The translations under genes and the position numbers were made by a program. From Eukaryota sp. TZLM1-RC (taxonomy: Eukaryota > Protista > Metamonada: BaSk clade): DNA of 64,000 bases. The DNA is taken from assembly GCA_040285825.1 (NCBI GenBank), contig JAUPSS010000005.1, positions 1,798,408-1,862,407 on the forward strand, read 5' to 3'. Numbering within the stretch: position 1 is the first letter of the stretch; every line of letters begins with the position of its first letter. Of this stretch, positions 1 through 64,000 are shown one piece after another. Under the pieces are notes generated by a model. It worked only from the letters and a program-made list of their open reading frames with translations. It was not told the DNA's origin and ran no database searches.

Positions 1-620
1 CCAAATGACGAATAGCATCAGTTGAATATAACTTCCCTTGAATTTCAATACCATCAACTATGGTTGAAACTGAAGCGTTTGAAAGTAGAACACATTTAAG
101 TAAGTTAATTCGAAGGCCAACATTGTTGAATAATTCTTTGAAACAAAAGTTACTTCTCTGACAATCGTTAAGTCACCTATAAGAACAACGTCATCCATAT
201 AAGCAATCATATTTAAAGAAGGAAGCATTTCTTGAATCTGTTATAAAATCGCATGAATGGCCAGACACAACAAAAGAGATCCTAAAGAATCTCTTTGCTT
301 TACACCACTTGATGATTTTAAAATAAAATTACCAAAATGCAGATCTGAATGGGTGCAATATGTTGTTTGAAAATATGGTAACAATTCTGGTAAGTAATTC
401 AACAAAGCACCATGAATATTGCACCGATGAATTGAATTAAAGGCATTGATAAAATCCCACAACCTGCAAACATTTGATCCATTTTAATGAAAGAAAACAT
501 CTGTAGCAAAAACAGTTAAAGCAACTCCATCAGTGATGTAAAAACCATATTGGAATGGCAACAAAATTCTACTTGCTTTTTCTTTGAATTTGTTTCAGCA
601 GCAAACAAAAAAATATTGTG
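1..620 (-). pseudogene. Degraded RT fragment of a CRE-like non-LTR retrotransposon (runs off window start)
   Basis: Minus-strand translation gives LLPFQYGF, DFINAFNSI, GVKQRDSLGSLLLCLAIH and IAYMDDV with stops and frameshifts; collinear with the 14.5-17.9 kb element. Confidence 0.85.
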
Positions 621-3600
621 CAAAGATTCAGAAACAACAATTGCACTATCATCCATTTTTAAAACTAAATCACTTGTGACTAATTTCAGAGTCAATTTTG
701 GTCCAGATGAGTACGTGTGCCTCAGGTCAGAGAATTGGACTACAGTGCATAATATAATGTGAATAGGATAAAGTTGGTTTATTTTGCCCTTATTTTATTT
801 ACGCACAAAGCCGTCAACATACCAGCAATCGCCTTGCTGAACAACAACAAACATTTAAACCAGAAAACACCAACACAATATGCCCTTTTCCTGAAGCATT
901 CCGCCTTCAAAACAGTGGTTGGAGTAGTCCATCTAATTTCAACACTATGGCCAAGCAAAGTCTGAACAAAACCATACCAGTTTACAAGTTTTATAGAGCG
1001 AAAAGGTTATTTAAGACACTAAAACAAATTCTTCAATTGAAATGTCGTGAATGGAAGAGTATACTGCATTCTATTTGAAAGACGTATATTCAAAAAATTC
1101 TCCCTTAATTCTATACTTTACTTATGACACCATTTTTGTGCTGTTACAGTTAATTATTTGGAACATCAAGCCACTTTTGACAATAAGTAAAAGACATAGA
1201 AAATCTTGAAAAAAGACAGCCCTTCCTCATAGTCAAGATAGTCCAGAAATTGTCCACTTACGACTAAATTGGACTATAGCCAATTTTGATAGGATCTCAC
1301 TGAACATGCAAAATTCAGTTGATGACTATACGGTTAGTGAAGATTTGACACCATCAAACGGTTTTTGATCAAAATACAATTGAAATAAAACTAACAATTG
1401 CGCTTCCTAGATTATTTTAAATTACACAATACATTTGAAAATACAGTAACAACACAATCTGCCACAATACAAAATATATTAGTTGATGGTCATGAAAATA
1501 AACATTTGGGAGTCCCCGGTTTCGACTATTCTTTTGAGTTCATTGGCATTGATATTAGAAGAGTTTTTAAAGGATGCCAATGTCGAATCACACGTTACTC
1601 CACCGTCATGCCTAGCACAGTCTGCGTCGACCAACCTAAGTTCAGAGTCGAGGCTTGGACTAGCTTTCAGTGATAAAAAACCTTTTGAGTGGTTGGAAGC
1701 AGTGCCTAACGGTACTGTGAAATTTTCAATGTTTACCTTAGAGACCACTTCGTAAGCTTCAGTGAGGGAATTATAGAACGAATCTGAGCTTAAGTGAAAG
1801 AAGAAGGAGGAAAATTGATAAAGGCGTTTTCTTTGGAAGCGAAAGAAGAGCTGAAAGAACCTATGTTCTGGAAAAGATACCAAAATTTATCATTATGCTT
1901 TTTTGTTAATGTAAATGTTGTTCCTTGAGAGTCTCTTGGATTGAATCAACTATAAAAGTGACAGAAATATCATTGGAGTCATTGCAGTCGGTTACAGGGT
2001 CGATGAATTGGCTGAAGCCTCGGCGACTGATGTGCTTCTTTGGTAACTAAAGGCTGATAACGGTCTTGGCTGCGACAAGACTTTCGACTAGCTTTGTAGC
2101 CTGATTTAGAACAATCTTTATTCAAGTCGCTGCGTTTCTTACAGTAGAAACAGATAAGAGGAGAGTTTTGACAATGAGTTGAATAATCAAATTTTTGAGA
2201 ACGAGTTGAAGCCAAAGACAGAACAGAAACCAGTGTTACGGGATTGTTCTGTAAGTAGAAGAGTTACAGGAAGGGCGAGAATCTCTGGGAGGCGGTTGAG
2301 TAACATCGCGGCTGACATAATATTCTGAAAACGGAATGTGGTAAGCGGTAAGCAGTATGCAGAAACGAAAAAAAGAGTAGGGAAGCTATAAATCGTGCCA
2401 ACTTCTATATTGATGTTAATTACAAGCCTGAGCTTGTGAGGGTGGACACCGTTAGCGAAAAACCTTATTCTTGAAACTTCAGAAAGTGTAGTTGGACAGA
2501 GACGAAGTGGCTTCAGGAACTGAAAGATATATGCTGCGATAGCATCATCAACAGTTGCGGCAGAGAAACTGGTACGGAGAGATTAAAAACAATGAAAGCC
2601 ACTAGCTGAATCTTCAACTGGCAAAGACAAAAATCACAATCGACGGCTTCATGACTTTTCGGATTTATTGGGGAAAATCTAGAAGTTTTCAAAATACATA
2701 AAATAGAATGGCTTGATAAAGTTGGTCTTTTGCAGCACGAAGGACGCTAATCTGGGAGGGGAGACGGATTTTGCAGAAACTCTAATTGTAGCACGGGAAA
2801 CTTGCAGAGCTCGAAAGAAAACGGGAGTGGAACCATTTGCTGAAATAGGTTCAGTTTCGCTATCAAAAATGACTTCAGGCTGACTAACTGCGAAGGAGCC
2901 AAGGAATAATGTAAATCTAAGGTTTTTTATTTCCTTAGAGAGAGCAGCAAAGGTTTTAGTCCGTGCAGGACCGGAAGAAAGCTCTACATTGTCGTTGGCA
3001 CATGAGGACTGGGAATAAGTGGACGGAGGGTATTATCTTATCTGACATGACATGAGCTGACATACAGAGCGCGTAAACTTTTCGAGCTTCCACATTGACG
3101 GAGACAGCTTTTCGAACTGTATGGTTGAAAAATAGTGCTACTAAATGGTTCGCCGAGTTAGGGACAGGATACAGGGCGGATTGCTGATGTTGTGTAGTTA
3201 AATACAATTAACAACATAGCAGAAAAATGTTTTTTGGATTTCTTTTGTACCTGTTGAAGCCATTGCAAAAACAAAAATAGTAGAATACAACAAAGATTGT
3301 CAGAAGTACATTACTGAACCCAGTCACTTTTGAAATACAAAAGCTGAAATGAAACCAATAATGTTAATAACCACAACTGAAAATCTCAACCACAACAATT
3401 TTTGAATATTGATGCAACAACGTTCAATTTAAAGCAAAATCTTTGTGAAAATCGCCTCAACAACAATTTTCTGTGTTCCCTTTTTGTTCTTGAATTCTTT
3501 TAATAACAAAGATGAATACCTTATGGATCATTTCAACCAATGAATTGTGGAAAATCTACTAGATGTTATTAAGTGTAGTTGAAAATAACAGAAATTTACT

Positions 3601-4032
3601 GGAACCATATAAGAGCAAAAACTTTCGACGATAGCATGTATAATACAGAGGAGGTAAACAAAAAGAGTAACCCAAAGTTGGTATTGGATTCTACACTATA
3701 TAAAGAACATATCGTTGAAAGATGAAAACATCTACTGTACCCAGCTCTTGTATGATTTCAGGAAGGGTATGGACGAAACTGAAGTGTTGTGTTGAGTATG
3801 TTAGAACTAACACATTGACTAGCGGCTTAGCGAATTCCTTATATCAATGAAAAATTTAGAATAGAGCGAATGGTAGAGGTTTTATAACAAGTGGAGGACG
3901 TAGCTCATTCTGAACCAGAAGTATTAAACATATGAGAAAACAAAAGAAGCAAACACTACAATTTAGTGGGGATGACAAACCAACTTTCACCTTGTTTCAA
4001 ATCTTCACAATTGTTCTTTTTATTGTCAGATA

Positions 4033-4637
4033 ATGAGTGAACGTGAAGCATCCGGATCTCCTAGCCAGCGTAGTCCCTCCGACGATGAGTCAACTTCCCC
4101 TTCCGGTACTGCGCAAAGAAAATCTTTAGCTCAACTCACTGAGCCAGCGAAGAAAACAAAAGCTTCCAAGACCCTCCCAAAGTCTGTCAAAGGAACTCCT
4201 CAAAAAACGATGCCTGCACGTGGAGCCAAAAGTGTAAAGGGCAAAGGAAAAGCTCCTGTGTCAAAGCGTCCAGCTCCCGCGAAGAAACCCGGTAAAACTG
4301 CTGAGAGAAAAAAGTACAGGCACCGTCCAGGTACAGTAGCTTTAAAAGAAATCAGGAAGTATCAAAAGTCTTGTGAACTTCTGCTTCGTAAACTGCCATT
4401 CCAACGTGTTGTTAGGGAAATAGCCCGAGAACACGGTGCTGATCAGATGCGATTTCGTATGTGTTAATTCTTAATTATTGATCTTCAGAAAGTGTGGCTC
4501 TAGAAGCCCTACAAGAAGCAACTGAAACATATCTTGTTGGTCTCTTTGAAGACGCTAACCTGTGTACACTCCATGGGAAGCGCGTTACTCTTATGCCAAA
4601 AGATCTAAATCTAGCTCTGCGACTCCGTGGACTTTAG
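4033..4637 (+). CDS. Histone H3 variant with long divergent N-tail (CenH3/CENP-A candidate), 190 aa; exons 4033-4456 and 4489-4637
   Basis: [26 protein letters not shown]; removing GTATGT...CAG (4457-4488, 32 nt) restores [52 protein letters not shown]3 family is secure; the CenH3 identity is not. Confidence 0.9.
4457..4488 (+). other. 32-nt spliceosomal intron
   Basis: GTATGT donor and TTCAG acceptor; removal restores the conserved H3 RFQS motif and reading frame. Confidence 0.9.
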
Positions 4638-6479
4638 CTGCTCACCTGTACTTTTTAACTCAATTCAAGATATAATAAAGATGTGTTCTTTAGATTCTGT
4701 CATGACTCAGTCATTTTATTGATACTCTTTTACCAGCTGCTCTTCTGTTTGTGTTGATCTTGTTCTAAGATACCTGTTAACTTAACAACAAGTGAGTTGT
4801 TCATTCGTTCAAGGTAAAGATAAACTGTTTTCAAAAACACTTGTATTCACTTTTGATTGGAAATAGAGGCAATTTGGTGAAATCTGCAAAACGAACAATA
4901 TCAACGATTTCAATTGAGAAAATATATGACAAACCCACCTAATTACACTTCTGGATGTAATTAGTTTCAATACAGAATTAGTCTCAGTGAGAATAATCAT
5001 GTACAGCAGTGTATAAGATTGAATTGTCTGATTGACAGACAACAAAAGTCCTGGAATATCCGTTCTTTAGCAAAAATTTTGTCATTTGCGAACCAAAAAA
5101 ACATAACTAAATTGTTGAATTCTGTTGCTGTTTGCTTTTCAGTCTTAGCTACTGCCTCCAAAAGTGCTAGCTCTCCATCACAATTATTTCCCATTATTTT
5201 TCACCCAATGTTGTTGTGAAAATCATGAAAAAACGTACTCAATACATTTTGTTGTTGTAAGTTTAATGCATCTTTTGAAAATAATGTTGTCCGAAAACAT
5301 AAAATGCATCTCTTCCATGTTCACAACACTCACCAATAAATTCAACCTGATGCAAGTCGTTTAATGATCTTTCCATGCCCTCGCAAATTTTTTCATCTGT
5401 GGAGAAACACTTTTCCTAAGTGATATTACAAAAGCCCATGGTTTTTGAGATTTCGAAAGCAACATTAGCTTGCTTAAATTTTAATGCATTTGTGGTTTTT
5501 TGTCTCCTTGGATGCGTTTTCTTACCAAATGTTTCATGTGTTATTTGCCTTTCAACATTTAGCTCATACGGTGTGACTTTAGACTCTCAATGGATACAGC
5601 ATCTTTTCAACATGTCACCAGAATTAGTCCAATTTGATTGTCAAATTAATTAACTACAAAGCTCCACCCATCATATACACACAGTTTTGGCTGCTTTAAA
5701 ACCTGGGTTCACTTCCTTCAGGCCCTCCATAAATATCTGAATTAAAGCTTCCTCATTGGCTTTCTTTTCCGCGAGTTTATATTCAGCCTTGAAAATATTA
5801 TGAGCATAAACTTTGGCGTAAGATGATGTAAGTACTCCTTCGCCTTTGATTAGGGACCGTGATTCTCGCAGGGTTTTCAGTCCAATGTTAGATCTTATCT
5901 GAGAACTCAAACTCAAATGAACCGGGGTGTATAAACCTATTCTGTTTGTCAGCGGTTTGTTTAAAGTCAGTATCAAGTAGATTCTTTAAATCCGTCAATA
6001 TTTGTATATGATTATCAGACAAGAAGAACAACAACAATTCGGAAGTATTGTTAATAATACGCTGACCACCTTTGATACCGTAATAAGAAATAGTAATAGG
6101 ACATTGCTGGTCATACTTCGGTGACGCATCAAAAGGAAAACATCGAAAATGAGGAAAAATGGGAATTCATTGGCAATATCAATTTGGAGTGCTCCACACA
6201 GACCACACGTCACGTAATAAACCTCAATTACCATTATTATTCTGTTGCTGTAATTTTTTAGACATATTCACATCATCTCTTGACATCTTTTTTTATCTTC
6301 ACGTCTGCCCCTCTTTCTTTTCCACAATTTGTGAATACACAGTCCATTATTGTTTTGTCGAATAACAAATCTGTTTTGATGTTACTAACTTGAAACAATT
6401 GTATTTAGCATTTGTTTAAATCTGCCAAATCTAAGGCCGAAAAGAACTTGGCGTTGACTAAACATCACACACATGGCAA

Positions 6480-6830
6480 CGGCGCTTCAATGAAAATGTT
6501 GTGTTCGGCTGCATTTGCAATTAACTAAGTGAACAATGAGGAGTTTAGGGATTTTGAAAAAATATTTGTCATGGCAACTATAAATTACCCTCTGATACAT
6601 ATTGTAAATCAGCTGTATTGGATTCAGTAGTGGAAGAAATTGAAACACAACTGTTACCAAAGATACATCAACAATCTGGTCTTGCATTGGTAATTGATGG
6701 ATGGACCGATGACACTACACAAAATCACCTGATAAACCTTGCAATTCAAAGTGATGACGGGCCATAGTTTGTCAAAAATGGATTGATAACTTAGAAGATG
6801 ATTCATATATTTATTCTTCAACATTCGTTG
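6480..6830 (+). pseudogene. hAT-superfamily (DUF659-like) transposase fragment
   Basis: With stop/frameshift: F..*VNNEEF...YKLPSDTY...LDSVVEEI...LALVIDGWTDDTTQNHLINLAIQSDDGP*FVK; DGWTD..LIN..GP.F.K is typical of this family. Confidence 0.65.
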
Positions 6831-7420
6831 ATATAGCAATTTCACGTGTGCGAGATCTAGTGTACAAAAAGTGTACAAATGTTGACAGAGAGTCAACAAC
6901 ATCAGAAGAAGGTCCCTTCCAGATTTTTGATAGCTTAAGTATTGAAGAATTGAAAACAAACGTGGTGAATAGATAAGATAGTGAATCTGATCATTTCAGA
7001 TACGATTTCGATTTGAGTCGAGCCCAGTCACCTTTTTATCAAATGAGTGAATTTGAATTAGTAAACTTGTGATATAAAACTTCTTCCTATTTCTTTCTTC
7101 TATTACATGCCATGAATACGTAGTTGATCATTAGGAAATCAAGCACCTGTCTCTAACATATATCCTCCATCTCAAGAAGAGACTAAAAACTTTTGACAAA
7201 ATACAGTCTATATCGAAAGTGTAGTGTAGAAGGTCATATTCGTAAAGATTGAACATCCTGGATTTGTAATAAAGACGCTGTTTTTTCACAACTTATATCT
7301 CAACTGTTATCCATTCTGTTATCAATGTCCAATAATCCTGTGTTTGACGTAGATCAACTCCAACAGCCTCGATAATTCTTGGGATGCTAAGAAAAATTGA
7401 AAAGGTATAGCCAGCACAAT

Positions 7421-7560
7421 CAGAGGTATTGGGCTAAAGAAGAATTCTAAAAAGAGCTGGTATAAAAGTATACTTGGTTGACGACTACCGTATCAATAAA
7501 AGATGTGCTGCTTGTGTTGAGGATCATCGCAAAAACGATATCAAACGTGATGTAAAGATC
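7421..7560 (+). pseudogene. Fanzor/TnpB-like RuvC-II fragment
   Basis: RGIGL(fs)RRILKRAGIKVYLVDDYRINKRCAAC, matching RKVLRQAGYLVYLVNEAYTSKRYHNC at 25.2 kb. Confidence 0.6.
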
Positions 7561-7570
7561 AAAGATCGCA

Positions 7571-8307
7571 ATGCCAGGAAATTCAAACGTAAGAATGATT
7601 TCTGTGGTTGATTTTCATGTTGAATACTGTGCTTTGCATCCCAGGTCCTTAATTTTCATTTCACTCACACCTAAATCAATGACATCTAAAAAGCTTCTTT
7701 CGTCTCCCCAGACACCCGTAGTGTTCCCCAAAGCACCCAAATTGTCTCCAAAAAGTCTTCCTAAAACGCTATCACTGGAAAAGTTCGATGGTGCAACCTC
7801 AGCTGTCGTAGATGTTACTTATGCGCCCCATTCCAACGCTCGGAAACGGACCTTCAACGAGCAATTCTCTATGTTCTACTCTTTGCCCGACGAAGTTGAA
7901 CTTCATCTTTTGAAGGAACTACTTATTCAACGATTTAAGCAGTATTGTATTGAGAACAATAAAGTCTTACACGAAAAATCTGTTCCAACGTTTCACTTTA
8001 TGAGTGGGACTAATAAGAAAATTTTGCGTTGATGTCAAACTCTTTAACAGAAAGTTTGCAGCACCGAAGGCTGAATAAGCGGTTATTGCAATCAAATTTA
8101 CTGTTGAAATTGTTGTTTGGTGAACTCAAATCAGTTGACCAACTTCGGTTTGGGTTCGACCAAGAAAAATTTGAAAATAAGCACCCGAGTTGCAAATCAC
8201 TAGACAATACTCCCAAACATTCCCAATTTCAGCTTTCCCCCAAAAATTCTCCAAACAATATACCATTGATTTTTTGCATACTATCTGAATTCAAAATGGC
8301 TTTATAA
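7571..8307 (+). CDS. Hypothetical protein(s), two abutting ORFs, possibly a disrupted gene
   Basis: ORFs of 153 and 92 aa with Ser/Pro/Lys-rich content; no recognisable domain. Confidence 0.25.
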
Positions 8308-8529
8308 CTTAATTTGCATTGTTCAAAAGACATGATAATTTTTTTCCGTAAGCGTTTTCACCAACGATAGGTTCCTTGTTGAAAAACTGGTCATAATTAA
8401 TTTACCAAAGGTATTTGTATATTTGTACCACTTGTTCTGAAGGATAGTATTGGATAAGGAATAATTCAGATTTTCCAGGGCCCAGATTAGCACTTGTACT
8501 ACAGGAATGTGACAAATGTCCAATTGTAT

Positions 8530-8696
8530 TCATTGCAGTTCGCAAGGTGGGTCTCAATTATTCCATATCATCACCATATGTGTCCGAATCGAATCCAGTA
8601 GAAGCCTTTTATGGAGCGTTACAACAACGTGTTAGAAGTTTTTTAGCAGCGCCTGCGACTCAAATAATACTATATGCTGTAAGAAATCTACGATAA
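8530..8696 (+). pseudogene. DDE transposase/integrase C-terminal catalytic fragment
   Basis: ISSPYVSESNPVEAFYGALQQRVR resembles IS630/Tc1 PYSP.LNPIE..W..LK..VR and rve PY.P.SNG.VE motifs. Confidence 0.4.
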
Positions 8697-9429
8697 GGTG
8701 ATTGATTATTTACTGTTTCAGCACGCGGGATGGATTGACGGTCAGTTCTACCATTCACTATATCTAAATAATTCCAAATTGGTGGATTGTGTTGAAATGG
8801 ACACAGAAAACGCTATTTAAATTATTTTCATGTGTGTTATTGTTAATATTATTTTATTTAGTGAATTTATTCGTATTTAAACTAGTACAAACAATCAAGA
8901 CATCCAAATATATTAGATACACACCACATCAATATAATTATATGACTTCCTCTTGTAAAGTTGATGTGTTCATTTACATGACAAGTTTATTCATCATAAG
9001 AGAAATAGTTTAAACGAAGATACGGAGTGATACTGTTCTTTATCCATTTTAGGACGAATAAATTGCTACTGGCAGGAAAGTTTATTTTTGAAATAGTCTC
9101 ATCAGTACCATGGTCTCTCGTTTATTCTATAAAGTTCACACTTCTTCACAACAAGGTATGAGTACGACCCAACCATCATGTTGAACAAAAACAAAGCAAA
9201 GAGGTTGTTGGCCTTAAGTGCAATCATCTTCATTGAGATCAGAGTCAACGTAAAGTACTGTGAAAAAGTTACATTAGCTTTGGAAGATTGATGGGGGAAT
9301 AGAGTTGGAAATTCAGCTTAAGTAAAATTCACAGTTGTGAGTGGCTAAAAAACAGGATTATGAAGCTGATTTTATTCAAAATGTTAAAAACAAAATTCAA
9401 AAACTTTAACAAAATTGGAATATAGAAAG

Positions 9430-9753
9430 GGACAATGTCAAACTAGTCCCATGCCATGGACTGCTACACTGTCAAAACAGTGAATGAGGGGTCTATTGCG
9501 ATAGGAAATTTAACATTGCTCTGAACATGTACAGGATTACGTACTCTCAAATTCATGATAATTGTAGACCAATTGTACTGCAACGATCAGTGATTGTGGA
9601 AATAAATGTTCAAAGTACTAGAATATTTGCGCTAAATTATCTAATTGGTTTAGCACCTCAGAAAGATTAAGCAGTAGAGTTGGCAATGTGGAATAAATTT
9701 GCACATTTTCCATTGCGGCATTTATTCAAAAGTGCAAATAAAGGTTTATTCCA
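9430..9753 (+). mobile_element. Fanzor 3' remnant (Zn finger/RuvC-III) with structured right end
   Basis: KLVPCHGLLHCQNSE*GVYCDRKFNIALNMYRI...RPIVLQRS; terminal hairpin TGGAATAAA/TTTATTCCA (9689-9753). Confidence 0.65.
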
Positions 9754-9769
9754 GGAACAGACACATTTT

Positions 9770-10920
9770 AAAACTAAACAGCAAACCTTAACTAAGCTAT
9801 TACCTACACAAGCCCTATCAATTGAATGACGGGTCATTTTCACTATTTACTTGGATACCAACTCGCTTGTTTTGAAACTCGGTAATGTTATTCAAAATGG
9901 AGTTACTATAACGAGGAAGAGCTTTCAATAACGAAAATACAATTCTGTTTTTCCAAATCAAAAATCGAATGCACGACCACTTTCTTTGAAAAGATTTTCT
10001 AAGTCATGTACAGAATTTAAACTTTCAGTTCCAATGGAATCAAAAATAAAAATAGCAATTGTGCCAAATTTTGATGTTTCTGCTTCTTGCTCCATTAAGA
10101 TGTTGCAGAAGGGCTTCGTATTTTGATTTCTTGGAAAGCTCTGCAACTTTGTGTAAATGTCGAATATCATAATTAAACTTCTTTTCTATGGAGACACGGT
10201 AGTACAATCGATAATTGATTCAGTTCCATCATACTAAGCACATTGAATATCACTTCGTTTTTGGCTCAACCAGAAATTTAATTCATCAAACAGAAGTTCT
10301 AAGCGAACTGGATGATAAGCAATTTTGCCAGATCATAAATACAATCACGAACTGCGTTGTGGGTAATTGATCTTTTTTGAGTAAATTTACAGCAAAAAAT
10401 AAAATGATTAAAAGAAGGGGGATTGACAAAACAGGTCCATCTGAATTCTTCATTTTGCAAAATTGGGTCCATCCACAAATGCTTTTGCAGAATTGGGCCC
10501 TGTTTTCACTCTCATTGGACCTATCTTGTTAAGTACATTGCCATTGTCTCATTGCTTTCTGTTAAATAAACATCGTCACTTTTGTCAGTTATTTTGCTAT
10601 TCACTATCACAACAATCGAACTCTCCCTTGAGTATAACATCAAGCTCCTTTTCTTCTAGCCGTTGTCTCTTCACAGTCTTTTTTGATTGTCTACGGAATC
10701 GTTTCTTCCTTCTTCTACCAACTCTCTTTGTATAAACAGGAGGAACAACTGTTTCCACTAAAGTCCGCCATCTTTTTTGCAAAAGTCATTTGTAAGTACT
10801 TCATGGGTGGGAAGGTTCTATTGGAGAAGGTCCTATTTTTGCAAATTCATGATACCAAGTGGTCCTTTTGTGTAACTTTTTCTTAAAAGAGCCATAAGCA
10901 CCACATTTACACTTCATATC
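9770..10920 (-). pseudogene. 3' fragment of CRE-like LINE (zinc knuckle + RLE), interrupted by a MITE
   Basis: MKCKCGAYG|SFNHFIFCCKFTQKRSITHNAVRDCIYDL...LEL and IWKNRIVFSLLKALP, homologous to CKCGK..THLLNC..YNNVRDQIY and YWQNRIVFSIFK of the 14.5-17.9 kb element. Confidence 0.75.
10417..10882. mobile_element. Non-autonomous MULE/Mutator-type MITE, ~466 bp
   Basis: Imperfect ~60-bp TIRs (ACAAAA..GGTCCA...TTTGCAAAA..GG.CC); flanking direct repeat TTAAAAGA(A/G) at 10408-10416 and 10883-10891; excision restores the host LINE zinc-knuckle frame. Confidence 0.75.
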
Positions 10921-11211
10921 TTTTTTTGTATTATTAATTATAAATGGAAGATTATCAGTTGAAGCAGAAACTTTTTTGAATGACTTCCAAAAAATGATGC
11001 AAGAAAAAACAATGAAAAGATTTGATATTTTTTTGTGGCGTTCACGGATTTAATTTGCCATTATTAATAGATTACCACGGTTTTTCAATCGAATAAGAGA
11101 AGCTTTAGCTAGACAGCAAGCAGATCAAGATTTTGTAGATGAAATCTTGGTTCAATGATAGTCATCCCATTAGTTATGAGTTAATTTAATTAAGTGTGCA
11201 AATTCAATAAA
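10920..11211 (+). pseudogene. 5'-truncated 3' end of a CRE-like LINE ending in AATAAA
   Basis: GRLSVEAETFLNDFQKMMQEKTMKRFDIFLWRSRI*FAIINRLPRFFNRIREALARQQ...*; last 133 bp repeated at 22641-22773. Confidence 0.7.
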
Positions 11212-11474
11212 CAAAAATTAATTATATCAAAAAAATATAAATCAACATCTAAATAATCCATCTCTCCCAAAACAAAAACACTAGATGCAACTCTCTTATA
11301 GTGAGATTTAAAAGAAAGCAAAGCAACAGAAACCATCTTCAACATCCCCTTAAAGATAGAAAACACAATTCTATTTTGCCCAAAAAATCTGTTGAAGTTT
11401 CTGTTAATTCTTCTCTTTACAATCATTTCAAAATCTGCCAAAAAAACGTATAGCCGTTGGGGCAAGTGAACCAA
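11212..11474 (-). pseudogene. 3' end fragment of CRE-like LINE (family of the 14.5-17.9 kb element)
   Basis: FLADFEMIVKRRINRNFNRFFGQNRIVFSIFKGMLKM aligns with FLENFVIVVKERTRRIFNRVYWQNRIVFSIFKGMVKL. Confidence 0.8.
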
Positions 11475-11695
11475 ATCAATTTATATCTGATAAACATTGA
11501 GGAGGAGGGAGATAGAGTCTGATTCGCATGACTGTCAAAAATTGAATCTCTGAGTGCAATAGTCTAAAACAGCGAGGAATTTGAGTAATCGAACAAGATG
11601 AACTATTTTGGAAAAAATAGTGGAAATAGAAATGAAATCATATGGGAAATTACCACAAATACACGATCGACTTTCGTGTGGAATAATTACAAAAA

Positions 11696-13087
11696 CTAGC
11701 TGCTACACAGATACTGAGGCTTTTCATTACCACTCATTCCAACTTCAACAATTGCAAACATATTCAGACAAGCCAGCTCATCTCTATTGAAAAACTTTGT
11801 TGAGCCTTTGTTACTGAGTTTGCAACTCTCACTGTTACAAGCTAATAAACCATGACGTGTAGTTACAGGAGTCTTTTCTCTCTTATAGAATCTGGGATTT
11901 GTTACTTTTAAAAGCGCAGCCACCTCTTCAAAACAAACAGGACATTTTCCTGAAGTGAAAATTTCATTAATCATCAATACTTCAAATCCATTCCTTTTCA
12001 GAGATTGAATCCATCCAATGCCTCGTGCAGGCCTATGATGTTTTAAATTCTTGGAACCGTTTTTAGCATAATCATTTCATTAGAATTAAAATGTCTTTTG
12101 GATTGCCAAATTTTTGAACAAGGTTTTTTAACAAACAATTTTCAGTCTTTTGCTTTTGAATATAAGCTTGTATTTTATGAATGCTCCACAAGTCAAGACT
12201 GTAAAATTTTATTGTCAACTAAAATTGTCGAAGTTATGTAACCTCAAAGTTTGAGAACTCTATAAAAGTTGCTGGATTTGCATCAAAGGTGGATTTTTCG
12301 GTGTTTGCATCTTCGATTGTCTGGTTTCTGTCTTCCTCTGCCACAGTATTTTGGGTCCCATTTTCTTTGTTTTTCTTTAATTCTACTTTTAAAAGACCAA
12401 GACATTTGAGTCATTTTCAGCCATTTGAATTTCTTGGCTTGACTCATAACCCGACTGTTTCTTTGCTGTTCAGTTTCATGTTCAGGCACCATGGCTAATT
12501 CTTGATCCGTTTTTACTCCCAAAATACAATAAATCACATTTTCCAGGATCACAAACAACAATTCGTTTGCATTGAAAAGTTTCAACATCAACATCATCAA
12601 TAAATAAATCAAAAATACTAGCCTTGTTGTCTGGCTTACATTTCTGGCATTGCAAATCTCGATGAACAAATTCTGCAATATTAAATCTATTTGTGGAGAT
12701 AATGTTGTCGAGTTTATAGCTCTTCTGTTTGAACATTGGTTGGTTTAAGTCGAGAATATTAGACCACAAGTCGAATTGTTCGGTTTGTTTGAATTTCCTA
12801 ATTTGGGCTAGTGTATTGGACATTTTCAGCGTATATGTAGGTGATAAATGATCAATTAATGTTTGTTCAATAATTCTTTTATATTGTTCTTGTATCAATT
12901 GAAAAATAGAACCTACAGTAGTTGAAACAGGAGAAATATGATGAAATTTTCTCTCTCTACTGGAAATATATTTGGCATATGTAATTGCTGGTTTTAGAAA
13001 TATTTGATGATCTTTTTCTACAGCGTCTGGATGAAAATGTATATCCAATGGAAATATGTTATCAACTAACTTCTCGTCAGCGACCAA
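11696..13087 (-). pseudogene. Fanzor1-like RNA-guided nuclease pseudogene
   Basis: LWSNILDL..F...IISTN; RuvC-I VVCDPGKCDLLY; RuvC-II INEIFTSGKCPVC; RHGLLACNSESC; RuvC-III FNRDELACLNM...KPQYL; several frameshifts. Confidence 0.85.
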
Positions 13088-13854
13088 ATTCTCAATTTGA
13101 CAAGTAAATGGTTCAATAAGATTTTCAATATGTCTTTACGTTCATTACCTCTTATATTATGTTGTTCACATAAATCGAAAAATTTATCATTCAGAAGGTC
13201 TAAAATATTTTCTGGATGGTGAAACGAAGAACTCAAGCAATCTTTATCATCAACTAAAAACAAGTTTTGGAATTGACGAAGCCTAAATCTATATAGTAAA
13301 ATAATTGAGGATAATGGCGTTGAATATCCACCCAACTTGTGCATTTCTGCTAACACATTTTCCACACCTGGCTTGTCAAAATAAACAATGATAAATCGAT
13401 TAATATGTTTTTCATAATTTAATTTCAAAATATTCTAAAAATTGGCAAACAATACTGGGGCCATATACTCAGATGGTCTACTGAAACCATCAGTTGGAAA
13501 TCGTGGATACTGTTCAGGCGTGTGTCTTAAGTGATCAAGATAACTCAATGTTTTGTTTAACTTTTGTTGCTCAAAAGTAGTTCTTAAAGTTTAAACTCCT
13601 CTACCATAAACAAAGATTTCAAAATCTTGTGGAAATGCACTTCTTGGTTTTACCATTTTTTGCCCATGATAATCAGCTGAAATACAACGAATTCTGGCCA
13701 TCAAAGATTCATATAGTTTGGCAGATATTTGTGGTTGTATTAAATAACGTTCAAATCGGGACTGTAAATACATCTTCAAGCAACATGTAGTATGAATTCG
13801 TAATGGTTGATATTTTGAAGCAGTTTCTTTCAATATGGATATCACATTTGAATG

Positions 13855-14400
13855 TTAAACCATTGAGTTGACGGTGGCACGAATGGTTTTATAAGATGGC
13901 AAAATGAATTTATCTTTTTGAAACAATACAAAAAGTTTGAGACATAATACACAATCATGGAGCCCGTATTGAATCAAATTTTGTCTAAGTGAATCAGTTG
14001 CTAAACAATCAACAAATAAAATATTGATAAATTCTTGATGAAGTTTGAATTGCTTTTCACTAATCGTTTTATATGCCAGATTGCCTAAACTATAACCATA
14101 TTGTACTTTTATGAATTTTTTGGCAAATACCAGTATGTCTAAAAGAAAACAGCCATTGTTCCTGATGACAACTTCCCTCCATCTTGAAGAAAAGTGATTG
14201 AGTACATCAATTGCTGTATCATCTGGAACCGTGGGAAATGATAAACCAAAATAATTTAATCTATTTTTCAAAATCTGTGAATCAAACTGCATTAACTTGT
14301 GATTGAGACAACAATGAGGTTGATGATTACCAATAATGTTTAAAAACCTAGGAAGCAAGATTTTTTCGTAAGAAAATTTCTCCCTGAATATCCATATCAA
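13855..14400 (-). pseudogene. Possible family-B DNA polymerase 3'-5' exonuclease remnant
   Basis: QFDSQILKNRL (ExoII-like), LDIL...GYSLGNLA, LIQYGLHDCVLCLKLF (ExoIII-like YxxxD). Confidence 0.45.
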
Positions 14401-14539
14401 TGTCTGGTAATCTGCTGACTTGAGGACTCATTCTCAAAATAAGTGAATATTTACTCTTTGAAAAGAAATTATGGCAGTCAAATCGTCCAAAAACAATGAA
14501 AATTAAAAAGATTTTTTTGATCTGAATTTTTTTGAAATA

Positions 14540-17500
14540 TTTTTTTATTTAACAAAAAATATGAGATACACAATTAAAACTCCACATCCTCAAAACCTGC
14601 CTCCCCTACATCAAAAAAATTAATTGCTAAAGATTCAGAAAATTTCCCAAAAGAAGATAGTGAATCAGAAATTAGTTTTACCATTCCCTTAAAAATAGAA
14701 AATACAATCCTGTTTTGCCAATAAACACGATTGAAAATTCTTCTAGTTCTTTCCTTTACAACTATAACAAAATTCTCAAGGAAAGCAATAGCAGCCTTAC
14801 CTAGAGATCCAAGCAATGAAACAACAAAGGGACATAAATTATATTGGGCATGAGAATTTTCATTAACCGAGGAAATGGGTTACGTATATTTAGCAATTTT
14901 ATATTTTTCGCCTGCAAGAAGAGGATTATTTACATCGGAGTTAATGAGATGTTCGTTAGAGGAATTACAAGGATCAATAGACATGGCGTCCAAAATAGTA
15001 AAACTACCATTTAAACCAGGAACAACTAGATCACCTCTTGTCAGACCCATGGATGCTCTGTTGTAATGCGTACTATCAATATTGGGATCATCAAGAATTA
15101 ATTTTGATAACAACGGCTCTAAAAAGGAATCTACTCGATATGATTTGCACATTACATAAATTTGGTCCCTGACGTTATTATACACTTTGCTTCTAAACGT
15201 AATGAAATGTTTACAGTTCAAAAGATGAGTAAACAAAAGAGGTTTACCACATTTACAAGTTAAATGATTGGGCAAATTGTTTGGCCACAGAAAACAACGA
15301 AAACGCATGTTTAGAAGCCATTCATTGTTTTTTAAACAAAAGTCCATAAACAGAGGGAACTTGAGTTACTAAAGCAGCAGCTGAACTATCACGAATATCC
15401 TTTAAAAAATTACCGAAAGCGGGATTTTTAGTTTTGGCCAAGCCAAGTCTTACTTCGTAATGCAAGCCTTCATATAATTTAACCAGATGGTGCTGAAGCT
15501 TTTTCAAGCAAAAACGTAAATTTGGAAGTGATCGGGTGGGAATTTCTTGAACATTTTGAGGAAAACACTGAATCCAGATATCACTAGGCAAATTATCTTA
15601 TTCGATTTGAAGTTGATTCAAATAAAAATTTGATTCACCATGGATCAGATGAACATCATAAGGAAACCTTGGAAAAAATTCAAAAACAAAATATTTTCCA
15701 CCTCCTAAAAAAGCTGCTTTACATAAAATCGAAGATTTCGTGAAACCAATTCCACCTAAATCAGTAGAACAAAAAACATGACTTCGAATTAAAGATTCAT
15801 TTACCTCCAATAATGAGGAAAAAAATTTGACCCGAAGTTTGTTGAAGGATCTACAAAAATCAAGAGACACTGAAGGAGGAGTTGACCTTAAAATATGAGT
15901 GAATTTTCCAGAATAACAAATTTTTAAAATGAAAAATTTGATGTGTTTTTCAATATCAAATTCAGCAATAAAACTAAGATCCTTGTCAAAATTTTCCAAT
16001 AAATTGTTCAATTGGGAATAAATTTCATCCAAATTACCTAACCAACATCCAAGAAACTTGAACGCTTGTTGTTCATAATTAATGAAAGGAATTTGAACAT
16101 CATCAATCAATAGAGATTGTTTTGTTCTTCCAATCAAGAGGCATTTTGTGGGATTCAAGGCTAATCCAATGTCTTTGTATTTCGCAGCAATGCCTTCAGA
16201 AACCCTACAAATGCTTTCATAAGAACCAATAATCGAAATGTCATCCATATAAGCAACAATACGTAACTCAGGGAATTCTTTCTGGGTCAATTCAATAGTA
16301 TCATGAATAGCCAAACAAACAAGCAATGGACCAAGAGGATCACCTTGTTTGACACCAGAAAAGATTCAAGGGTAAAGGTGTCAAAGATTAAGTCCGACTT
16401 TTTTCCATATAATAAGTAAAAATAGGCTGAAAGTTCTGGAAATTTTTGAAGAAGGACATCGTAAATGCAATTACGTTTTACTGAATCAAAGGCATTTTTA
16501 AAGTCCAAATTGAAAATATATTGATGTTGCTGACTATTGAAAAAACATCTGAAGTCATTGAGGCAACCGATGCACCTTCAATAGTTTTAATGCCAAATTG
16601 AAAAGGTTTCAAATAGTCCCTTGCCTTAGTAGAAATTCTATTGAAAATAATAGAAGAACGCAACCTGGTTAAAGACTCTCCAATAGCAATTGGTCTAACT
16701 CCATCGGGTTTGTTACTTTATCCTGGTTTAACTAAAGCAACTAACCGGGCAGCAGTCAATTCAGGCGGAGGAACATAATTCAAAGACATTAAACTTTGAA
16801 AATAAATGGCAAGATCCTCAAAAATTTCTGGAGTATTTTTACAAGCAGTTTTTAACAAATCAAAAGAAATGCCTGAGGAACCAGCAGCTTTTCCTTTTGG
16901 CAATTTAGCAATAGCATTGAATACTTCTTGAGCCTGAAAAGGATTTTCGAGCCAATATTCACAAATTGGCGGCTTAAGTGGGCAAAAATTTTCAGTTGGA
17001 TGAAGCGCTTTCAGTTTTTCAACAGTTTCATAATTATTATCAGCCAACTTACCTGAAAAATATTTTTTAAACCACTTCCATATCTACCTCTCAAGAACAA
17101 TTTTCTTGATTGAAACGATGAACTGGTTTTACTTTTTTTCGGTTTGTAATTAATTGATTTTTTATTCTTTTTGGCAAAGAATTTCCAAAATCGTGTTATG
17201 TTCCATTTGTTTGAATTTAATTGAAAAAAACGCATTTCCATTGACACAGGAACAGATCTGACAGGACTCACCTCTACAAGAATTTTAACAGGTCCACGAA
17301 GAGAATCACTTGTTTGACAGTCAAAACAAAACAAGAGAGGGCGACCATTGGAAGAATTAGAGAGGAACTTTTTGCAAAAAGGACAATTATGTTTCAAGAC
17401 AATATCCGTAGGATCAGGAGCAACAGTTTTTGGTAAATGTGTTTGATCAATATTTAAATCATAATTAACATCATCAGCAGAAACATTGGGAACAAGAGGA

Positions 17501-17950
17501 AGATTTAGTGCGGATGACGTTTGCAAACAATTAACAATAGAAATATTTGTTTTCAGTCTCACTTTTTCGGTAATAATATCAGGACATTTTCTAATGTTGT
17601 GACCAACCTTGCCACATTTGGAACAGGTATGTCTTCTTTTTTGCACTTTTTCAGGTGTAACATCAGGGGCATCACACAAAGGCAAAAACTCTTTTTTAAA
17701 AAATTTCAAATCTGAAATTTACTCATTCTTTTGCTCATCAGTTTTTCTTTTCAAAGGATTTGCATACTCTTTTCTCTTTTTGTTGAAAATCTTGTCAGGA
17801 GGGAGAAATTGGCCATCATGAGTTTGGTAAAAATGACCACACTGATAGGTTCCAAGATCAAAGCACATAACAGTGAAAAGACTTTGACTTGGGGTCATTG
17901 ATTTGAATTGAATCAAAGAATGAAGCCACTAAAACTTGGCTCAACTTTTT
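14540..17950 (-). mobile_element. Near full-length, frameshifted CRE-like (RLE) non-LTR retrotransposon
   Basis: Ordered motifs: CSKCGKVGHNIRKC, KALHP, KAAGSSG, LVALVKP, FQFGI, DFKNAFDSV, QGDPLGP, AYMDD, GGIG, CKC..H...C, RGDLVVP..D, K..KY. The 5' boundary is approximate. Confidence 0.9.
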
Positions 17951-19534
17951 TGACCATACTCGGTTTCAATTGTGTCTTTGCCAAAATTTTCCTGTTCTCG
18001 ATATTCAACATTGTACTTTCAATACCAATTTCTCGGTTCAGTGTTTTTTGTTTTTTTACGCTGAAGCTTTGAAGTTTGTTGGTCAAAAATCGCTTTTCTA
18101 CTTATTGTTAATGGAAGAGTTGATTTACAATTCGATCTTCTCTTTTTGCGACCAGAATTTGCTTAAACATCTTCATCCATTGTTAAATCAACAGAAAGTA
18201 ATTTTGTTGATAGAAGATGTTGGAAGCTACTGGATACAAAACATAAATTATCAACATAATCATCAAACTCAACATTATCAAAATAACAATTTAAGACACA
18301 ACATCCCAGAATTACAATACAAGTACCTAAACCACAACCAACAACAAACTCAAAAACATCAAAATAACAATTCAAAACAAAAAGCATACAACAACAACAA
18401 CACATATTTAAGGTAATTATGACCATGGCTGATTCAACAGCACCCATAGCATGACTCACATGAGGTCTCAAAAAAGTCATGTATTCTACCCCCATGGAAG
18501 GATCAGAACGACGATTCCAATAGGAAATCGAGGCTTTGACATTCCGTTTATTTTTGTAAAGCAGGATGACTGTTCTCGACTGAGGAGTTCTGGATGAAGT
18601 ATTCTGCTGTTCTGCGAAGATCAGGTTGAAGGAGGAAATGGGAACTGAGTCCGTTACCTCGTTATCCTTTTTCTTCTTTTGCTGCATGATGTTAGAAGAA
18701 TGTGAAATGTTAGAAGAATCTCGCTGAGAGATGTCTGACATGCTGATTGCATTTTCAAAATGATTGCTAATTTCCACAATGGTATCTAATTCGTATCTCT
18801 ATCAGTGGTCATCAGCATCATCTTGATTTACCTTCTAGCTGTTTTGGTCAACTCTTTGTTTTTAGCCAGCTTCCTTCTTCTTCCTTTAGCTATTGTTCTT
18901 TTCCCATTGAATGGACATCATTTCAACCGATTTATTACTCCCCAGATAATGTTGATACGTGATATAACATGACATGTTGTTGTGGTTTAGGGCCTTGACA
19001 AGATAATAGACCTTCCACCACAAGACTCACAGCTTTGATGTACTTTTGTATTGTCATTTTTTTAAATCAAATCACATTGATGTATTTAAGTTTCTCAGTT
19101 TTTTCTCTTTGTGTCACTTATTTCTTTTGATCAGTGGTTTCCGCTGTAGCTGACACGTTATGATGTCAACCTTTATCACATTCTACCACATTGAGAAATT
19201 TACCCTTCTTCTGCTAAACTTGATAATTATAAATAACTCACTTTTACATTTTGTTCACAATAGAGTCTTTCTCATCTGAATCAATTCGTTTTATAAGTGT
19301 TGTATTTGTGTATATGTTTAGGGAACTCAAGATTTGCAACGTTCTGGTGAAATGAAATAAAAATTTATGGAATATCCGGAATGTAATCTAAGGATCAGTC
19401 ACCAGAGAAAAATAATTTACGGAATTCAAAAAATTTGTTGAAGGTCAATAAAAAACCATCAAGACAAACAAAAATCACATGAAACTGATTCGTAACTTTT
19501 TGGAATACAAAACGTATTGTTCAAAAAAATGTTT

Positions 19535-21247
19535 TGATGCCGTAGGTTGGACAAGTGGGGTTTAGATAATGATAATGAGGAAAAGTTGATTTATTTTCTA
19601 ATCATAACATATAAGCCTTAGGGCGCCAACACTGCTTCTTTCCTTTTTCAAAATAAATCAGCTTACATGAATACGAAACAAAACTATAACAAATAACTAA
19701 ATAATTATAAATACTAAGAACTTAATACTGAATTCCACTGTTTTCTATTGTCTACAATTATCTTTGTAGTGATTGGGATTCGCACAAACACTAATTTTAC
19801 ATTTTTAAGATCGACAATGGATGTACTATGACTCTCCTACAATAAGTAAAAAGGGCCTAGTTTCAAAGTCTGTGTGGTTGAGTACTTTGTTGTGTATGTT
19901 TTAATCGCTACATAAAGACACTTTGCTTCTTCCCTTTTTCGTAAACGAGAAACGTGGTAGTGTCGTTTAGAAAAGGTATCATGGAATCGAAGAATGGATT
20001 CGTTAATGATCATGCAGGGTCAATGTTGGATCAAAAACAACAGTAAGCAAAGTAACAAACCTCAGAAACCCGAAGGCGGCGTCTTTTGTTGTTAAAATAC
20101 TGGCTTTAGGACTAAAAATATCAGAGGAGCAAGGACCGTATCTTTGCATTGTAGTACAATAACAGTGGAGGTGGAGTTTCTACTCGTAACCTCGTATTTG
20201 GTCGACTTTTCTCGTTTCTGGTTCCATAAGGAAGGGAGCTGCTCGAATGGATCAGAGTCCATTGATTCGAGGTAAGCCTCCGCGTCCTTGTTAAAAGTTT
20301 GTAGAATCCATCACTGGAGCCATCTTCCCCTTCTGTGGTATGTACTCTCCTGAAGGGTGATTATGTAAAATGGGATTTCCATCCGTTTCTTTACTAGATG
20401 CTACATTAGGGAGGAGAGAGGGAACTGGGCTGTTCTCGTGGCCTCCTCTGACTCTTCTAGGTTTTACTTCCTTTGTGAGGGGAGAGGGAACCGGGTCCGT
20501 CCTCTTAAACTCTGTTAGGGTCTCTCTTATAGCCCAAAGTTTGAAATCCAACGTTTCTTCCTATCTTTGGAATTTGCTTCCATAAAGGAGGGACCTGCTC
20601 AAACAAACAGTAATCTGTAGGTTCGAGGTGAGCCTCCGCGTCCTTCATTATTTGTTGGCGAAGTTTTTTCTCTTCGTCATCCAATTTGTCTAAGACGGAT
20701 TGAAGTTCTTCGTATCCTTTTAGGAAAGACGAAGTTTCTGAACTTGACCCAACATTTGTGTTTTTTGGTGAGGAGGGGGGTGGTCCCGTTCCTGAAACCT
20801 TTTGCGGCTTGTTGTACTTGGAAGAGGCGGGAGGTGGTTCCGAGCCTGGTACCTTTATATCGGACTTGGAAGAAACGGGAGGTGGTTCCGTACCTGATTC
20901 CATGGGCTTTCTTTGAGAAGGAGCGGAGGGTGGTCTCGAGCTTGAGTCCTCATCTATATTCGTCTTTACTACTTTTCCTGTTGATGTATGTATGCTGAAA
21001 GCATCCCTGGCGTGTTCCTGCATGTTAATTTTAAAGAAGTCAGTGCTCTGGCTGGGAGGAACTGACATGATATCTGCTAAAGATATCCTCTGTAAAAAGG
21101 CTGTGTGTTGTCAAAGTGGTATACCTATAACCTAAATGGCCAATAATTATTGATGGCGTACTTTGGAAAAGTGGGGTTAAGATAAAGATAATGAAGAAAA
21201 GTTGATTTATTTTCTAATCATAACATATAAGCCTTAGGGCGCCAACA
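19535..21247 (-). mobile_element. TRIM-like non-autonomous LTR element with 97-bp LTRs
   Basis: Direct repeats 19535-19631 and 21151-21247 with TG...CA ends; 5-bp TSD TGTTT/TATTT (1 mismatch); purine tract AAAAAGGAAAGAAGCAG on the minus strand abutting the 3' LTR; no gag/pol motifs inside. Confidence 0.8.
20291..21068 (-). CDS. Pro/Ser-rich ORF(s) inside the TRIM-like element (frameshifted near 20520)
   Basis: 187-aa and 86-aa overlapping ORFs with GTEPPPVSSK/GSEPPPASSK/GTGPPPSSPK repeats. Confidence 0.4.
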
Positions 21248-21658
21248 TATTTGTTAAATTTTCACTTTGCACCATCACTTGCAGTAAAGATGGTTTTTAA
21301 GATGAATTTTTTTAAATCAAAATGATATGGCTGCGCTGTGTGGGTGGTTTTTGGCAAAAAGTGGTGAGATGTTGATGAATTTACATGTGGTTTTATTGGT
21401 CATGAATGAATGGCTGTTCACACTAATCAAACCTCTTCGTCCTAGATTTCATCATCGTCAGATGCGTCCATCAACATGGAATCGGCGAGATCTTCATTGT
21501 ACTGATTGTAAACAGAATTAACAATGGCAGGATCATCAACAACGGAATAACTTGACAGATCGTTCATATAATCAGCTTTCAACAATACTAGTTCTTCACG
21601 ACGGTGGTCAGATGGATTCTATTTCCACATCATTTTAAATTTCTTAAATGTTAGGCTT

Positions 21659-21885
21659 TTCAAAATAGACGATAGCTATGAGGTTTTTGGTTTCCTTGGC
21701 CGTGGTTCTCATGGTGATGTGCTATATGGTATAGAGTGCGTCACAAACAAGGAGGTTGCAATAAAGACTGTTAGGAAATCATCTAGGCATCGTTGTTTTG
21801 ATACACTGAGCCGTGAAATAGCATTTCCGAGAAAGTTAGACCATCCCAATACACTTAAGCTTCATGACGTCATCACACTGAGCTC
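21659..21885 (+). pseudogene. Ser/Thr protein kinase N-lobe fragment
   Basis: YEVFGFLGRGSHGDV...EVAIK...REI...LDHPN.LKLHDV; no catalytic loop follows. Confidence 0.75.
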
Positions 21886-22634
21886 TTTTTATTTATTTTA
21901 TTATGGTTAAATCGTGTCTTTTGATTTCCAACTTGTCATTTTTCAACTACAAGCTCATATGAGTACAATCCCAGGACGGTGATCAGAATTCACAGTATAT
22001 AAAACTCATGTCCTACAGTTATGTAGTTCCGTAGTTTGAAACATGATTGTCCATACAAAGGAGTAGCTCCAGGTTCTCCTCAATATTGGATTGCAACATA
22101 TTGAATGTGTATTGGTGATGACTGGTAATGTTGACAAATTTGTGTATTACTAGTGACATCTAATAACCCAATGTTGCTGCCCATGTGGTATCCAGATACA
22201 TAGATTGCTGCATGAAAGGTAACACTGAGAGTTGTATAGATTAAATCACAGTCATGAAATGAACAAATACACCATAACATTATTTACACAAACGCTATCT
22301 ATCTACGATTCATTATGAATCAAAGATACCTATAGAATATCGGGTTTCACATTTGTAATTGTGAAGGTAGGCAAGTGGTTTAAATATCCATAAGCACAAC
22401 CGACCAAAGAACAAAGAAATGATACGATGGAGCTAGAACTACCTAAAACCTGAGGTAAGATGGTTCAAAAACAAGCAGAATCAGATAGCCAAGAGTAGTG
22501 GTCATCAAATGTTCTAACAACATAAGACACAAAGTCGCGAAACCATATCTCTCATTCATCACGATATAATAACAGTTGGAGACACATACAATGAAGGAAA
22601 AGAAAAGTGAAAAATTCTTTTCATTTTGCGTCAT

Positions 22635-22780
22635 GTGTGAGGTTTTTCAATCGAATAAGAGAAGCTTTAGCTAGACAGCAAGCAGATCAAGATTTTGTAG
22701 AGGAAATCTTGGTTCAATGATAGTCGTCCCATTAGTTATGAGTGAATTTAATTAAGTGTGCAAATTCAATAAATACATTG
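22635..22780 (+). mobile_element. Short 5'-truncated LINE 3'-end insertion with 11-bp TSD
   Basis: 22641-22773 is near-identical (3 differences seen) to 11079-11211; flanked by TTTTGCGTCAT at 22624-22634 and 22781-22791. Confidence 0.75.
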
Positions 22781-22887
22781 TTTTGCGTCATTCAAAACCA
22801 TTGTTTTTGAAGATGGACTCAATATACCTGCTGTGAGCCAAGGTTGATGAACATTAAAAAGAGTTGTTGAAATCTTGTAAAATCCTC

Positions 22888-23040
22888 AGTCACCCAAAAA
22901 CCTTGAGCACGTGTTTCTGTATTACAAAAAAGCTGCTCATTTGGGAAACAGGGATGCAATGTATATTTTGAATCTGGCTTATGAATTAGGCCAGGGTGTT
23001 GTCCGAGATCAGCAAATGGTACAACAGACGCTATTCATGA
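22888..23040 (+). pseudogene. Sel1-like repeat fragment
   Basis: PKNLEHVFLYYKKAAHLGNRDAMYILNLAYELGQGVVRD matches the SEL1 consensus. Confidence 0.6.
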
Positions 23041-23512
23041 GGTGATTATTTGTTGATGTATTGCAAATATTTTTTATTAAATGAATAAATTTGGTTGTTT
23101 TAAATTATGATGGTTTATGTCAATTCCTTCAATGTAGCAATACGACATTTTAACAACATTTCATATATTTTCCTCTAGAAAAGGTTCACTGTCATCTAGG
23201 AGGGTTCATTACCCAACTACTGACACATGATATAATTAAAAATACCAAAAACTATCAGAAAACTGCGGTTCATTTTGGGAGTGATACTATTTATGGAATT
23301 TTGTGATCTTCCCTTTCCCTTACTTGGGTAATCTCATTTTGCTCAACTTAAAAGGACAAGTTTTGGCAACACTTCTTCCTTGTGAGGTTCCAATGTCACT
23401 AAACCTACTCAGACATTTCTAACCTTGGGATTAAGTTTAGCACAACAAAATCACTTCCATTAATTTTCCCAAATTATTCGAACATAGAAAATAAATCCTA
23501 TTATACAATAAT

Positions 23513-23830
23513 TTATTTTTTCTTGACTTCCAAATCATGAACCAGTAACAACTCCATATCGTCGATTCTCGCCAAAGGATTGGTGGTGGTGTTGATCTCA
23601 GAATTACGCCTTTCCAACTGAACAACAAAAACACCAGAAATAAACAGAAACGAACCAAACACTTGAAGAAACTTGAATAAAAATGAAACATCCTCCCATT
23701 CGTTTCGCACAGTGATTCCAGCCAAAAGACCAAAGAAGGGTAACATGTAACCGACAAGAGTTTGGCGCACTGCTCCAATAGTTTTCAAAAGATAAAAATA
23801 GAGACCATAAGCGCAACAACTAGCAAAGAG
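23513..23830 (-). CDS. EamA/DMT-like membrane transporter C-terminal part (upstream portion disrupted or intron-containing)
   Basis: IGAVRQTLVGYMLPFFGLLAG...FGSFLFISGVFVVQ fits the last helices of the DMT fold. Confidence 0.45.
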   Translation of the reverse strand, partial: LFASCCAYGLYFYLLKTIGAVRQTLVGYMLPFFGLLAGITVRNEWEDVSFLFKFLQVFGSFLFISGVFVVQLERRNSEINTTTNPLARIDDMELLLVHDLEVKKK

Positions 23831-24399
23831 TGCAACATAGAAAACAGAAATGATTGCTGGTTGAGATGCATTTCGTATCTGGTCTAAAAACTAAGGCAGG
23901 GTAACCAAAAAAGCAAACGATCCCAGCTTCATAAATTGAGGCAAAGACACATACTTGAATGTAACTTGAAGAGAGCTGCAAAGTAACTGCTAAGGCTCCA
24001 GGTACCTTTTGAAGGTACTTCTGCCCAAAAACTGAAGCAAAACCATAACTTGCACAAGCTAGTGGTACAAGGAAGTCAGGAAGTCAGGAAGCCAAACCAC
24101 ATCCCTTTCATCAGTTATCAATGCATGTTTTGAAATGTAAACTCAATTGGAATGTATGCACAGTAACCAAAATAAAGTGGGAAAACTAGCAGGTAAACTG
24201 TCGAAAACAAGTGAAGTTACTCAATTACTATGGGATTCAGCTTTACTGATTTCAAATTGGGAGTTTGAGGTTCTTTCTCCGAAAAAAATCAACAATTTTT
24301 CTGAAAGCACCATAAAATCACAAAACAAAGTGTTTAAAAAGTCGTAAAAGTTTCTCGAAAAAATTTTGAGGACGAAAAACTCAACTATCCCGAAGAAGC

Positions 24400-25922
24400 G
24401 TTATATGTTTTTGATAGTATGATTGTAACCATTGGACATTCTGTCTCAATTCAATTTAGAAGAAGAGATTTGTTTGAGAAAAAATACACAACAAAACAAC
24501 AACAAACTGAAGATGATTACTTGAGTAACCTATCAATGGAAAAAGTAGCATCCTTAAATTCTAGAAAATTATTCGCTGTAGATTCAAATGAATATGATTT
24601 GATTCATGCTGTTTCCAAGAAATTAAACCATTGTAAATGTTGCAACCAATTTTCAATCGTAAAAGATGAAGTAGAGCTGGATGACGAAACAAACCAAAGA
24701 AAAAAGCACAAAAAGGGTATTCATACTATTGACTCATCTTTTACTCAAGGTGAACGAAATGTTTTTTGGTCTTCTCAAACATTAGAAAGATACAAAGAAG
24801 CGGCAAGATGAATATTTCTTCAACGGAGAAATGGTGTTGGAGTAAGTGTAAGTGTCAAGGAAATTTTCAAAAAAAATTCTGATTCTCAAATGAAAAAACA
24901 ATCAAAATCAACCAACTTAGATGAATTTTGTGAGTAAATTAATGCAAAAGAAATATTTGGAATAAAAACTTGGAATTTATTTATCCAAATACAATATCGA
25001 AAAGAAAAATTCTCCCAACACGAGAAAAAACAAAAAGGTGTTATCAGGTTGATTCGTAAAATTGAACAAAAGTGTGGTGAACCTGGGGATTGTATGATAG
25101 TCATTGGCGATTGGAGTAAAGAGTCTGGATTAAAAAGGAAAGGAAAGTATCCATCTAAAGGAACAAGTATAAGAAAAGTATTGAGACAAGCCGGTTACCT
25201 TGTATATTTAGTCAATGAGGCATATACTTCAAAAAGATACCATAATTGTGCTAGAAAGGATACAGATGGAGAAAACACGAAAACTTCCTATGAATACGAT
25301 GATCCCAACTTTACGAAAAAACTAAACTCAACTAGACAGGATATTCATGTCACAGGGAAAAACGGAATTTAAAGACAGATTCAAATAATGCAAAAAAAGT
25401 AAAAAAGAAGTAAAAGAAAAATTGGAAGAAGCAATGATAAGGGTAGAAACAGTGGCAAAAATGCGTAAGAGTGAACAAGGAAGTCTAGCAATTAGAGAAT
25501 TAGTTGGAGAATTGAAAAATACCACCGACAAGAGAATAACAAAACGTATTTCAAAGCTTTTGGAAAAGGATGAATTAGGCAACTATAAGGTTCGACAAGT
25601 AGTTCCATGGGGTCTAAGGCAATGTAATCAATACAAAACGTTCCGGAATCGAGATAAAAATTCTGCTATAAATAATCATTGGTTGGCTGAAGACATTTTG
25701 GCTGGAAGAGAGAGAGATCAGAGGTGTTCAAGAGACAACAGTCTCAAACCAATGTTATTGAACCCATTGATGAAAGTCAGAGAAATGTTGATAAGGATTT
25801 TGAAGGTGATGGTACATCAATGAGTCCGAATCAACAAACAAACCTCAATACATTATCACGAGTAGTGAATGCGAAAGTTGAGAAACAATGTATAGTTTTG
25901 GAAAAGTAACTTAAAACTTTCA
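24400..25922 (+). pseudogene. Fanzor-like nuclease pseudogene with a large insertion in the Zn-finger region
   Basis: FAVDSNEYDLI (RuvC-I-like), IVIGDWS..GTSIRKVLRQAGYLVYLVNEAYTSK, PWGLRQCNQ..NRDKNSAIN; multiple stops and frameshifts. Confidence 0.8.
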
Positions 25923-25935
25923 CCCATTATTATAA

Positions 25936-26970
25936 ATGGACTCGGACCCTGAAACACCACGACACCTTAAGACTTTCCGCTCCTCTTCAATTGAAGTAGG
26001 ACGATCAGTAGTTCCTCGAGCTTATCAAGATTCATCACTTTCTTCCCAGATGTTTGGGGTTAAGACTCAACGGGACAATGATCCTTTAATTCCTGAACCT
26101 GTATCAATTGTTCAGGAACTTCATCATCAATGGGAGGAAAGACATTACAAGGATGTTAAAAACAAACCATTAGGACATTCGCGTGTTGTCATTGATGAAC
26201 CTCCTGAGTTCACAAAGTCTCCTGACTTTGCTTTTGGAGTTTCCAATGTTATCCACGCTTCTGCCAGTGAAGCAAAAACTATACTCAACTTTGAAGATGA
26301 CTCAGATAATGAAGATGTCAAGAACATGTACAAAAAGACCCATAACCATTACGAACCTGGTGAGCAAAAAAAGCGGGACTATAAGTACAATGTTGATGCA
26401 AATTCGTTCAAGTTTGGAGCTCCCTCTGCCAAAGGAATTGACTCTAAATCTGGACGTCAAGTAAAGGAAGTACTTGAACCATTGAAGGAAGCTTCATGTA
26501 CAATAACTAAGAAGTTGAAGTCTCATGTTTCGCTTGGTGAATCTAAGTTTCGAAATAGTGCTCCACCACAGGTTCTTGAAAACGAACAACCATTTGGCAT
26601 TACAAACACAATCACTGAATCTGCTAAAGATTGTTTTATTGTCAATGAAGACCCAAATGATCCATCTTTAGGGAGGTCAATTCCCAGAATTTGTAAGGGA
26701 AACGAATCATTTGTTTATGGAGTGATACAGTCTGATGGAGTGGAAAGTGCATATCATTCTATTCAAGATGAAGCAGTTGCTTCTTTGGGACTCACTGAAG
26801 CTGATTTTTGCAAGGTTTTGCCTATAAGAGTGTTGTCAAGAATTGTGCTTCAATCAAAGGTCGTTACTCAGGAGGAATTTGATGAAATTGTTGGCAATGA
26901 TACTGAATTATCTATCAAAGAGTTTAAATTAAGATTAGCAAATCATGTTAATAATAAAATTGTATATTAA
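25936..26970 (+). CDS. EFHB: EFHB/CFAP21-like flagellar protein, 344 aa
   Basis: Intact ORF with Y...K.KPLG.S, FAFGV and YKKTHNHYEPGEQKKRDY motifs that I recall from EFHB homologs. Confidence 0.6.
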   Translation: MDSDPETPRHLKTFRSSSIEVGRSVVPRAYQDSSLSSQMFGVKTQRDNDPLIPEPVSIVQELHHQWEERHYKDVKNKPLGHSRVVIDEPPEFTKSPDFAFGVSNVIHASASEAKTILNFEDDSDNEDVKNMYKKTHNHYEPGEQKKRDYKYNVDANSFKFGAPSAKGIDSKSGRQVKEVLEPLKEASCTITKKLKSHVSLGESKFRNSAPPQVLENEQPFGITNTITESAKDCFIVNEDPNDPSLGRSIPRICKGNESFVYGVIQSDGVESAYHSIQDEAVASLGLTEADFCKVLPIRVLSRIVLQSKVVTQEEFDEIVGNDTELSIKEFKLRLANHVNNKIVY

Positions 26971-27004
26971 GCACTATAAAAGTTTATTAAATACAAAGAA
27001 TATA

Positions 27005-27472
27005 CTATAGCGGTGGGGCACTGGGTTCTGTGGACTGATATACTACAGGCTGTCCATAGACAGGTTGTTGTTGATGTTGTGGAAGTGGAGGGGGTGGGGG
27101 AGCAACAGGCATCTGGGGTTCCTGTTGCTTTCGTTGACAGAGAAATAAAACACCAACAACTAAAACAACCACTGCTAGGAAAACTAAAGGTTCATACATC
27201 ATGGCTTCCATAAATGACACAAAAGCAATAAAAAGAAATACAATAATGAAAACTAGGCAAAATGAAGTAGACCGAACAGGGTGTGAATGACCATATGGTC
27301 TGTAACGTGGATATCTGTGGTATCTATGACCGAAAGGACGACCCATTCGGTGGGCAAAGATAGGAGCAAAACCAAATGATTGACCAGGAGGAGCATATGG
27401 GCGACATCCTGGATGACAACCACGACGGTGTCCAGGATGTCCTCTATTAAAACCACCACCATAGCCAAACAT
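27005..27472 (-). CDS. Small Gly/His/Pro-rich protein with two TM segments
   Basis: 155-aa ORF with two hydrophobic helices and a C-terminal QPVYGQPV...PSAPP tail; convergent with the EFHB-like gene. Confidence 0.6.
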   Translation of the reverse strand: MFGYGGGFNRGHPGHRRGCHPGCRPYAPPGQSFGFAPIFAHRMGRPFGHRYHRYPRYRPYGHSHPVRSTSFCLVFIIVFLFIAFVSFMEAMMYEPLVFLAVVVLVVGVLFLCQRKQQEPQMPVAPPPPPLPQHQQQPVYGQPVVYQSTEPSAPPL

Positions 27473-27550
27473 AGTCAGTTGACAGAGAGAAATGAAAATA
27501 AAGCAATGTAAGTAAGGTATATCAATAAAATGAAACCTACGAACATGTTC

Positions 27551-27853
27551 TTACTGTAAAGTAACACGGATATCGGTCGTTAAAATGAAGGTTTCCACAC
27601 ATCCAATCTTGAGAATCAAATCTGAAGAAACAGTTTTTGCAGAAAACGTTAACATTAAATGGGTTACTAGTAAAGACCATGCCAGAACAGTCGCCAGAAC
27701 GACAACGAGAGATCGATACTTGGAACTAAAACGTGACAAGCAGCAAGATGCTTTTTGTACAGCAGCTTCGGATGTTGAAGAAGCTACGCCTTCATCAGCC
27801 AGAGGAATATCGTTTATAGAAGACTCTCCATAGTGGTAATTAATTGTTGACAA
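27551..27853 (-). CDS. Hypothetical single-TM protein
   Basis: 100-aa ORF with one hydrophobic stretch; start uncertain. Confidence 0.3.
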   Translation of the reverse strand: MSTINYHYGESSINDIPLADEGVASSTSEAAVQKASCCLSRFSSKYRSLVVVLATVLAWSLLVTHLMLTFSAKTVSSDLILKIGCVETFILTTDIRVTLQ

Positions 27854-27974
27854 TTTATGTGTAAATCATGTTACAGCTATTGTCTATAACTATCAAATAT
27901 ATCTCCTTTTTAAACAGTTGTTGAGGGACTGAGTTTTTCATAAGTCTTTTTTTTCATAGGTGTGTGCTCTCCTT

Positions 27975-28563
27975 AATATATTATCAATAATACCATTTCC
28001 TTTGAACCGTCATCAACATTGGATCTCTGTGGGTATACTGGTCTATCTCCTCCTTTTACACGTGCTTTCATCACTGCCAACATATTCAGCGAAGCATTTC
28101 AATCTCTATTCCACAAACTTTCACATGATTTACACATGGTAACCCCATGACGAATATACATCTCATGCCTCTTCTTTGGCCTGAAATTACTGGACCATCG
28201 AAATGTTTCAATTGTTTTCTCCGCGTTTTTACAATTGAAGCAACAACAACTGGTTGGAAACTCATCAATTAAAAAGACCCTATAACCAGCCTATTTAAAT
28301 AAAATTCTCAAACCCTCTTCTTTTGGTAGGTTCTTTGAATTTCATGTGTTTTCGTCGTTCCCAGTCTCCATATTCAATAACTACTTGACCTGTATCACCA
28401 ATTACTGATTTGAATCTCTAAATCATTTCTGCCTCAGATCTTGTGCGATTAATCTTAGCCCACCATCTCAGTTTTCTATAAATTGTTTGATGACAGACTT
28501 TATCAACATTATTATTCACACAAAATTCTTGTGTTTAATATAAACCTGCAGCTTTTGGAATTG
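27975..28563 (-). pseudogene. Fanzor1-like C-terminal half, truncated by the rDNA repeat array
   Basis: YRKLRWWAKINRTRSE...YGDWERRKHMKFKEPTKRRGLRILFK*AGYRVFLIDEFPTSCCCFNC...RHGVTMCKSCESLWNRD*NASLNM...RPVY; not shown in the ORF track because of stops. Confidence 0.85.
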
Positions 28564-31500
28564 AAGAGTATCGTTTTTTATACGATTTACTGACGCTCAT
28601 ATGAAGTTCCTAGTTTCGTACATTGACCAATGGTTTTTTTACAATCATTGGTCAAATTTTTGAAGTCCATTTTGGGACAATTAATATAACAATTTTGGTG
28701 TTAAAGTCAGTGCTATGGTCATTTGAGTAGCCATTGGTATGATTGGTTGAATGGTAAGTGCTATGATTAGGTGAGTTGCATTTAGTCCTTATGTACTAGA
28801 TGTGATCAACTTGTGATCAAACTTTGTGTGAAATTGTGTGTGACTAATGTAGGCTATGTGTTACTTGATCAGTACAAACTCATGATTACATTTTCAATTG
28901 ATTTTGTATATATTTGAATTAATTGAGTTTATTAATTTTTAAACATTAAATTGTAAAAAAAATAAAAAATCAAAAAGTATACAATTGAATGTTGTAAACA
29001 ATAAAACAATTGCTGTAAGTGTAAGAGTATCGTTTTTGATACGATTTACTGAAGCTCATATGAAGTTCCTAGTTTCGTATATTGACCAATGGTTGTTTAT
29101 TACAATCGTTGGTCAAATCTTTAAAGTCCATTTTGGGACAAATATTATAACAATTGTGGTGTTAAAGTCCGTGCTATGGTCATTTGATTAGTCATTGGTA
29201 TGATTGGTTGAATGGTCATTGGTATGATTAGATGAGTTGCATGTAGTCCTTATGTACTAGATGTGACCAACTTGTGATCAAACTTTGTGTGAAATTGTGT
29301 GTGAGTAGTGTTGGCTATGTTTTACTTGATCAGTACAAACTCATGATTACATTTTCAATTGATTTTGTATATATTTGAATTAATTGAGTTATTAATTTTT
29401 AAACATTAAATTGTAAAAATAGTAAAAAATCAAAAAGTATACAATTGAATGTTGCAAACTAATAAAACAATTGCTGTAAGTGTAAGAGTATCGTTTTTGA
29501 TACGATTTACTGAGGCTCATATGAAGTTCCTAGTTTCGTATATTGACCAATGGTTGTTTATTACAATCATTGGTCAAATCTTTAAAGTCCATTTTGGGAC
29601 AATTAATATAACAATTGTGGTGTTAAAGTCCGTGCTATGGTCATTTGAGTAGTCATTGGTTTGATTAGGTGAGTTGCATGTAGTCCTTATGTACTAGATG
29701 TGATCAACTTGTGATCAAACTTTGTGTGAAATTGTGTGTGAGTAATGTTGGCTATGTGTTACTTGATCAGTACAAACTCATGATTACATTTTCAAATGAT
29801 TTTGTATATATTTGAATTAATTGAGTGTATTAATTTTTAAACATTAAATTGTAAAAAAAGTAAAAAATCAAAAAGTATACAATTGAATGTTGTAAACTAA
29901 TAAAACAATTGCTGTAAGTGTAAGAGTATCGTTTTTGATACGATTTACTGAGGCTCATATGAAGTTCCTAGTTTCGTATATTGACCAATGGTTGTTTATT
30001 ACAATCATTGGTCAAATCTTTAAAGTCCATTTTGGGACAATTATTATAACAATTGTGGTGTTAAAGTCCGTGCTATGGTCATTTGAGTAGTCATTGGTAT
30101 GATTGGTTGAATGGTCATTGGTATGATTAGGTGAGTTGCATGTAGTCCTTATGTACTAGATGTGATCAACTTGTGATCAAACTTTGTGTGAAATTGTGTG
30201 TGAGTAATGTTGGCTATGTGTTACTTGATCAGAACAAACTCATGATTACATTTTCAATTGATTTTGTATATATTTGAATTAATTGAGTTATTATTTTTTA
30301 AACATTAAATTGTAAAAATAGTAAAAAATCAAAAAGTATACAATTGAATGTTGTAAACTAATAAAACCATTGCTGTAAGTGTAAGAGTATCGTTTTTGAT
30401 ACGATTTACTGAGGCTCATATGAAGTTCCTAGTTTCGTATATTGACCAATGGTTGTGTATTACAATCATTGGTCAAATCTTTAAAGTCCATTTTGGGACA
30501 ATTATTATAACAATTGTGGTGTTAAAGTCCGTGCTATGGTCATTTGATTAGTCATTGGTATGATTGGTTGAATGGTCATTGGTATGATTAGATGAGTTGC
30601 ATGTAGTCCTTATGTACTAGATGTGACCAACTTGTGATCAAACTTTGTGTGAAATTGTGTGTGAGTAATGTTGGCTATGTTTTACTTGATCAGTACAAAC
30701 TCATGATTACATTTTCAATTGATTTTGTATATATTTGAATTAATTGAGTTATTAATTTTTAAACATTAAATTGTAAAAAATAGTAAAAAAATCAAAAAAA
30801 GTATACAATTGAATGTTGCAAACTAATAAAACAATTGCTGTAAGTGTAAGAGTATCGTTTTTGATACGATTTACTGAAGCTCATATGAAGTTCCTAGTTT
30901 CGTATATTGACCAATGGTTGTTTATTACAATCGTTGGTCAAATCTTTAAAGTCCATTTTGGGACAATTATTATAACAATTGTGGTGTTAAAGTCCGTGCT
31001 ATGGTCATTTGATTAGTCATTGGTATGATTGGTTGAATGGTCATTGGTATGATTAGATGAGTTGCATGTAGTCTTTATGTACTAGATGTGACCAACTTGT
31101 GATCAAACTTTGTGTGAAATTGTGTGTTAGTAATGTTGGCTATGTGTTACTTGATCAGTACAAACTCATGATTACATTTTCAATTGATTTTGTATATATT
31201 TGAATTAATTGAGTTATTAATTTTTAAACATTAAATTGTAAAAAAAGTAAAAAATCAAAAAGTATACAATTGAATGTTGCAAACTAATAAAACAATTGCT
31301 GTAAGTGTAAGAGTATCGTTTTTGATACGATTTACTGAGGCTCATATGAAGTTCCTAGTTTCGTATATTGACCAATGGTTGTTTATTTCAATCATTGGTC
31401 AAATCTTTAAAGTCCATTTTGGGACAATTAATATAACAATTGTGGTGTTAAAGTCCGTGCTATGGTCATTTGAGTAGTCATTGGTTTGATTGGTTGAATG

Positions 31501-34500
31501 GTCATTGGTATGATTAGATGAGTTGCATGTAGTCCTTATGTACTAGATGTGATCAACTTGTGATCAAACTTTGTGTGAAATTGTGTGTTAGTAATGTTGG
31601 CTATGTGTTACTTGATCAGTACAAACTCATGATTACATTTTCAATTGATTTTGTATATATTTGAATTAATTGAGTTTATTAATTTTTAAACATTAAATTG
31701 TAAAAATAGTAAAAAATCAAAAAGTATACAATTGAATGTTGCAAACTAATAAAACAATTGCTGTAAGTGTAAGAGTATCGTTTTTGATACGATTTACTGA
31801 GGCTCATATGAAGTTCCTAGTTTCGTATATTGACCAATGGTTGTTTATTACAATCATTGGTCAAATCTTTAAAGTCCATTTTGGGACAATTAATATAACA
31901 ATTGTGGTGTTAAAGTCCGTGCTATGGTCATTTGAGTAGTCATTGGTATGATTGGTTGAATGGTCATTGGTATGATTAGATGAGTTGCATGTAGTCTTTA
32001 TGTACTAGATGTGATCAACTTGTGATCAAACTTTGTGTGAAATTGTGTGTGAGTAATGTTGGCTATGTGTTACTTGATCAGTACAAACTCATGATTACAT
32101 TTTCAAATGATTTTGTATATATTTGAATTAATTGAGTGTATTAATTTTTAAACATTAAATTGTAAAAAAAAGTAAAAAATCAAAAAGTATACAATTGAAT
32201 GTTGTAAACTAATAAAACAATTGCTGTAAGTGTAAGAGTATCATTTTTGATACGATTTACTGAGGCTCATATGAAGTTCCTAGTTTCGTATATTGACCAA
32301 TGGTTGTTTATTACAATCATTGGTCAAATCTTTAAAGTCCATTTTGGGACAATTAATATAACAATTGTGGTGTTAAAGTCCGTGCTATGGTCATTTGATT
32401 AGTCATTGGTATGATTGGTTGAATGGTCATTGGTATGATTAGATGAGTTGCATGTAGTCTTTATGTACTAGATGTGATCAACTTGTGATCAAACTTTGTG
32501 TGAAATTGTGTGTTAGTAATGTTGGCTATGTGTTACTTGATCAGTACAAACTCATGATTACATTTTCAAATGATTTTGTATATATTTGAATTAATTGAGT
32601 GTATTAATTTTTAAACATTAAATTGTAAAAAAAGTAAAAAATCAAAAAGTATACAATTGAATGTTGTAAACTAATAAAACAATTGCTGTAAGTGTAAGAG
32701 TATCGTTTTTGATACGATTTACTGAGGCTCATATGAAGTTCCTAGTTTCGTATATTGACCAATGGTTGTTTATTACAATCATTGGTCAAATCTTTAAAGT
32801 CCATTTTGGGACAATTAATATAACAATTGTGGTGTTAAAGTCCGTGCTATGGTCATTTGATTAGTCATTGGTATGATTGGTTGAATGGTCATTGGTATGA
32901 TTAGATGAGTTGCATGTAGTCTTTATGTACTAGATGTGATCAACTTGTGATCAAACTTTGTGTGAAATTGTGTGTTAGTAATGTTGGCTATGTGTTACTT
33001 GATCAGTACAAACTCATGATTACATTTTCAAATGATTTTTGTATATATTTGAATTAATTGAGTGTATTAATTTTTAAACATTAAATTGTAAAAAAAGTAA
33101 AAAATCAAAAAGTATACAATTGAATGTTGTAAACTAATAAAACAATTGCTGTAAGTGTAAGAGTATCGTTTTTGATACGATTTACTGAGGCTCATATGAA
33201 GTTCCTAGTTTCGTATATTGACCAATGGTTGTTTATTACAATCATTGGTCAAATCTTTAAAGTCCATTTTGGGACAATTAATATAACAATTGTGGTGTTA
33301 AAGTCCGTGCTATGGTCATTTGAGTAGTCATTGGTATGATTGGTTGAATGGTCATTGGTATGATTAGATGAGTTGCATGTAGTCTTTATGTACTAGATGT
33401 GATCAACTTGTGATCAAACTTTGTGTGAAATTGTGTGTTAGTAATGTTGGCTATGTGTTACTTGATCAGTACAAACTCATGATTACATTTTCAAATGATT
33501 TTGTATATATTTGAATTAATTGAGTGTATTAATTTTTAAACATTAAATTGTAAAAAAGTAAAAAATCAAAAAGTATACAATTGAATGTTGTAAACTAATA
33601 AAACAATTGCTGTAAGTGTAAGAGTATCGTTTTTGATACGATTTACTGAGGCTCATATGAAGTTCCTAGTTTCGTATATTGACCAATGGTTGTTTATTAC
33701 AATCATTGGTCAAATCTTTAAAGTCCATTTTGGGACAATTAATATAACAATTGTGGTGTTAAAGTCCGTGCTATGGTCATTTGAGTAGTCATTGGTATGA
33801 TTGGTTGAATGGTCATTGGTATGATTAGATGAGTTGCATGTAGTCTTTATGTACTAGATGTGATCAACTTGTGATCAAACTTTGTGTGAAATTGTGTGTT
33901 AGTAATGTTGGCTATGTGTTACTTGATCAGTACAAACTCATGATTACATTTTCAAATGATTTTGTATATATTTGAATTAATTGAGTGTATTAATTTTTAA
34001 ACATTAAATTGTAAAAAAGTAAAAAATCAAAAAGTATACAATTGAATGTTGTAAACTAATAAAACAATTGCTGTAAGTGTAAGAGTATCGTTTTTGATAC
34101 GATTTACTGAGGCTCATATGAAGTTCCTAGTTTCGTATATTGACCAATGGTTGTTTATTACAATCATTGGTCAAATCTTTAAAGTCCATTTTGGGACAAT
34201 TAATATAACAATTGTGGTGTTAAAGTCCGTGCTATGGTCATTTGATTAGTCATTGGTATGATTGGTTGAATGGTCATTGGTATGATTAGATGAGTTGCAT
34301 GTAGTCTTTATGTACTAGATGTGATCAACTTGTGATCAAACTTTGTGTGAAATTGTGTGTTAGTAATGTTGGCTATGTGTTACTTGATCAGTACAAACTC
34401 ATGATTACATTTTCAAATGATTTTGTATATATTTGAATTAATTGAGTGTATTAATTTTTAAACATTAAATTGTAAAAAAAGTAAAAAATCAAAAAGTATA

Positions 34501-37500
34501 CAATTGAATGTTGTAAACTAATAAAACAATTGCTGTAAGTGTAAGAGTATCGTTTTTGATACGATTTACTGAGGCTCATATGAAGTTCCTAGTTTCGTAT
34601 ATTGACCAATGGTTGTTTATTACAATCATTGGTCAAATCTTTAAAGTCCATTTTGGGACAATTAATATAACAATTGTGGTGTTAAAGTCCGTGCTATGGT
34701 CATTTGATTAGTCATTGGTATGATTGGTTGAATGGTCATTGGTATGATTAGATGAGTTGCATGTAGTCTTTATGTACTAGATGTGATCAACTTGTGATCA
34801 AACTTTGTGTGAAATTGTGTGTTAGTAATGTTGGCTATGTGTTACTTGATCAGTACAAACTCATGATTACATTTTCAAATGATTTTGTATATATTTGAAT
34901 TAATTGAGTGTATTAATTTTTAAACATTAAATTGTAAAAAAGTAAAAAATCAAAAAGTATACAATTGAATGTTGTAAACTAATAAAACAATTGCTGTAAG
35001 TGTAAGAGTATCGTTTTTGATACGATTTACTGAGGCTCATATGAAGTTCCTAGTTTCGTATATTGACCAATGGTTGTTTATTACAATCATTGGTCAAATC
35101 TTTAAAGTCCATTTTGGGACAATTAATATAACAATTGTGGTGTTAAAGTCCGTGCTATGGTCATTTGATTAGTCATTGGTATGATTGGTTGAATGGTCAT
35201 TGGTATGATTAGATGAGTTGCATGTAGTCTTTATGTACTAGATGTGATCAACTTGTGATCAAACTTTGTGTGAAATTGTGTGTTAGTAATGTTGGCTATG
35301 TGTTACTTGATCAGTACAAACTCATGATTACATTTTCAAATGATTTTGTATATATTTGAATTAATTGAGTGTATTAATTTTTAAACATTAAATTGTAAAA
35401 AAAGTAAAAAATCAAAAAGTATACAATTGAATGTTGTAAACTAATAAAACAATTGCTGTAAGTGTAAGAGTATCGTTTTTGATACGATTTACTGAGGCTC
35501 ATATGAAGTTCCTAGTTTCGTATATTGACCAATGGTTGTTTATTACAATCATTGGTCAAATCTTTAAAGTCCATTTTGGGACAATTAATATAACAATTGT
35601 GGTGTTAAAGTCCGTGCTATGGTCATTTGATTAGTCATTGGTATGATTGGTTGAATGGTCATTGGTATGATTAGATGAGTTGCATGTAGTCTTTATGTAC
35701 TAGATGTGATCAACTTGTGATCAAACTTTGTGTGAAATTGTGTGTTAGTAATGTTGGCTATGTGTTACTTGATCAGTACAAACTCATGATTACATTTTCA
35801 AATGATTTTGTATATATTTGAATTAATTGAGTGTATTAATTTTTAAACATTAAATTGTAAAAAAAGTAAAAAATCAAAAAGTATACAATTGAATGTTGTA
35901 AACTAATAAAACAATTGCTGTAAGTGTAAGAGTATCGTTTTTGATACGATTTACTGAGGCTCATATGAAGTTCCTAGTTTCGTATATTGACCAATGGTTG
36001 TTTATTACAATCATTGGTCAAATCTTTAAAGTCCATTTTGGGACAATTAATATAACAATTGTGGTGTTAAAGTCCGTGCTATGGTCATTTGATTAGTCAT
36101 TGGTATGATTGGTTGAATGGTCATTGGTATGATTAGATGAGTTGCATGTAGTCTTTATGTACTAGATGTGATCAACTTGTGATCAAACTTTGTGTGAAAT
36201 TGTGTGTTAGTAATGTTGGCTATGTGTTACTTGATCAGTACAAACTCATGATTACATTTTCAAATGATTTTGTATATATTTGAATTAATTGAGTGTATTA
36301 ATTTTTAAACATTAAATTGTAAAAAAAGTAAAAAATCAAAAAGTATACAATTGAATGTTGTAAACTAATAAAACAATTGCTGTAAGTGTAAGAGTATCGT
36401 TTTTGATACGATTTACTGAGGCTCATATGAAGTTCCTAGTTTCGTATATTGACCAATGGTTGTTTATTACAATCATTGGTCAAATCTTTAAAGTCCATTT
36501 TGGGACAATTAATATAACAATTGTGGTGTTAAAGTCCGTGCTATGGTCATTTGATTAGTCATTGGTATGATTGGTTGAATGGTCATTGGTATGATTAGAT
36601 GAGTTGCATGTAGTCTTTATGTACTAGATGTGATCAACTTGTGATCAAACTTTGTGTGAAATTGTGTGTTAGTAATGTTGGCTATGTGTTACTTGATCAG
36701 TACAAACTCATGATTACATTTTCAAATGATTTTGTATATATTTGAATTAATTGAGTGTATTAATTTTTAAACATTAAATTGTAAAAAAAGTAAAAAATCA
36801 AAAAGTATACAATTGAATGTTGTAAACTAATAAAACAATTGCTGTAAGTGTAAGAGTATCGTTTTTGATACGATTTACTGAGGCTCATATGAAGTTCCTA
36901 GTTTCGTATATTGACCAATGGTTGTTTATTACAATCATTGGTCAAATCTTTAAAGTCCATTTTGGGACAATTAATATAACAATTGTGGTGTTAAAGTCCG
37001 TGCTATGGTCATTTGATTAGTCATTGGTATGATTGGTTGAATGGTCATTGGTATGATTAGATGAGTTGCATGTAGTCTTTATGTACTAGATGTGATCAAC
37101 TTGTGATCAAACTTTGTGTGAAATTGTGTGTTAGTAATGTTGGCTATGTGTTACTTGATCAGTACAAACTCATGATTACATTTTCAAATGATTTTGTATA
37201 TATTTGAATTAATTGAGTGTATTAATTTTTAAACATTAAATTGTAAAAAAAGTAAAAAATCAAAAAGTATACAATTGAATGTTGTAAACTAATAAAACAA
37301 TTGCTGTAAGTGTAAGAGTATCGTTTTTGATACGATTTACTGAGGCTCATATGAAGTTCCTAGTTTCGTATATTGACCAATGGTTGTTTATTACAATCAT
37401 TGGTCAAATCTTTAAAGTCCATTTTGGGACAATTAATATAACAATTGTGGTGTTAAAGTCCGTGCTATGGTCATTTGATTAGTCATTGGTATGATTGGTT

Positions 37501-40500
37501 GAATGGTCATTGGTATGATTAGATGAGTTGCATGTAGTCTTTATGTACTAGATGTGATCAACTTGTGATCAAACTTTGTGTGAAATTGTGTGTTAGTAAT
37601 GTTGGCTATGTGTTACTTGATCAGTACAAACTCATGATTACATTTTCAAATGATTTTGTATATATTTGAATTAATTGAGTGTATTAATTTTTAAACATTA
37701 AATTGTAAAAAAGTAAAAAATCAAAAAGTATACAATTGAATGTTGTAAACTAATAAAACAATTGCTGTAAGTGTAAGAGTATCGTTTTTGATACGATTTA
37801 CTGAGGCTCATATGAAGTTCCTAGTTTCGTATATTGACCAATGGTTGTTTATTACAATCATTGGTCAAATCTTTAAAGTCCATTTTGGGACAATTAATAT
37901 AACAATTGTGGTGTTAAAGTCCGTGCTATGGTCATTTGATTAGTCATTGGTATGATTGGTTGAATGGTCATTGGTATGATTAGATGAGTTGCATGTAGTC
38001 TTTATGTACTAGATGTGATCAACTTGTGATCAAACTTTGTGTGAAATTGTGTGTTAGTAATGTTGGCTATGTGTTACTTGATCAGTACAAACTCATGATT
38101 ACATTTTCAAATGATTTTGTATATATTTGAATTAATTGAGTGTATTAATTTTTAAACATTAAATTGTAAAAAAAGTAAAAAATCAAAAAGTATACAATTG
38201 AATGTTGTAAACTAATAAAACAATTGCTGTAAGTGTAAGAGTATCGTTTTTGATACGATTTACTGAGGCTCATATGAAGTTCCTAGTTTCGTATATTGAC
38301 CAATGGTTGTTTATTACAATCATTGGTCAAATCTTTAAAGTCCATTTTGGGACAATTAATATAACAATTGTGGTGTTAAAGTCCGTGCTATGGTCATTTG
38401 ATTAGTCATTGGTATGATTGGTTGAATGGTCATTGGTATGATTAGATGAGTTGCATGTAGTCTTTATGTACTAGATGTGATCAACTTGTGATCAAACTTT
38501 GTGTGAAATTGTGTGTTAGTAATGTTGGCTATGTGTTACTTGATCAGTACAAACTCATGATTACATTTTCAAATGATTTTGTATATATTTGAATTAATTG
38601 AGTGTATTAATTTTTAAACATTAAATTGTAAAAAAAGTAAAAAATCAAAAAGTATACAATTGAATGTTGTAAACTAATAAAACAATTGCTGTAAGTGTAA
38701 GAGTATCGTTTTTGATACGATTTACTGAGGCTCATATGAAGTTCCTAGTTTCGTATATTGACCAATGGTTGTTTATTACAATCATTGGTCAAATCTTTAA
38801 AGTCCATTTTGGGACAATTAATATAACAATTGTGGTGTTAAAGTCCGTGCTATGGTCATTTGAGTAGTCATTGGTATGATTGGTTGAATGGTCATTGGTA
38901 TGATTAGATGAGTTGCATGTAGTCTTTATGTACTAGATGTGATCAACTTGTGATCAAACTTTGTGTGAAATTGTGTGTTAGTAATGTTGGCTATGTGTTA
39001 CTTGATCAGTACAAACTCATGATTACATTTTCAAATGATTTTGTATATATTTGAATTAATTGAGTGTATTAATTTTTAAACATTAAATTGTAAAAAAAGT
39101 AAAAAATCAAAAAGTATACAATTGAATGTTGTAAACTAATAAAACAATTGCTGTAAGTGTAAGAGTATCGTTTTTGATACGATTTACTGAGGCTCATATG
39201 AAGTTCCTAGTTTCGTATATTGACCAATGGTTGTTTATTACAATCATTGGTCAAATCTTTAAAGTCCATTTTGGGACAATTAATATAACAATTGTGGTGT
39301 TAAAGTCCGTGCTATGGTCATTTGATTAGTCATTGGTATGATTGGTTGAATGGTCATTGGTATGATTAGATGAGTTGCATGTAGTCTTTATGTACTAGAT
39401 GTGATCAACTTGTGATCAAACTTTGTGTGAAATTGTGTGTTAGTAATGTTGGCTATGTGTTACTTGATCAGTACAAACTCATGATTACATTTTCAAATGA
39501 TTTTGTATATATTTGAATTAATTGAGTGTATTAATTTTTAAACATTAAATTGTAAAAAAAGTAAAAAATCAAAAAGTATACAATTGAATGTTGTAAACTA
39601 ATAAAACAATTGCTGTAAGTGTAAGAGTATCGTTTTTGATACGATTTACTGAGGCTCATATGAAGTTCCTAGTTTCGTATATTGACCAATGGTTGTTTAT
39701 TACAATCATTGGTCAAATCTTTAAAGTCCATTTTGGGACAATTAATATAACAATTGTGGTGTTAAAGTCCGTGCTATGGTCATTTGATTAGTCATTGGTA
39801 TGATTGGTTGAATGGTCATTGGTATGATTAGATGAGTTGCATGTAGTCTTTATGTACTAGATGTGATCAACTTGTGATCAAACTTTGTGTGAAATTGTGT
39901 GTTAGTAATGTTGGCTATGTGTTACTTGATCAGTACAAACTCATGATTACATTTTCAAATGATTTTGTATATATTTGAATTAATTGAGTGTATTAATTTT
40001 TAAACATTAAATTGTAAAAAAAGTAAAAAATCAAAAAGTATACAATTGAATGTTGTAAACTAATAAAACAATTGCTGTAAGTGTAAGAGTATCGTTTTTG
40101 ATACGATTTACTGAGGCTCATATGAAGTTCCTAGTTTCGTATATTGACCAATGGTTGTTTATTACAATCATTGGTCAAATCTTTAAAGTCCATTTTGGGA
40201 CAATTAATATAACAATTGTGGTGTTAAAGTCCGTGCTATGGTCATTTGATTAGTCATTGGTATGATTGGTTGAATGGTCATTGGTATGATTAGATGAGTT
40301 GCATGTAGTCTTTATGTACTAGATGTGATCAACTTGTGATCAAACTTTGTGTGAAATTGTGTGTTAGTAATGTTGGCTATGTGTTACTTGATCAGTACAA
40401 ACTCATGATTACATTTTCAAATGATTTTGTATATATTTGAATTAATTGAGTGTATTAATTTTTAAACATTAAATTGTAAAAAAAGTAAAAAATCAAAAAG

Positions 40501-42439
40501 TATACAATTGAATGTTGTAAACTAATAAAACAATTGCTGTAAGTGTAAGAGTATCGTTTTTGATACGATTTACTGAGGCTCATATGAAGTTCCTAGTTTC
40601 GTATATTGACCAATGGTTGTTTATTACAATCATTGGTCAAATCTTTAAAGTCCATTTTGGGACAATTAATATAACAATTGTGGTGTTAAAGTCCGTGCTA
40701 TGGTCATTTGATTAGTCATTGGTATGATTGGTTGAATGGTCATTGGTATGATTAGATGAGTTGCATGTAGTCTTTATGTACTAGATGTGATCAACTTGTG
40801 ATCAAACTTTGTGTGAAATTGTGTGTTAGTAATGTTGGCTATGTGTTACTTGATCAGTACAAACTCATGATTACATTTTCAAATGATTTTGTATATATTT
40901 GAATTAATTGAGTGTATTAATTTTTAAACATTAAATTGTAAAAAAAGTAAAAAATCAAAAAGTATACAATTGAATGTTGTAAACTAATAAAACAATTGCT
41001 GTAAGTGTAAGAGTATCGTTTTTGATACGATTTACTGAGGCTCATATGAAGTTCCTAGTTTCGTATATTGACCAATGGTTGTTTATTACAATCATTGGTC
41101 AAATCTTTAAAGTCCATTTTGGGACAATTAATATAACAATTGTGGTGTTAAAGTCCGTGCTATGGTCATTTGATTAGTCATTGGTATGATTGGTTGAATG
41201 GTCATTGGTATGATTAGATGAGTTGCATGTAGTCTTTATGTACTAGATGTGATCAACTTGTGATCAAACTTTGTGTGAAATTGTGTGTTAGTAATGTTGG
41301 CTATGTGTTACTTGATCAGTACAAACTCATGATTACATTTTCAAATGATTTTGTATATATTTGAATTAATTGAGTGTATTAATTTTTAAACATTAAATTG
41401 TAAAAAAAGTAAAAAATCAAAAAGTATACAATTGAATGTTGTAAACTAATAAAACAATTGCTGTAAGTGTAAGAGTATCGTTTTTGATACGATTTACTGA
41501 GGCTCATATGAAGTTCCTAGTTTCGTATATTGACCAATGGTTGTTTATTACAATCATTGGTCAAATCTTTAAAGTCCATTTTGGGACAATTAATATAACA
41601 ATTGTGGTGTTAAAGTCCGTGCTATGGTCATTTGATTAGTCATTGGTATGATTGGTTGAATGGTCATTGGTATGATTAGATGAGTTGCATGTAGTCTTTA
41701 TGTACTAGATGTGATCAACTTGTGATCAAACTTTGTGTGAAATTGTGTGTTAGTAATGTTGGCTATGTGTTACTTGATCAGTACAAACTCATGATTACAT
41801 TTTCAAATGATTTTGTATATATTTGAATTAATTGAGTGTATTAATTTTTAAACATTAAATTGTAAAAAAAGTAAAAAATCAAAAAGTATACAATTGAATG
41901 TTGTAAACTAATAAAACAATTGCTGTAAGTGTAAGAGTATCGTTTTTGATACGATTTACTGAGGCTCATATGAAGTTCCTAGTTTCGTATATTGACCAAT
42001 GGTTGTTTATTACAATCATTGGTCAAATCTTTAAAGTCCATTTTGGGACAATTAATATAACAATTGTGGTGTTAAAGTCCGTGCTATGGTCATTTGATTA
42101 GTCATTGGTATGATTGGTTGAATGGTCATTGGTATGATTAGATGAGTTGCATGTAGTCTTTATGTACTAGATGTGATCAACTTGTGATCAAACTTTGTGT
42201 GAAATTGTGTGTTAGTAATGTTGGCTATGTGTTACTTGATCAGTACAAACTCATGATTACATTTTCAAATGATTTTGTATATATTTGAATTAATTGAGTG
42301 TATTAATTTTTAAACATTAAATTGTAAAAAAGTAAAAAATCAAAAAGTATACAATTGAATGTTGTAAACTAATAAAACAATTGCTGTAAGTGTAAGAGTA
42401 TCGTTTTTGATACGATTTACTGAGGCTCATATGAAGTTC
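28564..42439 (+). repeat. ~30 tandem copies of ~461-bp rDNA spacer repeat (28S 3' end + 3'ETS)
   Basis: Visible ~461-bp period; unit starts ATTGCTGTAAGTGTAAGAGTATCG, nearly identical to the 28S terminus at 50276. Confidence 0.97.
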
Positions 42440-43440
42440 TGCCTTTGAAAAATCGAAACGAATGGCGCAATTTACAGGAGAAGTTTTCAATTTATGAATA
42501 GCACCATTGTTTGATCACATTTTGGTGTGAAAACATTGTTGCGTGAACTTTACATTGATAAAGAAAATTAGTTTTCTTTGTTATTTGACAGAAACAAAAA
42601 TAAAGTCCAAAAATTTACAGTTTCACTTTCATTTTGAATGTATTCTAGAAACAGATATCGTTTGTTTGATTTGAATCAAAAGGTGATCGTTTGTATATGG
42701 CAACGGTAACGCCATTTTCTGCACGATTATCATTCTTTTGATTAGATTAGTATTTCTCTCAAGATTTTGAGCTTTATACATCATTCATTTGATTTGAATT
42801 CCTTTGTTGATAATCTTTTTACAACATTTGCGACAATTTATACATGGTTATCTTGCCTTTGAAAAAATGGAAACGAATGGCGCATTTTACATGAGAAGTT
42901 TTCAAGTTTATAAATACAGCATGTGTTCTTGATCACATTTATGGAGTAAAAAAACATTGTCGCGTGAACTTTTACATTGATAAAGAAAAATTATTTTACT
43001 TTTGTTATTTGACAGAAACAGAAAAAATAAATTCTTAAAAAATTTACAGTTTCACTTTCATTTTGATTGTATTCTAGAAACAGATATCGTTTGTTTGATT
43101 TGAATCAAAAGGTGATCGTTTGTATATGGCAACGGTAACGCTATTTTCTGCACGATTATCATTCTTTTGATTAGGTCAGTATCTTTTTCAAAATTTATGA
43201 GCTTTATACATCATTAAAACCAAAGTTCATGTCATTCATTTGATTTGAATTCCTTTGTTGATAATCTTTTTACAACATTTGCGACAATTTATACATGGTT
43301 ATCTTGCCTTTGAAAAAATCGAAACGAATGGCGCATTTTACAAGAGAAGTTTTCAAGTTTATAAATACAGCATGTGTTCTTGATCACATTTTTGGTGTAG
43401 AAAAACATTGTTGCGTGAACTTTTACATTGATAAAGAAGT
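42440..43440 (+). repeat. Second IGS repeat family, ~2.3 copies (period 414-451 bp), candidate spacer promoter/enhancer repeats
   Basis: TGCCTTTGAAAAA..GAAACGAATGGCGCA recurs at 42440, 42854 and 43305. Confidence 0.85.
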
Positions 43441-44841
43441 TTTTCTTTTTTTTATTAAACATAAATAAAAAATAAGTTTAAAATTTCATAAATTCAACAA
43501 ACACTTTTATTGCAAAATCAGTACACGAAACTAGATGCTCTATTGATCAAAAATACTGCACCAAAAAAGCTAAAACAATTTGTCATAGTTTTCATTTGAA
43601 ATCCCCATTTCTTATATGACAAAAAAAACTCCACACTTGACAATAAATCTTTGAATTGTAATATCCATATGAGTGTTTCAAACGCTGTTGAATGTTATTG
43701 TGTTTTCACACTTTCTGTGAAAACATGCTTATGCACAAGTGATACAAGGCAGGTTTGATACATGAAGAAATGATTTATGTATTCTGTTTCAATGGCAATC
43801 TTGAAAACAATAGTGTTGGCAGAAAAGATGATGTATGTACTGAAAAGAATACTGTCCAGGAAAACTTTATTATGATAGAGTCTTCATCAAAAAGAAAGTA
43901 CAACGGTGAAGACATCAAGCCAATCCATGAACAATTGAGATCAAAAGAGTGATTGAGTCAAACGAAACACTTACAATAACCGATAGGTACAAGATTTACG
44001 GAATAGAAATCCAAAATGCGCTAGGCAAGGCTGCTGCACTGATGGCAATTGTGATGCCTACCCTTCTGCCCCCAAGAATCATGGCACTAAGAGTATAATG
44101 TGTTTGAAGTTACAGACGCATCCCAAAGTCGGAGTACGGAAATGAGAAAAACCGCAGAAGGTTGCTCAGGTTGGAAGATCAGATTTTGGGTCTGGTTTCA
44201 AACTTCAGATTTTCCAATTTTGACATTGGAATTTTACCAACCCATTATCCAATAGATTTTGGTTCTGTTGTCCTGTTTTTTGTATAAACACGAATCAAAG
44301 ATTTCTAGTTACAGCATTTGCTGGTGTTGTTTCACAGTGATGACCATTATGGTCTAAAATTGTGGATTTTACAAAAAGGTTCTTTGTTTTATACAAATTG
44401 ATTCAAAATCATCCAAATGAGATCAGACCACAAAAAATGGCGAAACGTGAAATGGGGGTCAGGAAATGAAAGAAATTTTCATTTTTTTATCCCATTTCGG
44501 AAAGTACTTGCTATTTGATCATTTTCAATTGATTGTTTTTAAATAATTTATGAAAATGTGAAAACAGCTCAATTGTTCATGTTGAACAAAATTTTGGTGT
44601 TGTATGTAAGCCTTAATGGAAACATTAAATTTTACTACACGTGTCGAATTTTATGGGAAATCATTTTTGATTGAAAATTTAAATTGACACATCAATAAGA
44701 TTTGATTACATTTATCAGGATGTAATGGATCTTTATGGAAAGCACAAATGATCAACATTGATACAATCATATTTGATTGATTTCACAAAAGGTAACATTT
44801 ATGAACTTTTCTGGTTTTTAATCGGAATGTTTTATTGTTGA

Positions 44842-45930
44842 TACCTGGTTGATCCTGCCAGTAGGCATATGCTTGTCTCAAAGATTAAGCCATGCATGTC
44901 TAAGTTCAGGAGTTTTCTCCGAAACAGCGAATGGCTCATTAAATCAGTGATAATTTATTTGATAGTACTTACTACTTGGATAACCGTGGTAATTCTAGAG
45001 CTAATACATGCAGCAAATACTTCTTTTGAAGTATGCATTTATTAGATACAAAACCAATCCTGGCAACAGGTCTTTGGTGAATCATAATAACTATGCTGAT
45101 CGCATGTCTTCGGACAGCGACATATCATTTAAATCACTGCCCTATCAACTAAATCGTAAGGTAGTGGCTTACGATGGTGATGACGGGTAACGGGGAATTA
45201 GGGTTTGATTCCGGAGAGGGAGCCTGAGAAATGGCTACCACATCCAAGGAAGGCAGCAGGCGCGAAAATTACCCAATCTCATTACGAGGAGGTAGTGACA
45301 AAAAATAACAATACTGGGCTCTTTTGAGTTCGTAATTGGAATGAGTACAACTTAAAACCTTTAACGAGGAGCTACTAGAGGGCAAGTCTGGTGCCAGCAG
45401 CCGCGGTAATTCCAGCTCTAGTAGTGTATCTTAAAATTGCTGCGTTTAAATCGTCCGTAGTTGAATCTCAGAATTTGCGTATCTTCAGGTTTTCCTGTTG
45501 GTAAACAGATTCTTCTGTCTGAGGACACTAGTCATTTGCTTCGGCGGTGGCTATTGAATTCAGACCGTTTACTTTGAAAAAATTAGAGTGTTCAAAGCAG
45601 GCTTTATGCAATTGAATAACTTAGCATGGAATAATAGAATAGGACTTTGGTTCTGTTTTATTGGTTTTGAGAACTAGAGTAATGATTAAAAGGGACAGTT
45701 GGGGGCATTAGTACTCCGGTGTCAGAGGTGAAATTCTTGGATTGCCGGATGACTAACTACTGCGAAAGCATTTGCCAAAGATGTTCTCATTAATCAAGGT
45801 CGAAAGTTGGGGGATCGAAGACGATTAGACACCGTCGTAGTCTCAACCATAAACTATGCCGACTAGGGATTAGTAGGCGTTAAATACGACCCTATTAGCA
45901 CCTTATGGGAAACCATAAGTTCTTGGGTAA

Positions 45931-45989
<59 letters not shown>

Positions 45990-46438
45990 TTGTGGAGCCT
46001 GCGGCTTAATCTGACTCAACACGGAGAAACTTACCAGGTCCAGACGTGATAAGGATTGACAGATTGATAGCTCTTTCATGATCTTACGGTTAGTGGCGCA
46101 TGGCCGTTCTTAGTTGGTGGAGTGATTTGTCTGGTTAATTCCGATAACGAACGAGATCTAAATTGCTAACTAGTTTTATTCTATTTTCGGATAGTTTGAA
46201 CTTCTTAGCGAGACTGCTGTGGTTTTACACAGAGGAAGGTTTAGGCAATAACAGGTCTGTGATGCCCTTAGATGTTCTGGGCCGCACGCGCGCTACAATG
46301 GTAGGTACAACGAGTTTGTCCTTAACCGAAAGGTTTGGGTAATCTTGTGAATACCTATCTTGACTGGGATAGATCCTTGCAATTATGGGTCTTGAACGAG
46401 GAATAACTTGTAAGTGCATGTCATCAGCATGCGCTGAA

Positions 46439-46484
<46 letters not shown>

Positions 46485-46624
46485 GATGTTGAGGTGAAAT
46501 GTTTGGACTCAATGGGTTAAGCTGCAAAGCAAGACTTGTTGGGAAAATTCAGTGAATCTTTGCATCTAGAGGAAGGAGAAGTCGTAACAAGGTATCCGTA
46601 GGTGAACCTGCGGATGGATCATTG
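44842..46624 (+). rRNA. 18S: 18S (SSU) rRNA
   Basis: TACCTGGTTGATCCTGCCAG start; GTGCCAGCAGCCGCGGTAA; GTACACACCGCCCGTC; GGTGAACCTGCGGATGGATCATT end. Confidence 0.99.
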
Positions 46625-46722
46625 TCGTTTGTGAGCTTGGCTTGCCAAGTTTCACTTTAACTGAAACCTAATACCGAACCAACCCTTTTTATTATAAAAA
46701 CTAATAGTTTCTATGAAACATC

Positions 46723-46883
46723 CAACTTTCAGTGATGGATGTCTCGGCTCCTTTATCGATGAAGAACGCAGCGAATTGCGATACGTAATGTGAATTGCAG
46801 AATCTGTGAATCATCGAAACTTTGAACGCAAATGGTAGTTCTTTAGAGCTTCGGCTTTATTGAACTATACTTGAATCAGCGTC
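46723..46883 (+). rRNA. 5.8S: 5.8S rRNA (ITS1 ~98 nt, ITS2 ~160 nt)
   Basis: AACTTTCAGTGATGGATGTCTCGGCTC..GATGAAGAACGCAGCGAA..GAATTGCAGAA..CTTTGAACGCA. Confidence 0.95.
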
Positions 46884-47042
46884 GTCTTTTATTTTTCCAT
46901 TTCGGATAATTGGAATTGAAGGTTACTTCTTTTCTTAAATAATCAAATATATGATTGACTTTTGTCAACATTTATTGTTGAAGGCAACTTTTACATTAAT
47001 TGACGACTCATCTCTTTCATATATTGTCTTTTAGACATCATT

Positions 47043-47391
47043 TCGACCTGATTTCAAGTAAGATCACCCCCTGGACTTAAGCATATCAATAAGGGGAGGA
47101 AAAGAAAATAACTATGATTTCCTTAGTAGCGGCGAGCGAACAGGAAAAAGCTCAAGACTGAATCTTTATGATCTTTAGATTGTGAAGAGTTGTAGTCTAT
47201 GGAAACCAGTATTCGGTTCTCGATGTATAAGTCCTTTGGAAAAGGGTATCATGGAAGGTGAAAATCCTGTAAATGACATCGAAGTAATTGATTCACTACT
47301 GATTTTCCGAGAGTCGCGCTGTTTGGGAATGCAGCGTTAAATGTGGGGTAAGTTTCCCATAAAGCTAAATATAAAAGGAGACCGATAGTTC

Positions 47392-47422
<31 letters not shown>

Positions 47423-48263
47423 TCTGAAGAGAGAGTTAAAAGTACCTGAAATCACTGAAAGGATAAGCGATTGGAACTTGATATTGATAGCTTCGGCTGT
47501 CTTGCGTTGGAGTGATTTTGAAAATTGAGTGATTGTGGGGAAGGTAGCTATAATGAACTTCGGTTTATTGTAGTGTTATAGCCTCATAAATTGTTCTTTT
47601 TAAGAATCAGGAATACGGTTTTACCGAGACTCCAACATAAAAGGTTCAATTGTCCCGTCTTGAAACACGGACCAAGGAGTGTATCTCTTCTGCAAGTCGT
47701 AGGGTGTAAAAACCTGAAGGCGAAATGAAAGTAATTTTATGAGGGGAAGTTTCGACTGCACCCTCAACCAGTCCTTGCAAAGGGATCTGAGTATGAGCAG
47801 AATGGATACGACCCGAAAGCCGCTGAACTATGCCTGAATAGGATGAAGCCAGGGGAAACTCTGGTGGAAGTCCGTAGCGATGTTGACGTGCAAATCACTC
47901 GTCAAATTTGGGTATAGGGGCGAAAGACTCATCGAAGCGGCTAGTAGCTGGTTACGTTCGAAGTTTCCCCCAGGATAGCTGGAGCTTGTTTTAGTTTTGT
48001 CCGGTAAAGCTAATGATTAGAGGTACTAGGGACGCAATGTCCTTAGCCTATTCTCAAACTTTAAATGGGCAAGATTTGTGATGATACTTAAGTGATCGTT
48101 GCAATTGAATAATAGCTCTAAGTGGGCCATTTTTGGTAAGCAGAACTGGCGATGTGGGATGCTCCAAAAGACATGTTAAGGTGCCTAAGTGTGCACTCAT
48201 TTAGACCCCAGAAAAGGTGTTGGTTGATATTGACAGCAGGACGGTGGCCATGGAAGTCGGAAT

Positions 48264-48297
<34 letters not shown>

Positions 48298-49207
48298 TCA
48301 ACTAGCCCTGAAAATTGATGGCGCTAAAGTGTGCCACCTATACATGTCCATTAATTCATTTTATGAGTTAATGTGTAGAACGTCGTGGGGGTTGCGTAGA
48401 AGGTTCATTGTGAAATGGACTGGAGCAGCCTCTAGTGCAGATCTTGGTGGTAGTAGCAAATAAACAAGTTGGAATCTTGTTGACCGAAGTGGAGTAGGGT
48501 TCCATGGTAAAGGTATTCTGCCATGGGTTAGTCGGTCCTAAGGCACAGGTTAACTCTTTGAGAGGGGGCTTTTATAGCTCCGTCCTGTCGAAAGGGAAGC
48601 AGGTTAATATTCCTGCACCAACAGTGGGTGTTCGTGGTAACACAATCGAATCTAGAGATGTCGGGGAGGATCCTGGGAAGAGTTATCTTTTCTTATTAAC
48701 TGTCTATTGTCCATGGAATCTGTTTAACAGGAGAAGTGGATATAAGATAGGAAGAGCATTACGTTTTTGTAATGTCCGGTGTATTCTCAACGGCCCTTGA
48801 AAATCTAGAGGAGTAATCACTTCATTGTTGTCCGTACCGATAACCGCATCAGGTCTCCAAGGTGTGTAGCCTCTGGTCTATAGAAGAACGTAGGTAAGGG
48901 AAGTCGGCAAAATAGATCCGTAACTTCGGGATAAGGATTGGCTCTAGGGGCCTTGTGTAAGAGCCCTAGTGGTGACGCACTGAGCGTTGATGTGATTGGC
49001 AACAATTGCGTTGATGCGAGGTGTTGATCCATTGGGATTACTTTTATGCAATTAAAGGTCAACCTAGAACTGTAACGGACAAAGGGAACCCGACTGTTTA
49101 ATCGAAACAAAGCTTTCTGATGGCCGGAAACGGTGTTGACAGAAAGTGATTTCTGCTCAGTGCTCTGAATGTCATTGTGAAGAGATTCAATCAAGCACGG
49201 GTAAACA

Positions 49208-49252
<45 letters not shown>

Positions 49253-49253
49253 C

Positions 49254-49286
<33 letters not shown>

Positions 49287-49308
49287 GTTCCCACTGTCCC
49301 TACCTACC

Positions 49309-49344
<36 letters not shown>

Positions 49345-49350
49345 TAATTC

Positions 49351-49388
<38 letters not shown>

Positions 49389-49747
49389 TGATATTGTGAA
49401 CCGATTCAGGAGGTGTAGCGTACAGGGGAGTAGATTTATCTACGCCAATGAAACACCCTGACTCTTGACATTGGTTTGCTAACTTAATTAATCCGAAACA
49501 GGTTTCCTGTTTCAAGATTTAAGTGTCTTCGGATACGATCGGATTTAAGGACATTGTCAGATGGGGAGTTTGGCTGGGGCGGCACATCTCCAAAATAATA
49601 ACGGAGGTGTCCTAAGGTGAGCTCAATGAGAACAGAAATCTCATGTAGAACATAAGGGTAAAAGCTCACTTGATTTTGATTTTCAGTATGAATACAAACC
49701 AAGAAATTGTGGCCTAACGATCCTTTAACTATAAGAAACTTTTAGCT

Positions 49748-49790
<43 letters not shown>

Positions 49791-49892
49791 AGCCAAGCGT
49801 TCATAGCGACGTTGCTTTTTGATTCTTCGATGTCGGCTCTTCCTATCATTGAGAAGCAGAATTCTCAAAGCGTTGGATTGTTCACCCATTAA

Positions 49893-49948
<56 letters not shown>

Positions 49949-50345
49949 AATAATTGTCATCCTAATAGTAAAGCAACCCAGTACGAGAGGAACCGTTGTT
50001 TCGCATAATTGGTATTTACGCTTATCTGAAAAGATATTGGTGTGAAGCTAACATGCGTTGGATTATAGCTGAACGCCTCTAAGCTAGTATCCAACCTAGA
50101 AAGGATGATATATTGACCTGCAAATTTAATCGATAAAGATTAGGATTGTGTTTACACAGTCCCAATATCTCATCAGTGGGATTGATGTTTAGTCTAAGTA
50201 CTATTCATTGATCATTGAAACTATGAAGATTCGCAGGATCATGAAACCTTGGCAGACGACCAAGATACGGAACTCATTGCTGTAAGTGTAAGAGTATGGT
50301 TTTTATACGATTTACTGAGGCTCATATGAAGTTCCTAGTTTCGTA
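47043..50345 (+). rRNA. 28S: 28S (LSU) rRNA, uninterrupted
   Basis: ACCCCCTGGACTTAAGCATAT; CCGTCTTGAAACACGGACC; empty R2 site TTAAGGTAGCC (~49229-49239); sarcin-ricin loop AGTACGAGAGGAAC; terminal helix GTAAG..AGAGTA..TACGAT..CTGAG. Ends are approximate. Confidence 0.98.
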
Positions 50346-53300
50346 TATTGACCAATGGTTGTTTATTACAATCATTGGTCAAATCTTTAAAGTCCATTTT
50401 GGGACAATTAATATAACAATTGTGGTGTTAAAGTCCGTGCTATGGTCATTTGATTAGTCATTGGTATGATTGGTTGAATGGTCATTGGTATGATTAGATG
50501 AGTTGCATGTAGTCTTTATGTACTAGATGTGATCAACTTGTGATCAAACTTTGTGTGAAATTGTGTGTTAGTAATGTTGGCTATGTGTTACTTGATCAGT
50601 ACAAACTCATGATTACATTTTCAAATGATTTTGTATATATTTGAATTAATTGAGTGTATTAATTTTTAAACATTAAATTGTAAAAAAAGTAAAAAATCAA
50701 AAAGTATACAATTGAATGTTGTAAACTAATAAAACAATTGCTGTAAGTGTAAGAGTATCGTTTTTGATACGATTTACTGAGGCTCATATGAAGTTCCTAG
50801 TTTCGTATATTGACCAATGGTTGTTTATTACAATCATTGGTCAAATCTTTAAAGTCCATTTTGGGACAATTAATATAACAATTGTGGTGTTAAAGTCCGT
50901 GCTATGGTCATTTGATTAGTCATTGGTATGATTGGTTGAATGGTCATTGGTATGATTAGATGAGTTGCATGTAGTCTTTATGTACTAGATGTGATCAACT
51001 TGTGATCAAACTTTGTGTGAAATTGTGTGTTAGTAATGTTGGCTATGTGTTACTTGATCAGTACAAACTCATGATTACATTTTCAAATGATTTTGTATAT
51101 ATTTGAATTAATTGAGTGTATTAATTTTTAAACATTAAATTGTAAAAAAGTAAAAATCAAAAAGTATACAATTGAATGTTGTAAACTAATAAAACAATTG
51201 CTGTAAGTGTAAGAGTATCGTTTTTGATACGATTTACTGAGGCTCATATGAAGTTCCTAGTTTCGTATATTGACCAATGGTTGTTTATTACAATCATTGG
51301 TCAAATCTTTAAAGTCCATTTTGGGACAATTAATATAACAATTGTGGTGTTAAAGTCCGTGCTATGGTCATTTGAGTAGTCATTGGTATGATTGGTTGAA
51401 TGGTCATTGGTATGATTAGATGAGTTGCATGTAGTCTTTATGTACTAGATGTGATCAACTTGTGATCAAACTTTGTGTGAAATTGTGTGTTAGTAATGTT
51501 GGCTATGTGTTACTTGATCAGTACAAACTCATGATTACATTTTCAAATGATTTTGTATATATTTGAATTAATTGAGTGTATTAATTTTTAAACATTAAAT
51601 TGTAAAAAAAGTGAAAAATCAAAGTATACAATTGAATGTTGTAAACTAATAAAACAATTGCTGTAAGTGTAAGAGTATCGTTTTTGATACGATTTACTGA
51701 GGCTCATATGAAGTTCCTAGTTTCGTATATTGACCAATGGTTGTTTATTACAATCATTGGTCAAATCTTTAAAGTCCATTTTGGGACAATTAATATAACA
51801 ATTGTGGTGTTAAAGTCCGTGCTATGGTCATTTGATTAGTCATTGGTATGATTGGTTGAATGGTCATTGGTATGATTAGATGAGTTGCATGTAGTCTTTA
51901 TGTACTAGATGTGATCAACTTGTGATCAAACTTTGTGTGAAATTGTGTGTTAGTAATGTTGGCTATGTGTTACTTGATCAGTACAAACTCATGATTACAT
52001 TTTCAAATGATTTTGTATATATTTGAATTAATTGAGTGTATTAATTTTTAAACATTAAATTGTAAAAAAAGTAAAAAATCAAAAAGTATACAATTGAATG
52101 TTGTAAACTAATAAAACAATTGCTGTAAGTGTAAGAGTATCGTTTTTGATACGATTTACTGAGGCTCATATGAAGTTCCTAGTTTCGTATATTGACCAAT
52201 GGTTGTTTATTACAATCATTGGTCAAATCTTTAAAGTCCATTTTGGGACAATTAATATAACAATTGTGGTGTTAAAGTCCGTGCTATGGTCATTTGATAG
52301 TCATTGGTATGATTGGTTGAATGGTCATTGGTATGATTAGATGAGTTGCATGTAGTCTTTATGTACTAGATGTGATCAACTTGTGATCAAACTTTGTGTG
52401 AAATTGTGTGTTAGTAATGTTGGCTATGTGTTACTTGATCAGTACAAACTCATGATTACATTTTCAAATGATTTTGTATATATTTGAATTAATTGAGTGT
52501 ATTAATTTTTAAACATTAAATTGTAAAAAAGTAAAAAATCAAAAAGTATACAATTGAATGTTGTAAACTAATAAAACAATTGCTGTAAGTGTAAGAGTAT
52601 CGTTTTTGATACGATTTACTGAGGCTCATATGAAGTTCCTAGTTTCGTATATTGACCAATGGTTGTTTATTACAATCATTGGTCAAATCTTTAAAGTCCA
52701 TTTTGGGACAATTAATATAACAATTGTGGTGTTAAAGTCCGTGCTATGGTCATTTGATAGTCATTGGTATGATTGGTTGAATGGTCATTGGTATGATTAG
52801 ATGAGTTGCATGTAGTCTTTATGTACTAGATGTGATCAACTTGTGATCAAACTTTGTGTGAAATTGTGTGTTAGTAATGTTGGCTATGTGTTACTTGATC
52901 AGTACAAACTCATGATTACATTTTCAAATGATTTTGTATATATTTGAATTAATTGAGTGTATTAATTTTTAAACATTAAATTGTAAAAAAGTAAAAATCA
53001 AAAAGTATACAATTGAATGTTGTAAACTAATAAAACAATTGCTGTAAGTGTAAGAGTATCGTTTTTGATACGATTTACTGAGGCTCATATGAAGTTCCTA
53101 GTTTCGTATATTGACCAATGGTTGTTTATTACAATCATTGGTCAAATCTTTAAAGTCCATTTTGGGACAATTAATATAACAATTGTGGTGTTAAAGTCCG
53201 TGCTATGGTCATTTGATTAGTCATTGGTATGATTGGTTGAATGGTCATTGGTATGATTAGATGAGTTGCATGTAGTCTTTATGTACTAGATGTGATCAAC

Positions 53301-55209
53301 TTGTGATCAAACTTTGTGTGAAATTGTGTGTTAGTAATGTTGGCTATGTGTTACTTGATCAGTACAAACTCATGATTACATTTTCAAATGATTTTGTATA
53401 TATTTGAATTAATTGAGTGTATTAATTTTTAAACATTAAATTGTAAAAAAGTAAAAATCAAAAAGTATACAATTGAATGTTGTAAACTAATAAAACAATT
53501 GCTGTAAGTGTAAGAGTATCGTTTTTGATACGATTTACTGAGGCTCATATGAAGTTCCTAGTTTCGTATATTGACCAATGGTTGTTTATTACAATCATTG
53601 GTCAAATCTTTAAAGTCCATTTTGGGACAATTAATATAACAATTGTGGTGTTAAAGTCCGTGCTATGGTCATTTGATAGTCATTGGTATGATTGGTTGAA
53701 TGGTCATTGGTATGATTAGATGAGTTGCATGTAGTCTTTATGTACTAGATGTGATCAACTTGTGATCAAACTTTGTGTGAAATTGTGTGTTAGTAATGTT
53801 GGCTATGTGTTACTTGATCAGTACAAACTCATGATTACATTTTCAAATGATTTTGTATATATTTGAATTAATTGAGTGTATTAATTTTTAAACATTAAAT
53901 TGTAAAAAAGTAAAAATCAAAAAGTATACAATTGAATGTTGTAAACTAATAAAACAATTGCTGTAAGTGTAAGAGTATCGTTTTTGATACGATTTACTGA
54001 GGCTCATATGAAGTTCCTAGTTTCGTATATTGACCAATGGTTGTTTATTACAATCATTGGTCAAATCTTTAAAGTCCATTTTGGGACAATTAATATAACA
54101 ATTGTGGTGTTAAAGTCCGTGCTATGGTCATTTGATTAGTCATTGGTATGATTGGTTGAATGGTCATTGGTATGATTAGATGAGTTGCATGTAGTCTTTA
54201 TGTACTAGATGTGATCAACTTGTGATCAAACTTTGTGTGAAATTGTGTGTTAGTAATGTTGGCTATGTGTTACTTGATCAGTACAAACTCATGATTACAT
54301 TTTCAAATGATTTTGTATATATTTGAATTAATTGAGTGTATTAATTTTTAAACATTAAATTGTAAAAAAAGTAAAAAATCAAAAAGTATACAATTGAATG
54401 TTGTAAACTAATAAAACAATTGCTGTAAGTGTAAGAGTATCGTTTTTGATACGATTTACTGAGGCTCATATGAAGTTCCTAGTTTCGTATATTGACCAAT
54501 GGTTGTTTATTACAATCATTGGTCAAATCTTTAAAGTCCATTTTGGGACAATTAATATAACAATTGTGGTGTTAAAGTCCGTGCTATGGTCATTTGATTA
54601 GTCATTGGTATGATTGGTTGAATGGTCATTGGTATGATTAGATGAGTTGCATGTAGTCTTTATGTACTAGATGTGATCAACTTGTGATCAAACTTTGTGT
54701 GAAATTGTGTGTTAGTAATGTTGGCTATGTGTTACTTGATCAGTACAAACTCATGATTACATTTTCAAATGATTTTGTATATATTTGAATTAATTGAGTG
54801 TATTAATTTTTAAACATTAAATTGTAAAAAAAGTAAAAAATCAAAAAGTATACAATTGAATGTTGTAAACTAATAAAACAATTGCTGTAAGTGTAAGAGT
54901 ATCGTTTTGATACGATTTACTGAGGCTCATATGAAGTTCCTAGTTTCGTATATTGACCAATGGTTGTTTATTACAATCATTGGTCAAATCTTTAAAGTCC
55001 ATTTTGGGACAATTAATATAACAATTGTGGTGTTAAAGTCCGTGCTATGGTCATTTGATTAGTCATTGGTTGAATGGTCATTGGTATGATTAGATGAGTT
55101 GCATGTAGTCTTTATGTACTAGATGTGATCAACTTGTGATCAAACTTTGTGTGAAATTGTGTGTTAGTAATGTTGGCTATGTGTTACTTGATCAGTACAA
55201 ACTCATGAT
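50276..55209 (+). repeat. ~10.7 copies of the 461-bp spacer repeat
   Basis: Same unit; the first copy overlaps the 28S 3' end; the last is cut at AACTCATGAT by the retroelement. Confidence 0.97.
50348..50382 (+). terminator. 15-bp 3'ETS hairpin, candidate RNase III-type processing/termination signal (repeated in every spacer unit)
   Basis: TTGACCAATGGTTGT-TTATT-ACAATCATTGGTCAA immediately after the 28S end. Confidence 0.55.
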
Positions 55210-55239
55210 GTCCTATCTCCCTGTTCCCACCGCCATTGT

Positions 55240-58200
55240 ATGAGGCAGACATCTCTTACAGGGTTTTTTATGCCCTCAAAGTCTCAACCTTCTTTATCTC
55301 CTTCAGAATTCTCTTCTCTTTTGGAAGGTCTAGAAGAGTCCAACATGACTGCCGATGTCAGCGGCATCGAGCAGAATAGCCCTAGTGCTATAGAGCTGTC
55401 CGTGGCAGATTCTCATGAATCTGGCCGAAATCTAGTGTTGGCTTCTTCCTATGACCAAACTCCACATTTATATGCGGAAGATAAGTCCTCTTTCTCCATT
55501 TCACAACTTACCTCTGATGACCCACCCACTTCCTCCGATCAACTTTGCACTGACCCTTCCTCAGATTCTTTCAATCACATTTCTCCAATCTCCGTTTCAG
55601 ACGCTACTGAATTCTCTCTTCAAACAGCGCACTCTGATCCAGATAGTTCTCACCTTGCAACTCCATATGATAGTTATCAGCGCTCACCTGGTCTAGTGGA
55701 TAAGACCTTTGACTCAGAGGTTGCGGTCCTGAGTTCGAATCCCACCACACGCACATTGTCTAGTGCCTCTCCATTGGGAGGTGCTAATTCCAGCGATTCT
55801 CGTAGTGAGCTTCGGCTCGCTACAAATAACCACTGTGGTGGGAAGGGGGGTTTTTGCTCTGTGTCCCTTTGTGATGATCCCCTCTCTGCTGATCTCCAAA
55901 ATTTAGACCAAATTTCAGGTGTTTGTCAAAATCGTAGAGAAAGAAAGTTCTGCTGCTTTGTCTCGCTCTGCCCCAGAACTGAACCGTTCTCTAAGCGGTC
56001 TGGGTTGACAAGGCATTTGATGAAAATGCATCCTGATGTCAGCCTTGATGTCTTAAAAGCCAATGGATACACAAGATGTAGCTGCTCTGACATCATTTCT
56101 GTAGAAGGCATCGGGATGCATATAACTAAGAAAGGTTGTGCATTTTCTCTCAGTGAATCTGTCAATAATTCAGAGAGTCCTCTTCTTCCTTCTGAGGACT
56201 CTCCTATTCAATTGTACCATCAACCGATTAACCCAAGCCAACGTTATGGTCTTGGGTTTGGGTATCAACAGGGCCCTCTTGTGACTGAACCTGTTCGAGA
56301 TATTTCACATCCACCTGTTTGTCCTTCTGACCTTGATAGTTCTCCTGTTGTCTCTTTTGATGCCAATGATGATGGTGATGAATCTAATCCAATCATACTT
56401 CCTGATGACGATGGCCACATACTTGAATCGAATGCTTCCTCTGATATGGATGTTAATGTGAATCCCTTGGAGATTTACACAGATGGATCTTTTCTCAAGA
56501 AAAGAAATAAATCTGGCTTTGGGGGCTTTTATACTTTCAAGGATAAGCGATTCGAAATTTATGGCCCATCACGCCACAACACCCATAACGCAGCTGAGTT
56601 TGAAGCTGTTTTGATGACCATTAAATCCTTAGTGTTGCTCTCTCACTGTCCACAACACATTATCATTTTTTCTGACAGTAGCCTTGTTGTTGATTCTCTT
56701 AACCTAAAAGCATCCCTAAAGAATCCTACTGTCAAAAGAATCCGCAGCCAAATAAAGGATCTCATAAATAGTTCTCGTTTTAGACTATTCTCCTTCTCCT
56801 TTAAGAAAGTGTTGGCACATTCTGACAATACCAATAATAATGTTGCTGATGTTTTAGCAAAACGTGGCGCTAATGGCTCTGAATGTTCACTGCTGAAGTA
56901 TTTAAGAACACGTTATCATGTCCTTGAAGGCCCTATACCACTTTGTTCATTACCACCTGACCACTGTGAACACATTGCTGATAGTGATCCCCTTGACTCG
57001 TCCATTTTAGAAAAATCACACAATTGTCCTATCTGTCCCAGTTTCTTTTCCAAAGCAAGATCCTTATGCTGCCATATTGATACGCACCACTCCTCTATAG
57101 ACACTGACACATTACACATTAATAATCTGGTTCGCTGCCCAGTTTGCTTGAAGGTATTCTCATCGGTTGGTTTTGACAACCATTTCAAACGTCATGAGTC
57201 ACCGACTCTAGATATGCCCTGTATTTCTGATTCTTTATTTATTCAGCTGAGCAATGAAATTGCAAGCTTCACTTACAAACGGCTCAGTGATCGTCCCTCA
57301 TTCCGCTCTGCAGTCAAGTTGGTCACCCATTCTTCCCTGCCAATGGAACAAAAATGTAGATATCTTCTAGTGCTACCGGTAGTTTGCCTAAAGCTGGACA
57401 AAGGCTCATCACTTTTTAAACTTTTCCGATTCCAACACAGGGTTCACAAATTTAATATTGGTCAATGCGAAGATACTTCTTCCTTCTTTTGTAACACAAC
57501 CCCCATCAGACCACATACATTTAGCAATCGAGTCAATATAAAGAGAGTCAAAGAACTTATTCACGACAACGAACTGAGTCGCGCTATGAATCTGCTATCA
57601 AGAGAACCACCAACAGCAAACATAACTAATAACTCCATGCTAGAGCAATTGCAACACCTCCATCCAGCTGATCCAAATTTTTGTCAATATAACAATATGC
57701 TAACTGAACACTACTCCTACCACGACTCCTCTTCCGTAGCTGACGCAATCCTTAATTCCCCTATGACGGAAGGTGGCCCCTCCCACTGGCATGCCAAACT
57801 TTTGAAACAGTGTATTGATGACCACTTGGTGTCATGTGTACAGTATATAGCAAACGGCCTGCTCAGTGGCAAAATAAGTGAGCCCCTCAGACGTGTTCTC
57901 ACTTCCAGTAGATTGCTCGCCATCCCAAAGAAAAGTAATGGAGTGCGGCCCTTGGCAGTTGGAGAACTATTTTACCGCATTGCTGCCGGCCTTGCGCTAT
58001 CTAAAGTAAATGTTGACTATTTGATCAATTCAAATCAATATGGCGTGAAAGTCCCTGGTGGTGGTGAAGCTATTGTCCATTCAATTCGTAGTAATCTAGG
58101 CCTATCTTTCGAAAAACTGATCAAGTTTGATGTGCGCAATGCATTCAATGAGGTCGATCGTTGTCAGCTTGCCCAAGCTGTTGCTGAATATTGTCCTTTG

Positions 58201-59742
58201 CTGTTCCCATTCTTTAAAGCTAGCTATCTGAGCCCTTCCACATTACATTTTAGAAACTCAGTTATTTTCTCAGAACGTGGTGTTCGACAAGGCGATCCCC
58301 TCGGTCCCTTGCTATTTTCAACTGCCCTTGTCCCGTTTACAACACAGCTCCGTACCCTGCACCCATCCTGTCATTTTTATTTGTATTTAGATGACCTCTT
58401 TGTTCTTTGCAACGACCATGAAACTGATGCTATTGTTGGGACTGTTTCAAGCTTTATCCAAGACATTGGTCTTGAAGTCAATCTTGACAAAACTGCTGTT
58501 GTCTCTAGCAATGACAATTTCGAGGTGCTTGGTGCACATTTTGGCCCAAACGCCGAAGATGATCTTTCAAGCTCACTCCCACCAATGACTAGTTCTCTGT
58601 TGAAATGTCTCGAATCGCTGACGTTACAAGAGCAATTGCTTCTTGTGAGACACTGCATCAACACCAAACTGTCCTTTCATGCACGTGTTCATCGCCCAGC
58701 AGTCAGCAAGAATCCCCTCATTAGTTGTTTTCATCAAATAGTTTCTTTTGTTTCTTCGGCACTTGGGGTTGTTCCTTTGTTTCCTCAGTTGATTTCTCTC
58801 CCGTCAGCCAGATTTGGAGGACTCGGTCTCACAAATTATGGGGAAATAGCTCATTTGTGCTTCGCAGCCTCCTACATCACCAGCAATAGGACTTTAAACC
58901 TCTTCCACTCTTCATTGCCACTTGATGATTTAGATCTTATGTGCGCTGAATCATTATTTCATGAACTTGGTACAGCTACCAACTCCCCCAACTTATCAAA
59001 ACTTCAAGCTCTCTTAACTCAAAACCACTTTTTGGAGACTCTGAATTCTTTGACTAGGGACTTTAGATCCAAGCCTGCTGTACTCGCTTCATTTAGGTCG
59101 CCGGTAACTGACCCAGCCATAGCACCCATCCCAATCAAATATGAAAACGACGTTCTAATCAATTGCAAACCACTGTCTCAATCACTTTTATTTATCAATC
59201 CATCTGAGGAACCTGTTGACGATTCATTGCTCAAGTATTTCTTAAGAACCCGCCTCCTCTGTTCTGAATTTGTACATCACTGTCCCTTTTGTAAACATGA
59301 ATCCAATTCTCAGTATCATTCAGCCAATTGCGAACAACTATCATCTATGCGAATTAGAAGACATGATGATGTGGTTGAATTGATATCGCAACTGACAGGC
59401 TTACTCAAAGAACAGAACGTAGGTAACGGCAGAGTTGACCTTATTCGTCCCGATGGCAGCGAGTGTTATGACCTCACTTTAGTCGGTGGATATTCTACCC
59501 CTCTCAATACACTGATTGAACGCCGTAGAATGTCGAAAATTGGTAAATATTCTCACCATGTTCCTTTGGTTCCACTAATCGCATTTCCTTCTGGAGGCAT
59601 CGAACGAAGTTTTGTAAATTTTTTGCGTAAAAAAGAGATAGGCTCTTATGGGAAAAAAATATCGCTGTCATTTATAAGATCATGCTTTAAAATGAGCAAA
59701 GTGTATGCCCGACTTGCCATTTGTGATCTTAGTGATGATTGA
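55240..59742 (+). CDS. Retrotransposon polyprotein: PIP box - ZnF - RNase H - 2x C2H2 - RT - zinc knuckle - RLE (1500 aa)
   Basis: QTSLTGFF; IYTDGS/AAEFEA/FSDS/AHS..N..AD; LQHLHP, GVRPLAVGE, QYGV..GGEAIVH, DVRNAFN, GVRQGDPLGPLLF, YLDD, GGLG; CPFC..H...C, RRHD, RVDL..D..K..KY. Confidence 0.95.
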   Translation: MRQTSLTGFFMPSKSQPSLSPSEFSSLLEGLEESNMTADVSGIEQNSPSAIELSVADSHESGRNLVLASSYDQTPHLYAEDKSSFSISQLTSDDPPTSSDQLCTDPSSDSFNHISPISVSDATEFSLQTAHSDPDSSHLATPYDSYQRSPGLVDKTFDSEVAVLSSNPTTRTLSSASPLGGANSSDSRSELRLATNNHCGGKGGFCSVSLCDDPLSADLQNLDQISGVCQNRRERKFCCFVSLCPRTEPFSKRSGLTRHLMKMHPDVSLDVLKANGYTRCSCSDIISVEGIGMHITKKGCAFSLSESVNNSESPLLPSEDSPIQLYHQPINPSQRYGLGFGYQQGPLVTEPVRDISHPPVCPSDLDSSPVVSFDANDDGDESNPIILPDDDGHILESNASSDMDVNVNPLEIYTDGSFLKKRNKSGFGGFYTFKDKRFEIYGPSRHNTHNAAEFEAVLMTIKSLVLLSHCPQHIIIFSDSSLVVDSLNLKASLKNPTVKRIRSQIKDLINSSRFRLFSFSFKKVLAHSDNTNNNVADVLAKRGANGSECSLLKYLRTRYHVLEGPIPLCSLPPDHCEHIADSDPLDSSILEKSHNCPICPSFFSKARSLCCHIDTHHSSIDTDTLHINNLVRCPVCLKVFSSVGFDNHFKRHESPTLDMPCISDSLFIQLSNEIASFTYKRLSDRPSFRSAVKLVTHSSLPMEQKCRYLLVLPVVCLKLDKGSSLFKLFRFQHRVHKFNIGQCEDTSSFFCNTTPIRPHTFSNRVNIKRVKELIHDNELSRAMNLLSREPPTANITNNSMLEQLQHLHPADPNFCQYNNMLTEHYSYHDSSSVADAILNSPMTEGGPSHWHAKLLKQCIDDHLVSCVQYIANGLLSGKISEPLRRVLTSSRLLAIPKKSNGVRPLAVGELFYRIAAGLALSKVNVDYLINSNQYGVKVPGGGEAIVHSIRSNLGLSFEKLIKFDVRNAFNEVDRCQLAQAVAEYCPLLFPFFKASYLSPSTLHFRNSVIFSERGVRQGDPLGPLLFSTALVPFTTQLRTLHPSCHFYLYLDDLFVLCNDHETDAIVGTVSSFIQDIGLEVNLDKTAVVSSNDNFEVLGAHFGPNAEDDLSSSLPPMTSSLLKCLESLTLQEQLLLVRHCINTKLSFHARVHRPAVSKNPLISCFHQIVSFVSSALGVVPLFPQLISLPSARFGGLGLTNYGEIAHLCFAASYITSNRTLNLFHSSLPLDDLDLMCAESLFHELGTATNSPNLSKLQALLTQNHFLETLNSLTRDFRSKPAVLASFRSPVTDPAIAPIPIKYENDVLINCKPLSQSLLFINPSEEPVDDSLLKYFLRTRLLCSEFVHHCPFCKHESNSQYHSANCEQLSSMRIRRHDDVVELISQLTGLLKEQNVGNGRVDLIRPDGSECYDLTLVGGYSTPLNTLIERRRMSKIGKYSHHVPLVPLIAFPSGGIERSFVNFLRKKEIGSYGKKISLSFIRSCFKMSKVYARLAICDLSDD
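55682..55855 (+). ncRNA. Putative Pol III tRNA-like structured RNA embedded in the retrotransposon ORF
   Basis: A box TGGTCTAGTGG (55689), B box GAGTTCGAATC (55731), three-way junction with a UUCG hairpin, TTTTT at 55851-55855. Confidence 0.5.
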
Positions 59743-59794
59743 TCGCTTTAGTTATAGTTTCTTCATTGTGATTGAACATTTCTTTCTTTAATAA

Positions 59795-60196
59795 ACTGAA
59801 TAATTGTCATCCTAATAGTAAAGCAACCCAGTACGAGAGGAACCGTTGTTTCGCATAATTGGTATTTACGCTTATCTGAAAAGATATTGGTGTGAAGCTA
59901 ACATGCGTTGGATTATAGCTGAACGCCTCTAAGCTAGTATCCAACCTAGAAAGGATGATATATTGACCTACAAATTTAATCGATAAAGATTAGGATTGTG
60001 TTTACACAGTCCCAATATCTCATCAGTGGGATTGATGTTTAGTCTAAGTACTATTCATTGATCATTGAAACTATGAAGATTCGCAGGATCATGAAACCTT
60101 GGTAGACGACCAAGATACGGAACTCATTGCTGTAAGTGTAAGAGTATCGTTTTTGATACGATTTACTGAGGCTCATATGAAGTTCCTAGTTTCGTA
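59795..60196 (+). rRNA. 28S: Partial 28S rRNA (3'-terminal ~400 nt only)
   Basis: Duplicate of 49945-50345 with 4 visible differences. Confidence 0.95.
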
Positions 60197-63100
60197 TATT
60201 GACCAATGGTTGTTTATTACAATCATTGGTCAAATCTTTAAAGTCCATTTTGGGACAATTAATATAACAATTGTGGTGTTAAAGTCCGTGCTATGGTCAT
60301 TTGAGTAGTCATTGGTATGATTGGTTGAATGGTCATTGGTATGATTAGATGAGTTGCATGTAGTCTTTATGTACTAGATGTGATCAACTTGTGATCAAAC
60401 TTTGTGTGAAATTGTGTGTTAGTAATGTTGGCTATGTGTTACTTGATCAGTACAAACTCATGATTACATTTTCAAATGATTTTGTATATATTTGAATTAA
60501 TTGAGTGTATTAATTTTTAAACATTAAATTGTAAAAAAGTAAAAAATCAAAAGTATACAATTGAATGTTGCAAACTAATAAAACAATTGCTGTAAGTGTA
60601 AGAGTATCGTTTTGATACGATTTACTGAGGCTCATATGAAGTTCCTAGTTTCGTATATTGACCAATGGTTGTTTATTACAATCATTGGTCAAATCTTTAA
60701 AGTCCATTTTGGGACAATTAATATAACAATTGTGGTGTTAAAGTCCGTGCTATGGTCATTTGATTAGTCATTGGTATGATTGGTTGAATGGTCATTGGTA
60801 TGATTAGATGAGTTGCATGTAGTCTTTATGTACTAGATGTGATCAACTTGTGATCAAACTTTGTGTGAAATTGTGTGTTAGTAATGTTGGCTATGTGTTA
60901 CTTGATCAGTACAAACTCATGATTACATTTTCAAATGATTTTGTATATATTTGAATTAATTGAGTGTATTAATTTTTAAACATTAAATTGTAAAAAAGTA
61001 AAAAATCAAAAGTATACAATTGAATGTTGTAAACTAATAAAACAATTGCTGTAAGTGTAAGAGTATCGTTTTTGATACGATTTACTGAGGCTCATATGAA
61101 GTTCCTAGTTTCGTATATTGACCAATGGTTGTTTATTACAATCATTGGTCAAATCTTTAAAGTCCATTTTGGGACAATTAATATAACAATTGTGGTGTTA
61201 AAGTCCGTGCTATGGTCATTTGATTAGTCATTGGTATGATTGGTTGAATGGTCATTGGTATGATTAGATGAGTTGCATGTAGTCTTTATGTACTAGATGT
61301 GATCAACTTGTGATCAAACTTTGTGTGAAATTGTGTGTTAGTAATGTTGGCTATGTGTTACTTGATCAGTACAAACTCATGATTACATTTTCAAATGATT
61401 TTGTATATATTTGAATTAATTGAGTGTATTAATTTTTAAACATTAAATTGTAAAAAAGTAAAAAATCAAAAAGTATACAATTGAATGTTGTAAACTAATA
61501 AAACAATTGCTGTAAGTGTAAGAGTATCGTTTTTGATACGATTTACTGAGGCTCATATGAAGTTCCTAGTTTCGTATATTGACCAATGGTTGTTTATTAC
61601 AATCATTGGTCAAATCTTTAAAGTCCATTTTGGGACAATTAATATAACAATTGTGGTGTTAAAGTCCGTGCTATGGTCATTTGATTAGTCATTGGTATGA
61701 TTGGTTGAATGGTCATTGGTATGATTAGATGAGTTGCATGTAGTCTTTATGTACTAGATGTGATCAACTTGTGATCAAACTTTGTGTGAAATTGTGTGTT
61801 AGTAATGTTGGCTATGTGTTACTTGATCAGTACAAACTCATGATTACATTTTCAAATGATTTTGTATATATTTGAATTAATTGAGTGTATTAATTTTTAA
61901 ACATTAAATTGTAAAAAAAGTAAAAAATCAAAAAGTATACAATTGAATGTTGTAAACTAATAAAACAATTGCTGTAAGTGTAAGAGTATCGTTTTGATAC
62001 GATTTACTGAGGCTCATATGAAGTTCCTAGTTTCGTATATTGACCAATGGTTGTTTATTACAATCATTGGTCAAATCTTTAAAGTCCATTTTGGGACAAT
62101 TAATATAACAATTGTGGTGTTAAAGTCCGTGCTATGGTCATTTGATTAGTCATTGGTATGATTGGTTGAATGGTCATTGGTATGATTAGATGAGTTGCAT
62201 GTAGTCTTTATGTACTAGATGTGATCAACTTGTGATCAAACTTTGTGTGAAATTGTGTGTTAGTAATGTTGGCTATGTGTTACTTGATCAGTACAAACTC
62301 ATGATTACATTTTCAAATGATTTTGTATATATTTGAATTAATTGAGTGTATTAATTTTTAAACATTAAATTGTAAAAAAGTAAAAAATCAAAAGTATACA
62401 ATTGAATGTTGTAAACTAATAAAACAATTGCTGTAAGTGTAAGAGTATCGTTTTGATACGATTTACTGAGGCTCATATGAAGTTCCTAGTTTCGTATATT
62501 GACCAATGGTTGTTTATTACAATCATTGGTCAAATCTTTAAAGTCCATTTTGGGACAATTAATATAACAATTGTGGTGTTAAAGTCCGTGCTATGGTCAT
62601 TTGATTAGTCATTGGTATGATTGGTTGAATGGTCATTGGTATGATTAGATGAGTTGCATGTAGTCTTTATGTACTAGATGTGATCAACTTGTGATCAAAC
62701 TTTGTGTGAAATTGTGTGTTAGTAATGTTGGCTATGTGTTACTTGATCAGTACAAACTCATGATTACATTTTCAAATGATTTTGTATATATTTGAATTAA
62801 TTGAGTGTATTAATTTTTAAACATTAAATTGTAAAAAAGTAAAAAATCAAAAAGTATACAATTGAATGTTGTAAACTAATAAAAACAATTGCTGTAAGTG
62901 TAAGAGTATCGTTTTTGATACGATTTACTGAGGCTCATATGAAGTTCCTAGTTTCGTATATTGACCAATGGTTGTTTATTACAATCATTGGTCAAATCTT
63001 TAAAGTCCATTTTGGGACAATTAATATAACAATTGTGGTGTTAAAGTCCGTGCTATGGTCATTTGATTAGTCATTGGTATGATTGGTTGAATGGTCATTG

Positions 63101-64000
63101 GTATGATTAGATGAGTTGCATGTAGTCTTTATGTACTAGATGTGATCAACTTGTGATCAAACTTTGTGTGAAATTGTGTGTTAGTAATGTTGGCTATGTG
63201 TTACTTGATCAGTACAAACTCATGATTACATTTTCAAATGATTTTGTATATATTTGAATTAATTGAGTGTATTAATTTTTAAACATTAAATTGTAAAAAA
63301 GTAAAAATCAAAAGTATACAATTGAATGTTGTAAACTAATAAAACAATTGCTGTAAGTGTAAGAGTATCGTTTTGATACGATTTACTGAGGCTCATATGA
63401 AGTTCCTAGTTTCGTATATTGACCAATGGTTGTTTATTTCAATCATTGGTCAAATCTTTAAAGTCCATTTTGGGACAATTAATATAACAATTGTGGTGTT
63501 AAAGTCCGTGCTATGGTCATTTGATTAGTCATTGGTATGATTGGTTGAATGGTCATTGGTATGATTAGATGAGTTGCATGTAGTCTTTATGTACTAGATG
63601 TGATCAACTTGTGATCAAACTTTGTGTGAAATTGTGTGTTAGTAATGTTGGCTATGTGTTACTTGATCAGTACAAACTCATGATTACATTTTCAAATGAT
63701 TTTGTATATATTTGAATTAATTGAGTGTATTAATTTTTAAACATTAAATTGTAAAAAAGTAAAAAATCAAAAAGTATACAATTGAATGTTGTAAACTAAT
63801 AAAACAATTGCTGTAAGTGTAAGAGTATCGTTTTGATACGATTTACTGAGGCTCATATGAAGTTCCTAGTTTCGTATATTGACCAATGGTTGTTTATTAC
63901 AATCATTGGTCAAATCTTTAAAGTCCATTTTGGGACAATTAATATAACAATTGTGGTGTTAAAGTCCGTGCTATGGTCATTTGAGTAGTCATTGGTATGA
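60126..64000 (+). repeat. >8 copies of the 461-bp spacer repeat (runs off window end)
   Basis: Same unit as the other arrays. Confidence 0.97.

What the first reader, a model, noticed from the sequence alone, without database searches (positions are those of the whole stretch)
56467..56872. Complete RNase H domain placed N-terminal to the RT, between zinc fingers
Seen: IYTDGS..SGFGG, NAAEFEA, IFSDSSLVV and KVLAHSDNTNNNVADVLAKRGA supply the full D-E-D-H-D set. It lies after a C2H2/CCHC pair and before two more C2H2 fingers and the RT. Known: where non-LTR elements carry RNase H (I group, some L1, oomycete Utopia) it normally follows the RT, and R2/CRE elements typically lack it. The decayed CRE-like element at 14.5-17.9 kb shows no such domain in the same position. 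Inference: an independent RNase H capture into the DNA-binding region, perhaps to clear Pol I R-loops at the rDNA target or to remove template for second-strand synthesis.
Basis: partly seen in the sequence, partly recalled or inferred. Interest (0 to 1): 0.85.

Follow-up and report, generated by a model that had tools for sequence, protein, structure and literature searches.

The report
RNase H upstream of RT in rDNA retrotransposon
An intact jumping gene that targets one spot in the 28S ribosomal RNA gene of the protist Skoliomonas carries a real, conserved RNase H domain in front of its reverse transcriptase instead of behind it, an order known so far only from one oomycete element group.

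Summary
Window 56467-56871 encodes a complete type-1 RNase H domain: Pfam PF00075 E 6e-17, AlphaFold pLDDT 94.8, top fold matches cellular RNase HI. The catalytic residues D415, E453, D479, H527 and D537 are all present.

It sits in one intact 1500-aa ORF (55240-59742) of a 4.6-kb non-LTR retrotransposon with a restriction-like endonuclease (RLE). The order is ZnF pair, RNase H, ZnF pair, RT, CCHC, RLE. The element joins 28S rDNA about 36 nt upstream of the sarcin-ricin loop. The genome is Skoliomonas litria TZLM1-RC.

Three families, 41-46% identical in protein and spread over two Skoliomonas species, share this order, the catalytic residues and the same 28S site. The RNase H domains form one clade (99/99), so it was probably acquired once and kept under selection.

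Kojima and Jurka (2015) place it upstream of the RT and call that position unique. Here the domain is H-type, not the archaeal-like R-type. I also found a second metagenomic RLE lineage with upstream RNase H.

Its origin is unresolved; the host RNase H1 type is mildly favoured. Function (template RNA removal) is inferred. The scan noted the same architecture on other pieces of this genome. Verdict: a new variant of a known kind.

The parts
55210..59794 (+). Full-length RLE-type non-LTR retrotransposon (family A), 4585 nt
   Evidence: Self-BLAST limits. The same 5' terminus GTCCTATCTCCC follows two different upstream flanks. The 3' end abuts 28S sequence.
55210..55239 (+). Short 5' untranslated leader (30 nt)
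   Evidence: No Rfam ribozyme or other RNA family was found in 54900-59900 at E<=1.
55240..59742 (+). Single intact ORF, 1500 aa
   Evidence: The other family A copies examined (L003, L005) carry 1-2 nt indels.
55240..55929 (+). Low-complexity Ser/Pro-rich N-terminal region (aa 1-230), weakly constrained
   Evidence: pN/pS is about 1.6, and other copies carry 13-nt and 24-nt insertions and 2-nt deletions here. The region is absent from the gene models P0002-P0004.
55954..56139 (+). First zinc-finger pair: C2H2 (aa 239-264) and CxC-H-C (aa 280-300)
   Evidence: Pattern search, conserved in P0004 of GEM-RC1. Weak Pfam C2H2_ASCIZ hit at aa 237-264.
56467..56871 (+). RNase H domain (aa 410-544). 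Catalytic codons: D415 56482-56484, E453 56596-56598, D479 56674-56676, H527 56818-56820, D537 56848-56850
   Evidence: Pfam PF00075 E 6e-17. NCBIfam rnhA-type model is the best match. AF2 pLDDT 94.8 with the beta1-3/alphaA/beta4/alphaB/alphaD/beta5/alphaE order. Foldseek top hits are cellular RNase HI at probability 1.0. Conserved in three families.
57025..57195 (+). Second zinc-finger pair: two C2H2 fingers (aa 596-617 and 633-652)
   Evidence: The Cys and His residues are invariant in all family members. RNase H-less relatives have fingers at the equivalent distance from the RT.
57517..58944 (+). RT with its N-terminal extension and thumb (aa 760-1235); Pfam RVT_1 core at aa 895-1100 (57922-58539); YLDD at aa 1049
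59230..59733 (+). C-terminal CCHC (aa 1348-1364) plus restriction-like endonuclease (RHD..E..RxD..D.T..K..KY)
   Evidence: Alignment with RLE relatives. RLE profile score 165.7, E 6e-51.
59743..59794 (+). Short 3' UTR with no poly(A) tail
59795..60196 (+). Target flank: the last 402 nt of 28S rRNA, starting at the equivalent of window 49945 (ACCCT^ACTGA). The sarcin-ricin loop AGTACGAGAGGAAC begins 36 nt downstream of the junction.
   Evidence: The same junction follows family B (L001) and other family A copies (L003, L005). The decayed family C copy (L002) is also followed by this 28S fragment, with detectable similarity starting 17 nt further in.

Best explanation
Shown: the stretch is the RNase H domain of an intact, single-ORF, RLE-type non-LTR retrotransposon of Skoliomonas litria. 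The element inserts at one site of the 28S rRNA gene, about 36 nt upstream of the sarcin-ricin loop. The domain is a cellular-type (type 1, D-E-D-H-D) RNase H lying upstream of the RT. Its order (ZnF pair, RNase H, ZnF pair, RT, CCHC-RLE), its catalytic residues and its target site are shared by three families that are only 41-46% identical and occur in two Skoliomonas species. The RNase H domains of these families form one clade.

Inferred: one ancestral capture of a cellular RNase H gene, possibly the host's own RNase H1 catalytic domain without its hybrid-binding domains, has been kept by purifying selection since then. The most likely role is the one RNase H has in other retroelements. After the RLE nicks the 28S target and the RT copies the element RNA by target-primed reverse transcription, the RNase H degrades the RNA strand of the RNA:cDNA hybrid. 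That would let second-strand synthesis proceed without depending only on strand displacement or on host RNase H. The upstream position implies either that it reaches the hybrid through the long linker holding the second finger pair, or that it acts from a second protein subunit bound at the target. Neither route was tested.
For: Domain identity and fold. The reading frame from the RNase H through the ZnF pair, RT and RLE is intact in family A (window) and in family B (L001 ORF 3887-7468). The same order and catalytic residues occur in P0003 and in P0004, P0024 and P0025. RNase H identity of 44-48% is at least as high as the 41-46% over the rest of the protein. Within family A, pN/pS in the RNase H is 0.14-0.19, against 0.08-0.25 in the RT. 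The RNase H domains are monophyletic at 99/99. The 28S junction is identical in families A and B (49945), and the decayed family C copy is followed by the same 28S fragment. Cellular origin: nearly all of the top 150 of 1.84 billion representatives are short stand-alone proteins, the two long exceptions checked carry no RT, and the best PDB and NCBIfam matches are bacterial rnhA-type. Host link: the tree that holds the element RNase H together with host RNase H1 P0054 (GEMRC1_008876, two HBD domains plus RNase H) has a log-likelihood 16 units higher than the free tree. An independent search joins them at UFBoot 91. R2-type elements are described as lacking RNase H and relying on strand displacement (PMC12203849 and PMC13586686).
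Against: The pN/pS values rest on only 5-6 substitutions per comparison. The region between alphaB and alphaD is about 6 residues shorter than in the Chlorobium and E. coli enzymes. The basic protrusion that helps substrate binding is therefore reduced, which could lower stand-alone activity. The upstream position has no structural model showing how the domain would reach the nascent hybrid. The RNase H tree is unstable: three searches gave three different sister groups, so the donor is not established. The host keeps an RNase H1, so the element does not obviously need its own.
Confidence: 0.62

Rival explanations
1. The RNase H acts on the target rather than on the element's own template. It would resolve Pol I R-loops, or RNA:DNA hybrids at the transcribed 28S site, so that the zinc fingers and RLE can reach duplex DNA.
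For: The domain is embedded between the DNA-binding finger pairs rather than next to the RT. All three families target a site inside a heavily transcribed gene.
Against: There is no direct evidence. Oomycete Utopia targets U2 snRNA genes and the metagenomic P0233 lineage shows no rDNA flank, yet both also carry an upstream RNase H, so an rDNA-specific reason is not needed. R2, R1 and other 28S-specific elements manage without an upstream RNase H.
Confidence: 0.15
2. The domain is kept as a nucleic-acid-binding or structural module, for example to grip the element RNA or the hybrid, and its nuclease activity is irrelevant or lost.
For: The basic-protrusion region is shortened. R2-type RTs can displace RNA without RNase H.
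Against: All five catalytic residues and the other nearly invariant RNase H columns are retained in three families at 44-48% identity. They are also retained in the independent P0233/P0272 lineage. That pattern is what selection on catalysis predicts.
Confidence: 0.12
3. The upstream RNase H is an ancestral feature of a wider RLE clade, shared with the metagenomic P0233/P0272 lineage and perhaps with Utopia, and was lost many times. On this reading it is not a separate capture in Skoliomonas.
For: The AU test does not reject one clade for the Skoliomonas and P0233 RNase H domains (p 0.18). Both are D-E-D-H-D and both lie upstream of the RT.
Against: The RT tree places the two lineages apart, with many RNase H-less lineages between them, and the AU test rejects their RT monophyly (p 0.022). 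In the RNase H trees P0233 pairs with a different stand-alone protein, P0152, at 98/90. Utopia's RNase H is archaeal-like with R in place of H, whereas this one scores higher on PF00075 than on PF13456 and has H527.
Confidence: 0.1
4. Artefact: a chimeric ORF created by mis-assembly, or by a chance fusion of a host RNase H gene fragment with a retrotransposon in this one copy.
For: The rDNA arrays are repetitive and other copies show small indels that may be assembly errors.
Against: The same in-frame order is present in several copies on five other contigs of this genome. It is also present in a 41%-identical family and in a second species' assembly.
Confidence: 0.01

Closest known systems
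Oomycete Utopia (RLE-type non-LTR retrotransposons; Kojima and Jurka 2015, PMC4640811; Ustyantsev et al. 2017, PMC5348765)
   Same: Single ORF with N-terminal zinc fingers, an RNase H domain upstream of the RT, a C-terminal ZF plus RLE, and strict targeting of a multicopy RNA gene. The RNase H was captured from a cellular gene.
   Different: Utopia targets U2 snRNA genes, not 28S. Its RNase H is 'archaeal-like' with R at the H position. Here H527 is present, PF00075 outscores PF13456 (62.5 against 37.7 bits) and the best matches are rnhA-type. The host is a metamonad, not an oomycete. No direct sequence comparison with Utopia could be run.
R2 and other 28S-specific RLE elements (R2Bm, R2Tg and others)
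   Same: Single ORF, N-terminal zinc fingers, RT, CCHC plus RLE, precise 3' junction in 28S rDNA, no poly(A). R2 proteins in the PDB are weak RT hits (E 3e-4 to 3e-2).
   Different: R2 is described as lacking any RNase H. The insertion site here is about 400 nt from the 28S 3' end, next to the sarcin-ricin loop, not the R2 site (from my own knowledge of R2; not compared here). No Myb motif was identified. The RT is only distantly similar.
I-group, plant and oomycete L1, and Dualen/RandI non-LTR elements with RNase H
   Same: A cellular-type RNase H domain recruited into a non-LTR retrotransposon polyprotein.
   Different: In those elements the RNase H lies downstream of the RT, and most use an APE endonuclease. 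One such RT-then-RNase H protein, P0262, appeared among distant hits and does not group with this domain.
Metagenomic RLE lineage P0233/P0267/P0272
   Same: RLE-type element with a D-E-D-H-D RNase H upstream of the RT, kept in members that are 52% identical.
   Different: Its RNase H is at the extreme N-terminus with no zinc fingers detected, and in L011 it sits in a separate abutting ORF. It falls in a different RT clade. It comes from AT-rich contigs with no rDNA flank.
Cellular RNase HI/H1 (E. coli rnhA type; eukaryotic RNase H1 such as GEMRC1_008876)
   Same: Same fold, same five catalytic residues, and full-length match to the rnhA profile. The best-likelihood trees place it beside the host RNase H1.
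   Different: It has no hybrid-binding (Cauli_VI) domain and the alphaC/basic-protrusion region is shortened. It is embedded in a 1500-aa retrotransposon protein. Its score is far below the NCBIfam equivalog cut-off (45 against 160 bits).

Membership tests
RNase H type 1 (Pfam PF00075) | Profile match above the curated cut-off over the whole domain | tested here: met
   62.5 bits against a cut-off of 25.8, profile positions 4-140 of 141.
RNase H type 1 (Pfam PF00075) | Catalytic D-E-D-(H)-D residues | tested here: met
   D415, E453, D479, H527 and D537 align to the invariant or nearly invariant columns and to E. coli D10, E48, D70, H124 and D134.
RNase H type 1 (Pfam PF00075) | RNase H fold (five-stranded sheet with alphaA-alphaE) | tested here: met
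   AF2 pLDDT 94.8. Foldseek probability 1.0 and TM 0.65-0.83 to RNase HI of Chlorobium, Sulfolobus, Halobacterium and E. coli.
RNase H type 1 (Pfam PF00075) | Cleavage of RNA in RNA:DNA hybrids | not testable with these tools
   Needs a biochemical assay.
RLE-type (R2/CRE/NeSL-group) non-LTR retrotransposon | Single ORF with an RT followed by CCHC and a PD-(D/E)xK restriction-like endonuclease; no APE domain | tested here: met
   RVT_1 at aa 895-1100. CCHC plus RLE motifs at aa 1348-1498 align with relatives. No Exo_endo_phos hit.
RLE-type (R2/CRE/NeSL-group) non-LTR retrotransposon | N-terminal zinc-finger DNA-binding motifs | tested here: met
   Four finger patterns at aa 239-652.
RLE-type (R2/CRE/NeSL-group) non-LTR retrotransposon | Sequence-specific insertion into a multicopy gene | tested here: met
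   The 3' junction is at the same 28S nucleotide in the window, L001, L003 (x1) and L005 (x2). L002 is followed by the same 28S fragment from 17 nt further in.
Utopia clade | Insertion into U2 snRNA genes | tested here: not met
   The target is 28S rDNA.
Utopia clade | Archaeal-like RNase H with R replacing the catalytic-site H (oomycete members) | tested here: not met
   H527 is present and PF00075 outscores PF13456. The criterion comes from PMC4640811.
Utopia clade | RT groups with Utopia references | not testable with these tools
R2 clade | Insertion at the canonical R2 site of 28S, and no RNase H | tested here: not met
   The site is about 400 nt from the 28S 3' end, next to the sarcin-ricin loop. 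That the R2 site lies elsewhere in 28S is from my own knowledge, not a comparison made here. An RNase H is present. R2 reviews state that R2 has none.
   The target is not a spliced-leader gene. RT placement could not be tested without references. In the RT tree of database hits the family is a separate deep branch.

The most novel reading that the evidence does not exclude
Placing an RNase H upstream of the RT, at the DNA-binding end of the protein, is a solution that RLE-type retrotransposons have reached at least three separate times: in oomycete Utopia, in the Skoliomonas 28S elements, and in the metagenomic P0233/P0272 lineage. Each time a different cellular RNase H was used. This would point to a mechanistic need specific to RLE-type target-primed reverse transcription. 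For example, the RNA may have to be removed at the target-bound subunit so that second-strand synthesis can start, something a C-terminal RNase H next to the RLE cannot do. In Skoliomonas the donor would be the host's own RNase H1.
Probability: 0.3. Interest if true: 0.65.

Novelty: new variant of a known kind. Interest (0 to 1): 0.55.

Why it matters
R2-type elements are now being engineered for site-specific gene insertion, and reviews list the lack of RNase H, and the resulting reliance on strand displacement, as a core property. Natural RLE elements that have added a conserved, apparently active RNase H at the N-terminal end show that this architecture tolerates one. They also offer a test of whether RNA removal limits second-strand synthesis.

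The order was described as unique to oomycete Utopia. Finding it with a different RNase H type in a metamonad rDNA element, and again in an uncultured lineage, turns a curiosity into a recurring pattern. The family also defines a conserved 28S target next to the sarcin-ricin loop in a deep-branching eukaryote group whose mobile elements, as far as I could find, have not been described.

Tried and rejected
- Word-indexed search with the RNase H part against long proteins found only the paralogue P0002, so it gave no retroelement reference set.
- ESM Atlas feature search gave only generic RVT_1 clusters.
- A JGI metagenome scan with the RNase H plus ZnF alignment found no further members of the Skoliomonas family. 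A second scan with P0233 returned only its own contig.
- An Rfam scan of the element at E<=1 found no ribozyme or other RNA family.
- A literature search for the target-site string returned only unrelated primer matches. Three other literature searches found no RLE element with upstream RNase H other than Utopia.
- The AU test on the 149-row RNase H tree did not finish, one script call returned nothing and one IQ-TREE run timed out. I used a 51-row subset instead.
- 'Host lacks RNase H1, so the element must bring its own' is rejected for GEM-RC1, which has a two-HBD RNase H1.
- 'LTR-retroelement-derived RNase H' is rejected: there were no RT_RNaseH-type Pfam hits and no RT-bearing proteins among the top hits.
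- I first read the RNase H tree as excluding a host origin. The constrained search showed that the free search had missed a better tree, so I withdrew that reading.
- Classification to CRE, NeSL, R2 or Utopia by RT phylogeny could not be done because no reference sequences were available.
Full report
**What is there**

The window holds one complete rDNA unit: SSU at 44842-46624, 5.8S at 46724-46884 and LSU at 47044-50344. It is flanked by long arrays of a 460-bp spacer repeat. Inside the downstream array lies a 4585-nt insert at 55210-59794. The insert contains one uninterrupted ORF of 1500 aa at 55240-59742. Its 3' end is joined to the last 402 nt of 28S. That 28S fragment starts at the equivalent of position 49945 (ACCCT^ACTGA), 36 nt upstream of the sarcin-ricin loop sequence AGTACGAGAGGAAC. 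Its 5' end is joined to spacer repeat.

Near-identical proteins are annotated in 'Eukaryota sp. TZLM1-RC'. The flanking rDNA and spacer are 99-100% identical to loci of assembly GCA_040285825.1. TZLM1-RC is the type strain of Skoliomonas litria, a free-living anaerobic metamonad (PMC11603281). That the window comes from this genome is inferred from these identities.

**The observation**

The quoted motifs are all present. Pfam RNase_H (PF00075) matches aa 410-544, which is nt 56467-56871, over profile positions 4-140 of 141. The E-value is 6.4e-17 for the domain alone. RVT_3, the archaeal-like model, is weaker at 2e-9. The NCBIfam rnhA-type 'ribonuclease HI' model is the best of its library and matches end to end, though far below its equivalog cut-off. 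The best solved relative by sequence is Chlorobium tepidum RNase HI (3h08, E 1e-8), followed by E. coli RNase HI.

An AlphaFold2 model built on a 60-sequence alignment has mean pLDDT 94.8 and the canonical strand and helix order. Foldseek returns cellular RNase HI structures at probability 1.0. The catalytic residues are D415, E453, D479, H527 and D537, and all other nearly invariant columns of the alignment are also kept. The stretch between alphaB and alphaD is about 6 residues shorter than in the Chlorobium and E. coli enzymes, so the basic protrusion is reduced (my reading).

RVT_1 lies at aa 895-1100, and CCHC plus RLE at aa 1331-1498. Finger patterns lie at aa 239-264, 280-300, 596-617 and 633-652. 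A six-frame scan finds no other RNase H in the window.

**It is a family feature, not an accident**

The database holds three diverged families with the same order:
- Family A is the window copy, with P0002, P0022 and P0023 at 90-99% identity.
- Family B is P0003, 41% identical, in the same genome.
- Family C is P0004, P0024 and P0025, 45-48% identical, in Skoliomonas sp. GEM-RC1.

Family B has its own intact ORF running from the RNase H through the RLE (L001 3887-7468). RNase H identity between families (44-48%) is at least as high as that of the rest of the protein, and all five catalytic residues are retained. Within family A, pN/pS is 0.14-0.19 in the RNase H, against 0.08-0.25 in the RT and 0.09-0.24 in the finger and linker region. 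These values rest on few substitutions. The window copy is the only family A copy examined without frameshifts.

Families A and B join 28S at exactly the same nucleotide. The decayed family C copy is followed by the same 28S fragment, detectable from 17 nt further in. The RNase H domains of the three families form one clade, with support of 98 to 99/99. The simplest reading is a single acquisition before the families split, maintained by selection in a lineage with a fixed target site.

**Where the RNase H came from**

Scoring the domain against 1.84 billion representatives gave the family itself, then a gap to E 2e-9. Below that gap came almost only short stand-alone proteins, some named ribonuclease HI. 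Of the two long hits, neither carries an RT. This does not fit inheritance from an I-group, L1 or LTR retroelement RNase H.

One hit, P0054, is the GEM-RC1 host RNase H1, with two hybrid-binding domains plus RNase H. The trees are unstable. A 149-row quick tree and a 51-row careful tree gave different sister groups. When the element domains and P0054 were held together, the log-likelihood was 16 units higher than that of the free tree (AU p 0.85). An independent LG+F+G4 search then joined them with two short proteins at UFBoot 91. Capture of a host-type RNase H1 catalytic domain is therefore mildly favoured but not established. Shared composition and long branches could contribute to this grouping.

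**Comparison with what is known**

Kojima and Jurka (2015) state that all oomycete Utopia families encode RNase H upstream of the RT. They call that position unique, and report that the domain is archaeal-like with R in place of the catalytic-site H (PMC4640811). Ustyantsev et al. (2017) confirm the organisation (PMC5348765). Recent R2 reviews state that R2 lacks RNase H and relies on strand displacement (PMC12203849 and PMC13586686). I found no other report of an RLE element with an upstream RNase H.

The Skoliomonas domain differs from Utopia's in three ways: it has H527, it prefers PF00075 over PF13456, and its target is 28S rather than U2. Independent acquisition is likely. A direct sequence comparison could not be run because no Utopia sequences were available.

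**A further lineage**

A profile search with the ZnF-RT-RLE part returned 87 relatives. Apart from the Skoliomonas proteins, only two carry RNase H.
- P0262 has the RNase H downstream of the RT.
- P0233 (1547 aa, JGI metagenome 3300009684) has a D-E-D-H-D RNase H at aa 39-201, the RT at 847-1024 and an RLE at 1349-1520.

An identical-length protein, P0267, lies on a second contig. A 52%-identical relative, P0272, has the RNase H in a separate ORF that abuts the RT ORF, again with the catalytic residues intact.

In the RT tree this lineage sits in a different clade from the Skoliomonas family, with RNase H-less lineages in between. The AU test rejects uniting the two lineages (p 0.022). For the RNase H itself a common clade is not rejected (p 0.18), but P0233 pairs with a different stand-alone protein at 98/90. 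Many RNase H-less relatives have 400-1300 aa of N-terminal sequence, so their lack of RNase H is not due to truncation. These relatives carry one or two fingers at the distance from the RT where the second finger pair lies here. The RNase H plus the first finger pair may therefore be an N-terminal addition rather than an insertion into a finger array.

**How it most likely works**

By analogy with other retroelement RNase H domains, the most likely role is to degrade the RNA of the RNA:cDNA hybrid made by target-primed reverse transcription. That would free the cDNA for second-strand synthesis. This is inference. How an upstream domain reaches the hybrid is open: it might do so through the conserved linker of about 215 aa that holds the second finger pair, or from a second subunit bound at the target. 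The R-loop-clearing idea is not excluded, but it is not needed, because two lineages with no rDNA link (Utopia, which targets U2, and the P0233 lineage) have the same arrangement. A purely structural role fits poorly with conservation of every catalytic residue. An assembly artefact is excluded by the independent copies and the second species.

**Verdict**

This is a new variant of a known kind: a second, and with P0233 a third, RLE lineage with RNase H upstream of the RT. It uses an H-type cellular RNase H, in a 28S-specific element family of a metamonad. First readers of this scan noted the same architecture on other pieces of this genome. I used those notes only as leads.

Noticed in passing
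window 55100-55240; L003 2205-2320 and 9555-9670; L005 4865-4980: The element's 5' terminus (GTCCTATCTCCC...) is identical in all copies, but it follows spacer repeat at two different repeat phases (window against L003/L005). No copy has 28S sequence upstream. Copies form arrays of [element, 402 nt of 28S 3' end, 5-7 spacer repeats]. The SSU to 28S part of the unit is missing each time.
   Followed up: partly
L001 3537-3985 against window 55868-56310: Family B is only 41% identical in protein from the RNase H onward. Yet its 5' part, the first zinc-finger region, is 93% identical in DNA to family A. That suggests recombination or template switching between families. In L001 this part is broken by frameshifts and stops.
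   Followed up: partly
window 14577-17035 (minus strand) and 178-459 (minus strand): There are decayed remnants of distantly related RLE-type elements. RT similarity is 24-28% at 15622-17035 and there is an RLE remnant at 14577-14879. A separate RT fragment at 178-459 is 37% identical. No RNase H was detectable in either.
   Followed up: partly
L007 (JGI 3300009684, Ga0114958_10011704) and L011 (ENA ERZ27280172 k141_390646): An undescribed RLE retrotransposon lineage from AT-rich uncultured eukaryote contigs has an N-terminal D-E-D-H-D RNase H. In L011 the RNase H is a separate ORF (539-1561) that abuts the RT ORF (1561-4962).
   Followed up: yes
P0054 (GEMRC1_008876, Skoliomonas sp. GEM-RC1): The host RNase H1 has two Cauli_VI hybrid-binding domains and a C-terminal RNase H. 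In the best-likelihood trees it is a candidate relative of the element's domain.
   Followed up: partly
L008 6001-6981 (Logan SRR14739082 contig): P0028 is a 326-aa RNase H protein that was sister to the element's domain in one tree. It lies among densely packed orphan genes and ankyrin-repeat genes, a context that could be a giant virus or an intracellular bacterium.
   Followed up: no
window 50203-55209 and 60126-64000: Each 460-bp spacer repeat contains a copy of the last ~70 nt of 28S (the equivalent of 50276-50345), so the 28S 3' end is reiterated throughout the spacer.
   Followed up: no
window 55240-55929: The first 230 codons of the ORF are Ser/Pro-rich and low in complexity. Between copies pN/pS is about 1.6, and other copies carry 13-nt and 24-nt insertions and 2-nt deletions here. 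The annotated gene models omit this part, so the true start codon may lie further downstream.
   Followed up: partly
L002 (GEM-RC1 contig JAUFOQ010000012.1): In GEM-RC1 the rDNA spacer carries a 5S rRNA gene. The family C copy there is broken into three ORFs and is followed by a 28S 3' fragment only 80% identical to the functional 28S, so it is an old insertion.
   Followed up: no

Follow-up and report, generated by a model that had tools for sequence, protein, structure and literature searches.

A segment of 174 nucleotides inside the open reading frame (ORF) of a non-LTR retrotransposon (LINE) of Skoliomonas litria was found to be bipartite: a tRNA-derived head of about 65 nt with exact A and B boxes is followed by a stable multi-way junction that ends in G6T5. 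The analysis indicates that this segment belongs in frame to an rDNA-specific RLE-type LINE and has been inherited with it, and that it is neither a tRNA gene nor a dispersed SINE. The reading ranked first is that of a putative in-frame tRNA-type Pol III unit within the LINE ORF, for which we estimate a probability of about 0.4. It is placed first because the boxes and their geometry are kept across two lineages, which is not the case for the tRNA fold or the peptide, and because TFIIIC is a known reader of such boxes.

In type 2 Pol III promoters, the A and B boxes are read by TFIIIC on the DNA. For the heads of tRNA-derived SINEs, it is the promoter that is under selection and not the tRNA fold.

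Host element and inheritance of the segment

The analyzed DNA, here termed the window, is a stretch of 64,000 nucleotides from contig JAUPSS010000005.1 of the assembly GCA_040285825.1. The source organism, listed as Eukaryota sp. TZLM1-RC, is Skoliomonas litria, a free-living metamonad (PMC11603281). The 64-kb window contains one rDNA unit (44842-50344) and spacer satellite, and the host element of the segment was located as follows:

55210..59794, + strand: RLE-type non-LTR retrotransposon (LINE), inserted in 28S rDNA
55240..59742, + strand: single LINE ORF of 1500 aa, covering 98% of the element length

The 5′ limit of the LINE is common to all copies and is in agreement with contig loose ends at 55209/55210, and the 3′ junction leads into the 28S at window position 49945. 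The UTRs are 30 nt (5′) and 52 nt (3′) in length. A first impression of a structured 3′ UTR (z -5.1, 59890-60069) was withdrawn, because this stretch is 28S rRNA downstream of the insertion. The ORF contains an RNase H domain (aa 410-544) and an RT domain (aa 895-1100). The segment (55682-55855) corresponds to aa 148-206, a low-complexity, serine-rich region for which no Pfam domain was found. The initial reading made from the bare DNA (the sequence-only reading) had described the protein frame as open throughout, and it is indeed the only one that is, the other frames being closed. Downstream of the segment, no in-frame ATG follows before aa 261.

That reading had also considered a SINE absorbed in frame. 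Dispersal was checked in the contigs of three DNA-like sequencing runs, which carry two organism labels, at a likeness of at least 80%. At this likeness, the segment was found in LINE context alone, with neither excess depth nor loose ends at its borders (55682 and 55855). No second copy of the segment is present in the window or in the flanks of the element loci, and no similarity was detected between the segment and the LINE 3′ end or the rest of the window. tRNA-headed SINEs are known to borrow the 3′ ends of LINEs. The segment terminates with G6T5 and has no tail of the SINE type, i.e. neither a shared LINE 3′ tail nor an A-rich or simple-repeat tail. Since the contigs run through in LINE context and the similarities mentioned are missing, the comparisons, made at a likeness of at least 80%, do not support a SINE family of this sequence that is dispersed at present, and the absorbed SINE was not borne out in that form. 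An ancient in-frame absorption of a SINE may be the origin of the segment.

The segment resembles tRNA-derived SINEs in that both boxes have been retained at their spacing despite the decay of the cloverleaf, in that a structured body unrelated to tRNA follows the head, and in its length of about 175-200 nt. It differs from them since it is not dispersed, lacks the LINE-shared 3′ tail and is located in frame inside the ORF of the LINE itself, with which it has been inherited in two species.

tRNA-derived head and promoter boxes

The head, the boxes and the run of T that follows the junction have these positions in the window:

55682..55752, + strand: tRNA-derived head; D-arm intact, anticodon, T and acceptor stems decayed
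55689..55699, + strand: A box TGGTCTAGTGG, exact match to TRGYNNARNGG
55733..55742, + strand: B box GTTCGAATCC, exact match to GTTCRANNCC
55845..55855, + strand: G6 (55845-55850) followed by T5 (55851-55855), possible Pol III terminator

The A box lies where it had been placed before (55689-55699), within the perfect D-arm GTCT / AGTGGATA / AGAC. For the B box, the tRNA-like spacing was confirmed, whereas the position had to be corrected from 55731-55741 to a core at 55733-55742. The distance between the starts of the two boxes is 44 nt, a tRNA-type spacing, and the A box starts about 480 nt into the element. A single occurrence of the combined pattern TRGYNNARNGG ... GTTCRANNCC was found in the 64-kb window, and 0 of 200 shuffles contained it. 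Both boxes are unvarying in all TZLM1-RC copies that reach them (5 out of 5).

The terminal GGGGGG-TTTTT, which had likewise been described, is present. The stretch from the A box to T5 is free of T4 runs, and a very stable stem is located immediately 5′ of T5. Hence the sequence features of a type 2 Pol III gene (A box, B box and a T-run without an earlier T4) are found together in the segment. The copy L010, which is frameshifted, carries G5T4 in place of G6T5.

An identity as tRNA gene was rejected, as it had been from the sequence alone. Only the D-arm pairs, the acceptor and T stems being unpaired. ARAGORN reported no tRNA in the segment at default, 95% or 90% thresholds, and Rfam no tRNA match to the segment at E <= 10. 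At 80% thresholds, a weak sub-threshold ARAGORN call was obtained at 55685-55752. A 20-bit minus-strand match to Plastid-ycf2 in Rfam only reflects the tRNA-like head read in reverse complement. Within a context of 599 nt, pairing probabilities of no more than 0.03-0.09 were obtained for the head's own local helices.

An exhaustive protein search identified related LINEs (L006 and L007) in Skoliomonas sp. GEM-RC (assembly GCA_040285855.1). Over the matched stretches, the proteins of these LINEs share 41-46% identity with the window ORF, and the elements are followed by sequence that is 78-79% identical to the 28S 3′ part flanking the window element. The N-terminal regions are not alignable to the window ORF, the zinc-finger part excepted. 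The boxes were found at L006:3351-3404 (also at L007:3160), with an exact A box and a B box GTTCGGTTCC that has one mismatch. The box spacing of 44 and the codon phase are identical to those of the window copy, and 15 of the 16 specified box positions survive. The chance of such a box pair in the 1.9-kb N-terminal part of the ORF is 0.004, calculated for any spacing of 36-61 and for a match that was noticed by eye before the test. On both strands of the element loci covered by this search, this pair is the sole match with at most one mismatch.

The peptides of the box region are identical at 7 of 20 positions and differ at 13 between the window copy and GEM-RC. Box positions are kept despite differing amino acids (P/G, G/S and L/A codons), and synonymous-codon resampling of either peptide retains the boxes in 3e-4 of the trials. 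An ungapped 48-nt alignment of the two species (30 out of 48 positions, p 0.11) is not significant on its own. From these comparisons, the boxes look constrained as nucleotides, which favours a unit read by TFIIIC and Pol III.

Between the window copy and GEM-RC, no conservation of the D, T and acceptor stems was seen. The junction was not found in GEM-RC either; in its stead, 90 nt are enclosed by another stem of 15 bp, which is situated about 45 nt further downstream and preceded by a T4 run. As far as the two species indicate, the junction is lineage-specific. Word-based protein searches returned only copies from the same genome or from GEM-RC, the exhaustive search of representative proteins revealed no third lineage with an N-terminus, and scans of metagenomes no further lineage. 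The cross-species comparison is thus one of two divergent lineages only.

Junction fold and its variation among copies

The elements of the predicted junction in the window copy are:

55740..55749, + strand: P1 5′ strand TCCCACCACA, overlapping the end of the B box; pairing probability 0.96 in context
55761..55786, + strand: H1, 11-bp hairpin with loop CATT; core 55763-55784, G-U pairs included
55793..55794, + strand: site of the H2 deletion; 24 nt missing between CGAT direct repeats, in frame
55802..55823, + strand: H3, 9-bp hairpin with a C(UUCG)G loop; pairing probability 1.00
55834..55843, + strand: P1 3′ strand TGTGGTGGGA, perfect 10-bp inverted repeat with 55740-55749

The 10-bp stem (55740-55749/55834-55843) and the two 9-bp hairpins with CATT and TTCG loops had been recognized in the sequence-only reading, and all three are present, H1 extending to 11 bp. 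The minimum free energy of the 174-nt segment is -69.9 kcal/mol (z -4.44 compared to 200 dinucleotide shuffles). The fold is also better than codon-preserving shuffles: with 500 synonymous-codon resamplings a z of -4.65 was obtained and none of the 500 was as stable, and permutation of the codons inside the segment resulted in a z of -3.5. In a scan of 883 stretches of 175 nt across the element, the segment was the most stable one (-70.6 compared to a mean of -33.8). The second most stable stretch is 55305-55500, and a second closed multi-branch fold was found at 55327-55456 (z -3.24). The junction helices keep pairing probabilities of 0.82-1.0 in the 599-nt context. No Rfam family was found for the two-hairpin or the three-hairpin form of the junction. 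The segment thus has a feature known from R2, a 5′ ORF of an RLE LINE whose RNA is predicted to be stably folded.

Five further copies of the family were fetched via their proteins (L002_A, L002_B, L005, L010 and L004). The first four are 97-98% identical, and L004 is about 90% identical and 5′-truncated within the B box. The whole segment is present in all five full-length copies fetched (the window copy and four others), and L004, as the sixth copy, holds its 3′ three quarters. Since the S. litria copies are 97-98% alike, their common segment says little.

In all five other copies, 24 extra nucleotides follow position 55793 and fold into a perfect hairpin (H2) of 10-11 bp that is capped by a GCAA loop. 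Of the three sequencing runs, two have contigs with the H2 insert, and the third has a loose end that agrees with it. The presence of H2 in all five others indicates that the ancestral form was a four-way junction and that the window copy carries an in-frame deletion. Judged by these copies, the ancestral junction is composed of P1, H1, H2 (GCAA) and H3 (C(UUCG)G), so that the three-way junction described initially is real in the window copy and represents a derived state. The four-way form has a length of 199 nt and a free energy of -82.9 kcal/mol (z -5.1). As the ORF of the window copy is intact without it, H2 is dispensable for coding.

In H1, the copies vary at 55766 (C/T) and 55777 (G/A), and pairing is kept in both cases. 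All 41 junction pairs are kept (41 out of 41), with three one-sided, pairing-preserving changes and zero compensatory ones, numbers for which the covariation test is without power. The segment part of L004 is identical at 146 of 150 positions, compared to about 90% downstream. For the more distant copy L009 (78% identical), homology starts from H3 on; the joint and the P1 3′ strand are identical at 26 of 26 positions, and H3 is decayed. The structure was recovered in homologous elements of S. litria; GEM-RC has a different stem.

A hairpin at the place of H2 in L009 was tried as a case of covariation and rejected, since its arms differ and its homology is doubtful as the local alignment starts in H3. 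L003 was rejected as a diverged junction homologue; this copy is chimeric, decayed and AT-shifted, and spacer repeats are fused to it. In L004, a tRNA T-arm-like fragment is located about 60 nt upstream of the 5′-truncated LINE piece.

Readings of the segment

According to the first-ranked reading, TFIIIC would bind the A and B boxes on the DNA, and Pol III would start about 10 nt upstream of the A box (55678-55682) and stop at T5. The product would be a small sense-strand RNA that has a structured body and terminates in oligo-U; its length would be about 175 nt for the window copy and about 199 nt for the others. In the long LINE transcript, the same DNA would be translated as a serine-rich low-complexity linker. 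A possible role of the small RNA is the binding of the protein of the element itself. The sequence-only reading had also suggested an internal promoter for the LINE itself, which is not supported because T5 (55851-55855) would stop Pol III after about 175-200 nt.

This Pol III unit is backed by boxes that are exact, occur once in the window and are retained in a second species beyond the constraint of the peptide, and by the conservation of the segment part (146/150) in the roughly 90% identical L004. Against it, the stems of the junction are not conserved in GEM-RC, where a T4 run comes first, and the three stem changes are one-sided, with none compensatory. Furthermore, the comparison comprises two lineages, with a GEM-RC match that was spotted by eye ahead of the test, and H2 is dispensable for coding, given the intact window ORF. 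The more far-reaching claim, that the LINE ORF is dual-coding for a working Pol III gene across Skoliomonas species, with the RNA or a TFIIIC-bound site serving the element, is put forward as tentative. If it is true, the RNA could act as a protein-binding cofactor supplied in trans, comparable to the R2 5′ RNA; alternatively, the TFIIIC-bound site could be a chromatin boundary by which copies embedded in rDNA stay accessible.

If the unit is active, a single DNA stretch would have three readings, as protein, as Pol III promoter and as structured RNA. It could then show a route by which SINE-like RNAs arise from LINE partners or are absorbed by them, and it would offer a handle on the expression of rDNA-resident LINEs in the deep-branching, barely studied Metamonada. 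If inactive, the segment would illustrate clearly how a sequence derived from a tRNA can be exapted to code for protein.

One of the closest known systems is R2Bm, in which a 323-nt 'three-claw' protein-binding RNA is located inside the 5′ ORF, grips the R2 protein and regulates second-strand cleavage (10.1101/2023.04.07.536001). As in the segment, a structured RNA lies in the 5′ ORF part of an rDNA-specific RLE LINE, and the same bases code for protein and RNA structure. The R2 RNA differs by a pseudoknot and by the absence of tRNA-type boxes, and it has no similarity to the segment in sequence or fold. Given the R2Bm RNA, the initial claim that an RT ORF coding for a structured RNA would be a new arrangement was too strong. 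The part of it that stands concerns the promoter, since an autonomous LINE whose ORF has retained an in-frame Pol III promoter of the tRNA type in more than one species is, to our knowledge, not described.

Two further systems are comparable in part. The first 77 nt of L1Tc (Pr77/L1TcRz) act as an internal promoter at the DNA level and, once transcribed, as an HDV-like ribozyme (PMC3383444). This short stretch near the 5′ end of a LINE has two roles at once, as proposed here; it is Pol II-dependent, occupies the extreme 5′ end and serves as promoter for the entire element, whereas the boxes of the segment are of the Pol III type and begin 480 nt into the element. The LTR retrotransposons Cassandra (5S-like), Helenus and Ajax are described as carrying modules derived from small RNA genes (PMC10886601). 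They share with the window LINE a sequence derived from a Pol III small RNA gene as a standing part of a retrotransposon; they are non-autonomous with the module in non-coding LTRs, whereas the window LINE is autonomous with the module in coding sequence.

Another possible, somewhat doubtful reading is that of a cis-acting structured RNA of the full-length LINE transcript, in which the junction and the fold at 55327-55456 would form a protein-binding or regulatory 5′ domain and the boxes would be an inherited relic. With UTRs as short as 30 and 52 nt, cis signals would have to sit mostly in the ORF, and the junction and 55305-55500 are the two most stable stretches of the element. The junction helices are robust in the 599-nt context, two hairpins are capped by UUCG and GCAA loops, and all three stem substitutions preserve pairing. 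Conservation above the flanks, for the segment in L004 and for the joint and the P1 3′ strand in L009, and the precedent of R2Bm (10.1101/2023.04.07.536001) point in the same direction. However, the relative from GEM-RC lacks the junction or has a different one, H2 was lost in a copy with an intact ORF, compensatory covariation amounts to zero, and the retention of boxes, not stems, across species is left unexplained. A Pol III unit and a cis-acting 5′ RNA domain are compatible and not exclusive.

It is unlikely that the segment is a functionless relic, i.e. a tRNA, a tRNA-derived SINE or a Pol III RNA copy that once entered in frame, for instance through template switching of the RT, an N-terminal linker under little constraint, with hairpins that arose by template-switch mutation. 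The low-complexity serine-rich setting without a Pfam domain, the uninformative likeness of the S. litria copies (97-98%), the H2 loss that left the ORF unbroken and the T-arm-like fragment near the 5′-truncated LINE piece in L004 would fit such an origin. Yet 15 of 16 box positions, the spacing and the phase survive amid unalignable sequence, which the peptide does not account for. The conservation of the segment above its flanks in L004 also argues against a relic, although in L009 this applies only to the joint and the P1 3′ strand, H3 being decayed.

An RNA processing signal, with the head cut by RNase P or Z or with a ribozyme that frees the LINE RNA from a Pol I co-transcript, is very improbable. 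It would suit an element that lies in 28S rDNA and for which no HDV-like ribozyme was found above threshold at the 5′ end, and a stand-in for the R2 HDV ribozyme had indeed been proposed. However, the acceptor and T stems are unpaired, the segment matches no ribozyme family at E <= 10, and a cut would split the ORF, parting the first 147 codons including a PIP-like N-terminus, with no in-frame ATG before aa 261. Conservation at the protein level only, with the peptide motif G.V.K...SE.A...S.P and CGG[KR] under constraint and the boxes incidental, has equally little probability: 7 of 20 residues are identical across the box region and CGG[KR] comes next in both species, but synonymous resampling of either peptide seldom spells the boxes (3e-4), these are kept where the amino acids differ (P/G, G/S, L/A codons), and the region is without a domain match.

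Outside the segment, a CPEB3-type match of 14.4 bits is located at 55350-55436, which is below the gathering score of 35.

Probable exchange of the 5′ module and a duplication beside the segment

The element and a second LINE family, P0002, have 89% identity in common between window positions 55797 and 56310, followed by an abrupt switch. The amino acid identity between the P0002 family and the element is 41%. The observation refers to one position in the window and to a stretch of L003, a decayed, chimeric copy:

Window 56310 (switch point); L003:3464-3985

All three sequencing runs show a loose end at this break (window position 56310). Recombination between the LINE families has apparently led to an exchange of the 5′ module.

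In the contigs of two of these runs (X1 and X2), a joint that goes back 40 and carries 5 extra letters was found at window 55873-55912. Therefore, some copies of the element contain a tandem duplication of approximately 45 nt, which lies shortly downstream of the segment.

Further folds in the element and its GEM-RC relative

Within the element, stable folds are generally abundant in the initial 1.1 kb. At window 55327-55456 (within 55300-55510), the N-terminal ORF contains a second multi-branch fold, in which a long closing stem surrounds three hairpins. The surrounding 211 nt were calculated to fold with −63.7 kcal/mol (z −3.24), and the region ranks second in stability within the element. 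The CPEB3 (HDV-like) ribozyme model matched window 55350-55436 (+) with 14.4 bits, which is below the gathering score of 35 (E 0.19-0.93). Most of this score is carried by one hairpin, and the match is probably due to chance.

Two structures are located in the zinc-finger coding region:

Window 56022-56147: nested inverted repeats with arms of 9-13 nt
Window 56173-56203: perfect 10-bp hairpin

The N-terminal ORF of the related LINE in Skoliomonas sp. GEM-RC (locus L006) has long-range pairings of its own, and the whole region folds with a z of −3.8:

L006:3285-3375: long-range pairing with 28-nt arms and 75% complementarity, taking in the A box
L006:3449-3568: 15-bp stem around 90 nt

Ends of the element and tRNA-like fragments

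The ORF of the element opens with MRQTSLTGFF (window 55246-55269), which matches the PIP-box pattern Qxx[LIM]xxFF. The 3′ junction (window 59794/59795; corresponding to window position 49945 in the 28S) lies approximately 400 nt upstream of the 28S 3′ end and shortly before the sarcin-ricin loop sequence; window 59795-60196 is 28S sequence outside the element.

In L004, a locus of the same genome with a 5′-truncated copy of approximately 90% identity, the tRNA T-arm-like fragment GGGTTCGATTCCC occurs twice (L004:6560-6590 and 8470-8500), approximately 60 nt upstream of a 5′-truncated LINE fragment. They could be remnants of tRNA-LINE chimeras.
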